Source: an uncultured Bacteroidota bacterium | GTDB lineage: Bacteria; Bacteroidota; Bacteroidia; UKL13-3 | Direction: 5' to 3' | NCBI GenBank assembly: GCA_903897855.1 | Contig: CAIUDH010000041.1 | Location: 44,879-108,878, forward strand | DNA length: 64,000 nucleotides | In this document: positions 1 through 64,000 of the stretch, piece by piece | Layout of the letters: every line of letters begins with the position of its first letter | How positions within the stretch are numbered: position 1 is the stretch's first letter | Program-made: the position numbers and the translations under genes | Notes under the pieces: model-generated | Databases searched by the model: none | What the model was told of the DNA's origin: nothing | Seen by the model: the letters and a program-made list of their open reading frames with translations, nothing else

Positions 1-23
1 CCGGAACCACCCTTTCCGATTTT

Positions 24-521
24 ATGGATAGGACCTTAGGTCTGGGATATGCCACAGGGGCTCTCATACTCGTAACGTTGCTCGCAGCGTTGCTATTAAT
101 TTGGTATACCACCGAAAAATCATTGTCGGTAACAAATATAAAATCTAAGCGAGGTGAACTTTTTTATTGGGCGGCCATTTTAACCTCGAATACCTTAGGC
201 ACTGCTTTAGGCGATTTCTTAGCCGATGATTCAGGACTTGGATTTATGGGTGGAGCTTTACTCATAGGAAGTTTATTAGCCATCATTGGGGCAGCTTATC
301 TACTTGCCAAAATTTCGCATATCCTATTATTTTGGTTAGCCTTTGTGCTAACTCGTCCTTTCGGTGCAACTTTCGGAGATGTCCTTACTAAACCTGGCGA
401 TAAAGGAGGCTTCAATTTAGGTACCTTAGGATCCTCAGGAATTTTGTTTGCAATGCTGGTAATAATGATCATCTTCTCAATTTACAAATCGAAGTCGATC
501 GCACATAGAAAGATATCCTAA
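24..521 (+). CDS. Hypothetical polytopic membrane protein, possibly 5' truncated by the window edge
   Basis: Supplied ORF. Several hydrophobic helices (GALILVTLLAALLLIW, GGALLIGSLLAIIGAAYLL). No recognisable catalytic motif. The ORF begins 23 nt from the window start. Confidence 0.4.
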   Translation: MDRTLGLGYATGALILVTLLAALLLIWYTTEKSLSVTNIKSKRGELFYWAAILTSNTLGTALGDFLADDSGLGFMGGALLIGSLLAIIGAAYLLAKISHILLFWLAFVLTRPFGATFGDVLTKPGDKGGFNLGTLGSSGILFAMLVIMIIFSIYKSKSIAHRKIS

Positions 522-640
522 TGGCTAAATCTCATCCGAGAATGCTCCCTTACTAAAACTTGAATAAAAGGGTATCATGATTGTTTATGGCAGTAAAAAC
601 AATCCCATTCAAAGAAGGATTTTCAATCCACGCCAATCGT

Positions 641-1537
641 TTAAATGGCCGAGCCTGAACCTGAACCAGAGCCAGAATACATATTCTCACTTGGTTTAAT
701 ACTAAGCACCGGAATCGTAGAATGGTTTACTACTTGCTGAGCAAAAGCACCTAAGAAAATACCGGTGATCCTCGATTCATGCCCAGTGTTAATTACCATG
801 AGGTCGCATTGATGCACCTCGGCATACGTCATGGCAGCCTTTGCAATATTGTCGCCATAAATAACTTCTACTTCACAATGCAAGTTTCTTGCTTTAATCA
901 AATCTTCCACTTGCTTCACCTTCACATTAAATTTATTTATTTCAGTCTGCTCTTTGGTATCAAGCACCCCTAACACATGTACGTTAGAACCATACACAGT
1001 AGCTATTTCAATAGCCATATTAACTTTTGTACGACTATATAATGAGTTGTCGAAAGCCATCAAAATATTCTTAAATCCAAGAATATCTTTTTCTTTTCGG
1101 AGGGTGAGCACAGGAATCGCGGAAAGAGTTACCACACGCTGAGCGTTGCTCCCTATAAAATATTCTTGATAACCAGAGATGCCATGGGTTCCCATAATAA
1201 TCAAACTTGCGTGCTCCGTTTCAGCATAGTGACGTATGCCCTTTTGAACGTTGCCGGTAGTCACGAATAGATTCGCTTGAATGCCGGAATACGCTTTTAT
1301 TTTGTGTTGTAATTCAAGTAGTTTAGCATTGGCATGTTCAACCAATTGTGCCTTGGTTGGAGCTTCCAAAACGATATCGTTTTCAGTAGTAAGGCTCGAT
1401 TCATTTTGTTTTACCACATGGATAAAACTTAATTCAGCCTTAAAAAGCATCGCCATGGCAGCGGCGGTATAGATCGCAAACTCGGAAGTTTCGGAGAAAT
1501 CCACAGGGACTAAAATCCGTTCAATTTTATTGCTCAT
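641..1537 (-). CDS. Universal stress protein with tandem UspA domains
   Basis: Two repeated USP-like halves (ILVPVDFSETSEFAIYTAA...IIMGTHG and ILMAFDNS...VINTGHESRITGIFLGAFAQQVVNHSTIPVLSIK). The C-terminus ends in a GSGSGSGS tail. Confidence 0.75.
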   Translation of the reverse strand: MSNKIERILVPVDFSETSEFAIYTAAAMAMLFKAELSFIHVVKQNESSLTTENDIVLEAPTKAQLVEHANAKLLELQHKIKAYSGIQANLFVTTGNVQKGIRHYAETEHASLIIMGTHGISGYQEYFIGSNAQRVVTLSAIPVLTLRKEKDILGFKNILMAFDNSLYSRTKVNMAIEIATVYGSNVHVLGVLDTKEQTEINKFNVKVKQVEDLIKARNLHCEVEVIYGDNIAKAAMTYAEVHQCDLMVINTGHESRITGIFLGAFAQQVVNHSTIPVLSIKPSENMYSGSGSGSGSAI

Positions 1538-1730
1538 AATTAGTCAAATTTAGATAAATACGCTGTTAAAATTCGGTACAAAGTTAAATACTTTTTAGTA
1601 CATAAGTCGACTAAATTATTCAAAAAAATCAAACTCTTACAAAGCAACTCGACTAATTGCCAGGAACTTAGGGCTTCAATCAAAGAGCTCGTGTTGGGCC
1701 AGGAAGGAAAAAGTAGAGGAGCGTTGGCAT

Positions 1731-3539
1731 CTAGCCAATCATAAGATGTGTGTCGGGATAGGTATAATTGGCTTCGTCTTTGTTCACACTTAAGGCGTAG
1801 GCTATCGAGAGAATCCCGACTCGTCCGATAAACATCGTCAGCATTAAAGTGATTTTCGAACCCTCATTCAAACCCGAGGTAATGCCAAGACTGTACCCAA
1901 CATTACTAAAAGCCGATACCTCTTCAAACAGTAGATCGAAAAAAGGGATCATAGGTTCGAAAAGCTGCAACAAAAAAACACTCATAAAAATGACCAAAGA
2001 GGCAATAATATAAATAGTAAATGCTTTTAAAATAAGCTGTTGGTTTACGTTACGTTTTGCTATCGAGATGGATTTACGACTCCGGATACCGGCCAAAACA
2101 GTGCTTAAAATGACCACTACAGAAGAAGTTTTGATTCCCCCACCGGTGCCTCCTGAAGCCCCACCTACAAACATAATGACCATAATAATAAGTAATGAAG
2201 GATAAGTAGCATGAGCCAAATTAACCGTTGTAAACCCCCCGGTACGAGCGTTCACTATTTGAAATATCGACGTAATGATGCCCTCCATACTCTTTTGTTG
2301 GCTGAGCAAATTGTTTACTTCAGAAAAATAAAATATGATGCTTCCGAAAAAAATAATTACCAAAGATGAGTTGAGTGCAATTTGAGTAGATATTTTCCAT
2401 TTCTTCCAAGGCAATAAAGCCCTTAACCGTAAATTCTTTGCTGAAAAAATATCGCGGATAGCCGGAAATCCAAGCGCTCCAAAAAAAACGACTCCAGCCA
2501 TGGCCAAGTGCAAAATATAAAGCGAACTCACCGCTTGATTTCTGAAATTATCAGGAAACAAACTAAAACTAGCATTACAAAAACCACTGATCGCATGAAA
2601 AACAGAATAGTAAATATGCTGTGCCGTGGAGGTCCAGGGCAACTTCTGCCATAATACAAAAAGCATGATGGCCGCCGAAACCTCGATAATGAGAGTGACG
2701 ACGATAATTTGCTTCCACTGAAAAGACGACCCTTCAACACTTTCGTTATCGAACACAGACTTAAGCACCGACTGGTGTTTTAAACTCATTCCTTTCCGAA
2801 CGAAAGAGGCAAAGAAAGTAGCGAAGGAGATGATCCCAATACCCCCAAGTTGAATGAGGGCCAAAATAATCAGCTGCCCTTTTGTGTTGAAAAAGGTAGC
2901 GATATTTTGCACTTGCAAGCCGCAAACACAACTCGCACTTACACTGGTGAAAAGTGCATCGAGATAGTTTAATTGAACCCCCTGCTTATTCATTCCCGGT
3001 AGCATCAGAAGCACGCTGCCAAAAACAATAATGGTGATGTAGGCAGTAATAAATAAGGTGGCCGGCCGGAGTTTCACCGCACTGAATGTACGACTTACCC
3101 CTTTAATCAATTCCTTAGCGACCAAAAAAAGGAGATAAAGTTGAATCAGTGCCGTGTAAAAATCAATAAAATGCGGGAGTTTAACAAATTCAAAAAGTCG
3201 CTCAAACAATTTAAAACCAAACAGCCACTCGTTAATAATATCATAAAGCACCAAACTCAGAAGTATCGCTTCTACCCATGTTTCATTAATAAACTTGGTA
3301 CTTTTCGTGCTCAAAAACAAGCGTACCACATAATTAAAGATAAAAAACAAAAAGACCAATCGATTGAGATGCTGCAGCCATTTTATTTCTTCCTCGTCAT
3401 GTGTAAAGCCATGGTAAAAAACGAAAGTGCTGACACTTAATATTGAAACAATAAAAATGAGAAAACGTAACGTAGAGAGTATCGGCCGTCGAAACCTATA
3501 AATAAAGACCGCAAGTGAGGATGGTTTTAATATGGCCAA
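1731..3539 (-). CDS. TrkH/KtrB-family K+ transporter membrane subunit with an extra N-terminal extension
   Basis: GGASGGTGGGIKTSS and GFTTVNLAHATYPSLLIIMVIMFVGG motifs typical of the Trk/Ktr/HKT selectivity filter region. Multi-TM. 602 aa is longer than typical TrkH. Confidence 0.75.
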   Translation of the reverse strand: MAILKPSSLAVFIYRFRRPILSTLRFLIFIVSILSVSTFVFYHGFTHDEEEIKWLQHLNRLVFLFFIFNYVVRLFLSTKSTKFINETWVEAILLSLVLYDIINEWLFGFKLFERLFEFVKLPHFIDFYTALIQLYLLFLVAKELIKGVSRTFSAVKLRPATLFITAYITIIVFGSVLLMLPGMNKQGVQLNYLDALFTSVSASCVCGLQVQNIATFFNTKGQLIILALIQLGGIGIISFATFFASFVRKGMSLKHQSVLKSVFDNESVEGSSFQWKQIIVVTLIIEVSAAIMLFVLWQKLPWTSTAQHIYYSVFHAISGFCNASFSLFPDNFRNQAVSSLYILHLAMAGVVFFGALGFPAIRDIFSAKNLRLRALLPWKKWKISTQIALNSSLVIIFFGSIIFYFSEVNNLLSQQKSMEGIITSIFQIVNARTGGFTTVNLAHATYPSLLIIMVIMFVGGASGGTGGGIKTSSVVVILSTVLAGIRSRKSISIAKRNVNQQLILKAFTIYIIASLVIFMSVFLLQLFEPMIPFFDLLFEEVSAFSNVGYSLGITSGLNEGSKITLMLTMFIGRVGILSIAYALSVNKDEANYTYPDTHLMIG

Positions 3540-3547
3540 TAGTGTAA

Positions 3548-4108
3548 TTAATTAACTTTCGCTTTGACGCGGGTAGTAGTATCAATTTTGCCTTCCTTCT
3601 GCATCTGCTCGAAAATTTCTTCAGGCGATTTACCTAAAAATTTGCTATTCATGAGCATCACATCATTGGCGTATTCCCCTTGTGGGTATTTTTCGAGATA
3701 CCTCAAATAGTATTCACGCGCTTTTGAAGTATCCCCTTTATCGTTATCATAAATATATCCAAGTCGAAAAAGGGCCGTGGCCGCTTCTTTGCTTCCAGCA
3801 TAATGATCTACAATATTGAGGTATTCTGACACTGCGAGGTCAAGATATTTGGTGGCCCCATTGGAGGCGAGCGTGCTGTTATAATTAGCGGCGTTAAAGA
3901 GGTAGGTCGAGGCCAATGAATCGGTTGGAAATTCTAAGGCAAATTTCTCATATAAATGAGTCAAGCTATCAATATGTTGAGTGTTGTATTCATCCCCATT
4001 TTTCTCCATCATGGTGATGTTCTCAACCATTTTAGCACGCTTGCTATGGGTGCACGACAATACGAGTGCAATACACACAAGCATCCAAGAATAATTTATA
4101 TTTTTCAT
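3548..4108 (-). CDS. TPR-like lipoprotein
   Basis: Signal peptide with a lipobox-like LVLSC. Helical-repeat composition (ALFRLGYIYDNDKGDTSKAREYYLRYLEKYP). Confidence 0.5.
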   Translation of the reverse strand: MKNINYSWMLVCIALVLSCTHSKRAKMVENITMMEKNGDEYNTQHIDSLTHLYEKFALEFPTDSLASTYLFNAANYNSTLASNGATKYLDLAVSEYLNIVDHYAGSKEAATALFRLGYIYDNDKGDTSKAREYYLRYLEKYPQGEYANDVMLMNSKFLGKSPEEIFEQMQKEGKIDTTTRVKAKVN

Positions 4109-4259
4109 ATCTGATGCGAATATAATAGTTTATGCTTAAAGAAAACAGTACTAATAATGCGAATGCTTAACCAAATCTGCTTTGGGATTTCAATCGTAGG
4201 ATGTTATTACAAACAATCTACTTATTTTCCGTTACTTTGTACCCCATCTAAGAGAAACA

Positions 4260-4676
4260 ATGATTGTATCTGCCTGCCGCAAGGCTCATTTTAATGCCGC
4301 ACACCGCTTGAATAATCCAACCTGGAGTGTAGAGAAGAACGAACTGATTTTCGGGTCGTGTAACAATGCAAATTTCCATGGGCATAACTACGAACTAATC
4401 GTAAAACTCACAGGCGAGCCAGATCCTGAAACGGGTTACCTTTTCGATTTGAAGATATTAAAAGAAATCATCAAACTGGAGATCGAAGATCGCTTTGATC
4501 ATAAAAATTTAAATCTGGATACAATGGAGTTTAAAACCCTCAATCCGACGGCTGAAAATATCAGTATCGTCATCTGGAATATACTTCGCACCAAACTTTC
4601 TCAAAAACTAAAACTGCATATCACCCTTTATGAAACTCCCAATAACTACGTCGAATACGATGGAACTAGTGAATAA
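4260..4676 (+). CDS. queD: 6-carboxytetrahydropterin / 6-pyruvoyl-tetrahydropterin synthase (QueD/PTPS family)
   Basis: AHFNAAHRL, CNNANFHGHNYEL and ETGYLFDLKILKEI motifs of the PTPS/QueD fold. It is immediately followed by folE. Confidence 0.8.
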   Translation: MIVSACRKAHFNAAHRLNNPTWSVEKNELIFGSCNNANFHGHNYELIVKLTGEPDPETGYLFDLKILKEIIKLEIEDRFDHKNLNLDTMEFKTLNPTAENISIVIWNILRTKLSQKLKLHITLYETPNNYVEYDGTSE

Positions 4677-4677
4677 A

Positions 4678-5322
4678 ATGGCCGACGAGCTTGGCGACAA
4701 CCATATCGGTACCAATACCGATACACCGATGCGTGAAGATGCCTTTGTGATGGAAGACAGTGTTAAAATAGAATCGATTGAGAAACATTTCCGGGAAATA
4801 ATGAATATCCTTGGATTGGATTTGAATGATGACAGTTTACGCGGAACGCCTCGTAGGGTGGCCCGCATGTATGTAGAGGAAATTTTCAGAGGATTAAACC
4901 CTTTAAATAAGCCCGACACCAAGCTCTTCGAAAACAAATACAATTACGGGCAGATGTTGGTTGAAAAAAACATCACCTTCTACAGTAATTGCGAACATCA
5001 CTTTGTGCCCATCTGGGGTGTGGCACATGTGGCTTACATCGCCAATGGTCATGTTATTGGCTTGTCAAAAATAAACAGGATTGTTCAATTTGTGGCTGCC
5101 AGGCCTCAAGTACAAGAAAGAATGACTTTGCAAATTTTAAAAGAATTGAAGCAATCGCTCCAAACCGAGGATATCGCAGTCGTTATTGATGCCCATCATC
5201 ACTGTGTTTCATCACGCGGCATTCGAGATATACAAAGTAGTACCACCACCTCTGAGTTTAGTGGCAAATTTAAAGACGACGACAAATGCAGGACTGAGTT
5301 TTTTACCTATATCGCAAAGTAA
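4678..5322 (+). CDS. folE: GTP cyclohydrolase I
   Basis: CEHHFVPIWGVAHVAYIANGHVIGLSKINRIVQFVAARPQVQERMT is the FolE core. The supplied ORF starts at 4630 and overlaps queD. The ATG at 4678, 2 nt after the queD stop, is the likelier start; the ATG at 4660 is an alternative. Confidence 0.85.
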   Translation: MADELGDNHIGTNTDTPMREDAFVMEDSVKIESIEKHFREIMNILGLDLNDDSLRGTPRRVARMYVEEIFRGLNPLNKPDTKLFENKYNYGQMLVEKNITFYSNCEHHFVPIWGVAHVAYIANGHVIGLSKINRIVQFVAARPQVQERMTLQILKELKQSLQTEDIAVVIDAHHHCVSSRGIRDIQSSTTTSEFSGKFKDDDKCRTEFFTYIAK

Positions 5323-5352
5323 ACTTACACCTTGTGATAAAGCAGTATTCGT

Positions 5353-6207
5353 ATGGTTCAGATAATACGCCCCAAAAATCTACTGTTAATGGCTTTGCTG
5401 CAGTGTTTCGTGCTGCTTAAACTCGGTGCCTATAATTACCTTTTCTATGATATTTTTAGAACCATCACACTGCTTTCTTCTACCCTACTCATCGCAGCCG
5501 GTGGTTATATTATCAATGATTATTTTGATGTAAAAATAGACCTGGTGAATAAACCAGCAAAAGTGGTTATTGGGAAAACGCTGTCGCGCCGACGGGCTAT
5601 TATTTTTCATATTGTTTTTACTGCCTTAGGCATTCTCTGCGCGGCATACATCAGTATCGGCACGCTTGGCATCGCGGTTCTATGCACCGTTTTGCTCTAT
5701 CTGTACTCCTCTTCCTTGAAAAAAAGATTTCTTGTTGGCAACATGACTATCGCTTTTTTAGCGGCCTTAAGTGTTGTTATCTGCAAAACCTATATCCACG
5801 ATTTGGACGATACCAAAATCGCTGCTTATAGCATATTTGCGGCCTTAAGTACCTTGCTGCGAGAAATAGTTAAAGATGTGGAGGATGAAAAAGGCGACAT
5901 GCTATTTCAGAGTCATTCCTTGGCCATCAGCTTAGGTTTGCGCCGCACTAAAAAGATACTACTGCTGATCGTTATCCTACTCTTGGCAGGCGTCATATCA
6001 TACCTTGCAGAGGCATATCACTCCTCCTCGATGAATGAACTCTTCTTTTGGACCTATACCCTGTTCCTCTTCGCAGGTGTCGTTTTCCCATTATTGTATT
6101 TTATTTTCAAATTGCTTCAGGCAGAAAAACAAACAGATTTCGCCCAATTGAGTAGACTCGTGAAAATTATAATGTTGATAGGTATCTTCTCTATTTTGTT
6201 GAGTTGA
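5353..6207 (+). CDS. UbiA-family aromatic/isoprenoid prenyltransferase
   Basis: Nine-TM-like hydrophobic profile. Asp-rich motif IINDYFDVKIDLVNKP (NDxxDxxxD). 4-nt overlap with the downstream maf. Confidence 0.7.
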   Translation: MVQIIRPKNLLLMALLQCFVLLKLGAYNYLFYDIFRTITLLSSTLLIAAGGYIINDYFDVKIDLVNKPAKVVIGKTLSRRRAIIFHIVFTALGILCAAYISIGTLGIAVLCTVLLYLYSSSLKKRFLVGNMTIAFLAALSVVICKTYIHDLDDTKIAAYSIFAALSTLLREIVKDVEDEKGDMLFQSHSLAISLGLRRTKKILLLIVILLLAGVISYLAEAYHSSSMNELFFWTYTLFLFAGVVFPLLYFIFKLLQAEKQTDFAQLSRLVKIIMLIGIFSILLS

Positions 6208-6812
6208 TTATCTTTGCACTCTCATCCATGATAATTTTAGGTTCCAAATCGCCACGAAGAAAACAACTGCTATTAGAATGTGGTTTCGAATTTATTGTGA
6301 AGCATTTTGAAGTAGACGAATCCTTCCCGGAAACCCTAAAGCAACAGGAGGTACCCCTGTATTTAAGTCAAAAAAAAGCCGAATTATACCCCGACTCATT
6401 AAACGACGTGCTACTCATCTGTGCCGATACCATTGTATGCTTAGATGAAATGACCATCAACAAACCTGCCGATTACCAAGAGGCCTTTACCATGCTAAAA
6501 TTGCTCTCAGGGCGTATGCACGAGGTGTATACGGGTATCACCTTACGCAAAGGAAATGAGTATCGTAGTTTCTACGAGCGCACAGAAGTATACTTCAAAC
6601 CACTTACAGACCACGAAATTAAAGAGTACATCACCCATTTTAACCCTTACGATAAAGCGGGCGGATACGGTATTCAAGATTGGATTGGTTATATTGGAGT
6701 TGAAAAGATTGTAGGATGCTACTATAACGTAATGGGGTTGCCTATCTCTCGATTGTATAAAGAATTACTCGAATTCTACCCTGAAAGTGTTAAATCGGTG
6801 CAACATAGCTAA
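6204..6812 (+). CDS. maf: Maf-like nucleoside triphosphate pyrophosphatase
   Basis: N-terminal IILGSKSPRRKQLL, and GGYGIQDWIGYIGVEKIVGCYYNVMGLPI, typical of Maf/YhdE. Confidence 0.8.
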   Translation: MIIFALSSMIILGSKSPRRKQLLLECGFEFIVKHFEVDESFPETLKQQEVPLYLSQKKAELYPDSLNDVLLICADTIVCLDEMTINKPADYQEAFTMLKLLSGRMHEVYTGITLRKGNEYRSFYERTEVYFKPLTDHEIKEYITHFNPYDKAGGYGIQDWIGYIGVEKIVGCYYNVMGLPISRLYKELLEFYPESVKSVQHS

Positions 6813-6950
6813 CCCTTTTTCGACTTTCCTATAATTTATTTACTCCCTCTTTTGTATTGTAAAAGTACTGTCATATTAAGCACAGATGGCATATTCAGCG
6901 TTTCTAGCGCCTATCTTTGCAGTCGAAAAAAAACCAAATTCAATTATCTC

Positions 6951-8189
6951 ATGAGGAATCCTCTTTCACTACTTTTTATCGTCATTCTTAGTTATAATAT
7001 TTCAGCCCAAACAATAGTCAACGATTCGGCATCCATCGGAGCCAATTACGCCAATCAAACCTTTTATAGCCTGGCCAACAGCACAATATCGAGTATCGAT
7101 AACAGCAATTGGGAATTGGCCTTTCATGCCGATAATAGGGAAGCCTCCATATTCGTAAACAGTAAGAGGGATGTTAAATTATACCTGGCAAGCAATGATA
7201 CCAGTAAATGGAACAGCCTTGACACCACCAACAAAACAGCCAAACAGTTTCATAATAGCGACAGTAGTTGGCTCTTTGGCGCCTTCAATCGTGAGGTGCT
7301 TCCCGGAGGCTTTGAATATGGATGGGGCACCTATAACTCAACCACACATGAAATTGATGGAAATAAGATATATTTCATCAACTATGGTCTTAACCTCTGG
7401 AAAAAAATAATGATTACGAGTCATGATGTTAATTACAGATATCATTTTCGTTATGCTAACCTCGATGGATCGAATGAAACATCCGTAATCATTACCAAAG
7501 CGAATTACACCAAACGTAATTTTATTTATTACTCTATTGCAAACAATGCAATCCTTGATAGAGAGCCCGATTACAACACTTATGACTTAATTTTTCATCA
7601 ATATGAGGAGGAGATACCATCGTATTACAAGGTAACGGGAGTGCAACTCAATAGAAATGTAAAAGCTAAAAAAGTGTATCCCGTAAACAACGTTACAACA
7701 GCCACCCCAACAGGCCTGACGCTATCAAAAAACATCTCTGCTATTGGCAGAGACTGGAAAGCCTACGACGTTAATTTAGGCCAATGGACTATAGAAGATT
7801 CTACTGTTTACTTTGTGCAAGACCTCAGCGGTTCTAAAATTTGGCGACTTGTATTTACGGGTTTTGCGGGCGGCAGTACGGGCCGAATGTACTTTACAAA
7901 AACGGCCTTCGCTTCTGGTATTAATGAAAAGGCAATCACCTCTCTCGGACTCTACCCAAACCCATCCAATACAAGCAGCACCTTGAATTTTTATGCTAAC
8001 CAATCGCAACCAATGGCCATTACTGTAAAAGATTTCACCGGCAGACAAATTCTATCAGAACAGATTTCAACATACGAAGGCTTTAATGAATATACCATTA
8101 ATACAAGCATATTAAATAATGGCACCTATTTAGTTCAGGTGCAAAGCAATGAGGGCATAACCACTCAAAAGCTAATGGTAAACCGATAA
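6951..8189 (+). CDS. HmuY-like secreted protein with a T9SS C-terminal sorting domain
   Basis: Signal peptide (MRNPLSLLFIVILSYNISAQ). The NSNWELAFH motif is shared with the paralog at 10416 (SRNDWDLAFESG). C-terminal LYPNPS...GTYLVQVQSNEGITTQKLMVNR is a Por/T9SS CTD. The supplied ORF starts earlier at 6852. Confidence 0.5.
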   Translation: MRNPLSLLFIVILSYNISAQTIVNDSASIGANYANQTFYSLANSTISSIDNSNWELAFHADNREASIFVNSKRDVKLYLASNDTSKWNSLDTTNKTAKQFHNSDSSWLFGAFNREVLPGGFEYGWGTYNSTTHEIDGNKIYFINYGLNLWKKIMITSHDVNYRYHFRYANLDGSNETSVIITKANYTKRNFIYYSIANNAILDREPDYNTYDLIFHQYEEEIPSYYKVTGVQLNRNVKAKKVYPVNNVTTATPTGLTLSKNISAIGRDWKAYDVNLGQWTIEDSTVYFVQDLSGSKIWRLVFTGFAGGSTGRMYFTKTAFASGINEKAITSLGLYPNPSNTSSTLNFYANQSQPMAITVKDFTGRQILSEQISTYEGFNEYTINTSILNNGTYLVQVQSNEGITTQKLMVNR

Positions 8190-8199
8190 AAAACAAACG

Positions 8200-10419
8200 A
8201 TGAGACTAGGCCTGTGCATGATACTATTGGTATTCCTGAAGTTCACACTTCATGCACAACAACTATTGATTATTGATTCGAGTTCCACTCTGCTCAATGC
8301 AACCGTTGAAGCACGGAACATTGAAACAAACAAAAAAACAAAAGGCGCAGCCATCAACGGATTGTTTCAATTACCCACTTCGGGCCGTTTCATCATCAAC
8401 ATTCATTCCATTGGTTTTGAAGATTACCAAAGTACCATGAACGTTGAAAAAATGCAAGTTTTGAAAGTGATGCTTTCGAAATCGATAACAACCATCACCG
8501 ACATTGTTGTAACAGGTGAAATTGGCAACAAAACTCCTAAAAATTCGGTGATTCCCATCAAAGTCATCGACAGCAAGAAAATTAGTTTAATGGGAGCTCA
8601 AAACCTTCGCGACGTGCTCACCAACGAGAGTGGTATTCGTATCAGTCAGGATAATCTTTTAGGGAGTAGTATCAGCATGCAAGGTATTAGCGGTGAAAAT
8701 GTAAAGATACTCTTAGATGGAGTACCCATCATCGGACGACAGAATGGAAATATCGATTTGTCACAGATCGACTTGAGTAACATCGAACGAATAGAAATTA
8801 TTGAAGGCCCGATGAGTGTTAATTATGGTACGAATGCACTAGGGGGTGTAATCAATATTATTACCAAAAAAGGCAGCTTACAAAAAAACTCAATAGCATT
8901 AAAAACTTATTACGAATCAATAGGAACTTATAATTCGGGATTGGTAGCTAATACCCATATAAAAAAACTAACCCTTCAAATGAATGCCTCTCGTAACTTC
9001 TTCGATGGCTGGAGTGCCACCGATAAATACGAAGCATTTCCACAACAACATCTAGCCGATACGAGCCGATTGAAAACGTGGAAACCCAAGACACAATTTA
9101 ATACCGGCATTTCATTGGGATACAAAATCAAAAACTGGGATTTAAAATATAAGTCGGGATACTTTAACGAACTGATATTGAACCGAGGTATGCCAAGGGC
9201 TCCCTATTATGAAGATGCCTTCGACGACACCTACAATACGTTGAGATTGGACAATACTTTTCTTGCCAACTACTCCAAGACATCGAAAAGATTGTGGAAC
9301 ACACAATTATCTTACAATTATTATAAACGCATAAAAAATACTTACTATACCGATTTAACAAGTTTAGTAAAACAATTCTCAGTGATGCCGGAAGATCAAG
9401 ATACATCAAAATTCACTTTGCTCAATTTCCGATCGTCATATATCTCGGCCTATAAAAAATTAAATTATGAAGCTGGAGTTGATGTGAATAACGAGAGTGC
9501 TACAGGCTTGCGTATCAAACAAAACCTGCAAAACCAAGGCGATTACGCCTTTTTCGCGGTAGGCGAATACGACCTACTGAGTTCATTAACACTGAGAGGT
9601 GGACTCAGAGCTGCGTATAACACACATTATAAGGCCCCCATGCTTCCCTCCTTCAATGCCAAATGGTTTATCAATTCTAAAAACATCATTCGGGTAAGTT
9701 TCTCTAAAGGTTTCAAAGCCCCCTCACTCAAGGAGTTGTACTTTAACTTTGTTGACTTCAATCATAATATTATTGGAAATACCAACCTCAAAGCGGAAAC
9801 TTCGAATAGTATTAATTTACAATACAACTTTGTTGCGATGTATGGCAAAACCCTCGTTAAATTTGAATCCAAAGCCTTTTACAACCACCTGAACAACCTC
9901 ATCACCCTGGCCCAAATACAAGGCTTGAGCTATACTTATGTAAATATCGGAGTTTATAAAACTACAGGCATACAAGTCAACGGGGATATAACTTTGGGTA
10001 ATTTCAAAATCAATGCCGGCGTAAATGTAGTTGGCCGTTACAATCAATTAGCAAATTCACAACAGGTTTCTAAGTTTTATTATAGTCCTGAGTATATTAC
10101 TTCATTAAGTTACCAGATAAGCCGATATTATACTCAAATTAATTTGCTCTATAAATTTAATGGAAAACTGCAAACCTATGTGTTGAATGATATGAATAAT
10201 ATTGTGATTCAAGAGGTAGCAAGCTATTCTTGGGCCGATTTATCTATAACTCAACCATTCAGCAAAAACTTATCGGTGGGTGGTGGAATTAAAAACATTT
10301 TTAATATTCAAAATATTCAAACAACTACGGGCACTAGCTTTCACCAAAGTGGAAATCAAATGCCTATAGGTGCGGGGCGATTTTGGTTTTTTAGCATTAA
10401 CTATTTACTTCAAAAATGA
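8200..10419 (+). CDS. TonB-dependent outer-membrane receptor (HmuR-like)
   Basis: Plug-domain motifs (DIVVTGE, SGIRISQD, IERIEIIEGPMSVNYGTNALGGVINIITKKG). C-terminal GAGRFWFFSINYLLQK beta-barrel terminus. ATGA overlap with the next gene. Confidence 0.85.
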   Translation: MRLGLCMILLVFLKFTLHAQQLLIIDSSSTLLNATVEARNIETNKKTKGAAINGLFQLPTSGRFIINIHSIGFEDYQSTMNVEKMQVLKVMLSKSITTITDIVVTGEIGNKTPKNSVIPIKVIDSKKISLMGAQNLRDVLTNESGIRISQDNLLGSSISMQGISGENVKILLDGVPIIGRQNGNIDLSQIDLSNIERIEIIEGPMSVNYGTNALGGVINIITKKGSLQKNSIALKTYYESIGTYNSGLVANTHIKKLTLQMNASRNFFDGWSATDKYEAFPQQHLADTSRLKTWKPKTQFNTGISLGYKIKNWDLKYKSGYFNELILNRGMPRAPYYEDAFDDTYNTLRLDNTFLANYSKTSKRLWNTQLSYNYYKRIKNTYYTDLTSLVKQFSVMPEDQDTSKFTLLNFRSSYISAYKKLNYEAGVDVNNESATGLRIKQNLQNQGDYAFFAVGEYDLLSSLTLRGGLRAAYNTHYKAPMLPSFNAKWFINSKNIIRVSFSKGFKAPSLKELYFNFVDFNHNIIGNTNLKAETSNSINLQYNFVAMYGKTLVKFESKAFYNHLNNLITLAQIQGLSYTYVNIGVYKTTGIQVNGDITLGNFKINAGVNVVGRYNQLANSQQVSKFYYSPEYITSLSYQISRYYTQINLLYKFNGKLQTYVLNDMNNIVIQEVASYSWADLSITQPFSKNLSVGGGIKNIFNIQNIQTTTGTSFHQSGNQMPIGAGRFWFFSINYLLQK

Positions 10420-11396
10420 GACATTTAATACTATGGTTTAGCGCGATGGTGATTTTATTCACCGCCTGTCAGAAGGAGGAACTACCTGTTTCAAAAATCG
10501 ACAGAGGAGCGGTGATAACTAGAACACTCGATTTAGGACTGAACTACAAAAATCAGATTTGGTATAAGCTGAACAGTAATAAAGCGGTGAATACCAATAG
10601 CCGAAACGATTGGGATCTCGCTTTCGAATCGGGCGACAAAGGCAACCACGTACTTCTCAATTCGGCTAAACTAATGTTTGCCGCTTGTACCAAAAAACAA
10701 AACTTTGCCGATGTAACGATAAACGACACCATCGGTTTTAGTGCTAAGAAAAAATGTGACGATATTTCAGTATTAAACTCAAGTGTGATAGGCATTTTTG
10801 ACAATATCAACAGCTCTGTTTATATCGTCGATTTGGGTGTAGATGAAAACAACCACGCCATTGGATTGAAGAAACTACAGTTGCTTGAAAACACCTTCAC
10901 AAAATTTAAATTAAAATTCTCGAATTTGGATGGAAGTGATTTTCACGAAACCGAATTCTCAAAAGATAATAATTATAATTATCTGTATTTCTCTTTGCTT
11001 CAAAACACCCTACAAACCAATGTCGGCGTTACAAAGGAGGCTTTTGACTTAGAGTTCACACAATTTACTTATGTGTTCGACACCATGGGGCAACGACTGC
11101 CCTATTTGGTACAAGGTGTTATCATTAATAACAACAAGGTTGAAGTGAGTAAAATTTCAGGAAAAACTTTTGAGAGTATTTCCATCAAAGACACCTTGCT
11201 TTTCCCTTTGGTTTCTAAACCCGACATCATCGGTTATGATTGGAAAACTTATAATTTCAATACCGGCATTTACGCAATGGCCCCGTATTGCTATATTATC
11301 AAAGATACAGAAGGGTACTTTTTTAAACTTCGATTCACCGACTTCTATAACGGCTCCCTCAAAGGGTTTCCTAAATTCGAGATCCAGAAATTGTAG
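10416..11396 (+). CDS. HmuY-like lipoprotein (putative haem or ligand-binding partner of the TonB receptor)
   Basis: Lipoprotein signal (ILFTACQKEE). The WDLAF motif and overall similarity to the 6951 gene. Translationally coupled to the receptor. Confidence 0.5.
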   Translation: MRHLILWFSAMVILFTACQKEELPVSKIDRGAVITRTLDLGLNYKNQIWYKLNSNKAVNTNSRNDWDLAFESGDKGNHVLLNSAKLMFAACTKKQNFADVTINDTIGFSAKKKCDDISVLNSSVIGIFDNINSSVYIVDLGVDENNHAIGLKKLQLLENTFTKFKLKFSNLDGSDFHETEFSKDNNYNYLYFSLLQNTLQTNVGVTKEAFDLEFTQFTYVFDTMGQRLPYLVQGVIINNNKVEVSKISGKTFESISIKDTLLFPLVSKPDIIGYDWKTYNFNTGIYAMAPYCYIIKDTEGYFFKLRFTDFYNGSLKGFPKFEIQKL

Positions 11397-11529
11397 GGTA
11401 TTACCTTTGTCATCTTTTTACCAATACAACAATTCTTATCGTATTGATGAAGTAAAAACTGTACTTTCACAAAATAGGTGTATTCTTTAACTAGCCCAAG
11501 TCGGCTCAATTTAACTAACAACTCATTTT

Positions 11530-12915
11530 ATGAAATTAAAATTACTCTTTATTTCTTTCTTTACCCTCGTTTTCTTTAACCTACGTGCCTCGACTACGGT
11601 TCCCGCTATCATCAATAGCAATCAAGTATGGGATGTGAGTGGCAGCCCTTATTTAGTGGGTGTGAATGTGCTCATCACGCAAGGTGTGAAGGTAGATGTG
11701 AAACCTGGCGTTTCCATCATCTCGAATGGGTTGTGTCGTTTAACTGTGAACGGCACCTTCTCGGCCATGGGCAAGTCCGATTCCTTAATTTTAATTAAAG
11801 GCCTATCGATCTATTTTTCCGATTCATCAGTAGATTATAATCCAAGCAGCAATACTGGTTCGCAATTTACATACTGTTTATTCAAACCAATTTACAAATC
11901 GTCGAGCAGTGTCATTACCCTCGACCGAACCAATTTGAATATCGACTATTGCGATTTTGATAGTATCAGCTACCCTATTCAAGGTTTTGGAAGTGGCGAT
12001 TCAGTAAAACTATGGATTTCGAACAGTACTTTTCAGGGCGATGGTTTCGGCTTCTTAATTTATGGATTACGTCAGAATAGCTTTATCAGTTTCACCCATA
12101 ATGCCGTTTTTAATTTTGGCTATATTTTACTAGCAGAGACTAATATCATACAATACTGCTATTTCTATGGCATGCGCTATTACGCGTCCATCAACGATTA
12201 TGGTTATGCCCGTTCGGCGCTCATTAGTTGTAACTATTTTAAGAATGGAAATTATACCTATTGCCCAGCCATTGACCTGAGCACAGTAAATTCTACCAGC
12301 CGTCATATCGTCATTCAAAACAATGAGTTTGATTCGATGGAGGTGTTCATTAAAATGCCCTGTTACTATGTAGCCACCGATACTGTTGAGGTGAATAATA
12401 ACGACTTCCTTCATTATCGAAATAAAGCAGTCTCCTATAGTGGTTGCTCGAGTACTACTGGCATTTTTCATGTCGTTGATTTCACCAATAACTATTGGAA
12501 CACCACCGATACCACCCTCATTAAAGCGGCCATCTATGATTATCGTAATGATATTAAAATTCCCTTTAAAATTGATTTCAGTAACTTTAAAAGCAGCCCT
12601 GTTTCCAGCTGCTGGCCACTTTCGGCAGTCGATGCTCCGAAGAAAGTAAACACTGGAATAACTACAACGAGAAAAAATGCTACTCATTTTGCCATTTTCC
12701 CGAATCCGGCTTTAACAATTCTAAATATCGAAACCGACTTACAAGGCAAGCTAGTGTGTACGATTAAAGATATTACCTCTCGTGAAGTGGCACACCAAGA
12801 AATGGATGCTGATCACTCGAGCATTAATGTGAGTAACTTAAAACCAGGAATTTATTCTGTAATACTACTCAACGAAGACGGAGAACAATATATTTTGAAG
12901 CTGATTCATAATTAA
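11530..12915 (+). CDS. Secreted protein with a T9SS C-terminal sorting domain (beta-helix-like passenger)
   Basis: Signal peptide. C-terminal FPNPALTILNIETDL...KPGIYSVILLNEDGEQYILKLIHN matches the Por secretion CTD. Confidence 0.6.
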   Translation: MKLKLLFISFFTLVFFNLRASTTVPAIINSNQVWDVSGSPYLVGVNVLITQGVKVDVKPGVSIISNGLCRLTVNGTFSAMGKSDSLILIKGLSIYFSDSSVDYNPSSNTGSQFTYCLFKPIYKSSSSVITLDRTNLNIDYCDFDSISYPIQGFGSGDSVKLWISNSTFQGDGFGFLIYGLRQNSFISFTHNAVFNFGYILLAETNIIQYCYFYGMRYYASINDYGYARSALISCNYFKNGNYTYCPAIDLSTVNSTSRHIVIQNNEFDSMEVFIKMPCYYVATDTVEVNNNDFLHYRNKAVSYSGCSSTTGIFHVVDFTNNYWNTTDTTLIKAAIYDYRNDIKIPFKIDFSNFKSSPVSSCWPLSAVDAPKKVNTGITTTRKNATHFAIFPNPALTILNIETDLQGKLVCTIKDITSREVAHQEMDADHSSINVSNLKPGIYSVILLNEDGEQYILKLIHN

Positions 12916-12936
12916 GAAAAACGCTATATCACAGAA

Positions 12937-12966
12937 GCCTTGGTTTATTTTAACCAGGGCTTTTTT
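12937..12966 (+). terminator. Rho-independent terminator after the T9SS gene
   Basis: GCCTTGGTT / AACCAGGGC 9-bp stem (one G-U pair), a 6-nt loop, then TTTTTT. Confidence 0.5.
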
Positions 12967-13089
12967 ATTGGCCAACACCTTTCTGACTAGTATCTCACTT
13001 CATAAGTAAATTTAGGACGGCACACTCGGCTCGTGAGTTTGAAGAAGAATAAAATTTAATTAAGTTAAAGAGTGGTTCCGACCATTCAT

Positions 13090-13122
13090 AAAAAAGCCCC
13101 AATCTAATCATTAGATTGGGGC
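13090..13122 (-). terminator. Rho-independent terminator of rpoB
   Basis: Perfect 13-bp inverted repeat GCCCCAATCTAAT / ATTAGATTGGGGC with a flanking A6 on the + strand (U-run on the rpoB strand), 38 nt after the rpoB stop. Confidence 0.55.
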
Positions 13123-13159
13123 TTTAAATGGTGTTTTCTTTTATATTGTCAGTGGTTTA

Positions 13160-16100
13160 TTACTCTGCTGTCACATCCAATCCTAATCCACGTAATTCAT
13201 GAATTAATACATTAAATGATTCTGGCAATTGTGGTGTTGGCATTGGTTCTCCTTTTACAATAGCCTCATACGATTTTGCACGACCGATAATATCATCACT
13301 CTTAATCGTTAATACTTCCTGTAAAATATTGGATGCACCAAATGCTTCCAATGCCCAAACCTCCATCTCACCAAAACGCTGACCTCCAAATTGTGCCTTA
13401 CCTCCCAACGGCTGCTGGGTAATTAATGAGTATGGCCCTATTGAACGAGCGTGTAACTTATCATCCACCATGTGTCCTAATTTCAACATGTATATGATAC
13501 CTACCGTAGTTTTTTGTTCGAAGCGAACCCCTGTTTGTCCATCGGTTAAATACGTCTGGCAATTTTCGGGTAAGCCTGCTTTTACAATATACTCGGCAAT
13601 TTGTTCTTGTGATGCACCATCAAAAATAGGAGTTGCAAATTTAGTTCCCAACACTTCACCAGCCCAACCCAACATGGTCTCATAAATTTGTCCTAAGTTC
13701 ATACGACTTGGCACACCTAATGGATTTAATACAATATCCACTGGCGTTCCATCTTCTAAGAACGGCATATCTTCGCGAGCTACGATACGGGCTACAACAC
13801 CCTTATTACCGTGGCGACCCGCCATCTTATCCCCTACTTTCAATTTACGTTTGGTAGCGATATATACTTTAGCCATCTGCACAATACCGGTAGGTAATTC
13901 ATCCCCTACTGTTAGTGCAAATTCTTCACGACGGTATTTACCAACCAAGTCATGTGCCGTACGACGGTAGTTAACGAGGATATCACGAATTAAAATATTT
14001 TTATCTTTATCGGTAGTCCAGGCCGTAGGATTCGTTAAATCATAATCAAGCTCAAACAAAGCTTTTTGTGTGAATTTAACCCCTTTACCTATTAACTCCT
14101 GCTCATAAACATCATACACACCTTGCGATGTCTTTCCGTTTAGCAAAGTCATCAATTTCTCCACCAAACGCTCTTTTAACTTCGCTAAGTTTTTGCTATG
14201 CGTATCGGCTAATTTTGAAGTAACAACCTTCTCTTGATCTTTGGTAAGCTTATCTTTTTTGATTTTTGTGAAAAGCTTTTTGTCGATGATGATACCATTG
14301 GTTGATGGAGGAGCTTTTAATGAAGCATCTTTCACATCGCCTGCTTTATCACCAAAGATAGCACGTAATAACTTTTCTTCCGGTGAAGGTTCTGTTTCTC
14401 CTTTCGGAGTAATTTTACCAATAAGGATATCGCCTTCATGCACTTGCGCACCGATACGAATTAATCCGTTCTCATCGAGGTTACGTGTAGCTTCTTCACT
14501 CACATTCGGAATATCGTTGGTTAGCTCTTCTTCACCACGTTTTGTATCACGCACTTCCAATTCGTATTCTGTAACATGAATAGAAGTAAACACATCTTCC
14601 TGCACTGCTTTTTCACTAATCACGATCGCATCTTCAAAGTTAAAACCTTGCCAAGGCATGAATGCCACTTTTAGGTTCCTTCCTAAAGCTAATTCACCAA
14701 GTTCGGTAGCATAACCTTCAATGATTACTTCACCTTTCTTAATTTTATCGCCTTTCTTTACAAGAGGGCGTTGATTTACGCAGGTATTCTGATTCGTACG
14801 TTTGAATTTTGTCAAATGATATGTTTTCATTTCACCATCAAAATTCAATAATTCCTCTTCAGCGGTGAGGTTATAACTAACCACCACTTTTTCCGCATCA
14901 GCATATTCTACTTCACCATTACCTTCGGCCACCACTACGGCGCGGCTATCTCTAGCCACACGACCTTCCAGTCCGGTTCCAACGATAGGCGATTGTGGTT
15001 TCAATAATGGCACAGCCTGACGTTGCATGTTCGATCCCATCAAAGCACGGTTCGCATCATCATGTTCCAAAAATGGAATTAAGGAAGCTGCGATACTTAC
15101 AATTTGGTTCGGTGCAATATCCATATACTGCGCTTCTTCGGGCGATATCGACGGGAAGTCACCATCTTTACGAGCACGTACTCTTTCGGTTAAGAAATTT
15201 CCTTTCGCATCATATTTAGAGTTCGCTTGTGCAATTGTTTTTCCATCTTCATCTTCCGCACTCACATAAATCACAGGCTCATCCACTTTCACTTTACCAT
15301 TCACAATTTTACGATACGGAGTTTCAATGAAACCCATACCATTTACTTTAGCATGAACACAAAGTGAAGAGATCAAACCGATATTCGGGCCTTCCGGAGT
15401 TTCAATGGTACATAAGCGACCATAATGTGTATAATGTACATCTCGCACCTCAAAACCTGCACGCTCTCTGCTCAAACCACCAGGGCCTAACGCCGACATA
15501 CGGCGTTTGTGTGTAATCTCAGCCAATGGATTGGTTTGATCCATAAACTGCGATAGTTGAGAAGTTCCGAAAAATGAATTGATAACAGAGGATAAAGTAC
15601 GGGCATTAATCAAATCGGAAGGGTTGAACACCTCATTATCACGAATGTTCATACGCTCACGAATGGTACGGGCCATACGTGCCAAACCTACCCCAAACTG
15701 AGCAAAAAGTTGCTCACCTACGGTACGCACACGACGATTACTTAAGTGGTCAATATCATCCACATCGGCTTTATCATTACTTAATTTAATTAAGTTTTTG
15801 ATGATATCGATGATGTCGTCTTTGGTTAATACACGGCTTTTCTCGTCAACTTTATTAAGCTTGCGATTAATACGGTAGCGACCTACTTCTCCTAAATCAT
15901 AACGTTTATCAGAGAAGAACAGACGCTCAATAACACCACGCGCAGTTTCCTCATCGGGCGCATCGGCATTACGCAACTGGCGGTAGATAAGCTCGATTGC
16001 TTCTTTTCCGTTGTTGGACGTATCTTTTTGTAACGTATTATGAATGATGGCAAAGTCATTCGATTTACTTTCTTCTTTATGTAAAATAATAGTTTGAACT

Positions 16101-16963
16101 TTAGCTTCTAATATCGTATCGATATGCTCCTCTTTCAAGTCAACATCACGCTCAATTAAAACCTCATTACGTTCAATAGATACTACTTCACCGGTATCTT
16201 CATCAACAAAATCTTCAACCCAGGTACGTAAAACCCGTGCTGCTAATTTTCTACCTACGGCATTCTTCAATCCCGACTTAGAAACTTTAATTTCTTCGGC
16301 AAGATTGAAAATATTTAAAATATCCTTATCGCTTTCAAAACCAATGGCACGGAATAAAGTAGTTACCGGGAATTTCTTTTTACGATCGATATAAGCATAC
16401 ATCACGTTATTAACGTCGGTAGCGAATTCAATCCAAGAACCTTTGAATGGGATGATACGAGCCGAATATAGTTTTGTACCGTTGGTATGATAGCTTTGAC
16501 CAAAGAACACTCCAGGTGAACGATGTAGTTGCGAAACAACCACACGCTCAGCACCGTTGATAACAAAAGTACCTTTGGAAGTCATGTAAGGAATGTTACC
16601 TAAGTAAACGTCCTGTACAATGGTTTCAAAATCTTCATGATCTTTATCAGTACAAAACAATTTGAGTTTTGCTTTCAGAGGTACATTATAGGTTAATCCT
16701 CTGTCCATACATTCTTCGATGCTGTATTTAGGAGGATCTACAAAGTAGTCGATGAATTCCAGTACGAAAATACCACGTGTATCAGAGATAGGGAAATTCT
16801 CCATGAACACCTTGTACAGTCCTTGCGATTTTTTATTTTCTGTCGATGCATCGAGTTGAAAGAACTCTTTGTACGACTGGATTTGCACATCTAAAAAGTC
16901 GGGGTAGTCGATTACTTTCTCTACCGATGCAAAACTGATACGATTGATGGATTTAGTTGCCAA
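13160..16963 (-). CDS. rpoB: DNA-directed RNA polymerase beta subunit
   Basis: Full-length 1267-aa RpoB with unmistakable conserved blocks (N-terminal [22 protein letters not shown]-terminal [24 protein letters not shown]...[18 protein letters not shown]). Confidence 0.97.
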
Positions 16964-17231
16964 TGCTTATCAATATTAATGGTTAATAATTCTTTTTCTT
17001 CTGCCAATAACGCAATCCTAACTAATGATAAACAGACAAACCCGTATTTTGGTACTGGTCGGATGCTTGTGTGACGTCACAATTGCCTGCATCATCCATT
17101 TTTGCAACTTATTATGCGCAATGCATAGGTGGTATCATGCCTTAGATAATCAGCTTGCGAAGCTAATGGCAGTAACCATATTATATTAATGATTTAGAAA
17201 AAACAAATCTCGAGTATTGCAAAAAGGAGTG

Positions 17232-17239
17232 CAAATATA
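17232..17239 (-). promoter_or_regulatory. Candidate Bacteroidetes-type -7 box (TATATTTG) for rpoB, implying a leader of about 270 nt
   Basis: CAAATATA on the + strand is TATATTTG on the - strand. The same GTGCAAATATA 11-mer occurs upstream of maeB at 20346. Confidence 0.3.
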
Positions 17240-17337
17240 GCTTTTTTTTCGATAAAATCAAATTTTGGCCAAAGAATTGTAGGGAGTCGACGATTTTGGC
17301 TTGCCCGACCGTCTAAAAAAGTGTTTTTGAGCTTAAC

Positions 17338-17853
17338 TCAATGGCTTGAATCTAAAATCATTTCTTTTAAATCCACCTCAATGCTTGATTTAACAGATTC
17401 TACCACTTTCCCAATTTCTTTACCGTCTTTGTAAACAATAATCGTGGGCACCTTTGAAAGCATATTTTTGTCCGCTTCTCCTTTTAGTGATTTTTTATTT
17501 CGGTCGACCCCGTATAAAACTACAGCAGATTCAGGAAATTGTGCCTCATCAAGCACCCGATAAAATTTAGGAAGGAGATTCTGTGTGTCATCGCACCAGG
17601 TACCCGCAAAAACGACAAACGTCACTCTGGCGTTATATGCCTTCAAATACAAAATATCCGTATTCGCTGCAGTATTATAACTATCGTAATTTTTTTTGAA
17701 CCAAGGAAATTTGTCATCGTTAAGCTGCTTACGTTTAATTCCACCTACGAGTATCTTCTCATTTCTGTCGGTAGTAATCCATTTATACGATTTGCTGCAG
17801 CTCATACTCACAAGTGAGAACATGGCGATTACGATAATTGTTTTGGGTAACAT
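17338..17853 (-). CDS. Thioredoxin-fold (TlpA-like) lipoprotein
   Basis: Signal peptide with LVSMSC. FAGTWCDDTQNLLPKF at the usual Trx active-site position, though with a single Cys. Confidence 0.6.
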   Translation of the reverse strand: MLPKTIIVIAMFSLVSMSCSKSYKWITTDRNEKILVGGIKRKQLNDDKFPWFKKNYDSYNTAANTDILYLKAYNARVTFVVFAGTWCDDTQNLLPKFYRVLDEAQFPESAVVLYGVDRNKKSLKGEADKNMLSKVPTIIVYKDGKEIGKVVESVKSSIEVDLKEMILDSSH

Positions 17854-18043
17854 TATAGTTCAGGTTTTAAAATACAAAAATACACATTCTTTCGTACTCA
17901 GTAAAAGACCATTGCAATAACAATTTGTATTATTCAATTGACCCGACTGCCACTATCGATGGTGGCAGTCATAACTAATATTTCATTTACAAAAGGAGCT
18001 TTACGACCAGGGTCGCATCAGCTACGAAATCGTTCATCTAACA

Positions 18044-20305
18044 CTATCGCTGAGCATCCACTACAGCCAAGGTCACCATATTCACAATATCGCGAATTTT
18101 ACTTCCCAGTTGTAAGATATGTACCGATTTTTTCATACCTATTAGCACCGGACCGATCACCTCGCCATCGCCTAATTCTTGCATTAAATTATAGGCAATA
18201 TTTCCTGCCGAAAGTTTCGGAAAGATAAGGATATTGGCAGCACCATCAGCCAAAGCACTAAAGGGATAATTTTCTTTTAGCAACTCTTGATTGAGGGCAA
18301 ATTTTGCCTGCATCTCGCCATCAATAATTAAATCGGGGTCTTGCTCCTTTATTAATCGTAAAGCCTCACGCATTTTTTTAGGTGTTTCTCCTTCGGCGCT
18401 GCCAAAATTACTATAACTAAGTAAGGCTACTCTTGGCACAATATTGAATTTGCGAACTTCAAGGCAAGCCAGTTTGCAAATCGCCGCTAAGTCGATGGCG
18501 GTAGGGTCATGATTGACGGTTGTATCGGCCAAGAATATAGGGCCACGCTTGGTAAGCATCACATACATCCCGGCTACGATATGCGTATCGTCGCGCCTAC
18601 CAATGACTTGCAATGCCGGGCGGATGGTACTTGGATAATTACGTGTTAGACCTGAAATCAAGGCATCGGCTCTGCCGGTTTCTACCATCATACAGCCATA
18701 AAAATTTCGCTGAGTCATCGATTTGCGAGCCTCGTGCATGGTGGTACCCTTACGCTGACGCTTGGTATAAAATCGAGTTGCAAATTCCTCTAATAGCGCT
18801 TCGTCTTCATTATAGGGGTCGATAATAGGGCAATCGTGCAAATCAATATTATGTTCATTCATAATTTCCTCTACCCGTTTGCGTGTGCCTAACAAAATAG
18901 GAAGCGCAATACCTTCGTCTTTAACAATTTGAGCCGCACGTAAGATATTGTAGTTCTCTGCCTCAGCAAATACAACTCTTTTCGGGTTTTTCTTAGCTTT
19001 CTCCGTAATGAAACGAATGAATTTATTGTCTTTCCCGATACGTTTTTGCAGCTCTATCTTATACTCATCCCAGTTGGTGATTGGTTTTTTTGCAACCCCA
19101 CTTTCAATGGCGGCTTTTGCCACGGCCACCGACACGGTAGTGAGCAATCGAGGATCAATGGGTTTAGGAATTATATATTGTCTGCCAAACTCCAACGACA
19201 TTTGATCATAGGCCGCTTTCACATTCTCTGGAACTGGCTCATGTGCCAATTGGGCCAATGCCTTGATGGCTGCCAATTTCATAGCCTCGTTTATGGTGGT
19301 GGCCCGCACATCCAAAGCCCCTCTGAAAATGTATGGGAATCCCAATACATTATTCACCTGGTTGGGGTAATCACTTCTTCCGGTGGCCACAATGACATCA
19401 GGGCGTGCTGCAATGGCTAAATTATATTCGATCTCAGGATCGGGGTTAGCCATCGCAAATACAATTGGATTGATTGCCATGCTGCGAATCATATCTTGCG
19501 ATACTACATCAGCTTTGCTTAATCCAATAAAAACATCCGCACCCCGCATGGCTTCTTCCAACGTCTGAATATTTCTAGTCGTAGCAAACATTCTTTTTCT
19601 GGCATCCAATCCCTTATTATCGGTTTTTAGGACTCCCTTACTATCGAGCATGATAATATTTTCAACTTTCACGCCTAAGGCCATAAATATTTTAGTACAA
19701 GAAATGGCGGCCGCTCCTGCCCCATTTACCACAATTACAACTTCTTCGATTTTTTTCCCTACAATTTCCAAGGCATTAATGAGCCCGGCACCACTCACGA
19801 TGGCCGTTCCGTGCTGGTCGTCGTGCATAATGGGGATATTGAGTTCTTGCTTCAGTCGTTCTTCAATTTCAAAACATTCAGGAGCTTTGATATCTTCCAG
19901 GTTGACGCCTCCAAAAGTAGGTTCTAAAATTTTTACGGTACGCACAAACTCATCAATATTGGTGGTGTTGAGTTCGATGTCGAATACGTCGATATCGGCA
20001 AATATTTTAAAGAGTAAGCCTTTACCTTCCATCACTGGCTTACTGGCTTCAGGTCCTATGTTACCTAAACCAAGTACGGCCGTACCATTGCTAATTACAG
20101 CCACCAAATTCCCCTTTGCGGTGTACTTATAAACATCTTCTACATTCTTAGCAATCTCCAAGCAAGGTGCGGCCACTCCTGGACTATAAGCTAAGCTTAG
20201 GTCACGTTTGGTTTGTGTGGGTTTGGTAGGGACTACCTCAATTTTGCCCGGACGATTTTTACTGTGATAATCGAGAGCATCTTTTGTCAATTTTTCGTTA
20301 CTCAT
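18044..20305 (-). CDS. maeB: NADP-dependent malic enzyme (malic enzyme plus a phosphotransacetylase-like C-terminal domain)
   Basis: 753 aa. N-terminal malic-enzyme motifs (DLSLAYSPGVA, VVVNGAGAAAISC). C-terminal PTA-like domain. Confidence 0.9.
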   Translation of the reverse strand: MSNEKLTKDALDYHSKNRPGKIEVVPTKPTQTKRDLSLAYSPGVAAPCLEIAKNVEDVYKYTAKGNLVAVISNGTAVLGLGNIGPEASKPVMEGKGLLFKIFADIDVFDIELNTTNIDEFVRTVKILEPTFGGVNLEDIKAPECFEIEERLKQELNIPIMHDDQHGTAIVSGAGLINALEIVGKKIEEVVIVVNGAGAAAISCTKIFMALGVKVENIIMLDSKGVLKTDNKGLDARKRMFATTRNIQTLEEAMRGADVFIGLSKADVVSQDMIRSMAINPIVFAMANPDPEIEYNLAIAARPDVIVATGRSDYPNQVNNVLGFPYIFRGALDVRATTINEAMKLAAIKALAQLAHEPVPENVKAAYDQMSLEFGRQYIIPKPIDPRLLTTVSVAVAKAAIESGVAKKPITNWDEYKIELQKRIGKDNKFIRFITEKAKKNPKRVVFAEAENYNILRAAQIVKDEGIALPILLGTRKRVEEIMNEHNIDLHDCPIIDPYNEDEALLEEFATRFYTKRQRKGTTMHEARKSMTQRNFYGCMMVETGRADALISGLTRNYPSTIRPALQVIGRRDDTHIVAGMYVMLTKRGPIFLADTTVNHDPTAIDLAAICKLACLEVRKFNIVPRVALLSYSNFGSAEGETPKKMREALRLIKEQDPDLIIDGEMQAKFALNQELLKENYPFSALADGAANILIFPKLSAGNIAYNLMQELGDGEVIGPVLIGMKKSVHILQLGSKIRDIVNMVTLAVVDAQR

Positions 20306-20348
20306 TTCTTACGCGTTTCATAAGTTAATGATTGAATGAAACGGGGTG

Positions 20349-20356
20349 CAAATATA
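20349..20356 (-). promoter_or_regulatory. Candidate -7 box TATATTTG about 44 nt upstream of the maeB start
   Basis: Matches the Bacteroidetes sigma-A -7 consensus TAnnTTTG on the - strand. Confidence 0.3.
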
Positions 20357-20472
20357 TCAGTAATTTTAGGAAAGAAGGAATTCGAAAGAAATGAGCTCCA
20401 TTCAGGGTCATATTATAGAAAAGAAATAAAGTCAGGTGCCGAAAACTGAGCCGAAAAATAGTTTTGCCTCAT

Positions 20473-21048
20473 TTATTCTATAATAATGTCATAATGATCC
20501 AAGAGACCCACAATATTTTCCATGGAGAACTTCGCTTTTTTCATGCGATTAATTCCTGGATTAATTGAAAAGTGGAAGGCTGTTCTGAAATCTGCATGCT
20601 CTAACAGGGTGCCTTCAAAAGCCGCTCTGGTTAAATCGCAATGTTTGAAAACAGCGTTGGTCAAATCGGCTTGTGAAAACTCCACTTCATCAAGTTTACA
20701 ATCATCAAACAAAATGTTTTTGAGTTTTAACTTGTAAAATGAGGAGAAACTGAGTATGCAATTTTCGAATTGAAAGGAGAGCGTAAAGCTATCACAATGA
20801 TCAAAGCGCAATCCCAAGAGTTTACATTTTTTGAATTTTACTTTTCTAAAAACAGTTTCTTTCAATACGACCAAGCTTAGGTCGCAATTTTCAAATTCAC
20901 AAGAACTAAAAATGCACTCAGAGAGATCCGAATTTGAGAATACACATTCTGAAAATGTGCAATGGTCATATTCACCTAAGAGAAAAGGCTGAGAATGATA
21001 ATCCTGCCCTTTGAAATTTTTGCCTTTTATATATGCTTCACTCATCAC
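20473..21048 (-). CDS. Pentapeptide-repeat protein
   Basis: Continuous A(D/N)LxX-type pentapeptide repeats (CTFSECVFSNSDLSECIFSSCEFENCDLSLVV...). Confidence 0.8.
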   Translation of the reverse strand: MMSEAYIKGKNFKGQDYHSQPFLLGEYDHCTFSECVFSNSDLSECIFSSCEFENCDLSLVVLKETVFRKVKFKKCKLLGLRFDHCDSFTLSFQFENCILSFSSFYKLKLKNILFDDCKLDEVEFSQADLTNAVFKHCDLTRAAFEGTLLEHADFRTAFHFSINPGINRMKKAKFSMENIVGLLDHYDIIIE

Positions 21049-21159
21049 GCTTAACTATTTTTAATACAAAACAATAGATGATGATAACGAAAATAAAAAC
21101 TGCCGGGGAGTGAATGTTAATTAACTTCATCCTCGGCAGCTCTCAAGAGGTGATGCCCT

Positions 21160-23175
21160 CTATTCCTTTACCATCTTTACTTTAATCGTTTGGCCTTGAA
21201 AAATCAGCAATCCAATATATACACCTGGGGTCCAAGCTTGTGCATCGATGCGTATATTGTCATGGCCTTTCAGGCTTTCAGTTTGAATGAGTTGTCCTTG
21301 CATGTTGTAGATAAGCATCTCGCCAGCAATTTTAAATTGTGACGGAATGGTCATATTAAAACTACCGGATGATGGGTTTGGATAAGCCTGGATTTCTTCC
21401 TTTGGAGCTTCTAATGAAGTCACACCTAAAACTACGGTGCCTGAAGTGAAACCATTTTGAATAGCCTTGCCCATACTGGCGATGCCGCCATTGTCTATTC
21501 TTCCGGCAGGGTCGATAAGCAAGCCTACAAGGTGTAATCGGCTGGTACTCCAAAGAGGATCCAATACGACACTGAAATTATGGGTGAACGAGTCGCCCGG
21601 ATTTACCGATGTTGCGAAGGCATTCGGCTTTCCTGTGAAATTAGGCGACACTATGCGGCCTACATGGTCATATACCATTTTATTGGCAGGAACGGGGTTG
21701 GCCATCGTTTCAAAGCCCCCCATCACACCACTGGTACCTCCGGAGTAATAGTTCGATTGGTTAAACTTCACATCGGTTCCTGTCACACTGTCTTCAACAA
21801 GCACAAATGCAATTTTATAATTTCCTGTTGCCGACTGAACAAATTTAGTAGTTAAGCTTACATCCAACACGCGAGAGGTACTATTATATTTTGCACCACA
21901 TCGGATGGTGCCTTTAGGCGCCACCATAATTCGTGTTAAGATGTCGGCTTCCATGGCCGAAGGATCGGTGGCGATGCCTCTGTCGATGAGCATACTTGGA
22001 TAGCCACTCACTTTGGCTCCAATGGCTTTATCATAAATCGGATAAGTCATGGGGTCGTTGTTGTGCACCGCAATACCAATAAAAAGGCCGTTGTATTTGG
22101 CATCCATATTTTTCAACCATACGGCACCGCGGGGGCACCATCCACACCATGTTCCGGTAGCCTCTTCAGCTACGATCATTTTCCCAACGGCGGGCGTAGG
22201 CGAATTTAGAGTCAATGTTTTCGAATTATCACCGGCTACATCATCGGCAATGCCATTCACTAAATTAATTTTAGCTACTATGGCACTGATGCCTGAAAGC
22301 AGGGTAATACTATTATCCAATGTGATGAGAGTAGTAGACAAGGATGCCAAGTTTAAACCCGTTACACTTTTAGTTTGTTTAATACTATTATAAGTAAGTT
22401 CGAGCGTCGCAGTAGTCACGATTTGAGTTCCTAAATTTCGTATCTCGATTACGGGCACCGAAGATTGACCAGCTAATTTCCCGGCCAAAGAGATAAAGGT
22501 AAGACTTGCATTTAAATTGGGTTTTACATAAGGAGTGTAGGTATAGCTAATATCGTCAACATAATAGGAACTATTGGCAACGGGATAGATATCCATGGAA
22601 GAAATTTGTCTATACGAGTTTTGAAAACTTCCTTTTGAGATTCCATTCAATAAAAAATTCCAGGTGTTTGAGTTCAGGTCAATTTGCAATTCAACTTTCA
22701 TCCATGCGTTTTGAGTATAAGTGCCATTTAACAATAGTCCTGAAGTAGTATTGACGATATTGAAATTTCCGATAGAATCGAAGTTCACGTCAATACTCCA
22801 TCCTTTTCCTAGAATAGCCTGCTCTTGAAGGTTGAAATAGCCTTTCTTTTGTGCATCCACAAACATCCACATACTAAAATTCATAGTGCCTGTATTATAG
22901 TCGCCTCCAAAAGGCAAAACAATATCAGCAGGCCCCCCTGTGGTTGATGAAGCAGAGAAATAGAGTGAATTAGTCCCGCTTTTCGCTTTCGCATTTGAAA
23001 TTTTCAGATCATCGGCTCCGCCGCTAACTCCGCTCCATGTTTTCCAGGCAGAATTGCTTTGAGTGAGATAACTCCCGGCGGTATAACTATCAAAATTATC
23101 CGAAAAAGTTTGGGCGATAATCTGACTTGAAAAGCAAGTCGTGAATAGTAAAAAACTTAGGTAAAATTTATTCAT
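21160..23175 (-). CDS. Large secreted protein with a T9SS C-terminal sorting domain and a CxxC (WCGWCP) thioredoxin-like motif
   Basis: Signal peptide. TGTWCGWCPRGAVW motif. C-terminal YPNPSSGSF...KVKMVKE Por CTD. Confidence 0.55.
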   Translation of the reverse strand: MNKFYLSFLLFTTCFSSQIIAQTFSDNFDSYTAGSYLTQSNSAWKTWSGVSGGADDLKISNAKAKSGTNSLYFSASSTTGGPADIVLPFGGDYNTGTMNFSMWMFVDAQKKGYFNLQEQAILGKGWSIDVNFDSIGNFNIVNTTSGLLLNGTYTQNAWMKVELQIDLNSNTWNFLLNGISKGSFQNSYRQISSMDIYPVANSSYYVDDISYTYTPYVKPNLNASLTFISLAGKLAGQSSVPVIEIRNLGTQIVTTATLELTYNSIKQTKSVTGLNLASLSTTLITLDNSITLLSGISAIVAKINLVNGIADDVAGDNSKTLTLNSPTPAVGKMIVAEEATGTWCGWCPRGAVWLKNMDAKYNGLFIGIAVHNNDPMTYPIYDKAIGAKVSGYPSMLIDRGIATDPSAMEADILTRIMVAPKGTIRCGAKYNSTSRVLDVSLTTKFVQSATGNYKIAFVLVEDSVTGTDVKFNQSNYYSGGTSGVMGGFETMANPVPANKMVYDHVGRIVSPNFTGKPNAFATSVNPGDSFTHNFSVVLDPLWSTSRLHLVGLLIDPAGRIDNGGIASMGKAIQNGFTSGTVVLGVTSLEAPKEEIQAYPNPSSGSFNMTIPSQFKIAGEMLIYNMQGQLIQTESLKGHDNIRIDAQAWTPGVYIGLLIFQGQTIKVKMVKE

Positions 23176-23340
23176 GTTAATTAGATTTAAAAAATCAAAT
23201 ATAGAATTATTTTGATAGCATCAAAAAATATTACATAAATGCTTAAAGAAAAGTAGATGTTGGTTGCTTGGCGTTAACACAGAGGAAAGGCATTTTTCAT
23301 GATCGCCTGAAACCATGCTATCCTCTTTACTTTAGTAAAT

Positions 23341-24657
23341 CTATACAGAGGTGGTTCGTTTTGGTGAGAGCAGTTCCCCTAAAACACCAATGGATAGGTA
23401 AAGCGTAGGAGCAATATACCTCATTTCAGTCCAGCCTAAATAATAAGCATGAAACAGATAAAAAGCACAAAACAAGAACATGATAAAAACCCTCTCCACT
23501 TGCATCATCTCAAACCGACCTTGTCGTATTTTGAATGATAAAAAATAAAATAAGAATATAGCGAAACTTAGTACAAATACCCAACGACATCGATATAGGT
23601 AAAATAGCATCACAAAGAAACGCATTGCTTTATTTTCATTTGGATTCTCAAGATTCAGTGGCCAAGTGTAGATAAACTTGAATAAAGCAATTGTTTTTGC
23701 TTTAAATTTAGAATGACCCGTTGTGAGCAATCGTTGATGAATCGTATCCATTAATTTGAAATACTCTTTATCATCATCCTCTTTGTAATAAGCTCTCAAC
23801 TGAAACCACTCCGAATACGAGAGCTGATTATCAAAACTAAAATAACCATCAAGTTGAGAGTAAGTCAGCAATGCCAAGGGCGCCTCAGGTCGCCAATAAA
23901 GAGGATCGCCATAGGACAAAATAACATTTTCTTGAAAAACAGAACCTCTTTTGTCATCACCAGGAGGGCTTGAATGCTTGCTCACGATGATTAGCTCTTT
24001 CTCTTTAATAGAGTGGTAAAGAATATGACCCATAAAGAAGAATCCAAGAATACCGATCACCATATAGACCTTCTGCCATTGCTTTAACAAAAATCCGTCG
24101 CCCCATATTAATATCATACAAAATATTAAAATAGCGACAAGGTAAAATGGACGCATCTCAAATGACCAGAAAAGCATTAAACACAAGGGTAAAAAACGAA
24201 TCATACCCGCCTTGGCTTGCAGACGAATGAGTAGGACCGACCCAATCAAAAAAAAAGAAGCCGCCAAACTATCCGAAAGGATGGCCATATTTATCTGAGC
24301 CAGTGGATAGCCTAAAAGCAGTATTGACAAAAACAGATACTTTTCATTCGTATTCTTGAAAAACTTGTCCCATAATATAAAACAGGTGACACATGACATC
24401 ACAAATTGAAAAAGAACAAATGTCAATAAATAATATTTCTCACTAAACACTCCATAAAAGATGGCTAGTATTACTGAGGTGCCGGGTAACCTCCAACCTG
24501 TATAACTGAAAGTTGCCGCAAGTTCCTTTGCCCCATTTATGTACTCAGTACTATCAGGGGTTAACTGTATACCACCCGAAATATATAGGAACAAAAACGA
24601 CAGAAATGTATTCGCTAAGAATATACTTAAAATAGATTTTTGCTTTTTCGAGAACAT
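23341..24657 (-). CDS. Polytopic membrane protein (possibly a glycosyltransferase-39/ArnT-like fold)
   Basis: About 12 hydrophobic helices and a periplasmic-loop-like middle. No firm motif. Confidence 0.45.
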   Translation of the reverse strand: MFSKKQKSILSIFLANTFLSFLFLYISGGIQLTPDSTEYINGAKELAATFSYTGWRLPGTSVILAIFYGVFSEKYYLLTFVLFQFVMSCVTCFILWDKFFKNTNEKYLFLSILLLGYPLAQINMAILSDSLAASFFLIGSVLLIRLQAKAGMIRFLPLCLMLFWSFEMRPFYLVAILIFCMILIWGDGFLLKQWQKVYMVIGILGFFFMGHILYHSIKEKELIIVSKHSSPPGDDKRGSVFQENVILSYGDPLYWRPEAPLALLTYSQLDGYFSFDNQLSYSEWFQLRAYYKEDDDKEYFKLMDTIHQRLLTTGHSKFKAKTIALFKFIYTWPLNLENPNENKAMRFFVMLFYLYRCRWVFVLSFAIFLFYFLSFKIRQGRFEMMQVERVFIMFLFCAFYLFHAYYLGWTEMRYIAPTLYLSIGVLGELLSPKRTTSV

Positions 24658-24913
24658 AAATTAAGTGTAGAAACGAAAATGTTACAGGCTATAACGAAGG
24701 GCGTATTGATTGTCTAGCGAAAGTAGAATTTAGATACCGTATCTGCAACTTTTTTAAAAGCTCTTAATGCAGGCCTGTAAAAACTACTCGGCACTAAATC
24801 AAATATGTTTTCGTTCTAAATTTAATTTATATTGGGTCCACCTTATGCTGACGATTTACCTAAGTATGTTCAATTTATGGTGGACTAATTGCGGACTTAA
24901 TTAAAAAGGAAAA

Positions 24914-24950
24914 ATCCGAAGCCATTGATAATCAAAAGGCTTCGGATTTT
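24914..24950 (-). terminator. Rho-independent terminator downstream of tRNA-Ser
   Basis: Perfect 12-bp inverted repeat AAATCCGAAGCC / GGCTTCGGATTT, followed on the - strand by a U-rich tract. Confidence 0.6.
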
Positions 24951-24954
24951 AGGG

Positions 24955-25041
24955 CGGAGAAGGTGGGATTCGAACCCACGGTACCATTGCTAGTACACAA
25001 ACTTTCCAAGCTTGCTCGTTCGGCCACTCTGACACTTCTCC
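24955..25041 (-). tRNA. tRNA-Ser (anticodon GGA), class II with a long variable arm; CCA not encoded
   Basis: The reverse complement reads GGAGAAGTGTCAGAGTGGCCGAACGAGCAAGCTTGGAAAGTTTG...GGTTCGAATCCCACCTTCTCCG. Features seen: a 7-bp acceptor stem, a T-arm GGTTCGAATCC, an anticodon loop UUGGAAA, and a long extra arm. Confidence 0.85.
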
Positions 25042-25104
25042 TAATAAACAAATGAAAAAAATTGTTCGCTTAATTCCTTAAAACAGCATTGTATTCGAAA
25101 CTAC

Positions 25105-28100
25105 TTACGCCAACTTGCGTTTCACCTCGGTAATTTCGTATCCTTCGATAATATCGCCGGCAATAATATTATTAAAGCCTTTGATATTTAAACCGCACTC
25201 ATAACCACCTAATACCTCTTTCACATCGTCTTTAAAACGTTTTAACGACTCCAATTCGCCGGTATGAATTACCACTCCATCACGTATGACACGTATTTTT
25301 GTTTTGCGTTCTATTTTTCCATCAAGCACCATACATCCTGCAATATTTCCAACCTTAGTGATGTTAAACACTTCACGTATTTCCACGTTACAAAGAATTT
25401 TCTCCTCTGTAGTAGGGGCTAGCATTCCTTCCATCGCTGCTTTAATATCGTTGATGGCATCGTAGATGATGGCATAATATTTAATGTCGATACCCTCAGC
25501 CTCGCCTAGCTTGCGTGCCTGTGCACTGGGGCGAACTTGAAAGCCAATGATAATGGCGTCGGAGGCCGAAGCCAACATTACGTCGCCTTCAGAGATCTGA
25601 CCAACACCTTGATGTAGGATAGAAATCTGCACTTCGTTGGTACTGAGTTTCTGGAATGAATCGGTCAAAGCCTGCACCGAACCATCTACGTCGGCTTTCA
25701 CGATCAATTTCAATTCTTTGAAATTACCGATAGCCAATCGACGTCCGATCTCATCTAAAGTAATATGTTTTTGTGTACGTATACCTTGCTCACGCATCAA
25801 CTGCTGACGACGTGTGGCGATGTCTTTGGCTAAGTCTTCATCTGAATACACTTTGAATTTTTCGCCCGATTGTGGTGCTCCCGAAAAACCTAATATTTTC
25901 ACCGGTGTTGAGGGGCCCGCTTTTTCGATTACGACACCACGCTCATTGAACAGTGCACGTACCTTAGTGGCGTATTGCCCTGCGAGCAACATATCGCCAC
26001 GTCTAAGAGTACCTTCTTGCACCATCATGGAAGCTACAATACCTCTTCCTTTCTCCATCGTTGCTTCGAGCACCGTTCCTACTGCCAACTTATCTGGATT
26101 CGCTTTAAGCTGAAGCATTTCTGCCTCAATTAAAACCTTATCTAACAAGAGTTCTATATTTAATCCTTTTTTGGCCGATATTTCCTGGGTTTGATATTTA
26201 CCACCCCATTCTTCTACCAAGATATTCATCACCGAAAGCTGCTCCCGAATTTTTTCCGGATTAGCCCCTGCTTTATCAATTTTATTAAATGCAAATATGA
26301 TGGGCACGTTCGCGGCTTGAGCATGACTAATAGCCTCGCGTGTTTGAGGCATGATAGCATCATCCGCGGCAATTACAATAATAACAATATCTGTTACTTG
26401 AGCTCCACGTGCACGCATGGCGGTAAATGCTTCGTGACCCGGAGTATCAATGAATGCGATACGTTTACCATTGGCCAAGGTTACTTCATAAGCACCCAAA
26501 TGCTGGGTGATTCCTCCCGCTTCGCCGGCCACTACATTGGCATTACGAATAAAGTCGAGGAGGGATGTTTTACCATGATCCACGTGACCCATGATAGTCA
26601 CAATAGGGGGACGCTCGAGCATCAACTCTGGATCATCAGCAACCTCTTCCTCCACATCGATAATCTCTTCCGATTCGGCTCCAACAAATTCTACTTTATA
26701 ATCAAATTCCTCAGCAACAATGGTAATCATTTCAGCATCGAGTCGTTGGTTGATGGAGACCATCATACCCAAGGTCATACAGGCTGATATTACTTCAGTC
26801 ACTGGCACATCCATCATCTTTGCTAAATCATTTGCACTTACGAATTCTGTTACCTTAAGTACTTTTGATTCCTCCTCTTGCTGCATTCTGTTTTGTTCAG
26901 AACGTTCGGCATGGATGTCACGCTTTTGCTTGCTAAATTTACGACGGTCAGATCCGGTAGCACCTGCTCCGGCATTACTCATCCGATTCAGGGTTTGTTT
27001 TACTTTGTCGCCTACTTCTTGCTTGGTAAACTCATTTGCAGGACGACGGAAATTACCTCCGCCTCTATTGCCTCCGGCTGGGCCTCTGTTGTTTGCATTG
27101 TTATTGCCACCAAAGCCTGTTCCAGGCTTATTGGGTGTGCCGGTGCCCGGCGTTTTATTATCGCCCGTTGTATTAGGGCTCTTAAATACTTTCGTATCAC
27201 TTCCACCTATATAATTCGATTTGTTCAAACGTTTACGTTTCTCTTTCTTTTCAGCAGAGCTTAAACGAACCTTTTCTTTATCGACAGGGATTTCAATTTT
27301 ACTTAAAATTTTCGGGCCTTCCAGTTTTACATATTTGGTTACTGTTAACTCACCTTCCTCGCGTTTCTCTTGCACATCACCCTTTAATGCTTCACTGATA
27401 TTCAGTGGCGACTTTAACTTTTTCTTTTCTTCAGCCGACAAAGTTTCTACTTTCTGTGTATTCACTACCGCTGCTACCTCCTTCGCTTTTGATTCTTCTT
27501 TTATTTTTTGGTCTTCTTTGGTTTTAGCCAATTTCTTTTTCTCTTTCTCTACCCCTTCCTTCTCGGCCTCAATATCTTGTTTTGTTTTTCGTGCTTTGGG
27601 TTTCTTACCGTTCTCGTCGGGAAGCTCGATGGTATCGATGAGTTTGGTTCCTTTAAGTTTGTTTTTTGCAACCGGCGTTGTTTCGGTTTCAATAACCTCC
27701 ACTTCCTTTTCTGTCGGTGTGTTTTCGACTTCGATAACGGGCACGATCACCGGTTCTGCAATTACCTCTGCCACTACCTCAACAACGGTTTCAACGATAG
27801 GTTCAACTTTCTTCTCCTCCGCCTTTTTCTTTTTTGCTTTTAGTTCATCTTCAATGGTTTGCTCCTTTATATGCTGTAAAATCTCATTGAGGTTGTCTTC
27901 TTCTTTTTCAAGCGCTGTACTCACCTTTTTCTCCGGTGCTGTAATAATTTCACTCTTCACAAACTTATCCTCGTTGCGCTTCTCGGCTTGATCTTTCAGC
28001 GCTTTATCGGATGAAAACTCGGCCATTAAAAGGTCATGAGCTTCAGGTGAAACTTTCGCGTTGGCGCCTTTTGACTTGTCGAAATCGATTCCTTTTTTAG

Positions 28101-28185
28101 TCAGGAATTCAATCAATGGATTGATACTTCTGCCAAGCTCACGGGCAATTTTATTTAAACTTACTGATGGTTTTGGGTCACTCAT
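25105..28185 (-). CDS. infB: Translation initiation factor IF-2
   Basis: GTPase G-domain (GHVDHGKTSLLD, DTPGHEAF, NKID). Lys/Glu-rich low-complexity N-terminal region. 1026 aa. Confidence 0.95.
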   Translation of the reverse strand: MSDPKPSVSLNKIARELGRSINPLIEFLTKKGIDFDKSKGANAKVSPEAHDLLMAEFSSDKALKDQAEKRNEDKFVKSEIITAPEKKVSTALEKEEDNLNEILQHIKEQTIEDELKAKKKKAEEKKVEPIVETVVEVVAEVIAEPVIVPVIEVENTPTEKEVEVIETETTPVAKNKLKGTKLIDTIELPDENGKKPKARKTKQDIEAEKEGVEKEKKKLAKTKEDQKIKEESKAKEVAAVVNTQKVETLSAEEKKKLKSPLNISEALKGDVQEKREEGELTVTKYVKLEGPKILSKIEIPVDKEKVRLSSAEKKEKRKRLNKSNYIGGSDTKVFKSPNTTGDNKTPGTGTPNKPGTGFGGNNNANNRGPAGGNRGGGNFRRPANEFTKQEVGDKVKQTLNRMSNAGAGATGSDRRKFSKQKRDIHAERSEQNRMQQEEESKVLKVTEFVSANDLAKMMDVPVTEVISACMTLGMMVSINQRLDAEMITIVAEEFDYKVEFVGAESEEIIDVEEEVADDPELMLERPPIVTIMGHVDHGKTSLLDFIRNANVVAGEAGGITQHLGAYEVTLANGKRIAFIDTPGHEAFTAMRARGAQVTDIVIIVIAADDAIMPQTREAISHAQAANVPIIFAFNKIDKAGANPEKIREQLSVMNILVEEWGGKYQTQEISAKKGLNIELLLDKVLIEAEMLQLKANPDKLAVGTVLEATMEKGRGIVASMMVQEGTLRRGDMLLAGQYATKVRALFNERGVVIEKAGPSTPVKILGFSGAPQSGEKFKVYSDEDLAKDIATRRQQLMREQGIRTQKHITLDEIGRRLAIGNFKELKLIVKADVDGSVQALTDSFQKLSTNEVQISILHQGVGQISEGDVMLASASDAIIIGFQVRPSAQARKLGEAEGIDIKYYAIIYDAINDIKAAMEGMLAPTTEEKILCNVEIREVFNITKVGNIAGCMVLDGKIERKTKIRVIRDGVVIHTGELESLKRFKDDVKEVLGGYECGLNIKGFNNIIAGDIIEGYEITEVKRKLA

Positions 28186-28352
28186 TTATTCTATATATAC
28201 TTTTTTACGCTTTGTGAAAATTACAATAGCACTGAACCGCTGCATTAGGGAATGCCTGCATGACGCTACACAAAACTTATATATACGTTCAGCAATCCCT
28301 TACATTTGATTGTAATTCTTTAATGTCAATAATATGTTTGTCGAAGAATTCA

Positions 28353-29621
28353 TTAACCTTCAAACTCAGCAAGCAAAATCTGCTTGATTTCTCTAATGGT
28401 TTCTTCTTCTAGTTCGGTACGGCGCACCAGCTCATCATCGCTCAAGGCCAAAACACTACGTGCCGTATCGCATCCTGTTTTCTTTAACTCATCGATAATC
28501 CAACTATCTATCTCATCTGCAAACTCTTCCAAGTCAACATCGTCCTCCTCATTAATTTCCTCACCATCCCGGAATACATCGACCGTATAACCAGTAAGTT
28601 CGCCTGCTAATTTAATGTTCTGACCTCCTTTACCGATAGCCATGGCCACTTGGTCGGGTTTCAAGAACACAGAGGCACGCTTCGTTTCTTCATCCAACTT
28701 CACACTGGTAATTTTTGCGGGGTTTAAGGCCCTTGAAATGTACAAAATAGTGTTGGTGGTGAAATTCACAACGTCGATATTCTCGTTGCGTAATTCACGT
28801 ACGATACTATGAATCCGGCTTCCTTTCATTCCCACACAGGCACCTACAGGGTCAACGCGGTCGTCATAACTTTCGACAGCTACCTTGGCACGCTCACCAG
28901 GTAATCTCACAATTTTCTTGATAGCAATAACGCCATCCATAATTTCAGGAACTTCACGTTCGAGTAATCGTTCTAAAAATATAGGTGCCGTACGCGATAA
29001 CGATATTTTAGGCACTGCATTATTCATTTCTACTTTTTCAATCACAGCACGGATGCTATCGCCTTTCTTAAAAAAGTCGGCGCCGATCATGTTGGCACGT
29101 GGCAACGAAAGCTCATTTCCTTCGTGCAATATCATCATCTCTTTTTTCCAAATCTGATACACCTCACCTACAATAACTTCACCCACCATTTCTTTGTATT
29201 TACGAAAAAGATCGGCGTTTTTTAACTCTAAGCTACGGCTGTTTAGTGTTTGACGAGCATTATAGATGGCGCGACGTTTAAACTGGCTCAAATCTACTTT
29301 TACTGCAATATCATCGCCAATTTCACAATCATCGACATGCTTCACGGCGTCGCTATATTCCATTTCGGTAGCAGTACTGTAAATATCCTCATCGGCTACC
29401 ACAGTATAATTTTGCCAAATTTCAAGCTCTCCGTTATCTGGATTCACGATAATATCAAAGTTCTCGTCGCTGCCGTATTCTTTTTTTAGCATCGCACGAA
29501 AAACATCTTCTTGAACACGAACAACCGTTGCTTTGTCAATATTCTTTGAATCTTTAAACTCAGCAAAAGCTTCAATCAACTCGCTTTTGTCGATTTCGGT
29601 TTTTTTGACTTTAGATTTCAT
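28353..29621 (-). CDS. nusA: Transcription termination/antitermination factor NusA
   Basis: NusA N-terminal, S1 and KH-domain motifs (GVIAIKKIVRLPGERAKVAV, GACVGMKGSRIHSIVRELRNENIDVV). Synteny rimP-nusA-infB. Confidence 0.95.
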   Translation of the reverse strand: MKSKVKKTEIDKSELIEAFAEFKDSKNIDKATVVRVQEDVFRAMLKKEYGSDENFDIIVNPDNGELEIWQNYTVVADEDIYSTATEMEYSDAVKHVDDCEIGDDIAVKVDLSQFKRRAIYNARQTLNSRSLELKNADLFRKYKEMVGEVIVGEVYQIWKKEMMILHEGNELSLPRANMIGADFFKKGDSIRAVIEKVEMNNAVPKISLSRTAPIFLERLLEREVPEIMDGVIAIKKIVRLPGERAKVAVESYDDRVDPVGACVGMKGSRIHSIVRELRNENIDVVNFTTNTILYISRALNPAKITSVKLDEETKRASVFLKPDQVAMAIGKGGQNIKLAGELTGYTVDVFRDGEEINEEDDVDLEEFADEIDSWIIDELKKTGCDTARSVLALSDDELVRRTELEEETIREIKQILLAEFEG

Positions 29622-29661
29622 ATTTATGATTTAATTTAAAAAACATTATTACAAATTTACT

Positions 29662-30114
29662 TTATTTAAACTCCAGTATCACACGGGCTTCTTTTATTTC
29701 AGGAAGAGCAACGGTGTGACGCGTCGCTTCCTTTTTCTTATTTTGTTCTTCTAAAATCAAACTGCTCTCATTCATCTCCACAAACCTACCTTTTAAGGTA
29801 TCTCCATCGTCCATTTTCACCTGCAACCTACGTCCTATATGTTTCGGATACTGCCTGAATAACAGAAGAGGTTCATCGGCTCCCGGCGAAGTTACATCGA
29901 GGTGATAAGCCATTTGTAGGCTTTCTTCATTTTCCAGCTCCTCACTCAAATGCCTACTTAACTTGGTACAATCGTCAATAGCCAGTCCTGAATCACCATC
30001 AATAACAACAAGTATTTTTTTATTACCCTGCGAAATCTTAAGGCTCACCAAAAATATAGGTGAGTCTTTTAAAAATTCGTTGGCCAACTGTGTTATTTTC
30101 TCTGCCAGATTCAT
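29662..30114 (-). CDS. rimP: Ribosome maturation factor RimP
   Basis: About 150-aa RimP-like protein immediately upstream of nusA. Likely start is MNLAEKITQ at 30114; the supplied ORF extends to 30174. Confidence 0.8.
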   Translation of the reverse strand: MNLAEKITQLANEFLKDSPIFLVSLKISQGNKKILVVIDGDSGLAIDDCTKLSRHLSEELENEESLQMAYHLDVTSPGADEPLLLFRQYPKHIGRRLQVKMDDGDTLKGRFVEMNESSLILEEQNKKKEATRHTVALPEIKEARVILEFK

Positions 30115-30124
30115 TGTACAAAAA

Positions 30125-30147
30125 AAGAGGGGTTTTAAGCCCCTCTT
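30125..30147 (-). promoter_or_regulatory. Terminator-like GC-rich hairpin plus U7 in the rimP-nusA-infB leader, 6 nt before the rimP ATG (candidate attenuator)
   Basis: AAGAGGGG / CCCCTCTT 8-bp stem with a 7-nt loop, followed on the - strand by UUUUUUU. A TACATTTG -7-like box lies at 30159-30166 on the - strand. Confidence 0.4.
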
Positions 30148-30377
30148 TTCAAATTCCACCGCAAATGTAAGCAAAATTTAATAAACAAACTCAAAATTGC
30201 CATGTATTTTTCATTTGAAGGGGGGCATTTCGGCACAAAACAAACAGGTATTAAAGGCATTTAACGATATTTGCCTTCCTTTGCAGTCGCTTCAATAAAG
30301 AAGAGTGGAAAAGTTGCCAAGCGAGCACAACTGGCAAATTGGTGATTGAGGCTGCTGGGGAATCGGTTATAGATAAA

Positions 30378-31760
30378 ATGAATATAAATTATAAAATTGA
30401 CGACACCATCGTAGCCTTAGCTACACCACAAGGTATAGGAGCCATTGGAGTGATCAGGCTTTCCGGTGCAGCAGCAATCACTCTTTGCAATATCATTTTT
30501 AAAGGAAAAGACCTGGAGAAACAACCCTCACATACCTTGCATTTTGGGAAAATTGTAGACGATGAGAATCAAATTATCGATGAAGTGCTGATCTCTTTAT
30601 TTAAAGCACCTCATAGTTACACCGGTGAAAATGTGGTAGAAATATCATGCCATGGCTCCCCATTTATTTTACAAAAAGTGATTGAAACTTTAATACATCA
30701 CGGCGCACGAAATGCCGAACCAGGTGAATTTACTTTGCGGGCTTTCTTAAATAAAAAACTAGATTTATCGCAGGCAGAAGCGGTGGCCGATTTGATCGCC
30801 TCCGACTCGGGGGCCTCGCATAATCTGGCTATGCAACAGATGCGTGGTGGCTTTGCAAAGATTATCGGAGAGTTACGCGCCGAACTCATCAATTTCGCAG
30901 CTTTAATTGAGCTTGAACTCGATTTCAGCGAAGAAGATGTGGAGTTTGCAAACAGAGAACATCTTATCAGCCTGATTGATAAGCTACAAAAAATAGTGAC
31001 CCCTTTAATCGAGTCGTTTCAGTTGGGTAACGTCATTAAAAATGGGGTAAGCACCGTTATCGCCGGTAGGCCCAATGCTGGCAAATCGACTTTGCTCAAT
31101 GTGTTATTGCAGGAAGATCGTGCGATCGTGAGTGAAATTGCCGGCACCACGCGCGACACTATCGAAGAAGCGCTGGTGATTGGAGGTGTTGTCTTTCGAC
31201 TCATCGACACGGCAGGCATACGAGAAGCCACCAATGCCATTGAGCACCTCGGCATTGAAAAAACATTTCAAAAAATAAAACAATCCTCCATCATTATTTA
31301 TGTTTTCGATAGCACCGAATTAAACGAGGGCGAAGTTCAAAATGATTTAGCACAACTGCATGCGGGCGAGATACCGGTGGTTATCATAGCCAATAAGATG
31401 GATTTGTTGGGAGCCGATCCACACCTTGCTTTTCCTAATTTGCCCATTCATTTTATGGCAGCCAAAGAGAGCAAGAATATTGCAGGATTGAAAACTATTT
31501 TGCATGATATTGTATTGAAAAACAAGAGTGCCGGAGCCAATCATACCATCATTACAAACTTACGGCATTTCGATGCACTTACAAAGGCCAATAAAGCATT
31601 AGAGGCCGTTAAAACAGGAATTCATAATAATATAAGCGGCGAGTTAATTGCACAAGATTTAAAAGAAGCCTTAAATGCTTTGGGCGCCATCACTGGAGAA
31701 ATCGATATCGACCGCGATGTATTAGGAGCCATCTTTAGTAAGTTTTGTATCGGAAAGTAA
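30378..31760 (+). CDS. mnmE: tRNA modification GTPase MnmE (TrmE)
   Basis: N-terminal DTIVALATPQGIGAIGVIRLSG. G-domain GRPNAGKSTLLN and DTAGIRE. C-terminal CIGK motif. Confidence 0.92.
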   Translation: MNINYKIDDTIVALATPQGIGAIGVIRLSGAAAITLCNIIFKGKDLEKQPSHTLHFGKIVDDENQIIDEVLISLFKAPHSYTGENVVEISCHGSPFILQKVIETLIHHGARNAEPGEFTLRAFLNKKLDLSQAEAVADLIASDSGASHNLAMQQMRGGFAKIIGELRAELINFAALIELELDFSEEDVEFANREHLISLIDKLQKIVTPLIESFQLGNVIKNGVSTVIAGRPNAGKSTLLNVLLQEDRAIVSEIAGTTRDTIEEALVIGGVVFRLIDTAGIREATNAIEHLGIEKTFQKIKQSSIIIYVFDSTELNEGEVQNDLAQLHAGEIPVVIIANKMDLLGADPHLAFPNLPIHFMAAKESKNIAGLKTILHDIVLKNKSAGANHTIITNLRHFDALTKANKALEAVKTGIHNNISGELIAQDLKEALNALGAITGEIDIDRDVLGAIFSKFCIGK

Positions 31761-32109
31761 TGTATGAAATCAACAACAAGTATTAACCTCCTAAAAGCAT
31801 TACTAACAAAGAAACTTCACTTCCTATTTTTTCATTTATTTTCCTTTTGTTTCCTATAAAATGACTTATACTTGTTGCTAATTTGTCACACAAAGTATAA
31901 TTAGATAAGGACTAAATGTATTCTTTCAATTGAAACATAAGTCACAATAGTGTAGTATCGTTATCGTATATTTGCGTATCACACCGTATCACGTATCAGC
32001 AATTTGTTAGTTTCAACTCTTGCATTTTTTCGATTAAATTCAATCTAGCTGCTGCATTGTAAAAATAGTATGTTCAACTGCCGAGAAATACTCGGTAGTT
32101 GAAACCCTT

Positions 32110-33063
32110 TTACAACCGATTCAAATGCAATTGTATTCTTGCCATAATATCTTTAAACTCTGGTTGCCCATTATAATAAAGCTTGGAAGTGGATTCATAG
32201 CAATTTTGGAATGATTCTCTTATCTCCGAATCACTTAATAAAAGCGCAGGGTGTTCTCGAAGTGGTATTTGGTTGTCAGCTCCTTTGATTCTAGCTGCTT
32301 TATGTGCTAAATATTCAGGAGTTCCAATGAAAGCCTTTATATCAGAATTGCCAAGCAGGCAATAAACGTCATAATATTGGCGCATGAAGTTTTTATCATC
32401 AGAAGCTCCAGGATTATCTCTGTTGCTATATTTGCGAACTATTGTTTGAAGTTTTTCAATCAGGGTGTAACCTGGATGATAGCATTGTACGCCTGTTGCA
32501 GTATTGTTTATGTAATTGATGTGTGCTCCTATTGAAATAAGGTGTTCCCAAATCCAAGAAGAGATATCGATGGGGCTATTGGGTGTTACGGTGTCGAATC
32601 CAGCTTCTAATAAAATCAAATCTTTCAGCCCTTCCAACGTAGGGGTATAACTTTCATAGTAGAGTCTTATTCCTCCACTTCGAAATTTTTCTTTATCATC
32701 AAATTCATGGTCTCTAACAATTTCAATGATCCCATTTATCGAAAGCGATTTTGCAAACACATCATAAAATTCTTTTCGTGCCGTTTTTACTTGTGATTTG
32801 TCTTCTTTCCCTTCAATGAATAAGCCAAAATTTGTACGAATGTGAATGTCGATGTCCTCTTAAAATCTATGAATTAATCCATAGCCCTTGGATAATGACG
32901 TTCCTCCTTTCAATTCAAACTCAATTCCCTGTTGTTGCAATGAGTACAATGCATGCATGATCCAATAATCTTTCTCAACCAATGTAATATCAATGCCTTT
33001 CTTGGCAGATACAATGGAGAGAAGCTCTTTGAATTCAGGGTCGTTATGTATGAAATCAAGCAT
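32110..33063 (-). pseudogene. AbiEii-family nucleotidyltransferase toxin (type IV TA) interrupted by a single in-frame TAA
   Basis: The 67-aa ORF (33063-32860: EKDYWIMHALY...KGGTSLSKGYGLIHRF) and the 216-aa ORF (32760-32110) are in the same frame. They are separated only by a TAA at 32860-32862. Reading through gives ...LIHRF*EDIDIHIRTNFG..., where a conserved Ser normally sits. Confidence 0.75.
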
Positions 33064-33637
33064 GCTGGAGTACGTTTCTAACTATTGATTTTAAAGTGCG
33101 CTTTGTTTTGCCTGTTCCATATTGTTGAGTAGCCTTCATCAAAGCATCAGCATTAAAACTACGTACATTATTTGGCAATTTATCTAAGGCTTGTGTTTGG
33201 TCTTCTGCTAGGTTATCCAAATTGTTTAATAAATCAACGAGCAAATATTCTCTTGAGATATTTTTAGGGAAAGAGGATTTTAGTTTGAATTCGAATGTCT
33301 TTCCATTCAGTTGAAATTCGCCTTTGCGCTTATGGTTATATACCCATGTGGAATTGTAAAGTTGTGTTAGGCCTAGTCCTAATGAATTAAAACTATTTGG
33401 GGATACCAAAAGAAAATCTTCGTCCTTCAGAAAACTTTCTACTACTTGGCGGTCATCCGGAGGAACTGCCCCAAATTTTGATTGTTTAGGCGCGTAATAC
33501 AATCCTTGGTTTAATTTTACCAATGTTCCGTCTTTGGTTAATTGAACCAAATGCCTATCTATGGCCGTGGAATAATATTCCAGGTCAGAACGGCGATATA
33601 CCTCACCCTGCTTGATATGTTGACGGAGCAAATTCAT
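33056..33637 (-). CDS. AbiEi-family antitoxin / transcriptional regulator
   Basis: N-terminal MNLLRQHIKQGEVYRRSDLE...GTLVKLNQGLYYAP resembles the AbiEi_4 winged-helix domain. It overlaps the toxin start by 8 nt, the typical TA operon layout. Confidence 0.7.
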   Translation of the reverse strand: MNLLRQHIKQGEVYRRSDLEYYSTAIDRHLVQLTKDGTLVKLNQGLYYAPKQSKFGAVPPDDRQVVESFLKDEDFLLVSPNSFNSLGLGLTQLYNSTWVYNHKRKGEFQLNGKTFEFKLKSSFPKNISREYLLVDLLNNLDNLAEDQTQALDKLPNNVRSFNADALMKATQQYGTGKTKRTLKSIVRNVLQHA

Positions 33638-33667
33638 TTCTTTGATACAAAAGTACAGATATTTTTT

Positions 33668-33705
33668 GAATTGCATGCAAAAAACGGAAAAATTCATGCA
33701 AAAAC
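33668..33705. promoter_or_regulatory. Two direct copies of an AATT(G)CATGCAAAAAC box in the abiEi promoter region, containing the palindrome TGCATGCA; candidate autoregulatory operator
   Basis: GAATTGCATGCAAAAAAC (33668-33685) and AAATTCATGCAAAAAC (33690-33705), 30 to 70 nt upstream of the abiEi start. Confidence 0.3.
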
Positions 33706-33803
33706 TACCAATCCTCACCTATCTCATCCATTTTTGCTACCTGTTGCAGCATAGCTTCACCTTCTATAAAAGTTACCTAACCATTGGTTTAAAAACCCGT
33801 TTG

Positions 33804-36704
33804 CTAATATCCGAAATATCTGAATGCGGCCCAATAATAGGGTTGTTTGTAGGTTTCTCCGAATACACCAGCAATAAAATGTTGCCTGGTAATATGTAAA
33901 GCTTCAGAATAACTTTTCTTGTCGTTGAAAACCGACTTGTAAAAATCGGACATAAATATACCTGTTGCTTTATCATCTACTTTCCACCACGAAGCGATAA
34001 CCGCATTGGCTCCGGCTAAAAAAAAAGCCACCGGTAAATTATTTACTTCCTGTGACTGATCAGGAAGGCCCGCTGCTGTTTCACAGGCTGAAAGGCACAC
34101 CAATCCGGCATTAAGATGCAAGTTGGCTATTTCATTGAAGAGCAGAAACCCATCCTCTTTATTGCCTGCTTTCTCGGTTAATACCAAGGAGTTGTCACGA
34201 TAATTATTGAGTGAGACCATTCCATGAACAGCAAAATGCAAAATATCGTAATCCATGAGTTTATTAGAATCACTTAATTCTTTCAGTCGGCTTTCAGAAA
34301 GGCGATCTTCATCAAGGATCACTACTTCAGGCAGCAAATTTCTGATGGCCGACAATTCATTTTTTGTACCAGGCAAATCACCCCAGTTGGCGTATCCATC
34401 CTCTGCAAAATCATACCCCCGGCCTTTAGAGTTATGCGGATTAAACTTACTATAAGCGGCATTACCCAAGGCAAGCATCCTACCATGATTAGTTTTTGAT
34501 TTGGCCTTTAATAAATGAAACACGGTGAAAGAAGGCTCGTATACAATATTGTATAAACTTCCAAGATATTCTCCCTTTTCATTTTTTAAGGTCTCAAAGG
34601 GAATTAAGATGCTTCCGTAATCACCGGAGATGTAAATTGTTTTTTTGTTCTGCAGTATCTTTTCAAATGGTTTGATATAAATATAGTAAAGGATCTCATT
34701 AAATGCAGCCATTTCAGCTTTGGTATCCCGTTTCCTTTCCGGCTCTATGATACTTGCACCTCTAACATTGCCATGTTGCATCAGGTTGTTTAAGTTAGTC
34801 GCAATAATGAAAAGTAGCTTACTGCTTGTTTTGATTTCTTCTGTAGTTAAAATTTTCTCTACTTGTTGCATCGCCATATTTAGTTGGTTTGCCAGTGAAT
34901 CAATATTTAGCTCTTCATGATTCTTAAGTAATTTGTTCAACAGCGCGTGGTCTTCTTTTACGAGCATAACAGTATCATGACTTATAGCGAGGCCGAAAGC
35001 CAGTCCACTTAGACTCGACTTTGAAAATGTAATTGCCACTTCATCGCTTTTGAGTTCTGATGACAGTTTCTTAATACTGATAGTTTCGAGCGGACAGCAG
35101 GTTTTAGTTAGTTTAGGGAAAAATGCGTTGGCTCTCGATTCTTCCGTAAGTTTAAACAATTCGTCATTTTTTGTTTTCATTAATGCCATTTTTTCGAGTA
35201 GCGCAAACGCAGGATAAATGTCGGTTAAAGGCTTGTAAAGCAACTCGGAATTGTTTTTTACATAATTTAAATAATGTTCTATAGCCCGGTTGAGATAATA
35301 CTCAGCACTGTCTGTTTGCTTCAACCCATAGTATGACATTCCCGTAATTTCAAGCAAATTAGATATATCAATGTCAGCATAATTTTCGTAATTCGTAATA
35401 AACAATCTACTCATTGAGATGCATTCTTTATACTTTCCTATACTATTCAGAAACTGACAATAATTATAGTCGTCAAAAAACTCATCAACCGGCTGAGGGT
35501 GTTTCTCTGCATTTAATTTCTTACCTAGCCTATAATAATATTCAACAGAATCGAGCTCTTTCTTGTCACCAAAGATGACCATCAGTTTCCCTGTTGATAA
35601 GCTTTTTGCATCGGTAAGGCTACATTGGTTGGCAAGAATAAAAGAGCGTTTAAAATAAAAAAGTGCTGAGTCAGTTTCTGACAAATCAAGGTATTTATTA
35701 CCCATCGAATAATTAATAATAAACTGTTTGTCGAAATTATGAGCAAGCACTGCTAAATCTAAAGCTTGGCGCATTAAAAACATCCCTTCCTTTTCAGAAT
35801 TACCCAATTCATACAACACATCAATGATAAATGCGGTGTCGTTCAGATCTTTGGAAATAGAAAGCGCATTCATGAAATAATCATTGATAGCAATCGTTTT
35901 ACTACCCGTGTTATAATAAATCCATCCTAGGTCCCAGTAAAAGTCACGTAAAGTATAAAGCCGTAAACTTTGATTTTTTTGGTCTTCGACAATGAATTTT
36001 TCTTTCAATCTAATTATCACCTCATCGGTAGCCTCATAGTCGCCAGCAATGGTAAACTGATAGATAGAATCAAGAATTTCATTTCCGAATTTTTTATTTG
36101 AATATTGGTTATTCAAATAATCAGTAAAACTATATTTAAGTGTGCTCAATTTATACGGGTAATCTCCTTGCTGCTCAAAGAAGTTTAAATCGGCCATCAT
36201 ACTCTCTTCAAAAGCTTCGGCATTCGGAATATAATTCATTGCTCTATGAAAGTATTCCTGAAGTTTTCTCGGCTGCTTCAAATACGCATAGATATACCCC
36301 AGATTTAGATAGATAGAATAGTTGCAACTATTATATTTTAAGGCTTTAAGACAATATTTCTCGGCTCTGGCATATTTCTTATCTAATAACAAAAACCATC
36401 CTGTACTATTCCAATAATTCGCATTCTTTGGTGAGAGACGAATCAATCGATCGCCGTATTCAACCGCTACTCCATAATTTTTTAATTTGTAGTAATTATG
36501 AATTGAATATTCCAACGCCTTGATATTGTCAGGCTCTACAGCTAAAACCTTTTGAAGACCCACCAACGATGCTTCATAATGACCATTATTGAATGCTATA
36601 GTGGAATTCGACAACCATTGCTCAAGGCTGTCGGTTTGTGCTTTCGATAAATTCAATATGGACAACAACACAACGAGGAAAAGATACTTTTTGAAGATCA
36701 TCAT
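33804..36704 (-). CDS. Secreted TPR-repeat protein with a C-terminal CHAT (caspase-like) protease domain
   Basis: Signal peptide (LLSILNLSKAQ). Many TPR-like helices. C-terminal His/Cys dyad context LHFAVHGMV ... GLVCLSACETAAG, typical of CHAT. Confidence 0.8.
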   Translation of the reverse strand: MMIFKKYLFLVVLLSILNLSKAQTDSLEQWLSNSTIAFNNGHYEASLVGLQKVLAVEPDNIKALEYSIHNYYKLKNYGVAVEYGDRLIRLSPKNANYWNSTGWFLLLDKKYARAEKYCLKALKYNSCNYSIYLNLGYIYAYLKQPRKLQEYFHRAMNYIPNAEAFEESMMADLNFFEQQGDYPYKLSTLKYSFTDYLNNQYSNKKFGNEILDSIYQFTIAGDYEATDEVIIRLKEKFIVEDQKNQSLRLYTLRDFYWDLGWIYYNTGSKTIAINDYFMNALSISKDLNDTAFIIDVLYELGNSEKEGMFLMRQALDLAVLAHNFDKQFIINYSMGNKYLDLSETDSALFYFKRSFILANQCSLTDAKSLSTGKLMVIFGDKKELDSVEYYYRLGKKLNAEKHPQPVDEFFDDYNYCQFLNSIGKYKECISMSRLFITNYENYADIDISNLLEITGMSYYGLKQTDSAEYYLNRAIEHYLNYVKNNSELLYKPLTDIYPAFALLEKMALMKTKNDELFKLTEESRANAFFPKLTKTCCPLETISIKKLSSELKSDEVAITFSKSSLSGLAFGLAISHDTVMLVKEDHALLNKLLKNHEELNIDSLANQLNMAMQQVEKILTTEEIKTSSKLLFIIATNLNNLMQHGNVRGASIIEPERKRDTKAEMAAFNEILYYIYIKPFEKILQNKKTIYISGDYGSILIPFETLKNEKGEYLGSLYNIVYEPSFTVFHLLKAKSKTNHGRMLALGNAAYSKFNPHNSKGRGYDFAEDGYANWGDLPGTKNELSAIRNLLPEVVILDEDRLSESRLKELSDSNKLMDYDILHFAVHGMVSLNNYRDNSLVLTEKAGNKEDGFLLFNEIANLHLNAGLVCLSACETAAGLPDQSQEVNNLPVAFFLAGANAVIASWWKVDDKATGIFMSDFYKSVFNDKKSYSEALHITRQHFIAGVFGETYKQPYYWAAFRYFGY

Positions 36705-37286
36705 TGAAATTAGTTTTTAAAATAAACCCATACTTAAATTAAAATCAGACCATAACCTAAAAGCAAGTTATACTCTCAAAATCGTTCATTTTTTTTACTT
36801 CTAGAGAAAACAAAACCGACAGAAACTTTTATCAGTCGATCTTTAAAGAAATTATTTCATTTTTTGTTTCGGAAAATGGCCTTTGAATACATCGGCAAAC
36901 ATATGCCAAAAATGCAGAAAAAAAAATGAACGGTGCCATAAAACGAAAATATAGGTAGTAATTCTAGATAATTATTTCACCCTGAGAAGTTGATTGCATC
37001 CATCGAAATATTTATCTTGTAATATAACGACCAGAGGTGTCACTAAACCTCATAAAGTATAACAACGGTAGATGTTTATTATGATAGAAGTATCTTGCAA
37101 AATTAAAGGAGGTTCTTGAAAATTAATTTACACCACAAAACTGCCGATAGTTAGAATGCCAACAAATAAGTTATATTTGTCTCGAATCGATGGCATATCA
37201 TCATTTCGCTCGTGAATTTGAACAATCATTCAAAAAACGAGACGATACCGAAAGCCCATAAGAATAGAAATTTTAATACCTATAAA

Positions 37287-37793
37287 ATGAAGAATATTTT
37301 TTGTAAATCACCATTGTTAATTATCCTGATGGGAGTTTTGATTGGCTTTAACACAGCCTGTAAAAGTGATCCCGTTCAAACCCCAGAAGAAAAAGTAGAG
37401 GAAGCTCAGAATGCCTTTATAGCCTCGCTGGTATCAAACCCTCCAACCAAAGCCGACATCTCCGACCGAGTAAAAGTTTATTTGCTTAATAACACAAGCG
37501 ATTTTTTTGGTGCCACCGTTACGTTACTCGATAGCTTAAAAATAGCAACCTACAGTCCATATTGGTATCGGTCGGGCACTAATTTACTAATGACCGACCT
37601 GAACGCAGATACAGCCTATCATATCAATAATCAACCTTGGCTTCGTCAACCGATCGACGGAGGCGGTGCCATATGGACAGCCCCCTACTTTGATGCAGGC
37701 GGTGGCAATATCTGGATGAAAACACGATCGGTGCCGGTTTTTGTAAATGGAAAAATAATTGCCGTTGCAACCACCGATTTAGCCACTAAATAA
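37287..37793 (+). CDS. Hypothetical lipoprotein
   Basis: Signal peptide with lipobox (LIGFNTAC). No recognisable domain. The supplied ORF starts at 37212. Confidence 0.45.
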   Translation: MKNIFCKSPLLIILMGVLIGFNTACKSDPVQTPEEKVEEAQNAFIASLVSNPPTKADISDRVKVYLLNNTSDFFGATVTLLDSLKIATYSPYWYRSGTNLLMTDLNADTAYHINNQPWLRQPIDGGGAIWTAPYFDAGGGNIWMKTRSVPVFVNGKIIAVATTDLATK

Positions 37794-37919
37794 CGCTTGC
37801 CTCGAATCTTCATATTTTATTAGCATGCTCCATGACCGGGTTTGCATCGACGCCCCTCATGAACACTTCAATGCTTTAATGCGGAAGCTCGTGGATGCGA
37901 TATGAAATTAAGACCTTCC

Positions 37920-38264
37920 CTAATTTTGTGGTGCCCCTGAATCAATCCAGCATTTGATTTTTTTACGATCATCTAAAGAAAGAGTTCCGTTTTTAGGCAT
38001 ATCTTTCGTATACAAAACACGTTTAGATAGTGTGCCATTCTTAACCCTGATGAGAAGTCCTTCATAGGTGGAATAATTGCCATTCGGAGACCCTTCATGA
38101 TGACAGCCTGAACTGATGCAATGAGAATCAACAATCGACTTAATTGTGGCCATATAGGTAACAGGCATCAACGAACAATCAAGGTTCTTGTATTCATCCT
38201 TTTTGCAGCAGTTCAGGGTCATGAAAAACAAAACACAAAAAAACAAACCAAAAGTATTTTTCAA
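37920..38264 (-). CDS. Small lipoprotein with an HCISSGCHHEG motif
   Basis: Lipobox (MTLNCC). Cys-x4-Cys-His motif, not canonical CxxCH. Confidence 0.4.
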   Translation of the reverse strand: MKNTFGLFFCVLFFMTLNCCKKDEYKNLDCSLMPVTYMATIKSIVDSHCISSGCHHEGSPNGNYSTYEGLLIRVKNGTLSKRVLYTKDMPKNGTLSLDDRKKIKCWIDSGAPQN

Positions 38265-38268
38265 TTGA

Positions 38269-38664
38269 TTAATACGTTGTTTGCAATTCTACTTCCTTGG
38301 TTGACGAACGTTCACTCCACTTTATTGCTACAGCCACTCCTCCATGCACAGGCTTCATGGCCAAGCTGTCGAAGGCTTCCACATAACAATAATAATTCCC
38401 AGGACGCAGTGCTTCGATATGAACATGATTGTCATCAGGCTCGCCAGTTAGCTTTAAATCGAAGTTGGTTGTAGGGTTCGATGGTTGAGATTTGGAATTA
38501 AATTTTACATATAATGTAGCGGTGCCAATCATGGGTGTAGTGCCATGAAAAACCATGGCATGAATTTCGGCAGTGCCGCCAGTATCATTTTTTTTACAAG
38601 AGGAGACGATACCTACCATGAAAGAAAAAAATATAACTATAATAACTTTGTTTAAGGTTTGCAT
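38269..38664 (-). CDS. Small lipoprotein (beta-sandwich-like)
   Basis: Signal peptide with lipobox (GIVSSC). 4 nt from the downstream gene, so likely co-transcribed. Confidence 0.45.
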   Translation of the reverse strand: MQTLNKVIIVIFFSFMVGIVSSCKKNDTGGTAEIHAMVFHGTTPMIGTATLYVKFNSKSQPSNPTTNFDLKLTGEPDDNHVHIEALRPGNYYCYVEAFDSLAMKPVHGGVAVAIKWSERSSTKEVELQTTY

Positions 38665-38759
38665 AAAAAATTTAGATTGTAAAAATTGTAAATTTAAAGA
38701 CCAATCGATAGTGTTGATTGATCTCCAGAAAAAATTGAATTAAGAATAAATGCGAAAAG

Positions 38760-39125
38760 TTACGCCCAAGGTGGAGGACGAAAAACAGCGAACAGGCTTT
38801 GTATACAATAATTAGATTTCAGGGGAAAGAAATTGCTTTTGGTAACAGCTAAATCAAAGAACTGAAAGCAAATGGAAGACTGGCAAAACGAGGGTAATTC
38901 CAGCAATTTGAAGGCTTTGTCAGATTGGTTTTTTCTCTCAAGTGCCCGAAGCTGCCTATTAAGATAGCACTTGCCATTGCAATGCATTTTTTTATTGGCA
39001 CGATTCTCACAGAGATTATTACTAATGTAGTTCCTGTTTAATGAGAATGAGAGGAGAACACTAAAAACAGCTACGTTCTGAAAAATAATTAGTGAAAGGA
39101 ACAGAATGGGAATAGTTTTTTTCAA
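38760..39125 (-). CDS. Hypothetical Cys-rich small membrane protein (call uncertain)
   Basis: Supplied ORF only. N-terminal hydrophobic segment and 6 Cys. Could be a spurious ORF in a 600-nt intergenic region. Confidence 0.25.
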   Translation of the reverse strand: MKKTIPILFLSLIIFQNVAVFSVLLSFSLNRNYISNNLCENRANKKMHCNGKCYLNRQLRALERKNQSDKAFKLLELPSFCQSSICFQFFDLAVTKSNFFPLKSNYCIQSLFAVFRPPPWA

Positions 39126-39271
39126 GTCAGAACGCTTTTAGCCATGCGAATATAAGAAATATATTAACCTCGTATAACTTAAATTGAAGGTTCATTTTTA
39201 GAAGAGATAAAAAATGACATATTAATTTTGTTAATTTGAACTTTAATTTCTTTCTCCTAATTTAACGAACT

Positions 39272-39910
39272 ATGCTATTTAACCCCAAACGCAATACCGA
39301 ATTACTTCTACTATTTCTAGTGATTTTTACTTTAATCAACACGGGTTGTAAGAAGAAAATTCGTGGATGTATGGATTCCACTTCAATAAATTATAACCCT
39401 TTAGCTACCCAAGACGATGGCTCGTGTGCCCATATGGCCATTGGAGAGAGCTACCAAGGGGGAAATATTTTTTATCTGCTCACCACCGCCGACGTAGGGT
39501 ATGACAGTAATGTAAAACATGGCTTAATTGCAGCCCCAACCGACCAAAGTGCCAGCAAACAATGGTTTAATGGAACTTATATGGTGACCTACGCCACCGA
39601 CATCACCGTAGGTACAGGAAATTCAAATACAAACAGCATTGTAGTGAGGCAAGGTGCTGGAAGCTACGCTGCTAAATTGTGTTCCGATTTGGATTTGGGT
39701 GGCTATAACGATTGGTATTTGCCTAGCAAAGATGAATTAAAACATCTCTATGAAAATAAGAGCGCCGTTGGCGGCATTACTAACGGCACCTATTGGAGTT
39801 CGACTGAAGGCAGCAGCTCTGGCGCCTGGGGACAAGCCTTCGACACGGGCGCACAAATAAACTATGGCAAAAATCTAACCTGGTGCGTTAGAGCTATCAG
39901 AACTTTTTAA
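39272..39910 (+). CDS. DUF1566 (Lcl C-terminal domain) lipoprotein
   Basis: Lipobox (LINTGC). DWYLPSKDELKHLY, GTYWSSTE and AWGQAFDTG are hallmark DUF1566 motifs. A TAATTTTG -7 box lies near 39213. Confidence 0.7.
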   Translation: MLFNPKRNTELLLLFLVIFTLINTGCKKKIRGCMDSTSINYNPLATQDDGSCAHMAIGESYQGGNIFYLLTTADVGYDSNVKHGLIAAPTDQSASKQWFNGTYMVTYATDITVGTGNSNTNSIVVRQGAGSYAAKLCSDLDLGGYNDWYLPSKDELKHLYENKSAVGGITNGTYWSSTEGSSSGAWGQAFDTGAQINYGKNLTWCVRAIRTF

Positions 39911-40024
39911 TGGTGTCGACAATCCTATTTCATTAAATTAACGATTATCAAAATATTACAGCAAGTTTTCATAATTTCGAACCACTTTTTGTGAATCCAA
40001 AACCCACTTCAAACGTAACCTAAA

Positions 40025-40810
40025 ATGAAAAAATTATTACTCCTTGCCCTTATTGCACTAACAAGTATATACAGCTACTCACAAACGGCCACCGACTTTA
40101 CGGCCCCTGATTGTGCGGGCAATTCACACAATTTATTTACCGAATTAAATGCCGGTAAAATAATTGTGTTGGTTTGGGTCATGCCTTGCGGTTCGTGCAT
40201 TGGCGATGCCAAAGCAGGCTATGATGCAGCCCAGAGTTTTGCAACCACCAATCCAGGTAAAGTGCTTTATTGGTTATCCGATGATTTCGGCAATAACTCC
40301 TGTGCCACTTTAACCTCATGGGCCAATACCAATGGAATTGTATCGACCAAAATCACGGTATTCGGAAATGTAGGTACCGCTATAGATGAGGCCAACTACG
40401 GGGGCTCGGCCATGCCACATGTGGTGGTTTTAGCTGGAGGAAATCATAAAGTATACTTAAACAAATTGGGTGGTAGTAACGATGGTCCTGCCATTATGCA
40501 AGCCATAAGTCAAGCAATTACCACGGGCATTTCACAAAATGACATCCCCGATAACACCATAAAATTATTCCCGAATCCGGCTCAAAACAAAATCACACTC
40601 CAATTCACAGAGGTGCCAACGTCCAAGTACATGATTGATATTTACAACTTGTTAGGAGAGAAAATCCAGACTGTCATCAAAGAAAATGAATTCACAAAAA
40701 GCAATCTGATAGAAATTAACTTAGCCGACAATTTACCCAACGGCACTTATGTATTAAAATTAAGCAGTGATGACCGATGCCGGAATCTAAAATTCACCAT
40801 TATTCAATAA
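40025..40810 (+). CDS. Thioredoxin-like (CGSC) secreted protein with a T9SS C-terminal sorting domain
   Basis: Signal peptide. VLVWVMPCGSCIGDAK CxxC motif. C-terminal LFPNPAQNKITLQF...GTYVLKLSSDD Por CTD. Confidence 0.6.
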   Translation: MKKLLLLALIALTSIYSYSQTATDFTAPDCAGNSHNLFTELNAGKIIVLVWVMPCGSCIGDAKAGYDAAQSFATTNPGKVLYWLSDDFGNNSCATLTSWANTNGIVSTKITVFGNVGTAIDEANYGGSAMPHVVVLAGGNHKVYLNKLGGSNDGPAIMQAISQAITTGISQNDIPDNTIKLFPNPAQNKITLQFTEVPTSKYMIDIYNLLGEKIQTVIKENEFTKSNLIEINLADNLPNGTYVLKLSSDDRCRNLKFTIIQ

Positions 40811-40820
40811 TACACGGACT

Positions 40821-41936
40821 ATGTTAAGGCGGCTCATTCTTATTATCATCGTTCTAATTATTAAATCAGATATCGGCAGCGCACAAGGATGCTGCTCCGG
40901 TGGAAGTGGCAGCCCTATTGCAGGCGGTGCTTCTCCAGGAGTATTGGGTTATCAGCAGATGGAACTGGCGACTAATTTCCAGTACATCAACAGCGATAAG
41001 TTTAAGGCAGGAAAAAAAGATACTGTTTCACTGTTCGACAATTACAATAGTAAATACCTCTACTCCAAAGTGGCTTACGGCCTCACCAAAGAATTAACCT
41101 TCTCGGTGGAGATGGGATACTTTTTTAATAAAACTCAAATAGGATTAGATAAAAGTGAAACCATTAATACCTCTGGCGCTGGCGACCTCATCCTATTCCC
41201 TCGATACAACTTATATACTAAAGTAGATTCGACGAAACGATGGGATATAACCATTGGAATGGGTTATAAAATCCCTCTTGGGAAACATGATGCTACCACC
41301 TTGGCCTCAACCAATTTTCTGACCGGTGAAAAACTCTACAAAATTGCACCACCGTTGGTTCAGGCGACCACCGGTTCGCACGATTTTATTTTTTATGGCT
41401 TCGTACTTAGAGGATTTCCGAAACAAAATTTGAAGTTGTTTGCCAACGTCACCTATATTGCAAAAGGATGGAATTCATTGGGAGAGAAGTTTGGCAACTA
41501 CTCCAATCTGGGCCTATTTGTAAGTAAAACCTTGAACAAAAAAATTGGACTAACCCTTCAAGTTAAAGGCGAACAGATCGCAAAAATGAGGCAAGCAAAT
41601 ACCGTGGATCTTCTGGCCTTATATAATGTTGATAACGCTTCCACCGGAAATAAGAGAGTGATGGTTGTACCACAAATTTCTTATAGCTTAAAAAATATCA
41701 CCTTCTATGGCCTCTATGAAATACCTATCTATGAATATGTGTATGGAAGCCAGGTAGTGACTCAAACTCAATTGACGGTGGGATTATCGTACCGTTTTTT
41801 TACCACAAAAAATCCCGTTTGTCCACCTAACTCGAATATAACCTATTATGAATGTCCGATGAAATGTGAGGGGAGCAAGAGTACCCTGCCAGGAAAATGC
41901 AGGGAATGCGGCATGGACTTGCAAAAGGTTAATTAA
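40821..41936 (+). CDS. Predicted outer-membrane beta-barrel protein with a C-terminal heavy-metal-binding domain (CPM...GKC..CGMDL)
   Basis: Signal peptide. Alternating amphipathic beta-strand pattern ending in aromatic residues (SYRFF). C-terminal YYECPMKCEGSKSTLPGKCRECGMDLQKV resembles the HMBD found on Cu-ATPases and CusB-like proteins. 10 nt after the upstream gene. Confidence 0.55.
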   Translation: MLRRLILIIIVLIIKSDIGSAQGCCSGGSGSPIAGGASPGVLGYQQMELATNFQYINSDKFKAGKKDTVSLFDNYNSKYLYSKVAYGLTKELTFSVEMGYFFNKTQIGLDKSETINTSGAGDLILFPRYNLYTKVDSTKRWDITIGMGYKIPLGKHDATTLASTNFLTGEKLYKIAPPLVQATTGSHDFIFYGFVLRGFPKQNLKLFANVTYIAKGWNSLGEKFGNYSNLGLFVSKTLNKKIGLTLQVKGEQIAKMRQANTVDLLALYNVDNASTGNKRVMVVPQISYSLKNITFYGLYEIPIYEYVYGSQVVTQTQLTVGLSYRFFTTKNPVCPPNSNITYYECPMKCEGSKSTLPGKCRECGMDLQKVN

Positions 41937-42169
41937 AGGCAACGGTTCATCTTCATCGCTAAAACTCAGGCTGGTTATCATCAATTTCACGACACACCAC
42001 CCGATTCTAAATTTCCTGCTCTTGGTACTTCATTTTTGAATAACTTTGAAACATTCAAAAGTGGAATTTATAGCCCACTTTTTTATAAAGGCCTGTCCGG
42101 CATAGGCTACAATTACCGGGGCGATACCGAAAAGCCAAACGAGTAGGGAATTAATTAATTATCCGAAGT

Positions 42170-43489
42170 ATGAAAAAGTTATTCCTTTTACTATGCTTAT
42201 GCTTGGCCTCTCCCCTGCTCACCCAAGCACAAAGGCCAATTTTTACCAAACCCTTAGTAGGCACTGCTGCTCGATTCGAGGCCAAATTTAGTTCAGTTGA
42301 AACAACGCCTGAACAAACAGAGAGTTTACTTCAAATATACGACAGCGTGTTTAGTTGGCCTTGGGACAAGAACACCAGTCAGTGGAAAGTGAGCCCTGCA
42401 CAAAAATTTATTAATATTGTTTATAACGCGAACAAGAAAATGGTGAGCTATTTAGGTATCATTGGGGATGGCACGACCTATGTGAACGATGCAAAAACGA
42501 CCAATACCTATGACGCGAATAATAATCAGACCACTTCCATAGAGGAGTCCTGGATTGCAGGTGCTTGGACGAATTTGAATAAACTTATTTATACCTACGA
42601 TGCCAATAAAAATATGCTTACCTTCATCTCACAAAACTGGGTAAGTGCTGCTTGGGTTAATCTAGATAAAACAAGTTACACCTATGATGCCAATAATAAC
42701 CTGCTTATTGAATTATATCAAAGCTGGAATGGCACCTCTTGGGATAATCAGTTTAGAAGAAATTATCTCTATAATGCCAGTAATAAACGCATTCTGGAAA
42801 TTGCACAGCTTGGGGCAACCACCTGGGCAGATTACAGTAAAGACACTTTTATTTACGATAATAAAAATAATTTAATAACCGACCTCAATTTTTTCTGGGA
42901 TGGAACGGATTGGCTAGCTCAAGACAGATACTTGTTTACCTATGATGCCAACAATAATAAGATTACTGAATTAACTCAGAACTGGAATGGCACGGTATGG
43001 AGCGACATGTCGAAATATACGAGCACCTACGACGCCAATAAAAATTTACTGAGCGTGTTACAGCAAAGTTGGAACGGCACTCTTTGGCAAAATTACAACC
43101 TAAACAAGTCGACCTATGATGCCAATAACTTTATGAAAAGCACGTGTTATAAATACTATGATAATGCAGGCATCTCCATCCTATCGGGCGACAGCTTTTA
43201 CTACTACTTTCATACCGCAGTGAATGGAATAAACACCCCAACAAATGCATCTACGAGGTTCCATATTTACCCTAACCCAATGCTAACGATGTCGACCATT
43301 TATCTCGACAAGTCGATTAAAAATGGTCTTCTCACCGTGGTTGATATTGCAGGAAAGGAAATGCAATCCATCCGTTTTAGTGGCCAACGCGTAGACATCA
43401 AAAAGGAAGCAATGCCAGAAGGAATTTATTTTGTACGAATTCTTGATGAAAACAGCCAAATTGTAACAAGTAAAATGATCGTCAGATAA
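42170..43489 (+). CDS. T9SS-sorted secreted repeat protein (about 8 TYDANNN-type repeats of roughly 28 aa)
   Basis: Signal peptide. Repeated xYTYDAN(N/K)NxxxxxxQxWNGxxWxN units. C-terminal IYPNPM...GIYFVRILDENSQIVTSKMIVR Por CTD. Confidence 0.6.
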   Translation: MKKLFLLLCLCLASPLLTQAQRPIFTKPLVGTAARFEAKFSSVETTPEQTESLLQIYDSVFSWPWDKNTSQWKVSPAQKFINIVYNANKKMVSYLGIIGDGTTYVNDAKTTNTYDANNNQTTSIEESWIAGAWTNLNKLIYTYDANKNMLTFISQNWVSAAWVNLDKTSYTYDANNNLLIELYQSWNGTSWDNQFRRNYLYNASNKRILEIAQLGATTWADYSKDTFIYDNKNNLITDLNFFWDGTDWLAQDRYLFTYDANNNKITELTQNWNGTVWSDMSKYTSTYDANKNLLSVLQQSWNGTLWQNYNLNKSTYDANNFMKSTCYKYYDNAGISILSGDSFYYYFHTAVNGINTPTNASTRFHIYPNPMLTMSTIYLDKSIKNGLLTVVDIAGKEMQSIRFSGQRVDIKKEAMPEGIYFVRILDENSQIVTSKMIVR

Positions 43490-43565
43490 AATAACATTTA
43501 AGACCGATAGCCTACCAGGATTAGGGTTGTACCTAATTGTTCGCCAATTTATAATATTTAAGAAA

Positions 43566-45557
43566 ATGAGCCAGCCCTTCGACCCGGAGTTGAATTACGA
43601 GTTAAGTAAAAAAGCCATTGGATATGTAACTAGAAAAGAGGCCACCCAAGCCGATTATGACCGAATCGGTTTTATGTCGGGTTTGGAAGTACACCAGCAG
43701 TTACTCACGATACGCAAACTTTTCTGTCGCTGTCCTGCCGGTAAATTCAATTCTCACGACGATTACGATGCTGAGATAGTTCGACATATGCGTCCTACCC
43801 TGAGTGAGCTGGGAGAGTATGATGGTACCGCCTTGATGGAGTTTAAAACGCGAAAGAACATCGTTTATCGTATCAAAAACGAAACTGCATGCACCTATGA
43901 AATCGACGATACCCCGCCCTTTCCTATCGACCCTGTAGCACTTCAGATTGCATTAGAAGTTTCTATTTTAAACAAGATGAATATTGTAGGTGAAGTGCAT
44001 ATCACCCGCAAACAATATCTCGATGGTAGTATTCCTGGAGGCTTTCAACGTACTGCCATCATTGGTGTAGGAGGCAAGATTCAATTACATCACAAAATCA
44101 TCAATCTCATCCAATTAAGTATTGAAGAAGATTCGAGTCGGGAAATTTCTGATGTGGGGCATCTCCGCGTTTATAAAACCGATCGACTTGGCATGCCGCT
44201 AATTGAAACGGTTACACAGCCTGAGTTTTTAAACCCTGATGAAGTAAAGGAAGGGGCCGATTATATTCGTTTCCTGAATCGAAGCACCGGAAAGGTAAGA
44301 ACCGGAATTGGTTCTACCCGAGCCGACGTGAATGTAAGTTGCCGTGGAGGCACACGGGTCGAAATTAAAGGGGTTGCTCATACCCGATGGATGCCCGATC
44401 TTACCCATAACGAATGCTTTCGTCAATGGGCCTTGGTGCATATCATTAAACTCTTGAATGAGAAAATAGGTGATGTTGCACAATGGGCCTTACGCACCGT
44501 AAAAATAAATCCTGAAGAGCACGATTTTAGCTACGAACCGCTACAAAAAGCGTGTGAAGAAAAACAGCCCATCATCGCCCTCTGCCTGCCCGGCTTCCAG
44601 GGAATCCTCTCCCATTTTACCCAACCGAAACAAACATTTGCCGATGAAATATCGACGCGACTGAAAGTGATTGCCTGTCTCGAAAAACCCAATATGATCC
44701 ATTCGGAAAATCTTCAACAGCTCCTCTCCGAATCAGAAATAAATAAGTTGAGTAAACTGCTCTCGTGCAAAACAGAGGATGCCTGGATACTTCTTTGGGG
44801 ACCCCAAGAAGATATGGCTACAGCGATAGAAACTGTTGAGGAGAGATGCAAGATGGCATTTCATTGCATTCCCAATGAGACCCGTAAATCGCTTCAGGAT
44901 GGTTGTACCACCATCTTCGAACGAGTGCTCCCTGGCGCCGATCGAATGTACCCGGATACGGACTCTGCCCCGATCCCATTCAAAAATGAGACGATCGAAG
45001 AAGTGAGAAAACAAATACCCATGGATGTATTCGATCGTATTCAGCAGCTGAAAGCCTGGGGCGTGCCCACGGATACCTTCACTTATATACTCAAAAAAAA
45101 TCTGGTGCCCCTCATCGAAAAAATGCATGATGAATTAAAAATTCATCCTCGTTTTTCAGGAACTTTTATGGGACATACCATCAAGTTTATCGAAAATAAT
45201 TATTCCCGATCCCCGGAATTTGAATACTCGAAAGTGTTCGAACTGTTTCAATTTCTTATTGACAAGCAACTGAATCTGAACCTCGCTGAAAAGATGTTCT
45301 TAGAATATTATCGGGCACCAAAACTAGATTTCAATGCCATCCTCCTCAACATTAATTTCAAAATCGTTTCCAAAAAAGAGATCGATAGCAAGATACCCTT
45401 GATGAAAGAAACATTTGACAGAATTCGAATTTCCAAAGCCATAAACTCAACTAGTCAATGGATTATGGGACAAGTAAAAGAAATGGCTTTAGGCAATATG
45501 AACCTGTCCGAACTAAAAGCTCAGATTGATGGGGAGGGTAATTCAAATCATAACTAA
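43566..45557 (+). CDS. gatE: GatE-like protein (archaeal-type Glu-tRNA(Gln) amidotransferase subunit E homolog)
   Basis: N-terminal GLEVHQQL...KLFCRCP matches the GatE signature (GatB has HVQL/HVEL and lacks the RCP context). A length of about 660 aa is consistent with the GatE insertion domain. It is followed 8 nt later by a GatD-like gene. The supplied ORF starts at 43527. Confidence 0.7.
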   Translation: MSQPFDPELNYELSKKAIGYVTRKEATQADYDRIGFMSGLEVHQQLLTIRKLFCRCPAGKFNSHDDYDAEIVRHMRPTLSELGEYDGTALMEFKTRKNIVYRIKNETACTYEIDDTPPFPIDPVALQIALEVSILNKMNIVGEVHITRKQYLDGSIPGGFQRTAIIGVGGKIQLHHKIINLIQLSIEEDSSREISDVGHLRVYKTDRLGMPLIETVTQPEFLNPDEVKEGADYIRFLNRSTGKVRTGIGSTRADVNVSCRGGTRVEIKGVAHTRWMPDLTHNECFRQWALVHIIKLLNEKIGDVAQWALRTVKINPEEHDFSYEPLQKACEEKQPIIALCLPGFQGILSHFTQPKQTFADEISTRLKVIACLEKPNMIHSENLQQLLSESEINKLSKLLSCKTEDAWILLWGPQEDMATAIETVEERCKMAFHCIPNETRKSLQDGCTTIFERVLPGADRMYPDTDSAPIPFKNETIEEVRKQIPMDVFDRIQQLKAWGVPTDTFTYILKKNLVPLIEKMHDELKIHPRFSGTFMGHTIKFIENNYSRSPEFEYSKVFELFQFLIDKQLNLNLAEKMFLEYYRAPKLDFNAILLNINFKIVSKKEIDSKIPLMKETFDRIRISKAINSTSQWIMGQVKEMALGNMNLSELKAQIDGEGNSNHN

Positions 45558-45565
45558 GACAACCT

Positions 45566-46951
45566 ATGAACGACAATATTTTTCAAGGATATAAAGGAAA
45601 TGCACTCGCTATATTGCAAAAATATACTGCCCGTGTATGGGCGGCCGTCGATATCGACACTTCCAGAGGCTTATTTCAAGGCACTATTTTGCCTCGAGCC
45701 GAGAACACCGATGAAGAGCATATCGTACTGAAAATTATTACCGGATATAATATTGGTGTAGAGGTAAATACCATCACCGAAATTCGTGAAACGGGATATA
45801 AAAAGGCAAACTATCAAATACCTGAAAAAAAATTCCCAGTCACGGCCGGATTGCCTAATGTAAAACTTTTCGGAACTGGTGGCACTATTGCCTCACGCCT
45901 CGACTATCGCACTGGCGCTGTGATCCCAGCCTTTTCTCCGGGCGAACTCTATGGTGCTGTGCCCGAATTAGCTGATATCTGCAATTTAGATACGGAGAAA
46001 ATATTTGCCGTGTTCAGTGAAAATATGGGGCCCAAACAATATCTTGAGCTTGCCCATGCCATTGTAAAAGAAATACGTAATGGCATCGATGGTATCGTTA
46101 TTGGCCATGGCACTGATACTTTGCAGCATACCGCTGCGGTGCTTACCTATATGGTTCGTAACTCACCGGTGCCCATCATTTTGGTAGGCTCTCAACGCTC
46201 CTCCGACCGACCCAGCTCCGATGCTGCCTTAAATCTTATGCACGCTATGTTTACGGCAGGCACCTCCGATATTGCAGAGGTGATGGTATGTATGTTCGGC
46301 CCCACCTCCGATGAATATGGGCTATTGCATCGCGGAACTCGTGTACGAAAAATGCATTCTTCCTATCGTTCTACCTTTCGCACTATAGGCGATACGCCAG
46401 TGGCGATGGTAACGCGTAAAAGTATTACTCCAATAAAAAAAGAATATAACCACCGCAGAAAAGATACAGAGGTAGAACTCTATCCTTTTTTTAGCGAGAA
46501 AGCCACCATGCTCTATTATTATCCTGGTATGAAACCGGATGTGATGTTTGCGATGATTGATGCGGGTTATAAAGGAATAATTATTGTTGGCACCGGCCTT
46601 GGACACGTGAATAAAGAGCTTTACCCCGCTCTCGTAAGAGCGAAAGAAGAAGGCGTGTGTGTGTTTATGGTGGTGCAAACCATCTGGGGTTTTGTACATA
46701 TGTTTGTGTATGACACCGGTCGCGATATGATGGCCAAAGGCGTCGTACCTTTAGGAAATATGCTTCCTGAAACCGCTTATATAAAATTAGGATGGGTGCT
46801 GGGACAAACGGAGGACCCTGCCGAAATAAAGAAGATGATGCTCACGCCCATTTGCTCCGACATTACCGAAAGAGAGCCTTATAATGGCTATTTAGTACTC
46901 CAAGGGGGCGTGCCTGAAGTGGATGAATTTATCAGGAAAGTACATAAATAA
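45566..46951 (+). CDS. gatD: GatD-like protein (asparaginase-fold subunit D of the archaeal-type amidotransferase)
   Basis: A non-asparaginase N-terminal domain of about 100 aa precedes LFGTGGTIASRLDYRTGAVIPAF and GIVIGHGTDTL. Length and motif placement fit GatD rather than 330-aa type I asparaginase. Confidence 0.7.
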   Translation: MNDNIFQGYKGNALAILQKYTARVWAAVDIDTSRGLFQGTILPRAENTDEEHIVLKIITGYNIGVEVNTITEIRETGYKKANYQIPEKKFPVTAGLPNVKLFGTGGTIASRLDYRTGAVIPAFSPGELYGAVPELADICNLDTEKIFAVFSENMGPKQYLELAHAIVKEIRNGIDGIVIGHGTDTLQHTAAVLTYMVRNSPVPIILVGSQRSSDRPSSDAALNLMHAMFTAGTSDIAEVMVCMFGPTSDEYGLLHRGTRVRKMHSSYRSTFRTIGDTPVAMVTRKSITPIKKEYNHRRKDTEVELYPFFSEKATMLYYYPGMKPDVMFAMIDAGYKGIIIVGTGLGHVNKELYPALVRAKEEGVCVFMVVQTIWGFVHMFVYDTGRDMMAKGVVPLGNMLPETAYIKLGWVLGQTEDPAEIKKMMLTPICSDITEREPYNGYLVLQGGVPEVDEFIRKVHK

Positions 46952-47188
46952 AGAGTCGCTCTCAGGATGCTTATTTACACCCTATAATCGCATTAAAAAA
47001 AACAAATTCAGGAACACATTTAACGATTTATACTTTTTTGTGTCGTATTAAAAACCTACCTTCGTTTTGATTTTTTGTCAATGACAAGAATCAAATGGAT
47101 TTACCGCATCCTAATTATTTAATATCCTGCCTAGAAAAAAATGGCAAATACCGTCAGAGGAAGAGAGAGATTTTGATATATTTTTTAT

Positions 47189-50100
47189 ATGAGCAATGCA
47201 ATAAAAAAAAATAAAAAAAGTCGTGAGGAAAAAATATTCACGAGAGTTACTAAAACGAGAGATTTTCCTATTGTGGGTATCGGTGCTTCTGCGGGAGGTT
47301 TGGAGGCATTAGAAAGTTTTTTTGGCGCCATGCCTAATGACCCTGGAATGGCTTTCGTAGTGATTCAGCATCTCGACCCCAATTATGTAGGGATGATGCC
47401 TGAGATTTTACAAAGAAGGACTAAAATGAAAGTTTTAGAGGCCACCGATGGCTTAGCCATAGAAACGAATCATGTGTATGTTATTCCTCCTAAGAAGACG
47501 ATGTCGATTCTGAATGCGGTTCTTTTTTTGTTTGAGCCCATCGAATCGCACGGCCTTCGTTTACCGATTGATTATTTTTTCAATTCATTGGCCAACGATA
47601 GGCTCGAAAATAGCATTGGCATTATTCTATCGGGCATGGGTAGCGATGGCTCTTTAGGCTCAAAAGCCATCAAAGCAAAAAACGGCATTCTCCTGGTGCA
47701 AGAGCCTGCTGATGCGAAATATGATAGCATGCCCCAAAGCGTGTTGAATCAATGTGTGGCCGACATTATAGCTCCAGCCATCGAATTGCCTGCAAAACTA
47801 ATTGCCTTTCTAAATCCGAGTGCCCTGGCCCCAGTACTCTCGACACAGAATATTGATAATTTAAGTTCCATCGACAAAATTATTATTTTGCTTCGTACCC
47901 ATAACAAGCACGATTTTTCAATGTATAAAAAGAACACCTTGTTCAGACGTATTGAAAGACGGATGAGTGTTCACCTGATTGAAGGAATAGATAATTATGT
48001 TCGATTTTTAACAGAGAATCCAACAGAGCTGGATATTCTTTTCAAAGAATTATTAATTGGAGTGACTAGTTTTTTTAGAGATCCCTTAGTTTGGGAAATG
48101 TTCATAAACACCATTCTCCCTGATTTATTTAAAATCCGCCCCAACGGACATGTTTTTCGAGCATGGATTCCAGCTTGTTCTACAGGTGAGGAAGCCTATT
48201 CATTGGCAATTGCTTTTAAAGAAGCATTAGAGAAAGAAAAAGACAGAAAGAATTTTAGCTTGCAGGTGTTTGGGACTGATATTGATAATGATGCCATTGC
48301 CAATGCCCGTAAAGCGGTTTTTAATTCCAATATTGCTTCGGATATTTCTCCAGAGCGTTTAAGCAATTTTTTCACCAAAACGTCAGGAGGTTTTCAAGTG
48401 AAGAGCAATATTCGGGAAATGGTGGTGTTTGCCCCTCAAAATGTTATACGCGACCCCCCATTCACCAGACTTGATATTGTCGCCTGCCGAAATATGCTTA
48501 TATATATGGAGCCGGTACTGCAGAAAAAAATCATGGCTTTGTTTCATTATAGTTTAAATGTTGATGGTATAATGCTATTAGGCAGTGCCGAGAGCAATAA
48601 CACCAATGATTTATATTTTAGTGTCATCGACTCAAAATTAAAATTCTACAAACGCTCCGAAACTTCTGCAATCGCTGAATTGGTTGATTTTCCCAGTGCT
48701 TACACCTATAAAAAAGCAGAATTGGTAGCAGAACTTAAAACTGAAAACAGTACTCCGAATATTCAATTGCTGGCTAATGAGTATATACAGCAAAACTATT
48801 CTCCTGCCAGTTTACTAATTAATGCCGATGGCGACATCCTCTTTATTTCTGGAAAAACAGGCAAATATTTAGAGCCGGCTGCAGGCAAAGCAAACTTGAA
48901 CATTTTTGCGATGGCTCGTGAGGGTTTAGGAACACCCCTTATAGGTGCCATCCGAAGAGCAAAGCAAAATTATGAACCGCAAATTTTGCATGGTGTGAAA
49001 GTGGGCCCACCAGACACTTCGAAATACGTTGATATCACTGTTCAACATATCGAAAAACCAGAAGCGATGAGAGGAAAACTCATGGTCGTTTTTAGCGAAT
49101 CTCATTTCTCGGTTAAATCGGAACGAAAACCAATAACCTCAAAAAACGCAACAGCTAATTTACGTGAGGAAGAATTAGAACACGAACTCTTGATGGCCAA
49201 TGAAGATCTTCAATGCGCGCGGGAAGAAATGCAGGCTACACAAGAAGAGTTAAAATCGACCAACGAGGAGTTGCAATCATCGAATGAGGAGATGCAGTCG
49301 ACCAACGAGGAACTAACGACCAGCAAAGAAGAAATGCAGAGTCTGAACGAAGAACTACAGACTATGAATACGGAGATGCAAAACAAATTAACCGAGTTCG
49401 TGCAGGCAAACAACGATATGAAAAACCTGCTGAACAGTACTGATATTGCCACTTTGTTTTTAGACAGAGACCTAAATATTCGACGCTATACTGATCAGAT
49501 AACGAAAATCATTAGACTTCGCCCTACCGATATAGGCAGGCCCTTTACCGACTTAATTTCAACACTGAGGTATCCGGAAATAGAAAAAGATGCAAGAAAG
49601 GTGTTACAAACGCTCATTTTTATAGAAACCTATATTGCCACCATTGACGAACGCTGGTTTGCCGTAAAAATCATGCCCTATCGTACCGTTGAAGACCGTA
49701 TTGATGGACTCGTTCTCACTTTTATTGACATTTCCAGTTCGAAAAAGATGGAAGGGAAATTATTGATTGCCAACAATGAACTATTGTTGCAGAATAAAGC
49801 AAAACTACAACGGGCCAATGAATTGGCAATTGCCAATAAAGAGCTTGCCTTTCAAAATAAGGAAAAACAAAAACGGGCCAATGAATTAATCATTGCCAAT
49901 AAAGAGCTTGCCTTTCAAAATAAGGAAAAACAAAAACGGGCCAACGAATTGGCAATGGCCAATAAAGAGCTTGCGGTACAAAACAAAGAAAAACAAAAAC
50001 GAGCCCTCGAATTGTCTGTTGCGTATAAAAAGCTTACGGTGCAAAACAATGAAAAGGCAGCACGTGAAAGCGCCTTGGTGATTGCTAATAAAGAACTTGC

Positions 50101-50305
50101 GTTACAAAACAAAGATAAACAAAAACGGGCCGACGAATTAATTATCGCCTATAAAGAACTTGCTTTACAGTATAAAGAAAAACAAAAACGAGCAGATGAA
50201 TTAATCATCGCCAACAAAAAGCTTTTAATTGATCAAAAAGCAAAGAAAAAAATCGAAGCCGAATTAGAAAAAACAAAAAATGCACTAAAGAAATTTAAAG
50301 TATAA
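47189..50305 (+). CDS. CheB methylesterase / CheR methyltransferase fusion protein with a PAS region and a C-terminal repetitive coiled coil
   Basis: N-terminal CheB-like VGIGASAGGLEALESFF...VIQHL. Central CheR-like FFRDPLVWEMF...RAWIPACSTGEEAYSLAIA. C-terminal 21-aa repeats ANKELAFQNKEKQKRANEL. Confidence 0.8.
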   Translation: MSNAIKKNKKSREEKIFTRVTKTRDFPIVGIGASAGGLEALESFFGAMPNDPGMAFVVIQHLDPNYVGMMPEILQRRTKMKVLEATDGLAIETNHVYVIPPKKTMSILNAVLFLFEPIESHGLRLPIDYFFNSLANDRLENSIGIILSGMGSDGSLGSKAIKAKNGILLVQEPADAKYDSMPQSVLNQCVADIIAPAIELPAKLIAFLNPSALAPVLSTQNIDNLSSIDKIIILLRTHNKHDFSMYKKNTLFRRIERRMSVHLIEGIDNYVRFLTENPTELDILFKELLIGVTSFFRDPLVWEMFINTILPDLFKIRPNGHVFRAWIPACSTGEEAYSLAIAFKEALEKEKDRKNFSLQVFGTDIDNDAIANARKAVFNSNIASDISPERLSNFFTKTSGGFQVKSNIREMVVFAPQNVIRDPPFTRLDIVACRNMLIYMEPVLQKKIMALFHYSLNVDGIMLLGSAESNNTNDLYFSVIDSKLKFYKRSETSAIAELVDFPSAYTYKKAELVAELKTENSTPNIQLLANEYIQQNYSPASLLINADGDILFISGKTGKYLEPAAGKANLNIFAMAREGLGTPLIGAIRRAKQNYEPQILHGVKVGPPDTSKYVDITVQHIEKPEAMRGKLMVVFSESHFSVKSERKPITSKNATANLREEELEHELLMANEDLQCAREEMQATQEELKSTNEELQSSNEEMQSTNEELTTSKEEMQSLNEELQTMNTEMQNKLTEFVQANNDMKNLLNSTDIATLFLDRDLNIRRYTDQITKIIRLRPTDIGRPFTDLISTLRYPEIEKDARKVLQTLIFIETYIATIDERWFAVKIMPYRTVEDRIDGLVLTFIDISSSKKMEGKLLIANNELLLQNKAKLQRANELAIANKELAFQNKEKQKRANELIIANKELAFQNKEKQKRANELAMANKELAVQNKEKQKRALELSVAYKKLTVQNNEKAARESALVIANKELALQNKDKQKRADELIIAYKELALQYKEKQKRADELIIANKKLLIDQKAKKKIEAELEKTKNALKKFKV
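49813..50220 (+). repeat. About 6.5 tandem copies of a 63-bp coding repeat within the CheB/CheR fusion gene
   Basis: GCCAATGAATTGGCAATTGCCAATAAAGAGCTTGCCTTTCAAAATAAGGAAAAACAAAAACGG is repeated near-identically and degenerates toward the 3' end. Confidence 0.7.
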
Positions 50306-50311
50306 GTAATT

Positions 50312-50983
50312 ATGGAGACAACAAGTACGAGAGCACTTCGCTTAGCCGCTGAAAAACAGATGAAATTGAAAAAACTAGAAGCCCCTTCTGTTTTGAATGA
50401 AGCAGATGCTTTTGCGATGATTCATGAATTAAGCGTAACCAAAATAGAGCTGGAGATGCAAAATGAGGAACTCCTAATGGCAAAAGAAGAAATTTATGCG
50501 GCCAACCTAAAGCTCAAGGAGCAGTTTGATTTTGCTCCTTCAGGTCAAGCTGTTCTTTCAAAAGATGGAGCTTTCATTAAGCTAAATTTCGCTGCAGCCA
50601 ATATGATCGGAAAAGAACGCAGTTTTTTAAGACGAAAATTACTCTCTTCCTTCGTTTCAAATGACACACGCCCGGTATTTAATTCCTTCATACATAATTT
50701 ATTTTTGTTTAATACGAAACAATCCTGCGAAATAAAATTAGGGGCACTTAATACCCATGTTCAATTGGAAGGCAACAGCACTGAGAATAAGGAAGAATTA
50801 TCGATAACCCTCATTGACATCACTGAACGCAAAAAAATTGAAGAATTTCTTCGAGTCGAAGCAGAGCGGGAAAATGACACAATGAATTTATTTATTGGCA
50901 GAGAGCATAAAATGATTGAGCTTAAAAAGGAAGTAAATGATTTATTGAAAAAGCTCGGGGAAGAAAAAAAATACGACTATTAA
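50312..50983 (+). CDS. PAS-domain protein with an N-terminal coiled coil (partner of the CheB/CheR fusion)
   Basis: ELEMQNEELLMAKEEI heptads, then a PAS-like core (FDFAPSGQAVLSKDGAFIKLNFAAANMIG). Starts 7 nt after the upstream gene. Confidence 0.55.
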   Translation: METTSTRALRLAAEKQMKLKKLEAPSVLNEADAFAMIHELSVTKIELEMQNEELLMAKEEIYAANLKLKEQFDFAPSGQAVLSKDGAFIKLNFAAANMIGKERSFLRRKLLSSFVSNDTRPVFNSFIHNLFLFNTKQSCEIKLGALNTHVQLEGNSTENKEELSITLIDITERKKIEEFLRVEAERENDTMNLFIGREHKMIELKKEVNDLLKKLGEEKKYDY

Positions 50984-51077
50984 TGGGTTCAAAAACAAGG
51001 CTAACTTCTTGTATCCTGAATTGAGGCAATGAACCAAACCCGACTCATATATGCCCCCATTTTTGATTTTTGAGACC

Positions 51078-52193
51078 ATGAAAAATTTCATTATTCTAAT
51101 TATTATCAGCTTTTTAATAGGTAGTTGTACTTACGACCATGGTGAACTATATTTTGAAAAAGCCAATTTAGAATTTAGATTAAAAGATTACCAGGCTGCT
51201 CTTGCCGATGTTACAAAAGCAATTGAGATTGAACCTAAGAGTGCTCATTATTATACCCTCAGAGGGGAGGTAAGGAGCGCCTTGATGGATGATGAAGGAG
51301 CCTTGGAAGATTTCACCAGAGCCATTGAATTTGACACCAAAAACGCCCCCCTTTATTTATGTAGAGCCACCTCGAAACACAAGCTAAAAAATTACCGGGG
51401 TGCCATGGAAGATTATAGCACTGTATTGGAATTGAACCCCACCGATACGCATTCATACTGTTTGAGAGGGATAACCAAAACAGCCCTGAAAGATTACCAA
51501 GGAGCTATCTCCGATTTCAATTTAGCCCTTAAAATGGATCCCAGCAATGCCGATGCTTTATATAACAGAGCACTCAATAAAAATATAATTTTCGATTTTA
51601 AAGGAGCCATCACCGACTTCAATAAGGCCTTAGAGTGTGACTCCACTTACCCTAATATTTATTATAACCGAGGATTTTCCAAAGCAAAGCTTTTACATCA
51701 TCAAGGTGCTATTGCCGACTTTACTAAGGCTTTAGCCTTAAACCCCATCGATACAAACTCTTATCGAATGAGAGGTGTTTCTAAAAGTGAACTGCTCGAT
51801 TATGTCGGGGCCATCGCCGATTATTCCAAAGTACTTGAATTGGACTCCAATGCCGCAGAATTTTATGTCAAAAGAGGAATCCTGAAAAACAAGCTATACG
51901 ACTTCTCAGGGGCCATTCTCGACCTCAGCAAGTCGATTTGTATAAACCCAGGCGATACCAATTCTTATCTACTAAGAGGCATTGTAAAAACCAACAGCTT
52001 AGATTATTCCGGCGCCTTAATCGATTTCAATAAAGCAATCGAAATCGGTCCCTCTGTTGCCGAACTTTATTATTATAGGGGAATCGTAAAAATGTATCTG
52101 TCACAAAACGAGAGTGGTTGTCGCGACTTAAATAAAGCCGGAGAATTAGATTTCGAAGCTGCCTATGATATGATAAAAAAATTCTGTCGTTAA
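51078..52193 (+). CDS. TPR-repeat lipoprotein (about 10 TPR units)
   Basis: Lipobox (LIGSC). Regular 34-aa repeats of the form A..Y..RG.....Y.GA..DF..A...P. Confidence 0.8.
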   Translation: MKNFIILIIISFLIGSCTYDHGELYFEKANLEFRLKDYQAALADVTKAIEIEPKSAHYYTLRGEVRSALMDDEGALEDFTRAIEFDTKNAPLYLCRATSKHKLKNYRGAMEDYSTVLELNPTDTHSYCLRGITKTALKDYQGAISDFNLALKMDPSNADALYNRALNKNIIFDFKGAITDFNKALECDSTYPNIYYNRGFSKAKLLHHQGAIADFTKALALNPIDTNSYRMRGVSKSELLDYVGAIADYSKVLELDSNAAEFYVKRGILKNKLYDFSGAILDLSKSICINPGDTNSYLLRGIVKTNSLDYSGALIDFNKAIEIGPSVAELYYYRGIVKMYLSQNESGCRDLNKAGELDFEAAYDMIKKFCR

Positions 52194-52312
52194 TGTTTTT
52201 TCTTCCCTCCAATTTATGCGTGAAAGCATAGAATTTTCTTGCCTTATTTTTTTTACTTTGAAAGGTCAAAAAGGCTTTACTATATAACAAATATATAAAG
52301 AGTCTAAGGTCT

Positions 52313-52341
52313 TATATTTGCAAATATGACTACCTTTGCAA
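52313..52341 (+). promoter_or_regulatory. nadA promoter region: -7 box TATATTTG inside a 14-nt perfect palindrome, overlapped by a TTGCAAA-N10-TTTGCAA inverted repeat
   Basis: ATATTTGCAAATAT (52314-52327) is self-complementary. TTGCAAA (52318-52324) and TTTGCAA (52335-52341) are reverse complements. About 90 nt upstream of nadA. Confidence 0.35.
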
Positions 52342-52412
52342 TCTTAATTATACCGATTGTAAAAAACAGTTGAATGATAACCTAATTATACCCGTTAACT
52401 TAAGAGAGTCGA

Positions 52413-53477
52413 TTGAACATGACACCCATAAAAACCAATACAGTAAAGAACTGGAAAAATTTATTCAGTGAAAAATTCATTCGAATGACTGGTGAAACAC
52501 AGCGTGAGCAATTGAGTTCAATACTACTTCAAGTGGAAGAAATACATGAATTGAAACTGAAGAAAAATGCCACCATACTTTCGCATTATTATATGCCCCC
52601 TGAATTGCAGATAGAGACGAAAGATGGAGGTGTGGCCGATCATACTGGCGACTCGTTGGCCTTAAGTGTTGCTGGCACACAAACGGAGGCAGAGCATATC
52701 GTGTTTTGTGGCGTCAAGTTTATGGCCGAAACGGCCCATATCCTCTCACAGGGTAAAAAAGTGTTTCTCCCCAGTTGGTTGGCAGGATGCACCTTAGCCG
52801 AAAGTATCACCGCGGAGGATGTGAAGATGCTCAGAGCAAAACATCCAGGAGTGCCGGTGATGGCCTATATCAACACCAACGCCGAAACAAAAGCAGAATG
52901 TGATATTATTTGTACTTCACGTAATGCTATTAAAATAGCAAATACATTCAGTGGGGAAGAATTGATTTTTGTGCCCGATAAATATATGGGGCAAAATTTA
53001 GTGAGTAAAGCAGGGGGTGAGACCAACAAAAAATTTATCCTTTGGAATGGTTCATGCGTGGTGCATGAGCAGTTTATGGGTAATATTAAAAGTATGACCA
53101 TGGCGGAGCCGGAAGCGGAAGTGCTCTTGCATTGGGAAGTACCCGGACAAACCGTTGATTCGGTACTTAACAGCACCAAAGGTATTGTGGGAAGCACCTC
53201 CGATATTATCAAATATGTGGAAGACAGCGCTGCTAAGAAATTTATTCTTGGCTCGGAATGCGATTTAGGGGCTACCCTAAAGGGTAAATTCCCATTGAAA
53301 CAATTTATCACACCCTGTATCTACTGCTCCTATATGAAAGCCATTACCATTGGCAATACACTCGAAACATTAAAAATGATTGGCACAGCGAGAGAAAAGG
53401 AACAACTCATTATAATGGATGAAGACCTTCGCACTAGAGCTTTTATTCCATTACAAAGAATGCTAGACTTAAGCTAA
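52413..53477 (+). CDS. nadA: Quinolinate synthase A
   Basis: NATILSHYYMPPELQ, FCGVKFMAETAHIL and the C-terminal Cys-containing region of NadA. The start may instead be Met25 at 52485. Confidence 0.9.
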   Translation: MNMTPIKTNTVKNWKNLFSEKFIRMTGETQREQLSSILLQVEEIHELKLKKNATILSHYYMPPELQIETKDGGVADHTGDSLALSVAGTQTEAEHIVFCGVKFMAETAHILSQGKKVFLPSWLAGCTLAESITAEDVKMLRAKHPGVPVMAYINTNAETKAECDIICTSRNAIKIANTFSGEELIFVPDKYMGQNLVSKAGGETNKKFILWNGSCVVHEQFMGNIKSMTMAEPEAEVLLHWEVPGQTVDSVLNSTKGIVGSTSDIIKYVEDSAAKKFILGSECDLGATLKGKFPLKQFITPCIYCSYMKAITIGNTLETLKMIGTAREKEQLIIMDEDLRTRAFIPLQRMLDLS

Positions 53478-53525
53478 TATCATGTGTAAAATTTCTAACC
53501 CTTTGACAAAAAGTTTAACCGTCTG

Positions 53526-55172
53526 ATGAGGATCATTGAGTCTGACATTTTAGTGATAGGTAGTGGTATTGCCGGATTGTTTTTTGCATCAAAATCGGCC
53601 GATAGTGGAACGATTAATATTATTACCAAAGCCGCCATTGATGATGGTAATACCCGGCTTGCACAAGGTGGCATTGCCTGTGTAAATAATGCTCATGATA
53701 ATTTCGAATCGCATATCAATGACACCCTCCTGGCAGGGGCTGGATTTTGTAATAGGGAAGCGGTTGAGTTGATGGTAAGCCTGGCACCAGCATTGATTGA
53801 GGAGCTTGTCAATATCGGAGTGAAATTTTCAAAGGAAAACAATATCCTGGATCTTGGCAAAGAAGGGGGGCATTCACACCATCGTATCGTTCACTCCACC
53901 GACATCACCGGATCGGTGATTGAACAAGCCTTAGTAAAAAATGTAAGCCAGTTCAAGTCCATTCATACCTTCGAATATTTTATCGCTATAAAATTAGTGG
54001 TCCATGATTCGTGTTGCTACGGCACCCTAGCCTTAGATACACAAACAGGCGAATCGGTTTTTTTTCGATCGAAAAGTACGGTACTTGCTACGGGGGGCGG
54101 CGGACAAGCCTACCTACAAACAACCAACCCTTTACTGGCTACAGGCGATGGCTATGCCTTGGCCTACGATGCTGGGGTGCCTATTTCAGATATGGAATTT
54201 GTACAATTCCATCCCACGATGTTACATCATGCACAAGCCCACGGATTTTTAATTAGTGAGGCACTACGGGGTGCAGGAGCCGAACTCGTACTTCCCGACG
54301 CAAGCACCTTCATGCAACACTATCACCCTCTCGGTTCATTAGCTCCCCGCGATATTGTATCGCGCGCGATGTATACCGAGATGAAGGTTTTAGGCCTGCC
54401 AAATCTCTTTCTTGATGCCAGAAGCATATCACCAAAAACCATTGAGACTCATTTCCCCAATATTAACACCACCTGCTTGGCACTGGGTATCGATATGCTT
54501 CACCACCTGATTCCAGTGGCGCCAGCAGCCCATTTCATCTGTGGTGGAGTCACAACAAACCTTGATGGCTGTACCGGTTTGAAACAGCTGTATGCAATTG
54601 GAGAAGTAGCTCGCACGGGTGTTCATGGGGCAAACAGGCTGGCTAGTAATTCCTTATTGGAAGGCTTGGTCTTTGCATTTCAAACTGCCAACCACGTGAA
54701 AGAGAATCTGCCTTATTACAAAAATTCCGTATTATTGCCTAATTTCCCTGTTCAAAAGCTGCCTAAAACTGCTCTTGAACAGAAGGAGATTGCCCATCTG
54801 AGGTTAGCAATACAAACCCTGATGTGGGAACATATCGGTATTGTTCGTTGCGAGTTAGGAATGAAGGAAGGGGAAACAGCCTTAAACCTTATTGGTTCCC
54901 GAATTCAAGTGCTGCTAAAGACAATTCAGCTTGATCGGGAGTTGATAGAGTTAAATAGTATTTATAAAACGGCTGAACTAATAATAAACGCAGCACTCAA
55001 GAGAACAGTAAGTTTGGGTTGTCATTATATTGAGTACCCGAACACTTATAAAAATAGCGGCCCTCCGCGAGATAAGAACATCCTAAAGGAGACAGTTAAA
55101 GTAAAGGAATTGACGCAACAAATCGTTGATTCAGAAGAAATTGGTAACGATCACGTGATCAAGATAAAATAA
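53526..55172 (+). CDS. nadB: L-aspartate oxidase
   Basis: FAD-binding DILVIGSGIAGL. RLAQGGIA. The succinate dehydrogenase/fumarate reductase flavoprotein-like core. Confidence 0.92.
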   Translation: MRIIESDILVIGSGIAGLFFASKSADSGTINIITKAAIDDGNTRLAQGGIACVNNAHDNFESHINDTLLAGAGFCNREAVELMVSLAPALIEELVNIGVKFSKENNILDLGKEGGHSHHRIVHSTDITGSVIEQALVKNVSQFKSIHTFEYFIAIKLVVHDSCCYGTLALDTQTGESVFFRSKSTVLATGGGGQAYLQTTNPLLATGDGYALAYDAGVPISDMEFVQFHPTMLHHAQAHGFLISEALRGAGAELVLPDASTFMQHYHPLGSLAPRDIVSRAMYTEMKVLGLPNLFLDARSISPKTIETHFPNINTTCLALGIDMLHHLIPVAPAAHFICGGVTTNLDGCTGLKQLYAIGEVARTGVHGANRLASNSLLEGLVFAFQTANHVKENLPYYKNSVLLPNFPVQKLPKTALEQKEIAHLRLAIQTLMWEHIGIVRCELGMKEGETALNLIGSRIQVLLKTIQLDRELIELNSIYKTAELIINAALKRTVSLGCHYIEYPNTYKNSGPPRDKNILKETVKVKELTQQIVDSEEIGNDHVIKIK

Positions 55173-55183
55173 CGCTATAAATC

Positions 55184-56983
55184 ATGGTTTTAAAATCAGA
55201 ACATATCTTTCATATACCGGTAATGGGACTTGCATATACGGTTGATTCACCAGTGAAAGTAGCTCGTTTTGGGATCTCATCAGTAATCTCCATCATAGAA
55301 GATCGTTTAGTGGAGATGATGCGTAAGCACTACTATCCCACCATCAACGAAACCTATACTCCTATATCGCACCACGAACCCGATTACAGAGCAAAAAGAA
55401 TCACCGATTATCTAAACCTGGTGAACACGATCGTACAGCAACAAATGCAAAAATTAAAAACAGAAGCATTTGAACGTGGTACCGAAATAGTGAAGTATTT
55501 TGAGATGTTACCGGTGGAGAGCAGATTGAAGAAACTGTATCTGGAGATGATGCATTGTGCTGATGAGGTAGAGAAGATAGGCCTGCAAGTATACCTACGC
55601 ACACAACTTGTTGCTGGAGGTATCGATGTAAATATACTCACGAAAACAGATCGGGAAAATCGTGATGACGATGGAAATATCATTCCGAACGGATCGGACG
55701 CCGTGGCCGCCTTGCGTGGTTATATTAAAAGCGATTTAACCAACTCCGCTATTGTGTTTTCGGCTGGCATGAACCCTCGATTATATAGCTATCTGGAAAA
55801 TTTCGATGCCTTCGATCCAGATGAAAATTTCCTCTTGAAGAAACGAGTGATTGTGAAAGTAAGCGACTACCGTTCGGCCCTAATTCAAGGCAAGTTTTTA
55901 GCTAAAAAAGGAATTTGGGTAAGCGAGTTTCGGATCGAATCGGGACTCAACTGTGGAGGCCATGCTTTTGCCACCGATGGGTTTCTTTTAGGTCCTATTA
56001 TGGAGGAGTTTAAAAACAATAGAGAGGTGTTGGCCAACACCATATTTGATATTTACAAATTAGCCATTCACAAAAAAACCGGACTAGATTTTAATCATCA
56101 TCCAGGAATTGAAATTTCGGTGCAAGGAGGTATTGGAACTTACGAAGAAGATCGTTTTTTACATGAACACTATAACGTTACAAGCACCGGTTGGGGTACC
56201 CCTTTTTTATTGGTGCCCGAAGCAACTACGGTAGATGATCATACCTTAAAACTTTTAAGCGATGCCACAGAGGAAGACATATTGCTTAGCAATTACTCAC
56301 CACTCGGCGTTCGTTTTCATTATTTGAAAGGAACCACCGCAGCCATTGAAAAACAAGAGAGAATAGATGAAGGTAAACCTGGTAGCCCCTGCACTGAAAA
56401 GCATCTTGGCTTTAATACCGAATTTACTGAAGAACCTATCTGCACTGCTTCTCATAAATATCAGAAATTAAAACTAGAGCAATTACAAACCCTTGGCCTG
56501 TCTGAGAAAGATTATCAATCGCAAAAAGCAGATGTATTAGCCAAAGAATGCTTATGTATTGGTCTTAGCAATGCGGCTGCCTTATATTATAATGAGCCCT
56601 TTTTGAAAAGTTTGAAATCGGTGAATGTCTGCCCTGGTCCCAATATCGTAAACTTTTCAGAAGTAGTTTCATTACAAACCATGGTGGATCATATTTATGG
56701 CAGAACCGATATTATGACAAATCCAAAGCGCCCTCATATGTTTAATGCAGAAATAACACTGTATATTAACTATATCAAGGAGCTGCTGTTAAAGGAGGGT
56801 GGAATAAACGACCCTAAAAGAAAAAGCTATTACCAATCGTTTATCTCCAATTTGTTGGAAGCCATCGTTTACTATAAAAACTTACCCGCACATGCGATAG
56901 CAGCCCGATCTGTTTTTATGGAAGAGTTAGAGCGTGCTGAAAAAGAATTGGCCGCCGTGAGAATAGCCTATGCTTTAGATTAA
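55184..56983 (+). CDS. Conserved hypothetical protein (599 aa), possibly an FMN-binding TIM-barrel-like enzyme, co-oriented 11 nt after nadB
   Basis: No confident family assignment. The motifs ESGLNCGGHAF and VQGGIGT are reminiscent of nitronate monooxygenase or glutamate-synthase-type FMN barrels. Inference only. Confidence 0.5.
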   Translation: MVLKSEHIFHIPVMGLAYTVDSPVKVARFGISSVISIIEDRLVEMMRKHYYPTINETYTPISHHEPDYRAKRITDYLNLVNTIVQQQMQKLKTEAFERGTEIVKYFEMLPVESRLKKLYLEMMHCADEVEKIGLQVYLRTQLVAGGIDVNILTKTDRENRDDDGNIIPNGSDAVAALRGYIKSDLTNSAIVFSAGMNPRLYSYLENFDAFDPDENFLLKKRVIVKVSDYRSALIQGKFLAKKGIWVSEFRIESGLNCGGHAFATDGFLLGPIMEEFKNNREVLANTIFDIYKLAIHKKTGLDFNHHPGIEISVQGGIGTYEEDRFLHEHYNVTSTGWGTPFLLVPEATTVDDHTLKLLSDATEEDILLSNYSPLGVRFHYLKGTTAAIEKQERIDEGKPGSPCTEKHLGFNTEFTEEPICTASHKYQKLKLEQLQTLGLSEKDYQSQKADVLAKECLCIGLSNAAALYYNEPFLKSLKSVNVCPGPNIVNFSEVVSLQTMVDHIYGRTDIMTNPKRPHMFNAEITLYINYIKELLLKEGGINDPKRKSYYQSFISNLLEAIVYYKNLPAHAIAARSVFMEELERAEKELAAVRIAYALD

Positions 56984-57004
56984 TTTTACGTAATTCGATA
57001 CTTC

Positions 57005-57448
57005 TTAAATTGCACTTATTTTGTCATCCATCCATTCGGCATATGAATCTTTTGTTTCATATAATTTGAGTTGAATGAGTTTTACCTCCTCTGGAAAAGA
57101 TTCCTTCAATGTTTGCTTGATATAAAATAACAAATTTTCAGCGGTGGGCTCGGCATCCCAAATTATAAGATTTTCTTGCGTGGAGAAAGAAGGATGAGCG
57201 GCTACAAAAGGGCTTGACAAAATCATCCTATGATCGAACTTCTCCGTCACTGCTTCTTTTACAATTTTCTTTATTTCTTTAAAGTCGATGATAAATCCGG
57301 GTGCAGGAATATATTCGGTGTGGTTTTCAGAAGCACAAACGGTTACATGAAGTTCATAAGAATGTCCGTGAATATTTTTGCATGCTCCCTTATATCCATG
57401 GATGGCATGGGCCATTTCAAAATGAAAAATTTTAGTCAGTCGAATCAT
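57005..57448 (-). CDS. 6-pyruvoyl-tetrahydropterin synthase / QueD-family protein (second paralog)
   Basis: MIRLTKIFHFEMAHAIHGYKGACKNIHGHSYELHVTVC has the PTPS Zn-binding His residues and a catalytic Cys context. The supplied ORF starts at 57481. Confidence 0.8.
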   Translation of the reverse strand: MIRLTKIFHFEMAHAIHGYKGACKNIHGHSYELHVTVCASENHTEYIPAPGFIIDFKEIKKIVKEAVTEKFDHRMILSSPFVAAHPSFSTQENLIIWDAEPTAENLLFYIKQTLKESFPEEVKLIQLKLYETKDSYAEWMDDKISAI

Positions 57449-57506
57449 ATATATAGCGTTAAAACGAAGGTGTGAAAGCAATTTGTTTGCTTCTTACAAG
57501 TACAAA

Positions 57507-58871
57507 TTACGTAGTTTTTTTTGACTTGCTTTTAGTATAATAGCAAAGCAATTGATTTTTTATCAACGGATAAATGATAATTAGAATACCGATCGTGAGA
57601 ATCAATCCGAAAATGAAAAAAGAAATGAAAAAAGGCTTCAACTCCACCATCATCGAGCCAAACAAGATTCGTGGCTCACTCATCTGCCATTTCGATTGCA
57701 TCACTCCTACGGCAATTAAACTAATCCAAAAGGCAAATAGAGAGGCGTTAATCACGAAATAAGTTCGATTAAAGAGCTTAGTATTAGGTTCGAAAGTGAG
57801 ACAAGTTTCATGAAGTATATCAAAGGCGATGGCCAATAACAAAAAAGTGTTGATGCCAATGGTTGCTCCCATGGTGTGGGCTACGGTAATAAAAGTGCCA
57901 TGGGTATAAATATTTAAAGCCGGCACCGACATGCCAATAGCGAGCAAGAGCGTTAAAAAAACCCAGACATCAGCGGCAAGTATAAACTTATAGGCCGCAT
58001 GATGAAAATGTCGTCGGGCAGTACTTACCGAAGCTCTCCATTCATAAATTATTCTTCCTAAAATTAATAACTCGGTCATGCTTACCACATAACTTACATA
58101 TTGAATAAAATGATAGGTGGGTAAAGTATAAATATGGTGCCCCCAGTTAAACATCAGATTGAACAACCCAATAAAATATAAAAGGAAACCCATACGAGAG
58201 GTGCTATAGGTTTTATCGCCACTGATTTTCTCCATGAGAAAAAAACTACTCCCATAAATTAACATATTCCAAGCCCCTACCATCGACCCATAAGATTTCC
58301 ATTGAACCGTCATATCATTGACGATATTATTTCTGAAATAAGGAAAAATCCATAAGTACGACTCGAGAAAAGTAAACAGAAAAAACACGGCTCCGGTGAG
58401 CCACATCCATACATAAACAGGCTGATTCCTGATACTGCCAATCGTATTTATAACATTGTAAAGAAACAATAACCACCCAAATAAAATTGGCAAAGCCAAT
58501 AAAGGCGGAAACTCCCAGTATTCTCGCCCACCAAACATACCAAAACAATAGGATGTTAAGATGGCCAGGATCGTGAACAAAAACACGAGCAACTGAACCT
58601 TCGTAAGCCATGGAGTATGAAGCTTTTTCTGTGTATACTGCTGCAAATAGAACAAGACACTGCCCATGGCTCCTAAAATAATCCAGAACACCACAGCTGA
58701 AACATGTAACGGTCGAATTTTCTCAAAAGAGAAATATTTCTTTAAAAAACCAGGAACCAAATATTGAAACGCTCCGGTTAAACCATAAATCATACCGAAG
58801 CCCAATAATATGAGTCCAGCAACGATGAAAAGTTTATTGGTGTTGAGCTGTTTATTGTTCGATGGTTCCAT
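57507..58871 (-). CDS. norB: Haem-copper oxidase family large subunit, most consistent with cNOR NorB-like nitric oxide reductase
   Basis: 12-TM protein of 454 aa with conserved His clusters (WGHHIY, HFHHAAY, VAHTMG). Preceded and overlapped by a NorC-like cytochrome c. The order cyt c then large subunit fits norCB rather than ccoNO. Confidence 0.55.
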   Translation of the reverse strand: MEPSNNKQLNTNKLFIVAGLILLGFGMIYGLTGAFQYLVPGFLKKYFSFEKIRPLHVSAVVFWIILGAMGSVLFYLQQYTQKKLHTPWLTKVQLLVFLFTILAILTSYCFGMFGGREYWEFPPLLALPILFGWLLFLYNVINTIGSIRNQPVYVWMWLTGAVFFLFTFLESYLWIFPYFRNNIVNDMTVQWKSYGSMVGAWNMLIYGSSFFLMEKISGDKTYSTSRMGFLLYFIGLFNLMFNWGHHIYTLPTYHFIQYVSYVVSMTELLILGRIIYEWRASVSTARRHFHHAAYKFILAADVWVFLTLLLAIGMSVPALNIYTHGTFITVAHTMGATIGINTFLLLAIAFDILHETCLTFEPNTKLFNRTYFVINASLFAFWISLIAVGVMQSKWQMSEPRILFGSMMVELKPFFISFFIFGLILTIGILIIIYPLIKNQLLCYYTKSKSKKTT

Positions 58872-59262
58872 TGGAGTTTACTTTAAACGTTCTAAGATCT
58901 GATTTCCCTGAAGCATCGATACTTTTAAGATAGGATAGTAAAGCATCCATTTCCGACTCAGGCATATTAAAAACAGGCATCACTGGGGTAAAGACACTGG
59001 CATCTTTAAGAAACAATTTTATGAATGCCGTATCTCGTGCTGTATATTCATTGGTAAGGTCGGGGCCCAGAAAACCACCCAATCCATAAACCTGATGACA
59101 AGCGCCACAATTATATTTTTGCCATATTAATTTGCCGGCCGAACTTTGTTCATCCATAGCTGAGGCTTTTCTTGGCAAAGAATTATAAATATAACAGGTA
59201 TAGCATAAAAAAGCAGAAAGCAAGAATGTGATAATTATAAATTTATGCTTGTCGTAAGCCAT
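58852..59262 (-). CDS. norC: Membrane-anchored mono-haem cytochrome c (NorC-like)
   Basis: N-terminal TM anchor. WQKYNCGACHQVYGLGGFLGPDL has a CxxCH haem site and resembles the NorC consensus around it. Overlaps norB by 20 nt. Confidence 0.55.
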   Translation of the reverse strand: MAYDKHKFIIITFLLSAFLCYTCYIYNSLPRKASAMDEQSSAGKLIWQKYNCGACHQVYGLGGFLGPDLTNEYTARDTAFIKLFLKDASVFTPVMPVFNMPESEMDALLSYLKSIDASGKSDLRTFKVNSNGTIEQ

Positions 59263-59386
59263 AGTGGTGAGAACAAATAAAAGAATGCGAAGATATCCAT
59301 ATCATTTATCTTTGCAAAAAATAAATCGAACTATTACCCGATTTTTCTTCACAAGCAAGTGCTTCACAGCGCCAATACACCTCCCG

Positions 59387-59857
59387 ATGAATAAACCAAC
59401 GCAAGCTAAAACCCCGGCCGACTCGGAAACCATTAAAACTGAAATCGTGTGTCCGAATGATACCAACCCCATGGGTTACCTGCAAGGGGGCCGTCTGGTT
59501 GAATGGATGGATATTGCAGCTGCCGTTTGCGCTCAAACACATGCCGGTAAAATTTCTGTGACAGCCTCCATTAATCAAGTCGACTTTAATGAGGCCGCAA
59601 AAATAGGCGATATCGTAACCATCGATGCCAAAATAACGAGAGCGTTTAACACTTCTATGGAAATTTTTGTTCAGTCGTATGCTCGGAAGGTCCTGCTTGG
59701 AAAAAAATATCTCATCAGTGAGGCCTTTTTCACGTTCGTGGCACTCGATGAGAACGGAAAATCTTCTCCTGTGACAGAATTGACACCAGTATCAGCAGAG
59801 GAAAAACGACAATATGAATTGGCACTTAACAGAAAGCAACAGCGGCATATAAAGTAG
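59387..59857 (+). CDS. Acyl-CoA thioesterase (hot-dog fold, YciA-like)
   Basis: IVCPNDTNPMGYLQGGRLVEWMDIAAAVCA and ASINQVDFNEAAKIGDIVTIDAKI are typical of acyl-CoA thioester hydrolases. The supplied ORF starts at 59264. Confidence 0.75.
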   Translation: MNKPTQAKTPADSETIKTEIVCPNDTNPMGYLQGGRLVEWMDIAAAVCAQTHAGKISVTASINQVDFNEAAKIGDIVTIDAKITRAFNTSMEIFVQSYARKVLLGKKYLISEAFFTFVALDENGKSSPVTELTPVSAEEKRQYELALNRKQQRHIK

Positions 59858-59925
59858 CCCATATAAAAAAAAGTATGGCAGAAATTCCACCATACTTTTT
59901 TTTTGAATCCTAAGGAGCAATCTGC

Positions 59926-61317
<1,392 letters not shown>

Positions 61318-61330
61318 TTAAAATTATTTT

Positions 61331-62704
61331 TTAATTAATAGGAGCTAATTTAGCCGTAAAATGGCGCAAAATAGGCGCTTCTTCGATTATTTTTAGTCCT
61401 GATACTTTAGCCCGATTATTGAAAGCTTCAATCACCACCTCCGCCACATAATCAATATGGCTCTGTGTGTAAACTCTTCTTGGAATAGCCATACGAACCA
61501 ATTCCATCTGCGCCGGAATTAATTTTCCATCAGTATCATATTTGCCAAACATCAAAGAACCAATTTCTACACTACGTATCCCTCCTACTAAATACAAGGC
61601 ACCTACCAAGGCTTGGCCTGGATATTGATCAACGGGGATATGTGGGAAAAAAGCTTTGGCATCAATATACACGGCATGGCCTCCTGCAGGCTGCATCACC
61701 GGTACACCCGCCTCAATTAATTTGTTCGTGAGATATTCGATACTGCGGATTCGGTAGTTTAAATAGTTTTCATCCATCACCTCATTGAGTCCAATGGCAA
61801 TCGCTTCCAAATCTCTGCCAGCCAATCCTCCATACGTAGGAAACCCTTCCATCACCACCAACAGATTCCTACAACTTAAAGCCAACGATTCATTACGCAT
61901 CGCCAGAAAACCTCCGATGTTCGCAAAGGCATCTTTCTTGGCACTCATGGTACAGCCATCAGCATAAGAAAATAACTCTTTCGCAATTTCAGGCACCGAT
62001 TTATTGGCATATCCTGCTTCACGTATTTTGATGAAATAACTGTTCTCGGCAAACCGACACGCATCAATAAATAATGGAATCTTATGCTCCTTGCAAACGG
62101 CACTCACCTCTCTAATATTTTGCATGCTTACCGGCTGTCCGCCACCCGAATTGTTGGTCACCGTAATTACACAAAGTGGGATGTTGGATGCTCCTTTTTC
62201 GGCAATGAAATTTTTCAATAAGTTCACATCCATATTGCCTTTGAAAGGCGCCGGAATCGATGGATGTTTGCCTTCTTCACATAATAAATCAACCCCTTCG
62301 GCACCCGAGAATTCGATATTCGCTCGAGTGGTATCGAACAAGGTATTACTCACAAAATATTTGCCTTTGCCTCCCAGAATGCTGAATAAAATTTTCTCGG
62401 CCGCTCTACCTTGGTGTGTAGGTATTACCAATGGCATACCCGTGATGTTTTGAATGGTTTCTTCGAAACGAAAGAAACTGGGACTCCCGGCATACGACTC
62501 ATCGCCCTGCATAATACCAGCCCATTGGTTACTGCTCATGGCACTCGTGCCACTGTCGGTAAGTAAGTCGATGATGACGTCTTTGGAGTGAATAAGAAAA
62601 GGATTGTAAAATGCCTTTTCTAAGATGGCCACCCGCTCTTCGGGGGTATTAAAGTAGATAGGCTCTACCGATTTTATTTTAAATGGTTCAATAATAGTTT
62701 GCAT
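61331..62704 (-). CDS. Beta-eliminating lyase (tryptophanase/tyrosine phenol-lyase family), paralog 2
   Basis: [54 protein letters not shown]. Tandem with paralog 1, with a 22-nt spacer. The supplied ORF starts at 62752. Confidence 0.85.
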   Translation of the reverse strand: MQTIIEPFKIKSVEPIYFNTPEERVAILEKAFYNPFLIHSKDVIIDLLTDSGTSAMSSNQWAGIMQGDESYAGSPSFFRFEETIQNITGMPLVIPTHQGRAAEKILFSILGGKGKYFVSNTLFDTTRANIEFSGAEGVDLLCEEGKHPSIPAPFKGNMDVNLLKNFIAEKGASNIPLCVITVTNNSGGGQPVSMQNIREVSAVCKEHKIPLFIDACRFAENSYFIKIREAGYANKSVPEIAKELFSYADGCTMSAKKDAFANIGGFLAMRNESLALSCRNLLVVMEGFPTYGGLAGRDLEAIAIGLNEVMDENYLNYRIRSIEYLTNKLIEAGVPVMQPAGGHAVYIDAKAFFPHIPVDQYPGQALVGALYLVGGIRSVEIGSLMFGKYDTDGKLIPAQMELVRMAIPRRVYTQSHIDYVAEVVIEAFNNRAKVSGLKIIEEAPILRHFTAKLAPIN

Positions 62705-63018
62705 GAAAAATTTATGATTAAAATTATGATTTTGAAAAAAATAGAAGGTCATGGTGCTTGGCAGCCCCTAATTAAGATGGTCTTTTGATGATATTTTTCC
62801 AAAGAATCATGGCGCGAAGTTGCCTTATTTGAAGCAAACAAAATATGACTATAGTCATGCCATCAAAATCAAGCATCCTTTCGGCCAACTTAATATATGA
62901 AGAAGCACCCCAATATTTAACATCTTTGAAATAAATAGTTTTAATAAAAGTATTTGAATGCTTTTATTAAAACTATTTATTTATCTTTGTCCCGTTAAAA
63001 AAAAATAACCTATTTATC

Positions 63019-63984
63019 ATGCAAACCATTTCAGAAAATATTTTAAACGTAACCTTACTCGAACCAAAATTAAAACACCCCACTATTTTTATTCGCTTCG
63101 ACGAATTAGCGGAAGGTGAGATTCTTACCATTCATAACGACCACGACCCGAAGCCGCTGTATTATCAAATGCTGGGGGAAAGAGGAAATATATTTATATG
63201 GGAATACCTGGAGGAAGGGCCCGAATGGTGGAAAGTAAAAATAACGAAACGCATCAGCGGAGAAAATGAGGAAACACTCGGACAAATTGCAGCAAAAGAT
63301 TTACGCAAAGCGCATGTGTTTAAAAAGTATGGACTTGATTTTTGTTGTGGGGGTAAAAAAACCGTGAAAGAAGCATGCGCCGAAAAAGGGCTTGATGTAA
63401 CCCTGATTGAGAAAGAATTACAGCAAACAGAAAAAATATCCTCGTCGCGTCCACTTCCTTATGGCGAATGGAGCCTGGACTTCCTAGCCGACTATATCGT
63501 AAACACACACCATACCTATGTTGCAAAAAACTTACCCGACCTCAGAGCGTATGCTTTCAAGGTGAGTAAGGTTCACGGGCACCGTCATGCCGAATTGTTT
63601 CAAATACATCAGCTGGTGGAAGATATAAATACCGAATTAATATCGCACATGGCCAAAGAAGAACAGATCTTATTCCCTTATATAAAAGAGTTGGTTACCG
63701 CCACTAAAAACTCACAGCCTTACCACTCGCAGCATCTGGGTAGTGTGCAAGGCCCTATTAATATGATGGAAATGGAACATGAGATGGTGGGAAGCGCCAT
63801 GGCGAAAATTCGCGATCTAACCAATAATTATCTCCTTCCCGAAGAAGCCTGCGCAAGCTATAGTTTGTTATATCGTTTATTAGCCGAATTCGAAGAAGAT
63901 ATCCATCTGCATATCCATCTCGAGAATAATATTCTATTCCCCAAAGCCCTGGAATTAGAAAAAAACTTAACTATTCAATCATAG
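63019..63984 (+). CDS. DUF2249 domain fused to an ScdA/YtfE (RIC) hemerythrin-like di-iron iron-sulfur repair protein
   Basis: N-terminal LDVTLLEP...ILTIHNDHDPKPLYY...WKVKITK (DUF2249-like). Then KYGLDFCCGGKKTVKEACAEKGLD (ScdA_N). Then His/Glu-rich hemerythrin-like repeats (HHTYVAKNLPDL, HGHRHAELF, MEHEMVG, HLHIHLENNILFP). Confidence 0.65.
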   Translation: MQTISENILNVTLLEPKLKHPTIFIRFDELAEGEILTIHNDHDPKPLYYQMLGERGNIFIWEYLEEGPEWWKVKITKRISGENEETLGQIAAKDLRKAHVFKKYGLDFCCGGKKTVKEACAEKGLDVTLIEKELQQTEKISSSRPLPYGEWSLDFLADYIVNTHHTYVAKNLPDLRAYAFKVSKVHGHRHAELFQIHQLVEDINTELISHMAKEEQILFPYIKELVTATKNSQPYHSQHLGSVQGPINMMEMEHEMVGSAMAKIRDLTNNYLLPEEACASYSLLYRLLAEFEEDIHLHIHLENNILFPKALELEKNLTIQS

Positions 63985-64000
63985 ACTAATAATCAAACAC

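Follow-up and report, generated by a model that had tools for sequence, protein, structure and literature searches.

A stand-alone rpoB gene separated from rplKAJL and rpoC in a clade of uncultured freshwater Bacteroidota

Few gene pairs of bacteria are as stable as rpoB and rpoC, and their adjacency is usually ascribed to the need to make the two subunits, which assemble with each other, in equimolar amounts and in a co-ordinated way. The question raised by the present locus is how an rpoB gene came to stand without this partner in an uncultured freshwater Bacteroidota. The whole stretch of DNA analysed, called the window here, is 64 kb long; an earlier note on it had described rpoB as monocistronic and detached from rplKAJL and rpoC, and had left three options, namely a real rearrangement, a second divergent rpoB copy or an assembly join. 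The detachment was confirmed, and "monocistronic" is a term that we infer from sequence motifs.

The rpoB gene and its surroundings

The open reading frame of rpoB is complete and canonical, as had been claimed for its 1267 codons. The six Rpb2 domains of Pfam were all found in its product, which scored 1836.9 bits against the RpoB profile TIGR02013 (cutoff 801, an equivalog-level match), with residues 6-1265 aligned to profile positions 3-1237 of 1238. It is the same gene product as that of the canonical rplKAJL-rpoBC cluster of E. coli and of most Bacteroidota loci fetched, it was 77-82% identical to ordinary Bacteroidota RpoB, and in a neighbour-joining (NJ) tree the clade of the window was nested within canonical Bacteroidota rpoB. 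The TTG start (TTGGCA) is common to its relatives. The rifampicin cluster I was canonical in the translation, and substitutions of the paralogue type were not found in it; the key residues Asp, His and Ser presumably match those of E. coli, and the motifs of the catalytic site and of the rifampicin pocket, judged against those of E. coli, were also present. Between the window and a second species (locus L086) rpoB showed a dN of 0.0124, a dS of 0.99 and a dN/dS of 0.0125; the gene is under purifying selection, as expected of an essential gene.

The features of the locus are collected in Table 1. The hairpin of the rpoB terminator starts 34 nt past the stop codon, so the earlier statement of a terminator within 40 nt was right; a simple terminator scanner overlooked it, and it came from the analysis of inverted arms and folding. 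In the second species a terminator with a different sequence occupies the same place. The downstream border of the unit is the terminator of the convergent gene, whose description as type IX secretion (T9SS) cargo is sustained by its sorting domain. On the upstream side the distance to the thioredoxin-like gene was 374 nt, in agreement with the 370 nt or so noted before, and the product of this gene has the lipoprotein-type N-terminus expected from that note together with a single-Cys WCDDT motif. There is a weak hairpin 3′ of the thioredoxin-like gene, with which some read-through into rpoB may be compatible. The rpoB unit was not found to be bracketed by IS ends, by direct repeats or by long inverted repeats, and there was no tRNA near it.

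Table 1: Features of the rpoB locus, in coordinates of the window.
Feature	Position	Strand	Remarks
Convergent neighbour, T9SS-sorted secreted protein, 461 aa	11530..12915	+	Por_Secre_tail / T9SS type A sorting domain
Terminator of the convergent T9SS cargo gene	12933..12968	+	13-bp stem, -21.4 kcal/mol, z = -4.8
rpoB intrinsic terminator	13087..13125	-	14-bp stem, 3-nt loop, U6; inverted arms 13093-13108 and 13110-13125; -28.2 kcal/mol, z = -6.2 against shuffles
rpoB, RNA polymerase beta subunit	13160..16963	-	1267 aa, TTG start
5′ leader, conserved, possibly structured	16964..17227	-	about 264 nt
Predicted Bacteroidota sigma-A promoter	17232..17262	-	TTTG-N19-TATATTTG; -33 TTTG at 17262-17259, 19-nt spacer, -7 box TATATTTG at 17239-17232
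Upstream neighbour, thioredoxin-like putative lipoprotein, 171 aa	17338..17853	-	profile match weak, below cutoff

The partners of rpoB were searched by tblastn with Flavobacterium queries, and no match to RpoC, RplL, RplJ, RplA, RplK or NusG was obtained in the 64-kb window, as the earlier note had stated for rplL, rplJ and rpoC. Beyond both window ends, where the sequence was that of other contigs on which the same proteins of the window occur, there was no rpoC among the genes called in 10 kb on each side; rpoC was absent from the called genes for 23 kb downstream and 57 kb upstream of rpoB. The place directly upstream on the same strand, which rplL or rplJ takes in the rplKAJL-rpoBC cluster, is held by the thioredoxin-like gene, and instead of an rpoC that follows directly without a terminator there is a terminator and then the convergent gene. 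One group of matches (P0130, P0132, P0133, and P0134) was considered as the rpoC locus of this organism and rejected, being a canonical locus with frameshifted gene calls. The query of that search was a 479-aa RpoC fragment of L084, a sister lineage treated below; the RpoC N-terminus was 83-86% identical to everything, and most of the matches listed were short fragments. The clade of the window is no nearer to L084 in identity than hundreds of other taxa are.

Promoter and leader

The sigma-A consensus of Bacteroidota consists of a -33 TTTG and a -7 TAnnTTTG box separated by a spacer of about 19 nt (PMC7366714, PMC9723704). A motif of this type lies about 270 nt upstream of rpoB, with a transcription start predicted near 17227. 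The motif was invariant and in the same position in five sequences (the window, L086, L172, L089, and the sister L084), its background frequency was 0.033 per kb per strand, and none of 88 canonical rplL-rpoB spacers contained it. Between positions -330 and -100 the window and L086 were 70-93% identical. The four-fold degenerate sites of rpoB reached 54% and the stretch immediately 5′ of the promoter 20-35%; judged by these levels, the putative leader is conserved above the neutral level. RNAalifold predicted 55 pairs in four leader sequences, 8 of them with compensatory changes, and the fold of the single sequence was not significant (z = -1.08). The search of Rfam over 12500-18300 gave no family match, with two sub-threshold chance matches only. 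A stretch of 18 nt in which the leader is complementary to the 3′ end of the coding sequence was discarded; such a match is within the range of chance, and it was only partly retained in L172.

It is rather unlikely, though worth stating, that this conserved and structured leader of about 264 nt is an undescribed autoregulatory RNA which would sense RNA polymerase or its free subunits and tune the translation or stability of rpoB, balancing beta and beta′ after the loss of co-transcription with rpoC.

Relatives and the probable break-up of the cluster

The junctions of rpoB were the same in at least 5 independent assemblies, the second species included, and independent assemblies gave at least 11 contigs on which the exact RpoB of the window stands between these flanks. 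In the second species (L086; L087 is GCA_947505015.1) the gene order was the same, with nucleotide identities of 87% in rpoB and 70-79% in the flanks, and in another variant an IS3 element was inserted upstream with the gene order unchanged. A scan of metagenomes with the clade-specific N-terminal 130 aa gave at least one member of the clade (L089), the matches being mostly of the pattern CMDRGLTY; in a scan of genome contigs with the full RpoB the best relative was 76% identical among the matches listed, and the species of the window was not among them.

The clade of the window was defined by rpoB sequences at least 93% identical. One member, P0006 (93%), also has a solo rpoB, with unrelated flanks. 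The sister in the NJ tree, P0007/L084, has an rpoB 82% identical to that of the window and shares its promoter, leader architecture and TTG start; its order is a T9SS gene, the promoter and leader, rpoB and then rpoC. There rpoBC is detached from rplL as well, but, unlike in the window, rpoC comes 63-69 nt after rpoB with no terminator between them. The next relatives (L085, L088, and L169) have the canonical arrangement, from which it is clear that the ancestors of this lineage had the rplKAJL-rpoBC cluster, and more distant ones show the order tuf-secE-nusG-rplKAJL-rpoBC. In canonical loci a spacer of about 150 nt follows rplL, often with a hairpin and with no promoter motif, whereas the rpoB of the window, without rplL upstream or rpoC downstream, has a putative promoter of its own as well as a long leader and a terminator. 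The comparison of synteny for which the earlier note had asked thus places the split in a small clade whose sister keeps rpoB and rpoC adjacent.

Considering that the clade is solo, that the sister has a paired rpoBC with the same promoter and leader and that distant relatives are canonical, the operon broke in two steps. Very probably, an ordinary housekeeping rpoB was left as an independent transcription unit by this lineage-specific break-up of rplKAJL-rpoBC. In the proposed first step, which would predate the separation from the L084 lineage, rpoBC would have moved away from rplKAJL and come under a sigma-A promoter of its own, with a leader of about 265 nt; in the second, in the ancestor of the clade, a breakpoint would have fallen between rpoB and rpoC, with rpoB acquiring the intrinsic terminator. 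A monocistronic mRNA of about 4.1 kb (from about 17227 to about 13087) would then encode the beta subunit, with beta′ made from another locus, and with separate loci the balance of the two would have to rest on independent promoters, possibly also on the conserved leader.

Three other explanations were weighed. A join at the rpoB flanks, by assembly or chimerism, might be suspected in that L082, L083, and one ERZ1426529 contig, all of them short, end 117 nt past the rpoB stop, from which it follows that contigs are often broken by assemblers in the spacer that separates the two terminators. This explanation is hardly credible and was rejected: contiguous sequence crosses the junction in the window, L081 (192 kb), ERZ1426637 (168 kb), L086, L087, and ERZ1426853, these sequences include ones diverged by 13% in rpoB and 20-30% in the flanks, and scaffold_1233, from the sample whose contig is broken, ends with the T9SS cargo gene, as the order predicts. 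We consider it very unlikely that the gene is a second, specialised paralogue, with a canonical rpoB-rpoC pair elsewhere in the genome. The lack of rpoC within about 84 kb, a modest acceleration of rate in the clade and the different flanks of P0006, as of a mobile extra copy, would fit such a paralogue; it is opposed by a promoter and leader orthologous to those of the rpoB of the sister, which rpoC directly follows, as well as by the dN/dS of about 0.012, the match of 1837 bits, the canonical rifampicin cluster and the nesting of the clade in the tree. The rpoC and rplKAJL of this organism were not located in the sequence covered, so that the gene is a probable single copy. The rate itself is ambiguous: lineage-specific substitutions were about 1.5 times as numerous in the solo clade as in the rpoC-linked sister (e.g., 91 versus 56, chi-square of about 8), and either a copy that is relaxed or specialised or a lineage that evolves fast in general could equally account for them.

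It is also improbable, if somewhat less so than a paralogue, that rpoB is co-transcribed with the thioredoxin-like gene, the promoter motif being incidental or secondary. The two genes are adjacent on the same strand in the window, L086, L172, and the P0001 contig, and the hairpin between them is weak, yet rpoB persists in P0006 and L084 without a thioredoxin gene upstream, L084 keeping both promoter and leader, and the stretch from the thioredoxin stop to the promoter is unconserved (20-35%) when compared with the promoter (85-93%). The real rearrangement among the options of the earlier note is thus the one supported, being common to several species of one clade with an intermediate in the sister.

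Rarity and meaning of the split

Outside the clade, rpoB and rpoC were adjacent in 124 fetched loci and separated there by a median of 72 nt, in accordance with the high conservation claimed for this pair. The exceptions were two, one locus with a 1.8-kb insertion between the genes and Flavihumibacter stibioxidans YS-17 (L046), the only other fetched locus without a downstream rpoC. The rplKAJL neighbourhood had been called near-universal; rpoB is indeed detached from it here, but separation from rplL alone is no great rarity, as it occurred in at least 7 of the first 80 Bacteroidota loci. In F. stibioxidans, a cultured member of the Chitinophagaceae, a strong terminator follows rpoB, there is no rpoC within 10 kb and rplL lies 8.6 kb upstream; the motif TTTG-N17-21-TAnnTTTG was not found within 600 nt upstream of its rpoB. 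Its family is distant (rpoB 70% identical) and its split an independent event. The literature searched, which was limited so that absence is no proof, gave no account of unlinked rpoB and rpoC in Bacteroidota.

Other departures from the standard pair are known from Helicobacter and Wolbachia, where rpoBC is fused, and from cyanobacteria, where rpoC is split into rpoC1 and rpoC2. For fusions of beta and beta′ there are two NCBIfam models (NF007172 and NF011417). In these fusions and in the rpoC1/rpoC2 split the gene boundaries are altered and adjacency is kept, while in the clade of the window both genes are presumably intact and unlinked. Some actinomycetes (Nonomuraea, Nocardia) carry duplicate rpoB paralogues with substitutions in the rifampicin cluster. 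These are located away from rpoC, like the rpoB of the window, which differs from them in its canonical cluster and in that nothing indicates a second copy. The stand-alone rpoB is therefore a real but rare change of gene order; the gene itself is ordinary and no new system is involved.

Checks of annotation or binning based on synteny that expect rpoBC adjacency would wrongly flag these genomes. In F. stibioxidans there is a cultured organism that poses the same question on unlinked rpoB and rpoC. Here a free-living lineage has kept the split through divergence at the species level (dS of about 1), with the intermediate preserved in a sister lineage. Clade and sister together are a natural experiment in which the rpoB-rpoC linkage is dispensable, and they offer an opening to study how the balance of the subunits is restored.

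The rpoB unit and its neighbours

The rpoB gene of the window is complete, with the 1267 aa given in the earlier note; all six Rpb2 Pfam domains are present in its product, which reached 1837 bits on TIGR02013, the rpoB equivalog of NCBIfam (cutoff 801). The translation holds motifs of bacterial beta subunits, and rifampicin cluster I is, set against the E. coli sequence, canonical. Several relatives share its TTG start (context TTGGCA), and the gene itself is ordinary.

Coordinates of the rpoB unit and of other features in the window
Feature	Position	Strand	Remarks
rpoB ORF	13160..16963	minus	1267-aa product, RNA polymerase beta subunit
Predicted rpoB promoter	17262-17232	minus	TTTG-N19-TATATTTG
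rpoB terminator repeat	13093-13108 + 13110-13125		perfect 16-nt inverted repeat, starting 34 nt past the stop codon
T9SS cargo gene	11530..12915	convergent to rpoB	T9SS C-terminal sorting domain
Terminator of the cargo gene	~12933-12968		own terminator of this gene
GatE and GatD matches	43527-46951	plus	two adjacent genes
AbiEii-DUF6088-TPR-CHAT group	32110-36704	minus	

The sorting domain identifies the convergent downstream gene as the T9SS cargo gene that had been claimed from the sequence, and the upstream gap, put at about 370 nt, measures 374 nt; beyond it, on the same strand, lies a thioredoxin-like gene whose product has a lipoprotein-type N-terminus, also as claimed. Flavobacterium-locus queries of RpoC, RplL, RplJ, RplA, RplK, and NusG gave no tblastn match in the 64-kb window, which agrees with the reported absence of rplL, rplJ, and rpoC. 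Among the called genes 10 kb past each window end (~84 kb covered including the window) there was no rpoC either. The rpoB terminator forms a hairpin with a 14-bp stem and U6 directly after it (−28.2 kcal/mol; z = −6.2 against shuffles), in accordance with the strong intrinsic terminator placed within 40 nt of the gene. From the domain, hairpin, neighbour, and tblastn results, all factual statements of the earlier note therefore hold.

The remaining genes of the window are ordinary chromosomal ones, among them a rimP-nusA-infB operon. Two adjacent genes match archaeal-type Glu-tRNA(Gln) amidotransferase subunits, GatE with 377 bits on TIGR00134 (cutoff 320) and GatD with 486 bits on TIGR02153 (cutoff 324). 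GatDE is considered an archaeal signature, so that its presence in a Bacteroidota chromosome may merit a separate look. Elsewhere, a gene for an AbiEii-family toxin, its DUF6088 partner, and the adjoining gene of a 966-aa TPR-CHAT protein have the look of a small islet of the defence or toxin-antitoxin type.

Predicted promoter and leader

The predicted promoter fits the Bacteroidota primary-sigma consensus, −33 TTTG and −7 TAnnTTTG (PMC7366714, PMC9723704). If the −7 box occupies −12 to −5, transcription is predicted to start near 17227, and the 5′ leader would be about 264 nt long. Over all fetched loci the motif has a background rate of only 0.033 per kb per strand; it was found in none of the 88 canonical rplL-rpoB spacers examined, and stands unchanged at a fixed distance from the start codon in 5 diverged sequences of the lineage. 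Between the window and L086, a locus of a second species, identity is 70–93% over the promoter and leader (−330 to −100), against 54% at four-fold degenerate rpoB sites and 20–35% directly upstream of the promoter; the leader is thus under selection. The downstream spacer is unalignable between the two, although it contains a terminator in each species. The single-sequence fold of the leader was no better than shuffles, and no Rfam match was obtained; RNAalifold of 4 clade sequences gave several small helices with compensatory changes in 8 of 55 pairs, 4 sequences being too few to count as evidence. From the promoter, leader, and terminator signals we infer that rpoB is monocistronic, the alternative being read-through from the thioredoxin-like gene.

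It was also seen that 18 nt of the leader (17078-17095) are 89% complementary to 13216-13233 of the minus-strand mRNA, ~55–72 nt before the rpoB stop, and a 5′-3′ pairing inside the mRNA is possible. This complementarity is within the chance range for repeats of the region; it is kept only in part in L172, another clade sequence, with one apparently compensatory change. Canonical relatives (L001, L004, L088) have a strong, conserved-looking hairpin right after rplL, for example, CAGACTCCGAC...GTCGGGGTCTA, which recalls the E. coli rplL-rpoB attenuator and is missing from the window leader.

Relatives, alternatives, and origin of the split

The earlier note had left three readings, an assembly join, a second divergent copy, and a real rearrangement. 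The exact RpoB protein occurs on at least 11 contigs of independent public assemblies, and two contigs, 192 kb and 168 kb long, have genes on both sides of rpoB as in the window. In the second species, L086 and L087 (MAG GCA_947505015.1) encode an RpoB 98.4% identical to that of the window and keep its order: malic enzyme, thioredoxin-like gene, and rpoB, then convergent T9SS cargo, HmuY, and TonB-dependent receptor genes. With the flanks thus repeated, a join at rpoB was rejected. Three independent short contigs, L082, L083, and one of ERZ1426529, all end 117 nt past the rpoB stop (window ~13043), in the AT-rich spacer between the convergent terminators, and scaffold_1233, from the sample of one broken contig, terminates in the T9SS cargo gene, in line with the window order. 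Assembly thus breaks repeatedly at this point, with no join in conflict with the window, and the cause is probably strain variation in the spacer; between species the spacer is unalignable. L086 is 87% identical to the window in rpoB nucleotides and 70–79% in the flanks; dS of ~0.99 and dN/dS of 0.0125 for rpoB imply that, with purifying selection strong, the arrangement has lasted across divergence at the species level. Variants with 97.5–99% RpoB identity have it wherever context was retrieved (P0003, P0001, P0005). On the P0001 contig (ERZ1426853) an IS3-family transposase pair (HTH_Tnp_1 and rve) lies between the malic-enzyme and thioredoxin-like genes, the order being otherwise unchanged, which shows that mobile elements are active in the neighbourhood of the unit.

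A second rpoB, linked to rpoC elsewhere in the genome, is unlikely, considering that an rpoC-linked rpoB has the promoter and leader orthologous to those of the window, that purifying selection is very strong, that the rifampicin cluster is canonical, and that the clade falls inside ordinary Bacteroidota RpoB in the NJ tree. In Tajima relative-rate tests the solo clade had ~1.5 times the unique substitutions of its sister (91 versus 56 with the first outgroup, chi-square ~8; at least 3.8 with 5 of 6 outgroups). At positions at least 95% conserved among the 114 other hits compared (P0007–P0120), the clade has 37 changes of its own, 4 of which lie within the last 37 residues. Hundreds of other taxa are as close to the sister as the clade is, so that a similarity search cannot single out the rpoC of the clade. 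In L169, an ENA contig (6434-14314), rpoB is called as two ORFs (1057 and 109 aa) and rpoC likewise (643 and 767 aa), most likely from frameshift errors in assembly; calls of this kind account for the many "partial" RpoC entries that the protein database has from long contigs.

The real rearrangement is borne out as lineage-specific: several relatives share it, and the sister keeps the rpoC link. In the synteny comparison, the members of the clade with at least 93% RpoB identity whose context was retrieved share the split, and the sister and the next relatives do not. P0006 (93%) has a solo rpoB on a 17.9-kb contig without rplL or rpoC, and both flanks are unrelated, with a sensor kinase and response regulator upstream and a porin and ammonium transporter downstream, which shows a later rearrangement around the unit. 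In the NJ-tree sister P0007/L084 (82%), a T9SS-sorted gene is followed by the same promoter and leader, rpoB, and, 63–69 nt on and without terminator, rpoC; L088, L085, and L169 (77–79%) have the canonical tuf-secE-nusG-rplK-rplA-rplJ-rplL-rpoB-rpoC. The most economical reading of this series would be that rpoBC parted from rplKAJL and gained promoter and leader, and that rpoB and rpoC were then broken apart in the clade's ancestor. In the window, the unit is not flanked by repeats, IS ends, or tRNA genes.

Rarity and meaning

rpoB and rpoC were adjacent in 124 loci from species-representative genomes and metagenomes (median gap 72 nt), with a terminator-like hairpin in the spacer in only 5. 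Outside the clade, the fetched loci held two exceptions: a Saprospiraceae MAG (L033), with a 1.8-kb insertion between the genes, and the cultured Chitinophagaceae Flavihumibacter stibioxidans YS-17 (L046), in which rpoB ends in a strong terminator and no rpoC lies within 10 kb of it. The latter is at least one independent parallel to the window split. In its spacer after rpoB (13800-14070 of L046), GTCTGACG / CGTCAGAC palindromic units are repeated on both sides of the terminator; they could represent a repeat element located where the break occurred. Separation from rplL alone was seen in at least 7 of the first 80 loci, mostly Chitinophagaceae and Chryseobacterium piscicola, and some rplL-detached loci have the promoter motif upstream of rpoB. 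Full-text literature of incomplete coverage yielded no account of rpoB and rpoC being unlinked in Bacteroidota, which is weak evidence of novelty.

The unlinking of this rpoB from rplKAJL and rpoC is real, stable, and lineage-specific, and the sequence points to a promoter of its own, a long leader that is conserved, and a terminator. We see in it a rare form of a gene order that is otherwise very conserved, rather than a new kind of system, and the split rpoB is a useful natural experiment for asking why the two genes are usually linked.

Follow-up and report, generated by a model that had tools for sequence, protein, structure and literature searches.

A predicted stand-alone, exported TPR-CHAT protease encoded beside an AbiE module in an uncultured Bacteroidota bacterium

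Proteins that join tetratricopeptide repeats (TPR) to a CHAT domain are found in bacteria and eukaryotes, and the nearest characterised relatives of the 966-aa protein described here are the periplasmic TPR-CHAT module of DdvA, the Craspase protease Csx29, and separase. Csx29 is bound to gRAMP/Cas7-11, and target RNA activates its cleavage of Csx30. HetF of Anabaena is reportedly a bacterial CHAT protease that cleaves a specific substrate, PatU3. DdvA is a Myxococcus anti-sigma factor with an extracytoplasmic TPR-CHAT module, the location inferred for the 966-aa protein as well, and in the literature on exported, periplasmic or Bacteroidetes CHAT proteins it was the only characterised case found. 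Residues H862 and C907 form its catalytic dyad (PMC11506125).

The gene considered here lies within a 64,000-nt stretch of contig sequence (the window). It is an intact ORF with an ATG start, encoding 966 amino acids plus a stop codon, and the ORF list and translation agree exactly with the coordinates and length given in the first-pass annotation. Protein P0001 in public MAG assemblies is identical to it. The layout is signal peptide, TPR, CHAT, in that order, as first proposed; judged from its sequence it is a cysteine protease of caspase-like type attached to a lengthy repeat domain, one of a class of proteins that is common yet has hardly been studied. Rfam and tRNA scans gave no match in or near the locus, and NCBIfam gave TPR matches only, all below threshold. 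Its parts, all on the minus strand, are as follows.

33804..36704, minus strand: the complete TPR-CHAT gene, stop codon 33804-33806 included (ORF list and translation)
36639..36704, minus strand: predicted Sec/signal peptidase I signal peptide, residues 1-22, MMIFKKYLFLVVLLSILNLSKA (inspection, and a heuristic with in-window controls)
35106..36629, minus strand: TPR-like alpha-solenoid, residues 26-533, about 26 helices or 13 hairpins
34725..35105, minus strand: beta/helical region, residues 534-660, lying between the solenoid and the Pfam CHAT domain (AF2 secondary structure and pLDDT)
34761-34763, minus strand: codon of R648, invariant in the 24-sequence family
33807..34724, minus strand: CHAT (caspase-like, clan CD) protease domain, residues 661-966
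34224..34226, minus strand: codon of the predicted catalytic His827, in the HG of HFAVHG (invariance and DdvA alignment)
34083..34085, minus strand: codon of the predicted catalytic Cys874, in LSACE (invariance and DdvA alignment)

Pfam CHAT (PF12770) matches residues 672-965 with E=1.5e-51 and 176 bits against a cutoff of 24, over profile positions 7-288 of 289, and the domain is predicted to have the caspase-hemoglobinase alpha/beta fold. HFAVHG (823-828) and LSACETAAG (871-879), the two motifs from which a His...Cys dyad had been proposed, both occur in the protein, and the proposal holds up in comparison: H823, H827, D851, G852 and C874 are invariant in the full-length family (~25 cluster representatives), His827 is retained in 231/231 and Cys874 in 232/232 other relatives, and in the CHAT profile alignment the pair is in register with H862 and C907 of DdvA. 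An invariant dyad together with an invariant DG motif is the pattern expected of a working active site. It argues against the idea that the protein is a non-catalytic TPR scaffold, with CHAT as no more than a binding module. In favour of that idea, the structure of DdvA shows its dyad resting and misaligned, and mutation of the dyad is without phenotype in unperturbed cells (PMC11506125); activity has been shown for none of the exported CHAT proteins. With the dyad essentially invariant in the other relatives, however, we regard a mere scaffold as very unlikely.

An exhaustive representative search recovered the full-length family at 23-47% identity over the whole length; a further protein search, word-indexed and run with the family alignment, brought in no more full-length members. 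Relatives at E<=1e-30 number roughly 459. Among the matches listed in a scan of genome contigs with the LSACE pattern, one is a full-length relative (L006, from a Chitinophagales MAG) and the others share the CHAT domain only. A whole-protein sequence search of the PDB was swamped by TPR matches, and a CHAT-only profile was used instead: DdvA was the best match (E=7.9e-8), with separase marginal (E ~0.01).

The solenoid is all-helical and some 500 residues long, with Pfam TPR_2 at 42.4 bits (cutoff 27), TPR_17 at 27.9 bits (cutoff 24.4), and other TPR models just under their cutoffs. The AF2 model of the whole protein has a pLDDT of 87 and a pTM of 0.77, and the top Foldseek matches to it are DdvA (the best), Csx29 and separase. 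Craspase and separase share a three-helix motif at the active site that is missing from DdvA. Within the linker region, the loop at 645-658 is of low confidence by AF2 pLDDT; it holds the invariant R648, a position that is also Arg in 133 of ~145 other TPR-CHAT relatives covering the column. Arg648 is conserved class-wide, and the loop that holds it, directly ahead of the CHAT domain, is the only disordered one; as part of the rather doubtful reading given last, it could be an autoprocessing or pseudosubstrate site.

The N-terminus, MMIFKKYLFLVVLLSILNLSKA followed by QTD, has by inspection a basic n-region (KK), a 13-residue hydrophobic core (YLFLVVLLSILNL), and then SKA before the Gln; with cleavage predicted before Q23, positions -3 and -1 are taken by Ser and Ala and position +1 by Gln. 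The signal-peptide call depends on this inspection and on a home-made hydrophobicity/charge heuristic, which within the window rejects IF2, NusA, MnmE, RpoB and GatB, accepts T9SS cargo and lipoproteins, and scores the 966-aa protein positive. Gln at +1 of a signal peptidase I cut is the Bacteroidetes Q-rule (PMC5837995); by inspection and heuristic, this protein shows the n-h-c organisation, small residues at -3 and -1, and the Gln. A hydrophobic core followed by Gln is found in 23/24 full-length family members, and the N-terminus is signal-peptide-like in 23/24 of them and, by the same heuristic, in 87-88% of retrieved TPR-CHAT relatives of at least 700 aa. Because so many relatives look exported (~87%, and 23/24 in the family), export would seem to be a trait of the whole TPR-CHAT class, and not special to this protein. 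The N-terminus might alternatively be an uncleaved signal anchor, but a hydrophobic core of 13 residues argues against this and weakens that reading.

The location had been given at first as periplasmic or surface. The first of these is plausible, and the second disfavoured. There is no Pfam match to Por_Secre_tail even at E<=1, and no T9SS C-terminal sorting domain (CTD); nor is there room for one, since the CHAT domain reaches residue 965 of 966. A CTD is present in nearby genes at 40025-40810 and 42170-43489. No lipobox Cys was found: the most N-terminal Cys is at position 118, and residues 1-117 contain none. Lacking both a sorting domain and a lipobox, the protein gives no indication of a surface or secreted location, and what its N-terminus makes plausible is an extracytoplasmic, probably periplasmic, one. 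A thiol protease in an oxidising compartment is a point needing explanation, and counts against the overall reading favoured below; gingipains are an example of clan CD enzymes that work outside the cytoplasm.

Gingipains are broad virulence proteases, and the Porphyromonas enzymes RgpB and Kgp share with the 966-aa protein their membership in the clan CD cysteine proteases. One alternative is a secreted or surface degradative protease of gingipain type, for nutrition or for attack on other cells. Gingipains, however, are built with a prodomain and Ig-like domains as well as a T9SS C-terminal domain, where the 966-aa protein has neither CTD nor lipobox and instead a long TPR domain, and large TPR regulatory domains are typical of specific gated proteases (separase, Craspase) and not of bulk ones. 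We think a degradative role improbable.

The reading we favour, and consider reasonably probable, is that the 966-aa protein is a stand-alone, Sec-exported, periplasmic TPR-CHAT protease in which the TPR domain gates cleavage of an envelope substrate. Sec would carry the precursor across the membrane, signal peptidase I would cleave it behind Ala22, and Gln23, probably cyclised to pyroglutamate, would become the first residue of a mature protein that is soluble in the periplasm; a pyroglutamate N-terminus is usual for most signal peptidase I substrates of Bacteroidota. The TPR superhelix may bind a protein or peptide ligand, with the active site held resting until ligand or substrate is bound, a gating extrapolated from separase, Craspase Csx29 and DdvA, which are distant relatives (~12% identity). 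Once activated, the enzyme would cleave a single envelope protein, or a few of them, specifically, as opposed to bulk degradation. Such a single-substrate regulatory mode is illustrated by HetF, a cyanobacterial protein of another architecture with a part in heterocyst differentiation and in cell division. Separase (CHAT-type; PDB 5U1T, 5FC2, 7NJ0) is a far larger eukaryotic enzyme of the nucleus or cytoplasm, with marginal similarity. Csx29 of type III-E CRISPR-Cas (PDB 7Y83, 7Y9X, 8EEX) is a related TPR-CHAT protein, but it is cytoplasmic and of ~650-750 aa, without the signal-peptide-like N-terminus seen here. Neither cas genes nor other CRISPR context (gRAMP/Cas7-11, Csx30/31, an array) was found at the locus, and PADLOC gave no Csx29-type match.

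As first described, the gene sits between an Abi-type module and a run of lipoprotein and T9SS genes. On one side is abiEi, on the same strand, with its ATG at 33637 and thus 166 nt downstream of where the CHAT gene stops; on the other are predicted lipoproteins and Por_Secre_tail proteins, and the neighbours in the window as a whole comprise AbiE, MnmE, lipoproteins, T9SS cargo and housekeeping genes. The first-pass annotation had implied a functional tie to the toxin-antitoxin module, and a role in defence or programmed death. A defence or abortive-infection effector working with AbiE would fit the physical adjacency, the use of CHAT proteases in type III-E CRISPR and other defence systems, and the GC content of the 32-38 kb stretch (0.36-0.37), which is lower than that of its flanks. 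The comparative evidence is against it. CHAT next to AbiE is seen again only within the species, in assemblies with 99.7% DNA identity; in seven full-length family lineages that are more distant, the neighbours are unrelated and mostly housekeeping genes, and none of the seven has AbiE beside the family member. PADLOC AbiE models match only the two genes downstream of the CHAT gene; for the 966-aa protein itself PADLOC gave no defence model, only a weak generic TPR match (E=0.0015). The protein is neither AbiEi nor AbiEii, nor a conserved accessory of this type IV toxin-antitoxin system, which is a self-contained two-gene system.

Here the module appears, moreover, to have control elements of its own: the 166-nt gap before abiEi holds a TAnnTTTG motif and two TTTTTGCATG repeats, which are promoter-like and operator-like respectively, although TAnnTTTG has three matches in 3.7 kb, about the chance expectation. 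(This motif was used, a sigma-70 promoter/terminator scan being uninformative for Bacteroidota.) The abiEii toxin gene has an in-frame stop codon inside its GGT…RF[S]EDID nucleotidyltransferase motif, and an exported protease and a cytoplasmic toxin would in any case be in different compartments. We therefore hold a partnership with AbiE to be highly improbable, and the proposed tie and defence or death role find no support. The adjacency looks coincidental. Given the other neighbourhoods in seven lineages, the lack of a defence-model match, the promoter-like and operator-like elements, and the abiEii nonsense codon, the AbiE module is best explained as an independent, partly decayed neighbour, and this forms part of the same reasonably probable reading.

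A conserved partner gene of the TPR-CHAT family was looked for more widely, among the neighbours in seven close-family lineages and, with a crude ORF finder, among the immediate neighbours of ~60 distant relatives, and none was found. Pfam and PADLOC searches of the 120 immediate neighbours of the distant relatives revealed no dominant family: the commonest were further TPR or CHAT paralogues, together with zf-HC2 (six) and with DUF4384 and DUF928 at three each. Only one of 15 neighbours in family context L001 has a homologue in the window, ~20 kb away. A 303-aa and a 289-aa gene, upstream in L001 and L094, were considered as a shared partner and rejected, as they are not homologous.

The neighbour survey bears also on whether the protein acts in the manner of DdvA, as an envelope signalling protease in trans. 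Its TPR domain would sense an extracytoplasmic cue, and its CHAT domain would make a site-1-type cut in a regulator from another locus, either an anti-sigma factor or a sensor kinase bound to the membrane. A regulon, which could be one for defence, would be turned on as a result. DdvA is the best match both by profile and by Foldseek, and self-cleavage of its TPR-CHAT module has been proposed to start regulated intramembrane proteolysis (PMC11506125). Anti-sigma proteins of the zf-HC2 type are the immediate neighbour at 6 of the 120 flanks of distant relatives, and in the family contexts L087 and L006 histidine kinases are encoded beside the gene or close to it. Neighbours of these two kinds make up only a small fraction, however, and these are raw counts without a background rate. 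There are also structural differences. The tether of DdvA consists of a zinc-binding, cytoplasmic anti-sigma domain at the N-terminus plus a TM helix, whereas the 966-aa protein has neither: a signal peptide of 22 residues is all that precedes the first TPR helix, and Pfam gave no zf-HC2 or anti-sigma match even at E<=1. DdvA pairs with the ECF sigma factor DdvS and controls a CBASS/CRISPR island; the window has no ECF sigma (Sigma70_r2/r4) or anti-sigma gene in the ~10 kb to each side of the CHAT gene. The two proteins are ~12% identical and come from different phyla, and for DdvA itself both the protease activity and the trigger still await proof (PMC11506125). We consider a DdvA-like role in trans unlikely, if less so than the degradative or defence roles discussed above.

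The stand-alone periplasmic protease that we favour gets no special clue from its locus, with no conserved partner and a broken AbiE toxin gene, and to count the gene as a new defence system would not be warranted. Type III-E CRISPR, CBASS-like and gasdermin systems have brought CHAT proteases to prominence as executioners in the cytoplasm; by contrast, the relatives of the 966-aa protein are overwhelmingly predicted to be exported. With its intact dyad and confident structural model, this gene is a clean single-gene example, and a possible test case for periplasmic caspase-like proteases. It is conceivable, if rather doubtful, that stand-alone exported TPR-CHAT proteins make up a widespread and unrecognised class of ligand-gated periplasmic caspase-like proteases, their TPR domains sensing cues and their CHAT domains cutting membrane-bound regulators in trans. 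If so, the cues might be signals such as those of phage, competitors or envelope damage, and the mechanism proposed for DdvA would be generalised to soluble enzymes in Bacteroidota, Acidobacteriota and Planctomycetota.

The gene that the first-pass annotation had read as a secreted TPR-CHAT protease proved sound in its reading frame, coordinates and domain content:

33804..36704, minus strand, TPR-CHAT gene, 966-codon ORF with an ATG start

In a Pfam search, the CHAT domain spans residues 672-965 (E=1.5e-51, 176 bits against a cutoff of 24), and TPR repeats lie at about 26-190 and 414-478, with TPR_2 and TPR_17 above their cutoffs. Both motifs quoted for a His/Cys dyad are present, HFAVHG at residues 823-828 and LSACETAAG at 871-879. 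Public MAG assemblies contain an identical protein; in its cluster at >=90% identity, one member carries the label Bacteroidota bacterium. A word-indexed search returned just two full-length relatives, at 47% identity; an exhaustive search of cluster representatives returned about 25 whole-length relatives at 23-47% identity (here called the family), and 459 proteins at E<=1e-30, with looser thresholds giving far more matches that include TPR-only similarity.

Across 24 aligned full-length family sequences, H823, H827, D851, G852 and C874 are invariant, as are R248, D289, E521 and R648 outside the Pfam CHAT domain. About 260 retrieved relatives were also aligned to the family HMM. Among the non-family relatives covering each column, H827 is His in 231/231 and C874 is Cys in 232/232, so that the dyad is conserved well beyond the family, with the constraint that a working active site would show. 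That the protein is, in the face of such constraint, a non-catalytic scaffold seems most improbable. E521 is Glu in 140/146 non-family relatives and R648 is Arg in 133/about 145, and these two residues, both upstream of the Pfam CHAT domain, are class-wide features:

35142-35144, minus strand, E521 codon, conserved across the wider TPR-CHAT class
34761-34763, minus strand, R648 codon, conserved class-wide, the residue usually followed by Gly or Ser

An AlphaFold2 model built on the family alignment is confident (mean pLDDT 87, pTM 0.77) and divides the protein as follows:

Residues 26-533, continuous helical solenoid
Residues 534-660, small beta/helical region
Residues 661-966, alpha/beta CHAT domain

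Only loops 613-619 and 645-658 are poorly modelled. The latter, the model's only long low-confidence loop, lies just before the CHAT domain and contains R648, a residue that could serve for autoprocessing or as a pseudosubstrate.

A CHAT-only family profile matches DdvA, a Myxococcus anti-sigma factor (E=7.9e-8), the TPR-CHAT protein of the type III-E CRISPR Craspase (about 4e-5), and fungal separase (about 0.01). When the family is aligned with DdvA, the His of the HG motif pairs with H862 and the Cys of LSACE with C907, which form the DdvA catalytic dyad (PMC11506125). The same paper places the DdvA TPR-CHAT domain in the periplasm, in a resting conformation, and proposes that an unknown signal leads to self-cleavage, with which regulated intramembrane proteolysis starts (PMC11506125). 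The window protein lacks a tested defining feature of each of the Craspase, DdvA anti-sigma, AbiE and T9SS-cargo families, and is therefore placed outside them.

The signal peptide reported earlier is upheld by inspection and by a simple hydrophobicity/charge heuristic. The N-terminus, MMIFKKYLFLVVLLSILNLSKA followed after the predicted cleavage site by QTD, shows the n-, h- and c-region layout of a Sec/signal peptidase I signal; residues -3 and -1 are Ser and Ala, and residue +1 is Gln, in line with the Q-rule for SPI substrates in Bacteroidota (PMC5837995). As controls from the window, the heuristic rejected RpoB, IF2, NusA, MnmE and GatB and accepted T9SS cargo and lipoproteins. There is no lipobox, since the first Cys is residue 118, and no T9SS C-terminal sorting domain, though neighbouring genes have one; the CHAT domain reaches the penultimate residue and therefore leaves no space for it. 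That a protein with neither of these features acts as a secreted or surface degradative protease is improbable.

A hydrophobic core followed by Gln is found in 23/24 family N-termini, the one exception looking N-terminally truncated. By the same heuristic, N-termini are signal-peptide-like in 90/104 relatives of >=700 aa from the first search and 112/127 from the exhaustive one; many of the negatives look truncated or mis-started. Among the matches listed, the relatives belong to Bacteroidota, Acidobacteriota (Pyrinomonadaceae, Blastocatellia), Planctomycetota, cyanobacteria and others. Predicted export is thus not unusual among TPR-CHAT relatives, and these proportions across several phyla indicate that predicted exported TPR-CHAT proteins form a large class, generically annotated as "CHAT domain-containing protein." The only characterised extracytoplasmic member found in full-text literature searches was DdvA.

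The Abi-type toxin-antitoxin module said to adjoin the gene is indeed there, an AbiE pair downstream on the same strand:

33638-33803, minus strand, 166-nt gap between the CHAT stop and abiEi
33056-33637, minus strand, abiEi antitoxin (ATG 33637, stop 33056), intact, PADLOC AbiEi model E=4e-81
32110-33063, minus strand, abiEii toxin, one reading frame interrupted by a single in-frame TAA
32860-32862, minus strand, abiEii stop TAA, in place of Ser in the conserved nucleotidyltransferase motif GGTSLSKGYGLIHRF[S]EDIDI

The stop splits abiEii into two ORFs (67 and 216 aa) and, because of its position at this Ser, truncates AbiEii before the catalytic aspartates. It is not an assembly error, since an independent same-species assembly (L090, 99.7% DNA identity) has the identical stop. 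The toxin gene is most probably a real, fixed pseudogene; a read-through site is less likely. The gap contains TAnnTTTG at 33655, 18 nt before the abiEi ATG, which we take to be the Bacteroidetes -7 promoter consensus, and two direct TTTTTGCATG repeats (TTTTTGCATG(A/C)AATT; 33695-33704 and 33674-33683), 21 nt apart, whose 10-mer occurs once more in the whole window. Together these look like an autoregulated AbiE promoter/operator.

On the other side, a 0.5-kb gap separates the CHAT gene from a small divergent gene:

37212-37793, plus strand, small PDC protein, probable start ATG 37287 (MKNIFCKS), about 154-193 aa

Its product joins a signal resembling those of lipoproteins (…GFNTAC) to an MCP-like PDC_1 sensor domain (E=8.6e-19) that stands alone, with no transmembrane or output domain. 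Farther upstream are small lipoproteins, an Lcl_C protein and T9SS cargo, the lipoprotein and T9SS genes previously noted on this flank. GC content is 0.36-0.37 over 32001-38000 (AbiE, CHAT, intergenic) vs. 0.40-0.43 in flanking core genes (infB-nusA-rimP, mnmE, gatB), consistent with an accessory islet flanked by core genes. The remaining window is ordinary chromosome (rpoB, infB-nusA-rimP, mnmE, gatB, a TonB-dependent receptor, a CheB-CheR-PAS fusion and others), and no cas genes are found in it. The fusion (47189-50305, plus strand, 1038 aa) joins CheB methylesterase, CheR methyltransferase and PAS domains in a region without obvious chemoreceptor genes. A 599-aa protein without a Pfam domain (55184-56983, plus strand) is 63% identical to the product of gene 20966-22771 at L001, a locus carrying a CHAT orthologue about 8 kb from that gene; of 15 neighbours at L001, only that gene has a homologue in the window, which points to loose synteny of the region in the two genomes.

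The CHAT-AbiE arrangement occurs only in same-species assemblies. Loci from seven further full-length family lineages have other neighbours:

L001, L003-5: pyridoxal decarboxylase, hypothetical protein, beta-lactamase-family protein
L087: PAS histidine kinase, papain-like peptidase
L089: SecDF
L006: histidine kinase, LuxR-type response regulator, DUF6498 protein, ATPase
L094: DAP epimerase
L095: RuvB, ParAB

Across these seven lineages there is no common neighbour, so the comparative search proposed earlier yielded no conserved partner, and neither AbiE nor any other recognisable defence gene. Among 80 distant TPR-CHAT loci surveyed with crude ORF calls (57 upstream and 63 downstream immediate neighbours), no neighbour family dominates the 120 flanks; raw counts are six zf-HC2 anti-sigma, three DUF4384 and three DUF928, plus tandem TPR/CHAT paralogues. 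The zf-HC2 flanks hint that some exported TPR-CHAT proteins are tied to ECF-sigma signalling, as in DdvA, and a DdvA-like signalling protease acting in trans is possible for the window protein, if unlikely. PADLOC gave only generic matches (TPR, cyclase-like, one caspase) for upstream neighbours of distant relatives, and no model for the window protein beyond generic TPR (E=0.0015). With no defence genes beside homologues in the seven lineages or by PADLOC, the suggested defence role fails, as far as tested, by the refuting condition set for it earlier (homologues never near defence genes); an AbiE-linked defence effector, for all its adjacency to the module, is very improbable.

We consider it rather probable that Sec would export the precursor, with cleavage after Ala22, and that the mature form, from Gln23, would remain soluble in the periplasm, where its TPR domain, by analogy with separase, Craspase and DdvA, would gate the caspase-like site of an enzyme specifically cutting one or a few envelope proteins. 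A more speculative and doubtful extension is that soluble TPR-CHAT proteins of this kind in the periplasm are envelope proteases, gated by a ligand, that act on membrane regulators; if so, the loop with the conserved R648 would serve for autoprocessing or as a pseudosubstrate. The window protein belongs to the known CHAT/TPR-CHAT family and has the exported form that is common there; the present locus gives no special handle on function, and it is the exported TPR-CHAT class that merits study.

Follow-up and report, generated by a model that had tools for sequence, protein, structure and literature searches.

A gatE-gatD operon of a Bacteroidota bacterium belongs to a large bacterial branch of the GatDE family

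Background

Two adjacent genes in a 64,000-nucleotide stretch of DNA (the window) raise the question whether an enzyme ascribed to archaea alone, the tRNA-dependent amidotransferase GatDE, also has a place in bacteria. GatDE has been called archaea-only in reviews up to 2022 (PMC2330236, PMC8007984, PMC9499178, PMC8762117) and is a textbook 'archaeal signature protein'. This restriction underlies the argument on why archaea never took up GlnRS, the argument on tRNA(Gln) identity co-evolving with its amidotransferase, and the question whether GatCAB and GatDE were both present in LUCA. The route expected of bacteria is GatCAB, which follows the same logic, i.e. tRNA-bound Glu or Asp is phosphorylated and then amidated by channelled ammonia; GatE and its paralog GatB have a cradle domain and a YqeY-like tail in common. 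A preliminary description of the window had pointed to an archaeal-type GatDE on a bacterial contig, and this proposal was followed up here.

Results and discussion

The gatE-gatD locus and its host

Both open reading frames were found at the positions described previously, in the order gatE-gatD on the same strand and with the reported 8-nt gap between them (Table 1). In the two archaeal loci examined, the genes are divergent or lie in the order gatD-gatE. ATG at 43566, rather than TTG at 43527, was taken as the gatE start codon since the N-termini of the homologs open with MxxxFDP and the gene was called with a length of 663 aa on sibling contigs. The AT-rich gap upstream of gatE presumably acts as the promoter region; a sigma-70-like match at 43463-43492, near gatE, was weak and scored no higher than matches in shuffled sequence.

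Table 1 Features of the gatE-gatD locus (positions in the window)
Feature	Position	Strand	Remarks
gatE upstream gap	43490..43565	+	76 nt, AT-rich, after the stop codon of a T9SS cargo gene; predicted promoter and 5' UTR
gatE	43566..45557	+	663 aa; tRNA-dependent kinase/amidotransferase subunit E
GatE N-terminal extension, residues 1-29	43566..43652	+	Bacteroidota-specific, conserved
His43 codon	43692..43694	+	aligns to M. thermautotrophicus GatE His15, Mg2+ ligand
Glu187 codon	44124-44126	+	aligns to M. thermautotrophicus GatE Glu157, Mg2+ ligand
Glu214 codon	44205-44207	+	aligns to M. thermautotrophicus GatE Glu184, Mg2+ ligand
AspRS-like (GAD-type) insertion, ~residues 295-433	44448..44864	+	separates GatE from GatB
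GatE C-terminal helical tail, residues 474-663	44985..45554	+	putative YqeY-like domain homologue, remodelled motif
gatE-gatD junction	45558..45565	+	8-nt spacer, gatE stop to gatD start
gatD	45566..46951	+	461 aa; glutaminase/asparaginase subunit D

The host is a bacterium of Bacteroidota and the contig is part of its chromosome, as seen from the rpoB, IF-2, NusA, MnmE and T9SS cargo genes that it carries; the T9SS cargo, HmuY and TonB-dependent receptor genes noted earlier are present in its flanks. Codon usage had been described as looking uniform, and the pair is indeed native to the contig in GC, GC3 and codon usage. The same protein, with identical neighbours and the same junctions, was found in 19 independent assemblies, on contigs reaching 299 kb, and contamination or a chimera is therefore excluded, which bears out the earlier view that the locus is not obviously archaeal contamination. 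The idea of an artefact, whether by contamination with archaeal DNA, chimeric assembly or decay into pseudogenes, has next to no probability: nothing in its favour was found, neither reading frame is broken, no catalytic residue varies and the dN/dS values (0.058 for gatE and 0.018 for gatD), far below 1, indicate strong purifying selection. It was rejected on the 19 assemblies, the bacterial core genes of the contig, the intact frames, the invariant residues and this selection.

Identity of GatE and GatD

The profile models used were the NCBI curated equivalog HMMs for GatE, GatD and GatB, together with Pfam. The product of the first gene passed TIGR00134 (377.2 bits, cutoff 319.55, E 1e-112) and came marginally under the cutoff of NF003107 (450.2 bits, cutoff 456), whereas it failed the GatB models widely, with 37-101 bits against cutoffs of 315-680 (101 against 338 for the best of them). 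Its sequence matched the PDB chains 2d6f_C (E 7e-80) and 1zq1_C (E 8e-73). When the AlphaFold (AF2) model of the protein (pLDDT 85.7) was searched with Foldseek, the top match was 1zq1_C (E 2e-41), with 2d6f also at ~1e-41 and GatB at 1e-22 or worse; whole-chain superposition on archaeal GatE gave target-normalised TM scores of 0.76-0.82. The curated HMMs, structure matches and fold thus agree with the preliminary assignment of the ~660-aa product to GatE and not GatB, and the motifs quoted there, GLEVHQQL...KLFCRCP and GTGGTIASRLDYRTGAV, are both found in the sequence. The identification as GatB was also rejected on the presence of the insertion domain and on the neighbouring gene, which encodes GatD and not GatA or GatC.

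The AspRS-like insertion, absent from GatB, was confirmed in several ways. The Pfam GatB_N match spans GatE residues 38-478, i.e. 441 residues for a model of 277 positions, and is split around the insertion; this stretching beyond the model length implies an insertion of ~160 aa. The sequence aligns through the insertions of both 2d6f_C and 1zq1_C, and the segment was confidently modelled, with weak partial Foldseek matches to AspRS. The Pfam GAD match at residues 327-418 was weak (E 3.5e-4, 21.2 bits, under the gathering score). The three residues aligned to the Mg2+ ligands of M. thermautotrophicus GatE (roles from PMC2330236) are invariant in 81/81 Bacteroidota GatE sequences.

The downstream product passed TIGR02153 (485.9 bits, cutoff 324) and NF003217 (490.4 bits, cutoff 310), as well as the subfamily model TIGR00519 (359 bits, cutoff 260.5). 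Its Pfam domains, PF18195 GatD_N (28-74), PF00710 (98-288) and PF17763 (315-425), correspond to the architecture proposed for it before, an N-terminal domain followed by an asparaginase core, and it matched 1zq1_A (E 9e-117) and 2d6f_A (E 4e-112) over the full length. Thr107 (TGGTIAS), Thr183-Asp184 (HGTDT) and Lys262 (RKMH), which represent the nucleophilic Thr and the Thr-Asp-Lys triad of GatD (roles from PMC2330236), are invariant in 52/52 sequences. Type I L-asparaginases of the AnsA family have the same fold and catalytic residues as the GatD core, but GatD adds the GatD_N domain and is operon-linked to gatE; it is ~45% identical to archaeal GatD over the full length, while free asparaginases reach ~130 bits or less. 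The identification as an ordinary asparaginase was rejected on GatD_N and on the equivalog scores of 486-490 bits.

The window enzyme shares with the archaeal GatDE of M. thermautotrophicus (2D6F) and P. abyssi (1ZQ1) the two subunits, the catalytic residues and the domain architecture, which comprises the cradle, AspRS-like insertion and helical, putatively YqeY-like tail of GatE, and the N-domain and type I asparaginase core of GatD. The identity to the archaeal subunits is 44-46% for GatD and ~30-35% for GatE (fold E ~1e-41). It differs from GatCAB in that ammonia comes from the asparaginase-fold GatD instead of the amidase-fold GatA, and in the lack of GatC; Foldseek placed GatB at ~1e-22 and GatE at ~1e-41.

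Distribution and phylogeny

Relatives were found in at least 310 species-level bacterial genomes. The best 80 listed are all from Bacteroidota, and other carriers belong to Calditrichia, KSB1, Aminicenantes, Latescibacteria, Krumholzibacteria and Desulfobacterota. The archaea-only restriction does not hold for a protein with a bacterial host contig and such a spread over several phyla; the fault lies in the taxonomic restriction as stated, not in the GatE membership of the window protein.

In the tree, bacterial GatE forms a single clade (100% bootstrap) that adjoins Asgard GatE, the position of the root not being fixed, and the split between bacteria plus Asgard and the other archaea received 89% bootstrap. 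Bacteroidota GatE is monophyletic as well (100% bootstrap) and is the most divergent bacterial subclade, with 41-45% identity to the other bacterial sequences, which are 54-57% identical among themselves. Unlike the archaeal enzymes, the window GatDE has a bacterial host and a sequence that falls in this separate bacterial clade. The archaeal sequences nearest to it are Asgard GatE from Heimdallarchaeota, Hodarchaeales, Thor- and Odinarchaeota (P0158, 396 bits, 38% identity), and a KQYLDGSIPTGFQRT-type motif is common to Asgard and bacterial GatE. Asgard GatE nevertheless lies clearly outside the bacterial clade, its next relatives being TACK archaea at ~44% identity. The closest GatD is, by a small margin, that of Heimdall. 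At the one Heimdall locus inspected, the two genes are transcribed in divergent directions.

A recent isolated transfer from an archaeon into the window organism, the reading that an archaeal enzyme on a bacterial contig suggests, would fit a family known in the literature only from archaea, and it has very little probability. The closest relatives of the window protein among the matches listed are 60-82% identical and all from Bacteroidota, the best archaeal match is ~35-38% identical, and the composition is fully ameliorated. This explanation was refuted by the wide bacterial spread, the native composition and the monophyly of the bacterial and Bacteroidota clades. The part of the preliminary description that recognised GatDE in a bacterium stands, while the one-off acquisition of an archaeal-type enzyme does not, since the protein is a member of a monophyletic clade spanning several bacterial phyla.

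The window GatDE is a member of a large bacterial GatDE branch that had not been discussed before. Proteins of this branch already receive the names GatE and GatD from automatic pipelines, so the novelty consists in recognising and interpreting the clade rather than in any unannotated sequence. A monophyletic bacterial clade of this size under strong selection predicts a GatDE compatible with bacterial tRNAs and the bacterial translation machinery. It would add a third Gln-tRNA route to the annotation of bacterial genomes and to metabolic models, and its hosts include cultivable or near-cultivable organisms (Lentimicrobium, Prolixibacteraceae, Marinilabiliales).

In 52/80 Bacteroidota loci gatD lies directly downstream of gatE, and in about a quarter of the loci gatE has no adjacent gatD. 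In Calditrichia, Aminicenantales and one further bacterial genome (5.98 Mb) the two genes either abut or share an overlap. The gatE-gatD operon is conserved in four bacterial phyla and lies there amid core genes, e.g. those for SecA, DnaA, L28 and RecO; the gene context differs in every phylum and the pair itself persists.

Proposed function

The gatE-gatD operon probably encodes a catalytically competent bacterial GatDE acting as a Glu-tRNA(Gln) amidotransferase, as judged by homology to the archaeal enzyme. A GatD dimer would bind two GatE subunits, as in archaea, giving a putative alpha2beta2 assembly. The presumed substrate, Glu-tRNA(Gln), would be supplied by a non-discriminating GluRS of the host, and GatE would use its cradle, insertion and tail domains to bind it. 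GatE would then phosphorylate the gamma-carboxyl of the tRNA-bound glutamate with ATP and Mg2+, GatD would hydrolyse Gln or Asn, and the released ammonia would reach GatE by an intramolecular tunnel, so that GatE could form the Gln-tRNA(Gln) used in translation.

GlnRS, GatCAB, a non-discriminating GluRS and tRNA(Gln) were searched for within the window, 20 kb of sequence beyond it and 1.3 Mb of related flanks, and none was found there. The Gln-tRNA routes of Bacteroidota form a mosaic of gatCAB only, glnS only or both (PMC4206432 Table S1). A third route is biologically plausible since the phylum is already mosaic in this respect. Cultured Bacteroidales have GlnRS and AsnRS and are without GatCAB (PMC4206432). 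If this is also true of the window host, GatDE would be a redundant route except where tRNA(Gln) is mischarged by GluRS.

Such redundancy, expected where GlnRS is present, could reflect a non-translational role: the pair may have been repurposed for metabolic amidation, tRNA-dependent or -independent (of the envelope or a natural product), or as a regulated asparaginase/glutaminase, with no supply of Gln-tRNA to the ribosome. The loci with unlinked gatE and gatD fit this idea, as do the frequent neighbours with envelope functions, e.g. LptD/OstA-like, amidase and MlaD-like genes. These neighbours, however, change from phylum to phylum, and the pair has no biosynthetic cluster linked to it; moreover, the tRNA-binding architecture appears to be kept in full and conservation is at the housekeeping level, with GatD 72-95% identical across Bacteroidota and its dN/dS at 0.018. 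Repurposing is considered quite improbable.

Bacteroidota-specific features of GatE and tRNA recognition

Bacteroidota GatE differs from archaeal GatE at both ends. Residue 2 of M. thermautotrophicus GatE aligns to residue 30 of the window protein, leaving an N-terminal extension of ~29 aa that was modelled as a helix (pLDDT 84-97) and in which G19, Y20, R23, A26 and Q28 are invariant. In 120 Bacteroidota sequences the catalytic His occupies position 43; its median position is 27 in other bacteria and 20 in archaea.

The tail has the length expected of GatE, aligns to that of P. abyssi GatE up to residue 640 and is all-helical in the model (pLDDT about 85-96); Pfam PF02637 gave no match in it. 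The RG[K/R] tail motif is present in 80/117 GatE sequences of other bacteria and 93/115 of archaea and in 0/120 of Bacteroidota, which have WIMGQ-x4-ALGN in its place. Asgard GatE, unlike that of Bacteroidota, keeps the RG[K/R] motif and has a short N-terminus. The YqeY-like tail of GatE is a tRNA D-loop-binding domain relevant to specificity, and since the Bacteroidota tail is without RG[K/R], tRNA recognition may differ. Conservation within GatE is lowest in the tail (521-663) and in a part of the insertion region (281-400).

The substrate of the window enzyme is predicted to be a bacterial tRNA, unlike that of archaeal GatDE. The first base pair of bacterial tRNA(Gln) is generally U1-A72. 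In archaeal tRNA(Gln) the pair recognised by GatDE is A1-U72 (PMC2330236), which counts against the proposed function. A wider reading is that GatDE is old and vertically inherited in the FCB superphylum, Aminicenantes and some Desulfobacterota, is in at least some lineages the sole route to Gln-tRNA(Gln) (no GlnRS and no GatCAB Glu-AdT activity), and had its Bacteroidota tail re-engineered for bacterial tRNA. This reading is doubtful; if it were true, the status of GatDE as an 'archaeal signature protein' would be overturned and the amidotransferases inferred for LUCA and the last bacterial ancestor would change. Bacterial GatDE, with its distinct Bacteroidota tail motif, offers a natural experiment on the co-evolution of amidotransferase and tRNA.

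The remodelled tail and N-terminal helix could instead have kept the chemistry and changed the tRNA, retargeting Bacteroidota GatDE, e.g. to Asp-tRNA(Asn), as an Asp-AdT or dual AdT where GatCAB is lacking, or to a specialised isoacceptor. The loss of RG[K/R] from a specificity-relevant domain, the low conservation of the tail and part of the insertion, the divergence of the Bacteroidota subclade and the missing GatCAB of cultured Bacteroidales speak for it. This alternative is still unlikely. Cultured Bacteroidales have AsnRS, which leaves no obvious need for an Asp-AdT; Asp-tRNA(Asn) is actively discriminated against by M. thermautotrophicus GatDE (PMC2330236); and no dedicated tRNA gene was linked to the operon among 54 scanned loci. 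The motifs of the catalytic pocket match those of Glu-specific GatE exactly.

Identity of the gatE-gatD gene pair

The start of gatE is backed by the N-termini of its homologs and by gene calls on sibling contigs. The profile comparison proposed in the preliminary description separated GatE clearly from GatB: in NCBIfam the protein scored 377.2 bits with the GatE equivalog TIGR00134 (cutoff 319.55) and fell slightly under the cutoff of NF003107 (450.2 bits, cutoff 456), and the best of the GatB models gave 101 bits (cutoff 338). Both GatD equivalogs were passed by GatD (485.9 vs 324 and 490.4 vs 310 bits). According to Pfam, the GatB/GatE catalytic domain spans residues 38-478 of GatE around the insertion, with a weak match to the AspRS-like GAD domain, and GatD consists of the GatD_N domain and both asparaginase domains. 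The ORFs together with the NCBIfam and Pfam results therefore confirm in all details, including the architecture, the adjacency and the motifs cited, the claim that an archaeal-type GatE/GatD pair is encoded here. The two proteins are genuine members of the GatD and GatE families and have the defining molecular features of these, save perhaps for a motif in the GatE tail.

Coordinates of the gatDE operon and of other features mentioned in the text
Feature	Location	Strand	Length	Remark
gatE	window, ORF 43527-45557	+	663 aa	supported ATG start at 43566
gatD	window, 45566-46951	+	461 aa	8 nt after gatE
rpoB	window, 13160-16963	-		full length
rpoB flank	window, 11530-12915	+
rpoB flank	window, 17338-17853	-
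TPR-CHAT gene	window, 33804-36704	-	966 aa
HMBD protein gene	window, 40821-41936	+
CheB-CheR-PAS fusion gene	window, 47189-50305	+	1038 aa
beta-eliminating lyase paralog	window, 59926-61308	-
beta-eliminating lyase paralog	window, 61331-62752	-
stretch matching CheB-CheR-PAS	sibling contig L084, 13387-16489			other sample
gatD and gatE, Heimdallarchaeota	L088, 4436-7935			divergently transcribed
gatD and gatE, Bathyarchaeia	L089, 4644-7902			gatD then gatE

Structure and catalytic residues

When the sequences were matched to solved structures, GatE found the GatE chains of M. thermautotrophicus (2d6f_C, E 7e-80) and P. abyssi (1zq1_C, E 8e-73, residues 29-640 covered), with GatB chains reaching about 1e-14 at most. 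Two archaeal GatD chains align with GatD from end to end, at E 9e-117 and 4e-112; free asparaginases come far behind, at 1e-36 or weaker. M. thermautotrophicus GatE is inactivated by mutation of its Mg2+ ligands His15, Glu157 and Glu184 (PMC2330236), whose counterparts His43, Glu187 and Glu214 are invariant among 81 Bacteroidota GatE. The nucleophile and triad of GatD (Thr107, Thr183, Asp184, Lys262) are likewise invariant among 52 sequences.

An AlphaFold2 model of GatE built on a 55-sequence alignment (pLDDT 85.7, pTM 0.83) replaced an earlier one, dropped with a shallow alignment of 29 sequences and a pLDDT of 60.7. In Foldseek the model retrieved 1zq1_C and 2d6f on top (E ~1e-41, target-normalised TM 0.76-0.82), followed by GatB chains at 1e-22 or worse. 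Partial, weak AspRS matches of the model fit the insertion domain.

Bacterial host and soundness of the assembly

The T9SS cargo, HmuY/TonB genes and uniform codon usage noticed in the preliminary description were all seen in the window, which encodes bacterial RpoB, IF-2, NusA, MnmE, NadA and NadB, a TonB-dependent receptor with HmuY and many proteins with T9SS C-terminal sorting domains. In GC, GC3 and codon usage, gatE and gatD cannot be told apart from the 28 other genes analysed. Nineteen contigs, assembled independently and as long as 299 kb, encode an identical GatE; those shown come from two ENA samples, and two further sample accessions occur among other listed contigs. Sibling contigs of the one studied here are found under ERZ28612985 and ERZ18641359. 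The gene order is constant, with T9SS cargo, gatE, gatD and, further downstream, NadA and NadB. Bacterial core genes, native composition and this constant order in 19 assemblies uphold the view that the pair is not archaeal contamination. In comparison with the nearest relative, dN/dS was 0.058 for gatE and 0.018 for gatD. These results exclude contamination, chimerism and decay into pseudogenes.

In bacteria, rpoB is normally part of the highly conserved rplJL-rpoBC cluster. The full-length rpoB of the window (TIGR02013, 1837 bits) is on its own: a T9SS cargo gene, not rpoC, follows it, and a gene for a thioredoxin-like lipoprotein, not rplJ-rplL, precedes it.

Distribution within Bacteroidota

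The best 120 database matches to GatE showed 60-82 % identity, and those named came from Bacteroidota, Bacteroidia or Bacteroidales MAGs, with one exception labelled only 'bacterium'; some are carried on contigs of 4.09 and 1.8 Mb. One genome of each GTDB species was scanned, and at least 310 genomes encoded a relative. The best 80 of these were all Bacteroidota and included the four closed chromosomes OY781965.2, OY760934.1, OY764079.1 and OY759717.1; among them were Lentimicrobium, Prolixibacteraceae, Marinilabiliales, Marinifilum and MAGs labelled Chitinophaga or Sphingobacteriia. Judged by these sequences, GatDE in Bacteroidota is the property of a clade and not an accident.

gatD lies directly downstream of gatE in 52 of the 80 Bacteroidota loci. 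Several of the remaining loci end early, and at least six have ample downstream sequence with no gatD, so gatE and gatD are unlinked there. Six Bacteroidales loci fetched with flanks (L023, L024, L027, L057, L076 and L079, two of them on closed chromosomes) have an intact gatE and no gatD within about 10 kb on each side, which puts the fraction of Bacteroidota genomes with unlinked genes at roughly one quarter. The pairing of GatE with another glutaminase at such loci was considered and rejected: on the closed chromosome L023 gatE is followed by ordinary genes, for a CNNM/CBS-type transporter and a PpiD-like protein, and gatD is thus probably merely unlinked.

GatDE in other bacteria and gene order

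A search through all of 1.84 billion cluster representatives yielded 582 at E <=1e-30, in three tiers: a Bacteroidota representative (59 % identity), a broad group (40-52 %) and classical archaeal GatE (30-38 %). The proteins retrieved with a profile of the middle tier were bacterial wherever a name was given: Calditrichia, candidate division KSB1, Aminicenantes, Latescibacteria, Krumholzibacteria, Ca. Desulfaltia, a 'Clostridiales' MAG and CSSED10-310, with one protein on the 5.98 Mb contig ERZ25042269:ctg13255c. In three loci (Calditrichia, Aminicenantales and the 5.98 Mb contig) gatE comes before gatD, the two genes overlapping or abutting, and the surroundings include bacterial core genes, e.g. 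those for SecA, DnaA, L28, RecO, FtsX and Fpg. All bacterial loci examined (L085-L087 included) have this order, often with an overlap of a few bases. Of the two archaeal loci examined, the one from Heimdallarchaeota has divergently transcribed gatD and gatE, and in the one from Bathyarchaeia the bacterial order is reversed.

Phylogeny and origin

The GatE tree was constructed by neighbour-joining on distance estimates (630 columns, 100 bootstraps), not by maximum likelihood. Bacterial GatE formed one clade with 100 % bootstrap, within which Bacteroidota were monophyletic, also with 100 %, and bacteria plus Asgard were split from the remaining archaea in 89 % of the replicates. The archaeal representatives nearest to bacteria were those of Heimdallarchaeota, Hodarchaeales, Thorarchaeota and Odinarchaeota; the next relatives of the Heimdall GatE itself are TACK archaea, at about 44 % identity. 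GatD proteins are 62-81 % identical among bacteria and 43-52 % identical to those of archaea, Heimdall being marginally the closest. The phylogeny with archaea suggested in the preliminary description thus yielded a bacterial clade of its own beside Asgard, but not a root: rooting on three GatB fragments from PDB alignments (177 columns) gave less than 10 % support to either position. Bacterial GatDE may therefore derive either from a single ancient archaea-to-bacteria transfer, with an Asgard-like donor, or from very old vertical inheritance.

Function and tRNA specificity

Bacteroidota GatDE combines its family membership, fold, catalytic residues and operon linkage with a bacterial host, purifying selection and a wide vertical distribution. 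The most economical reading is a working Glu-tRNA(Gln) amidotransferase serving translation, presumably assembled as alpha2beta2 and acting on Glu-tRNA(Gln) in a host with a mischarging GluRS.

GatE of Bacteroidota differs from that of other bacteria and of archaea in a longer, conserved N-terminal helix that places the catalytic His at position 43 (median position 27 for the other bacteria, 20 for archaea). At the C-terminus the motif MG-x2-M-x3-RG[K/R] is replaced by W-I-M-G-Q-x4-A-L-G-N. None of 120 Bacteroidota GatE has RG[K/R], against 80 of 117 from other bacteria and 93 of 115 from archaea. The tail is a YqeY-like domain that touches the tRNA D-loop in both amidotransferases (PMC2330236) and, with part of the insertion region, is the least conserved part of GatE. 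It is mainly because of this remodelled and poorly conserved tRNA-contacting tail that an altered tRNA specificity of Bacteroidota GatDE is kept as an alternative to the amidotransferase serving translation.

GatDE may be the sole route to Gln-tRNA(Gln), may stand in for GatCAB as Glu-AdT, or may duplicate what GlnRS does. Genes for GlnRS, GluRS and GatB were not found in the window, in 10 kb past each end or in 87 related loci (1.3 Mb), a sample covering so little of each genome that it allows no inference on their presence or absence. The part of Table S1 consulted from a 2014 survey of 547 genera (PMC4206432) presents Bacteroidota as already mosaic in this respect: cultured Bacteroidales and most Flavobacteriales have glnS without gatCAB, Cytophagales mostly gatCAB without glnS, and Chitinophaga and some others both. 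The same part of the survey contains no bacteria lacking both gatCAB and glnS, the gap that GatDE could fill, and none of six GatDE-related or sister genera by name.

Relation to published work

Reviews from 2008, 2020, 2021 and 2022 treat GatDE as the archaeal amidotransferase (PMC2330236, PMC8007984, PMC9499178, PMC8762117), three of them in the explicit words 'an archaeal signature protein', 'only in archaea' and 'exists exclusively in archaea'. This supposed restriction is contradicted by the bacterial loci. No earlier report of bacterial GatDE was found in the full-text literature searched, which leaves out most subscription journals, so that an earlier report is possible; a Pelobacter paper matched through the word 'gated' only. 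The bacterial GatDE form a clade that has a gene order of its own and whose tRNA-binding tail, in Bacteroidota, is remodelled. It is of specialist interest because it runs against a long-repeated generalisation and opens both the co-evolution of amidotransferase and tRNA and the ancestry of the indirect Gln pathway to direct testing; the interest is lessened because NCBI and JGI pipelines already label these proteins GatE and because the function is inferred.

Neighbourhood of the operon

Clustering of flanking ORFs revealed no functional neighbourhood common across phyla, only order-level synteny with ordinary envelope genes, the usual neighbours of Bacteroidota gatE. ARAGORN detected no dedicated tRNA in 54 loci, only unrelated Arg, Asn, Lys, Met and Val tRNAs at varying distances; tRNA-Ser is the only one in the window. 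No linked aaRS gene was present at the related gatE loci searched.

Just upstream of gatE, between two T9SS cargo genes, lies a gene for a predicted outer-membrane beta-barrel-like protein with a C-terminal cysteine-rich heavy-metal-binding domain (HMBD, PF19335). A gene on the other side of the operon encodes a fusion of CheB methylesterase, CheR methyltransferase and PAS whose C-terminus is a long array of ~22-aa 'ANKELAFQNKEKQKRANELII'-type repeats. On sibling contig L084 most of the matching stretch is without a called gene, a hint at variation driven by the repeats or at a fault in the assembly. Elsewhere in the window, a gene for a protein with an N-terminal TPR region and a CHAT (caspase-like protease) domain adjoins one for a small MCP-like PDC sensor-domain protein. 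Two beta-eliminating lyase paralogs are arranged in tandem: one scores above the cutoff of the tyrosine phenol-lyase equivalog (758 vs 721 bits), and the other belongs to the tryptophanase family (subfamily model 686 bits), under both specific equivalog cutoffs.

What the first reader, a model, noticed from the sequence alone, without database searches (positions are those of the whole stretch)
55184..56983. Unrecognised 599-aa protein apparently co-transcribed with nadA-nadB
It starts 11 nt after nadB on the same strand. nadA-nadB lacks the third de novo NAD gene nadC in this window. The protein has no family I can assign. The motifs ESGLNCGGHAF and VQGGIGT faintly resemble FMN-binding TIM-barrel enzymes (nitronate monooxygenase or glutamate-synthase type). 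Operon linkage suggests a role connected to quinolinate, iminoaspartate or NAD metabolism, or a redox partner for NadB.
Basis: inference. Interest (0 to 1): 0.5.

Follow-up and report, generated by a model that had tools for sequence, protein, structure and literature searches.

The report
Uncharacterised FabX-like flavin/iron-sulfur enzyme
The 599-residue protein after nadA-nadB is real and belongs to a very large, unnamed family of flavin plus probable iron-sulfur enzymes related to the fatty-acid enzymes FabX and FabK; in other genomes it sits with nitric-oxide and low-oxygen response genes, not with NAD genes.

Summary
The ORF at 55184..56983 (+) is real and starts 11 nt after nadB. It matches no Pfam, NCBIfam or PDB sequence. 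It nevertheless has more than 8000 clusters of relatives, all labelled hypothetical, in Bacteroidota, Ignavibacteria and Fibrobacter.

nadA or nadB lies directly beside the gene in only 3 of 83 loci. Recurrent neighbours are instead NO reductases, RIC/ScdA, Rrf2 and Crp/Fnr regulators, nos genes, HemN, and a U32-ferredoxin-YhbP operon. Two palindromic operators recur upstream.

Fusions to a diflavin NADPH reductase and to a PlsC acyltransferase, plus lipid-gene neighbours in several lineages, point to a ferredoxin-fed redox enzyme acting on a fatty-acyl substrate. The substrate is inferred, not shown.

The NAD-pathway idea is not supported.

The parts
55184..56983 (+). Protein X, 599 aa: a divergent NMO/FabK/FabX-superfamily FMN TIM barrel with a helical insertion, a Cys-rich (probable Fe-S) region and a C-terminal helical bundle
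55208..55240 (+). First barrel strand and loop FHIPVMGLAYT (res 9-19). By eye it corresponds to the FabK 'PIIQAGM' FMN-phosphate loop
   Evidence: M14, G15 and T19 are invariant across both family branches. Strand E9-11 in the model. The equivalence to FabK is by eye only and was not recovered by hhalign.
55301..55603 (+). Helical insertion of about 100 residues (res 40-140) between barrel elements, absent from FabK and FabX
   Evidence: Helices H40-50, H68-93, H101-107, H114-123 and H128-140 in the model. hhalign puts this stretch opposite the unrelated N-terminal part of FabK at negligible confidence; only about 325 of X's 599 residues align structurally with FabX.
55757..55777 (+). FSAGMNP (res 192-198), equivalent to the FabK TSAGNP motif
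   Evidence: S193, A194, G195 and N197 invariant. hhalign alignment.
55937..55963 (+). Active-site motif ESGLNCGGH (res 252-260). H260 is aligned with the catalytic His of FabK (its FabX counterpart is H182). C257 is an invariant extra Cys
   Evidence: E252, S253, G254, N256, C257, G258, G259 and H260 are invariant in 74 sequences from two branches. Aligned with FabK EGFEAGGH. Role of the His in FabX and FabK from PMC8626469.
56123..56206 (+). FMN-binding strand-loop motifs QGGIGT (314-319) and GWGTPF (336-341)
   Evidence: hhalign against FabK, both single sequence and profile. This is the region where relatives hit Pfam NMO PF03060.
56381..56641 (+). Cys-rich region (res 400-486) with invariant C403, C420, C456, C458 and C483 (CPGPN): a probable Fe-S cluster site
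   Evidence: The Cys residues are invariant across Bacteroidota and Fibrobacter branches. This is the lowest-confidence part of both AF2 models, as expected for an unliganded metal site. 325 of FabX's 366 residues align, so part of its Fe-S subdomain is covered. Cluster binding itself is inferred.
56672..56968 (+). C-terminal helical bundle (res 497-595)
   Evidence: Helices H497-504, H519-538, H544-565 and H575-595, pLDDT 81-97. No counterpart found in PDB hits.
52413..53477 (+). nadA (quinolinate synthase), first gene of the apparent nadA-nadB-X unit
   Evidence: Pfam NadA E 1e-87.
53526..55172 (+). nadB (L-aspartate oxidase); its stop codon lies 11 nt before X
   Evidence: TIGR00551 504.8 bits against a cut-off of 452.75.
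52295..52316 (+). Weak operator-like palindrome ATAAAGAGTCTAAGGTCTTATA upstream of nadA, overlapping a TAtaTTTG box
   Evidence: PSSM score 9.6. It ranks 7th in the window but falls below the 5th percentile of training sites. Inconclusive. Reading the TAnnTTTG box as a Bacteroidetes -7 promoter element rests on my own knowledge.
57005..57481 (-). PTPS/QueD-like gene, convergent with X; a recurrent neighbour (19 of 83 loci)
   Evidence: Pfam PTPS E 5.5e-29. Cluster counts.
57507..59262 (-). norC-like monohaem cytochrome c (58852..59262) plus a NorB-like haem-copper oxidase subunit (57507..58871): a candidate NO reductase
   Evidence: Pfam COX1 E 4.5e-29. Only weak ccoN hits in NCBIfam. The pair recurs in 14-18 loci. 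NO-reductase activity is inferred from subunit sizes and context.
59264..59857 (+). 4HBT-family thioesterase, divergent from norCB; found in the same operon as X in L008, L009 and L013
   Evidence: Pfam 4HBT E 6.9e-15. Gene orders.
59926..62752 (-). Tandem tyrosine phenol-lyase (59926..61308) and tryptophanase-like (61331..62752) genes
   Evidence: TIGR02618 757.8 bits against a cut-off of 720.7; PRK13238. The cluster recurs in 12 loci.
62844..62859 (+). Crp/Fnr-type palindrome TATGACTATAGTCATG between the tryptophanase-like gene and RIC
   Evidence: One mismatch to TATGAC-N4-GTCATA; the only such site in the window. The same motif lies upstream of X in 16 of 82 loci.
62945..62966 (+). Palindrome TAAAAGTATTTGAATGCTTTTA, ending 52 nt before the RIC start codon (candidate Rrf2-type operator)
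   Evidence: Highest PSSM score in the window. The motif lies upstream of RIC in 7 of 14 loci, p = 1e-10.
63019..63984 (+). RIC/ScdA-type di-iron protein (DUF2249 + ScdA_N + hemerythrin)
   Evidence: Pfam E 3e-22, 1e-21 and 5e-18.

Best explanation
X is an FMN-dependent oxidoreductase of the nitronate-monooxygenase/FabK/FabX superfamily. It forms a distinct, unnamed subfamily of about 600 aa.

Proposed mechanism:
- The barrel holds FMN.
- His260, with the neighbouring invariant Cys257, acts as acid/base on a C-H or C=C next to an activating group.
- A cluster bound by the five invariant C-terminal cysteines passes single electrons between FMN and an outside partner. That partner is the small 4Fe-4S ferredoxin encoded in the operon of many relatives, or a fused NADPH diflavin reductase in one lineage.
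- The electron path resembles FabX or 2,4-dienoyl-CoA reductase: NAD(P)H or ferredoxin, then Fe-S, then FMN, then substrate.

The most likely substrate is a fatty-acyl thioester or lipid acyl chain. The reaction would be either a FabX-like alpha,beta-dehydrogenation/isomerisation or an enoyl reduction.

In Bacteroidota the gene belongs to gene islands and operator-defined regulons that respond to nitric oxide and/or lack of oxygen. These regulons also hold enzymes whose usual counterparts need O2 or are, as far as is known, damaged by NO: HemN, class II RNR, a U32 family protein, and in some genomes nadA-nadB. In this window X has been placed behind nadA-nadB and is probably co-transcribed with them. 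That is a shared-regulation link, not a pathway link.

Status of each step:
- Shown: fold, motif conservation, gene neighbourhoods, operator enrichment, fusions.
- Inferred: FMN and Fe-S binding, direction of electron flow, the acyl substrate, the inducing signal.
For: Fold:
- Foldseek's top 20 hits are all FabX, trans-AT/PUFA enoyl reductases or FabK.

Sequence bridge:
- hhalign of the X profile against a FabK profile aligns VN, SAGxNP, E...GGH, GGI and GxGT(P/R)F.
- Fibrobacter-branch relatives reach the Pfam NMO gathering score: 28.8-33.0 against 28.

Conservation: the FMN motifs, H260, C257 and C403/C420/C456/C458/C483 are invariant across branches that share only 34-36% identity.

Electron partners:
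- P0126 is X fused to Flavodoxin_1, FAD_binding_1 and NAD_binding_1, seen in three independent sequences.
- A 73-aa Fer4_15 ferredoxin ORF lies in the U32-fdx-YhbP-X operons.

Regulon:
- 42 of 83 loci carry NOR/qNOR, RIC, Rrf2, Crp/Fnr, nos, HemN or similar genes within 10 kb.
- TATGAC-N4-GTCATA lies upstream of X in 16 of 82 loci against 40 of 1017 for other genes (p = 8e-7). Five exact sites lie at -49 to -66.
- TAAAAGAy-N6-rTCTTTTA lies upstream of X in 15 of 82 loci (p = 2e-4), upstream of norC, and in three of six qNOR loci (nominal p = 0.005). It is present in all five 'X>Rrf2>' loci.
- The HcpR1 box TTGAC-N4-GTCAA is a published NO-regulon motif (PMC1274295).

Lipid theme:
- P0151 is X fused to a PlsC-type acyltransferase.
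- An acyl-ACP thioesterase lies next to X throughout Fibrobacter.
- A 4HBT thioesterase sits in the operon, and FabH, FabK and serine palmitoyltransferase lie nearby in Bacteroidota.
- An LPG_synthase_C gene abuts X in L092.

Precedent: the FabX homologue NGO1024 of N. gonorrhoeae is induced 8-10 fold anaerobically (PMC3032703). It is reported as essential for anaerobic unsaturated fatty acid synthesis (cited in PMC11300592).
Against: - No cofactor, substrate or expression data exist for any member.
- The Cys spacing (C-x16-C-x35-C-x-C-x24-C) is unlike FabX's C-x3-C-x3-C-x11-C. The cluster type, and even cluster binding, are therefore unproven.
- A fused NADPH diflavin reductase implies reduction, whereas FabX is a dehydrogenase. 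The two readings of the acyl reaction conflict.
- Lipid-gene neighbours are individually infrequent (4-6 loci each). The Fibrobacter synteny counts as one evolutionary observation.
- About 30 of 83 loci show neither operator nor marker gene.
- Neither operator is convincingly present upstream of nadA or X in the window itself. The window also lacks Rrf2, YhbP, U32 and Crp/Fnr genes.
- The operators could respond to iron/Fe-S status or to oxygen rather than to NO.
Confidence: 0.55

Rival explanations
1. X is a reductase that detoxifies NO-derived or other nitrogen-oxide compounds (nitronates, nitro or nitroso compounds, hydroxylamine). It would be fed by ferredoxin or NADPH, by analogy with nitronate monooxygenase or with the Hcp/Hcr pair.
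For: X is co-located and shares operators with NOR, qNOR, RIC and nos genes. The NMO fold family includes nitronate oxidisers. A reductase fusion exists.
Against: The closest structural relatives are acyl-ACP enzymes rather than NMOs. Strictly anaerobic, non-denitrifying Fibrobacter keep the gene in a lipid and cell-envelope context. The PlsC fusion and the lipid neighbours are left unexplained.
Confidence: 0.18
2. X serves NAD biosynthesis. It would be a redox partner of NadB, a handler of iminoaspartate or quinolinate, or a stand-in for the absent nadC.
For: An 11-nt gap after nadB on the same strand. The same nadA-nadB-X order occurs in L055, which is only 58% identical, and nadA lies within 10 kb in L003, L031 and L056. 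That is more often than chance would place a single-copy gene.
Against: 78 of 83 loci have no nadA or nadB within 10 kb. In L056 nadA-nadB follow norC-norB instead. This suggests nadAB joins the same island independently. The fold is unrelated to NadC-type phosphoribosyltransferases. Fibrobacter contexts have no NAD genes.
Confidence: 0.04
3. X is simply another housekeeping enoyl-ACP reductase, a long FabK variant.
For: FabK-type enzymes are among the best structural matches. The catalytic His and FMN motifs are conserved.
Against: A canonical 312-aa FabK (E 9e-120 to P. gingivalis FabK 4iql) lies 4.3 kb from X in L072. At least that genome therefore has both. X is twice as long, carries invariant Cys residues and is under stress-type operators. 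Identity to FabK is about 12-15%.
Confidence: 0.08
4. X is a quinone or other respiratory electron-transfer flavoprotein, like PA1024 NADH:quinone reductase. It would feed or drain anaerobic respiratory chains.
Against: X has no membrane anchor and no conserved link to one particular respiratory enzyme. The lipid fusions and neighbours are not explained.
Confidence: 0.08

Closest known systems
FabX (HP0773) of Helicobacter pylori and its homologue NGO1024 of Neisseria gonorrhoeae: FMN + [4Fe-4S] decanoyl-ACP dehydrogenase/isomerase for unsaturated fatty acid synthesis
   Different: Structure-based identity is only 14-17%. X is 599 aa against about 360. X has a 100-residue helical insertion and a 100-residue C-terminal helical bundle. 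The Cys pattern is completely different. An extra invariant Cys lies beside the catalytic His. X is found in the Bacteroidota/Ignavibacteria/Fibrobacter group. One lineage fuses it to an NADPH diflavin reductase, which suggests reduction rather than dehydrogenation.
FabK (enoyl-ACP reductase II) and the trans-acting enoyl reductases PfaD, DfnA and MlnA, plus the fungal FAS ER domain (Pfam NMO PF03060, COG2070)
   Different: X does not reach the Pfam threshold. No recognisable FabK NAD(P)H motif was found. It has five invariant Cys. It co-exists with a canonical FabK.
Nitronate monooxygenase / PA1024 NADH:quinone reductase
   Different: Those enzymes are about 320-370 aa, lack Fe-S and need O2 or quinone. 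X carries a Cys-rich domain and is linked to anoxia/NO genes.
2,4-dienoyl-CoA reductase FadH, and the trimethylamine dehydrogenase and dihydropyrimidine dehydrogenase type of FMN + [4Fe-4S] enzymes
   Same: The proposed working principle is the same. An FMN TIM barrel is wired through an Fe-S cluster to an NAD(P)H/FAD module, which is fused in P0126. This comparison rests on established knowledge of those enzymes.

Membership tests
NMO/FabK/FabX superfamily (Pfam PF03060, COG2070) | (beta/alpha)8 FMN-binding TIM barrel of the NMO type | tested here: met
NMO/FabK/FabX superfamily (Pfam PF03060, COG2070) | FMN-binding sequence motifs and the catalytic His in the (E)xxGGH motif | tested here: met
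   hhalign X profile against FabK profile: E 2.4e-4, probability 44%, 267 columns. ESGLNCGGH aligns with EGFEAGGH, QGGIGT with AGGIAT, and FSAGMNP with TSAGNP. All are invariant in 74 sequences.
NMO/FabK/FabX superfamily (Pfam PF03060, COG2070) | Score above the Pfam NMO gathering threshold (28 bits) | tested here: not met
   X has no hit at E<=1. Only 1 of 50 diverse members gives a weak hit. Fibrobacter-branch relatives pass marginally, at 28.8-33.0 bits. Membership is therefore at superfamily level, through structure and transitive homology.
FabX (UFA dehydrogenase/isomerase) | [4Fe-4S] bound by the C300-x3-C304-x3-C308-x11-C320 motif in the C-terminal subdomain (PMC8626469) | tested here: not met
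   X has C403, C420, C456, C458 and C483 with different spacing. The region is structurally in the same place, since 325 of 366 FabX residues align.
FabX (UFA dehydrogenase/isomerase) | Sequence identity with HP0773 in the range of accepted homologues (36-50% or more; PMC8626469, PMC11300592) | tested here: not met
   14-17% identity in structural alignments. No PDB sequence hit to FabX, even with a profile at E<=10.
FabX (UFA dehydrogenase/isomerase) | Dehydrogenation and isomerisation of decanoyl-ACP; ACP-docking residues | not testable with these tools
   Needs enzyme assays or a residue-level superposition.
FabK enoyl-ACP reductase II | About 310-330 aa single-domain enzyme that is the cell's enoyl-ACP reductase | tested here: not met
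   X is 599 aa with extra domains. A canonical FabK lies 4.3 kb away in L072.
De novo NAD pathway operon (nadA-nadB-nadC and accessories) | Conserved genomic linkage with nadA/nadB across genomes | tested here: not met
   Directly adjacent in 3 of 83 loci and within 10 kb in 5 of 83.
NO/anoxia-responsive regulon of Bacteroidota (Crp/Fnr-type and Rrf2-type regulators) | Regulator operator upstream of the gene, shared with known NO-response genes (RIC, NOR) | tested here: met
   Family-wide: motif A in 16 of 82 loci (p = 8e-7) and motif C in 15 of 82 (p = 2e-4). Both are shared with RIC, norC-like and qNOR genes. 30 of 83 operons carry A or C. Which regulator binds, and the signal it senses, were not tested.
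NO/anoxia-responsive regulon of Bacteroidota (Crp/Fnr-type and Rrf2-type regulators) | Operator upstream of this window's copy (upstream of nadA or of X) | tested here: inconclusive
   Only a weak motif-C-like site at 52295-52316 (PSSM 9.6, below the training range). Good sites exist only in front of RIC at 62844 and 62945.

The most novel reading that the evidence does not exclude
X may define an oxygen-independent, ferredoxin- or NADPH-coupled enzyme that remodels fatty-acyl chains in Bacteroidota, Ignavibacteria and Fibrobacter. It might introduce or shift a double bond. It would be switched on by NO or anoxia, when O2-dependent di-iron desaturases cannot work. That would be a further route to unsaturated or modified lipids beside FabA/FabB, FabM/FabN and FabX. 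It would also make X a core, so far unnoticed, member of the denitrification and NO stress response of a major environmental phylum.
Probability: 0.2. Interest if true: 0.8.

Novelty: new variant of a known kind. Interest (0 to 1): 0.55.

Why it matters
- **Scale.** The family is very large: at least 8000 clusters at 90% identity and 1251 at 50%. It is strongly conserved, with 65% identity between Saprospiraceae, Chitinophagaceae and Ignavibacteria. Yet it has no Pfam or NCBIfam model and no studied member.
- **Ecological setting.** It sits in the NO-reductase, RIC and nos neighbourhoods of soil, freshwater and marine Bacteroidota. These organisms matter for N2O turnover.
- **Testable handle.** Assigning it to the FabX/FabK fold, with a probable Fe-S cluster and defined electron partners, gives a concrete starting point for experiments.
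- **If the acyl-chain hypothesis holds.** It would explain how members of this group that lack FabA adjust membrane lipids without oxygen.
- **If it does not hold.** X is still an unexplored flavo-iron-sulfur enzyme of the NO/anoxia response.
- **A side result.** In some Bacteroidota nadA-nadB themselves appear to be recruited to this island.

Tried and rejected
- Direct family searches found nothing usable. Pfam, NCBIfam and PDB phmmer with X gave no hits. A PDB profile search with A1 gave one spurious RNA-polymerase alpha hit at E 0.002. Pfam on 50 diverse members gave only one weak NMO hit.
- The afdb50 fold library was not available, so no comparison with annotated AlphaFold entries was made.
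- hhalign against a single FabK sequence aligned only the GGI...GxGT region. A FabK profile was needed to reach the His motif. Even then the probability is only 44%, so the sequence evidence supports the structural result but could not stand alone.
- The look-up of encoding contigs failed for the Haliscomenobacter hydrossis protein P0047, which was not on record.
- I looked for the family's operators in front of nadA or X in the window. There is only a weak site, so I do not claim that this copy is regulated like the others.
- The nadC-substitute and NadB-partner ideas were rejected on linkage and fold.
- The 'housekeeping FabK' idea was rejected because a canonical FabK co-exists.
- The TetR-X fusion P0129 was not followed up and could be a gene-calling merger.
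- The Isabella & Clark 2011 Mol Microbiol paper on NGO1024 is not held. It is cited only through PMC11300592.
I could not measure Cys-Cys or Cys-FMN distances, or superpose the FabX ACP site.
Full report
**1. The observation**

The ORF 55184..56983 (+) encodes 599 aa from an ATG. It begins 11 nt after the stop codon of nadB (53526..55172; TIGR00551 504.8 bits, above cut-off). nadB in turn follows nadA (52413..53477; Pfam NadA E 1e-87) on the same strand. No terminator-like hairpin lies between nadB and the ORF. Downstream, a PTPS/QueD-like gene converges on it at 57005..57481 (-).

The protein has no Pfam or NCBIfam hit at E<=1 and no PDB sequence hit. The gene is clearly real:
- An identical protein is deposited as a 'hypothetical protein' of a Bacteroidetes MAG.
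- The word-indexed search saturated at 8000 clusters. Its 120 best hits are all 583-646 aa, 64-100% identical and unnamed.
- An exhaustive profile search of 1.84 billion representatives found 1251 clusters at 50% identity with E<=1e-3, and 330 with E<=1e-30.

**2. What kind of protein it is**

A first AlphaFold model, built from 45 close homologues, reached pLDDT 78. A second, built from 74 sequences of two deep branches, reached pLDDT 87.3 and pTM 0.89.

All three structure searches agree on the best match, H. pylori FabX:

| Search | Result for FabX |
|---|---|
| Foldseek | E 5.8e-10, target TM 0.65-0.67 |

The next matches are:

IMPDH/GMPR, the next family, scores about 15.

At sequence level the link is faint but consistent.
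- An X profile against a FabK profile gives E 2.4e-4 over 267 columns.
- It aligns VN(150), FSAGMNP(192-198) with TSAGNP, ESGLNCGGH(252-260) with EGFEAGGH, QGGIGT(314-319) with AGGIAT, and GWGTPF(336-341) with QIGSRF.
- His260 thus aligns with the catalytic His of FabK. FabX's H182 is the same conserved histidine, and both enzymes need it (PMC8626469).

A second large branch of the family lives in Fibrobacter. It is 34-36% identical to X. Some of its members reach the Pfam NMO gathering score, at 28.8-33.0 bits against 28.

Across both branches the following are invariant:
- the FMN motifs
- H260
- C257, next to the active-site His
- five cysteines after the barrel: C403, C420, C456, C458 and C483 (the last in CPGPN)

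The Cys-bearing region is the least confident part of both models, as unliganded metal sites usually are. FabX carries a [4Fe-4S] cluster in the corresponding post-barrel subdomain, but on a C-x3-C-x3-C-x11-C motif that X lacks.

X also has two elements with no counterpart in FabX or FabK: a helical insertion of about 100 residues (res 40-140) and a C-terminal helical bundle (res 497-595).

Conclusion: X is a distinct, unnamed subfamily of the NMO/FabK/FabX superfamily. It almost certainly binds FMN and probably binds an Fe-S cluster.

**3. Is it tied to nadA-nadB?**

I fetched 80 genomic loci from GTDB species representatives, plus two further contexts. I clustered all neighbouring ORFs and counted them.

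- nadA-nadB-X occurs only in the window and in L055 (Marinoscillum, 58% identity).
- nadA is divergently adjacent in L003.
- nadA lies within 6 kb in L031 and L056.
- In L056 the order is norC-norB-nadA-nadB.

Five of 83 is still more than chance would give for a single-copy gene. I read this as nadAB being recruited now and then to the same island as X. That is inference. It fits two pieces of general knowledge: NadA is an Fe-S enzyme, and the NadB/NadA route can run without O2 (with fumarate as acceptor), unlike the kynurenine route used by many Bacteroidota.

**4. What it is tied to**

Recurrent neighbours, counted out of 83 loci (identifications):

| Neighbour | Loci |
|---|---|
| PTPS-like | 19 |
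| Rrf2-family regulator (five times directly after X on the same strand, gaps 5-131 nt) | 19 |
| NorB-like oxidase with its monohaem cytochrome c | 14-18 |
| RIC/ScdA | 13 |
| YhbP-family PNPOx-like protein (ten times directly upstream on the same strand) | 13 |
| Histidine kinases | 13 |
| Tyrosine phenol-lyase / tryptophanase | 12 |
| Crp/Fnr regulators | 11 |
| nosF/Y/D/L | 8-11 |
| Hemerythrin | 7 |
| qNOR (Pfam NorB_cytochrome_c-like E 7e-74) | 6 |
| U32 peptidase-family protein | 6 |
| DGC-domain protein | 6 |

HemN, a class II RNR-like protein and HemA also occur.

A 73-aa 4Fe-4S ferredoxin ORF lies between U32 and YhbP, giving U32-fdx-YhbP-X operons. In all, 42 of 83 loci carry at least one NO, denitrification or anaerobic marker gene within 10 kb.

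The window itself has PTPS-like, norCB-like, 4HBT thioesterase, tyrosine phenol-lyase, tryptophanase-like and RIC genes downstream of X. It has no Rrf2, YhbP, U32, DGC, Crp/Fnr, nos, qNOR or HemN homologue anywhere in its 64 kb.

**5. Shared operators**

A palindrome-enrichment scan and follow-up scans found three motifs.

- **Motif A, TATGAC-N4-GTCATA.**
  - With two or fewer mismatches it lies within 300 nt upstream of X in 16 of 82 loci, against 40 of 1017 for other genes (Fisher p = 8e-7). Five exact copies lie at -49 to -66.
  - It also precedes RIC (5 of 14) and an unnamed 414-aa membrane protein (3 of 6).
  - Its geometry (xTGAx-N4-xTCAx) is that of Crp/Fnr-family boxes. It is close to the HcpR1 box TTGAC-N4-GTCAA predicted for NO-responsive regulons (PMC1274295).
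- **Motif C, TAAAAGAy-N6-rTCTTTTA.**
  - It precedes X in 15 of 82 loci (p = 2e-4) and the norC-like gene in 6 of 14.
  - It also precedes three of six qNOR genes (nominal p = 0.005).
  - It further turns up upstream of members of the class II RNR-like and serine palmitoyltransferase clusters in a few loci each, too few to test.
  - It is present in all five 'X>Rrf2>' loci. That makes the Rrf2 protein its likely binder, but this is inferred.
- **Motif B, TAAAAGTA-N6-TACTTTTA.** This related form is specific to RIC (7 of 14, p = 1e-10).

Counting inferred operon heads, 30 of 83 X operons carry A or C. 53 of 83 loci have an operator or a marker gene.

In the window, A (62844-62859) and B (62945-62966) both lie in front of RIC. 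Upstream of nadA there is only a weak C-like site at 52295-52316. Regulation of this particular copy therefore remains open.

**6. Clues to mechanism and substrate**

Two fusions are informative.
- P0126 (1167 aa, three independent sequences) is X followed by Flavodoxin_1, FAD_binding_1 and NAD_binding_1. That is a CPR/CysJ-type NADPH diflavin reductase. It lies directly after arrA-arrB and a TorD-like chaperone.
- P0151 (981 aa) is X followed by a PlsC-type acyltransferase.

Together with the operon ferredoxin, the first fusion argues that X receives single electrons through its Cys-bound centre. The logic is that of FadH or DPD-type FMN/Fe-S enzymes.

Lipid links recur in several lineages:
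- The best structural relatives all act on acyl-ACP.
- Throughout Fibrobacter, X is flanked by an acyl-ACP thioesterase.
- In L092, X abuts an LPG_synthase_C gene.
- In Bacteroidota a 4HBT thioesterase shares its operon. FabH, FabK and serine palmitoyltransferase lie nearby.

There is also a published parallel. The gonococcal FabX homologue NGO1024 was first noticed as an 'Npd-like' gene induced 8-10 fold anaerobically (PMC3032703). It is reported to be essential for anaerobic unsaturated fatty acid synthesis, with an unknown electron acceptor (as cited in PMC11300592).

I therefore favour a fatty-acyl substrate, at roughly 35-40%. I cannot choose between two reactions:
- A FabX-like dehydrogenation/isomerisation fits the fold and the precedent.
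- A reduction fits the NADPH-reductase fusion.

A role in detoxifying nitrogen-oxide-derived compounds is the main rival.

**7. Comparison with the known, and novelty**

X works like, and is distantly related to, FabX and FabK. It fails the defining tests for membership of either: Cys motif, identity, size, and co-existence with a canonical FabK. It does not reach the Pfam NMO threshold. It is best described as a new variant, a separate subfamily with its own architecture, of a known superfamily.

I found no paper on it. My searches were for NsrR/Bacteroidetes regulons, for FabX, and for nitronate monooxygenase with NO.

**8. Verdict**

- The fold guess is right.
- The NAD interpretation is not supported.

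The finding is of moderate to good interest. X belongs to a very widespread, strongly conserved, unstudied flavo-(Fe-S) enzyme family. It is embedded in the NO/anoxia response of Bacteroidota, and there is now a testable hypothesis about anaerobic lipid remodelling.

Noticed in passing
window 62844-62859 and 62945-62966: Two different palindromic operators lie in the 266-nt divergent region between the tryptophanase-like gene and RIC. One is the Crp/Fnr type TATGACTATAGTCATG. The other is TAAAAGTATTTGAATGCTTTTA. The second is found almost only in front of RIC genes (7 of 14 loci, p = 1e-10).
   Followed up: yes
window 57507-59262 (-): A 136-aa monohaem cytochrome c plus a 454-aa haem-copper oxidase subunit have the sizes and gene order of norC-norB. 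They give only weak ccoN/COX1 hits, so this is a divergent, probably NO-reducing, oxidase family. It is regularly followed by a PTPS/QueD-like gene and an Rrf2 regulator in related genomes. Why a PTPS homologue belongs there is unexplained.
   Followed up: partly
window 59926-62752 (-): Tandem tyrosine phenol-lyase (above the TIGR02618 cut-off) and tryptophanase-like genes, 46% identical to each other. They recur next to X in 12 loci and share the divergent operator region with RIC. They may be an oxygen-independent way to use Tyr and Trp; that is speculation.
   Followed up: partly
L056 (Aequorivita nionensis) about 14040-18300; L031: nadA-nadB follow norC-norB on the same strand in L056, and nadA lies beside norCB in L031. 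In some Bacteroidota the NadA/NadB route seems to be part of the NO/anoxia island.
   Followed up: partly
L013 2651-2872; likewise in L008, L015, L022, L027: A 73-aa single-cluster 4Fe-4S ferredoxin ORF (Fer4_15 E 5e-8) lies between the U32 gene and the YhbP gene. It fell below my 90-aa ORF cut-off and looked like intergenic DNA.
   Followed up: yes
L025 8691-9911, L026 1335-2555, L047 4574-5905, L080 3877-5121: A 414-aa polytopic membrane protein family has no Pfam or NCBIfam hit. It is preceded by near-perfect TATGAC-N4-GTCATA sites and lies directly upstream of X in L025 and L026. It is another unnamed member of the same regulon.
   Followed up: partly
L083 3042-6545 (P0126); L084 7107-10052 (P0151); P0129: Natural fusions of X exist. 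One is to a CPR/CysJ-like NADPH diflavin reductase, located next to arrA-arrB. One is to a PlsC-type acyltransferase. One is to an N-terminal TetR domain; that one was not checked and may be a merged gene call.
   Followed up: partly
window 47189-50305 (+): A 1038-aa signalling protein whose C-terminal third is made of about eight tandem copies of a motif like ANKELAFQNKEKQKRANELI. By eye the N-terminus looks like CheB/CheR-type modules. It was not analysed.
   Followed up: no
window 4239-4658: A second PTPS/QueD-like paralogue, 29% identical to the one beside X. It may be the housekeeping QueD.
   Followed up: no
L016, L024, L037 (record titles): These contigs carry Bacteroidota-type X at 57-63% identity. 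They are titled as MAGs of Bordetella parapertussis, Asaia bogorensis and Rhizobium sp. They are probably mislabelled or mis-binned.
   Followed up: no
L086-L088, L090, L091 (Fibrobacter): In Fibrobacter, X is preceded by an MBL-fold protein resembling the ComEC C-terminal domain, with a 14-nt gap in L090. In some genomes it is followed by two small proteins without any family hit. Their relation to X is unknown.
   Followed up: no
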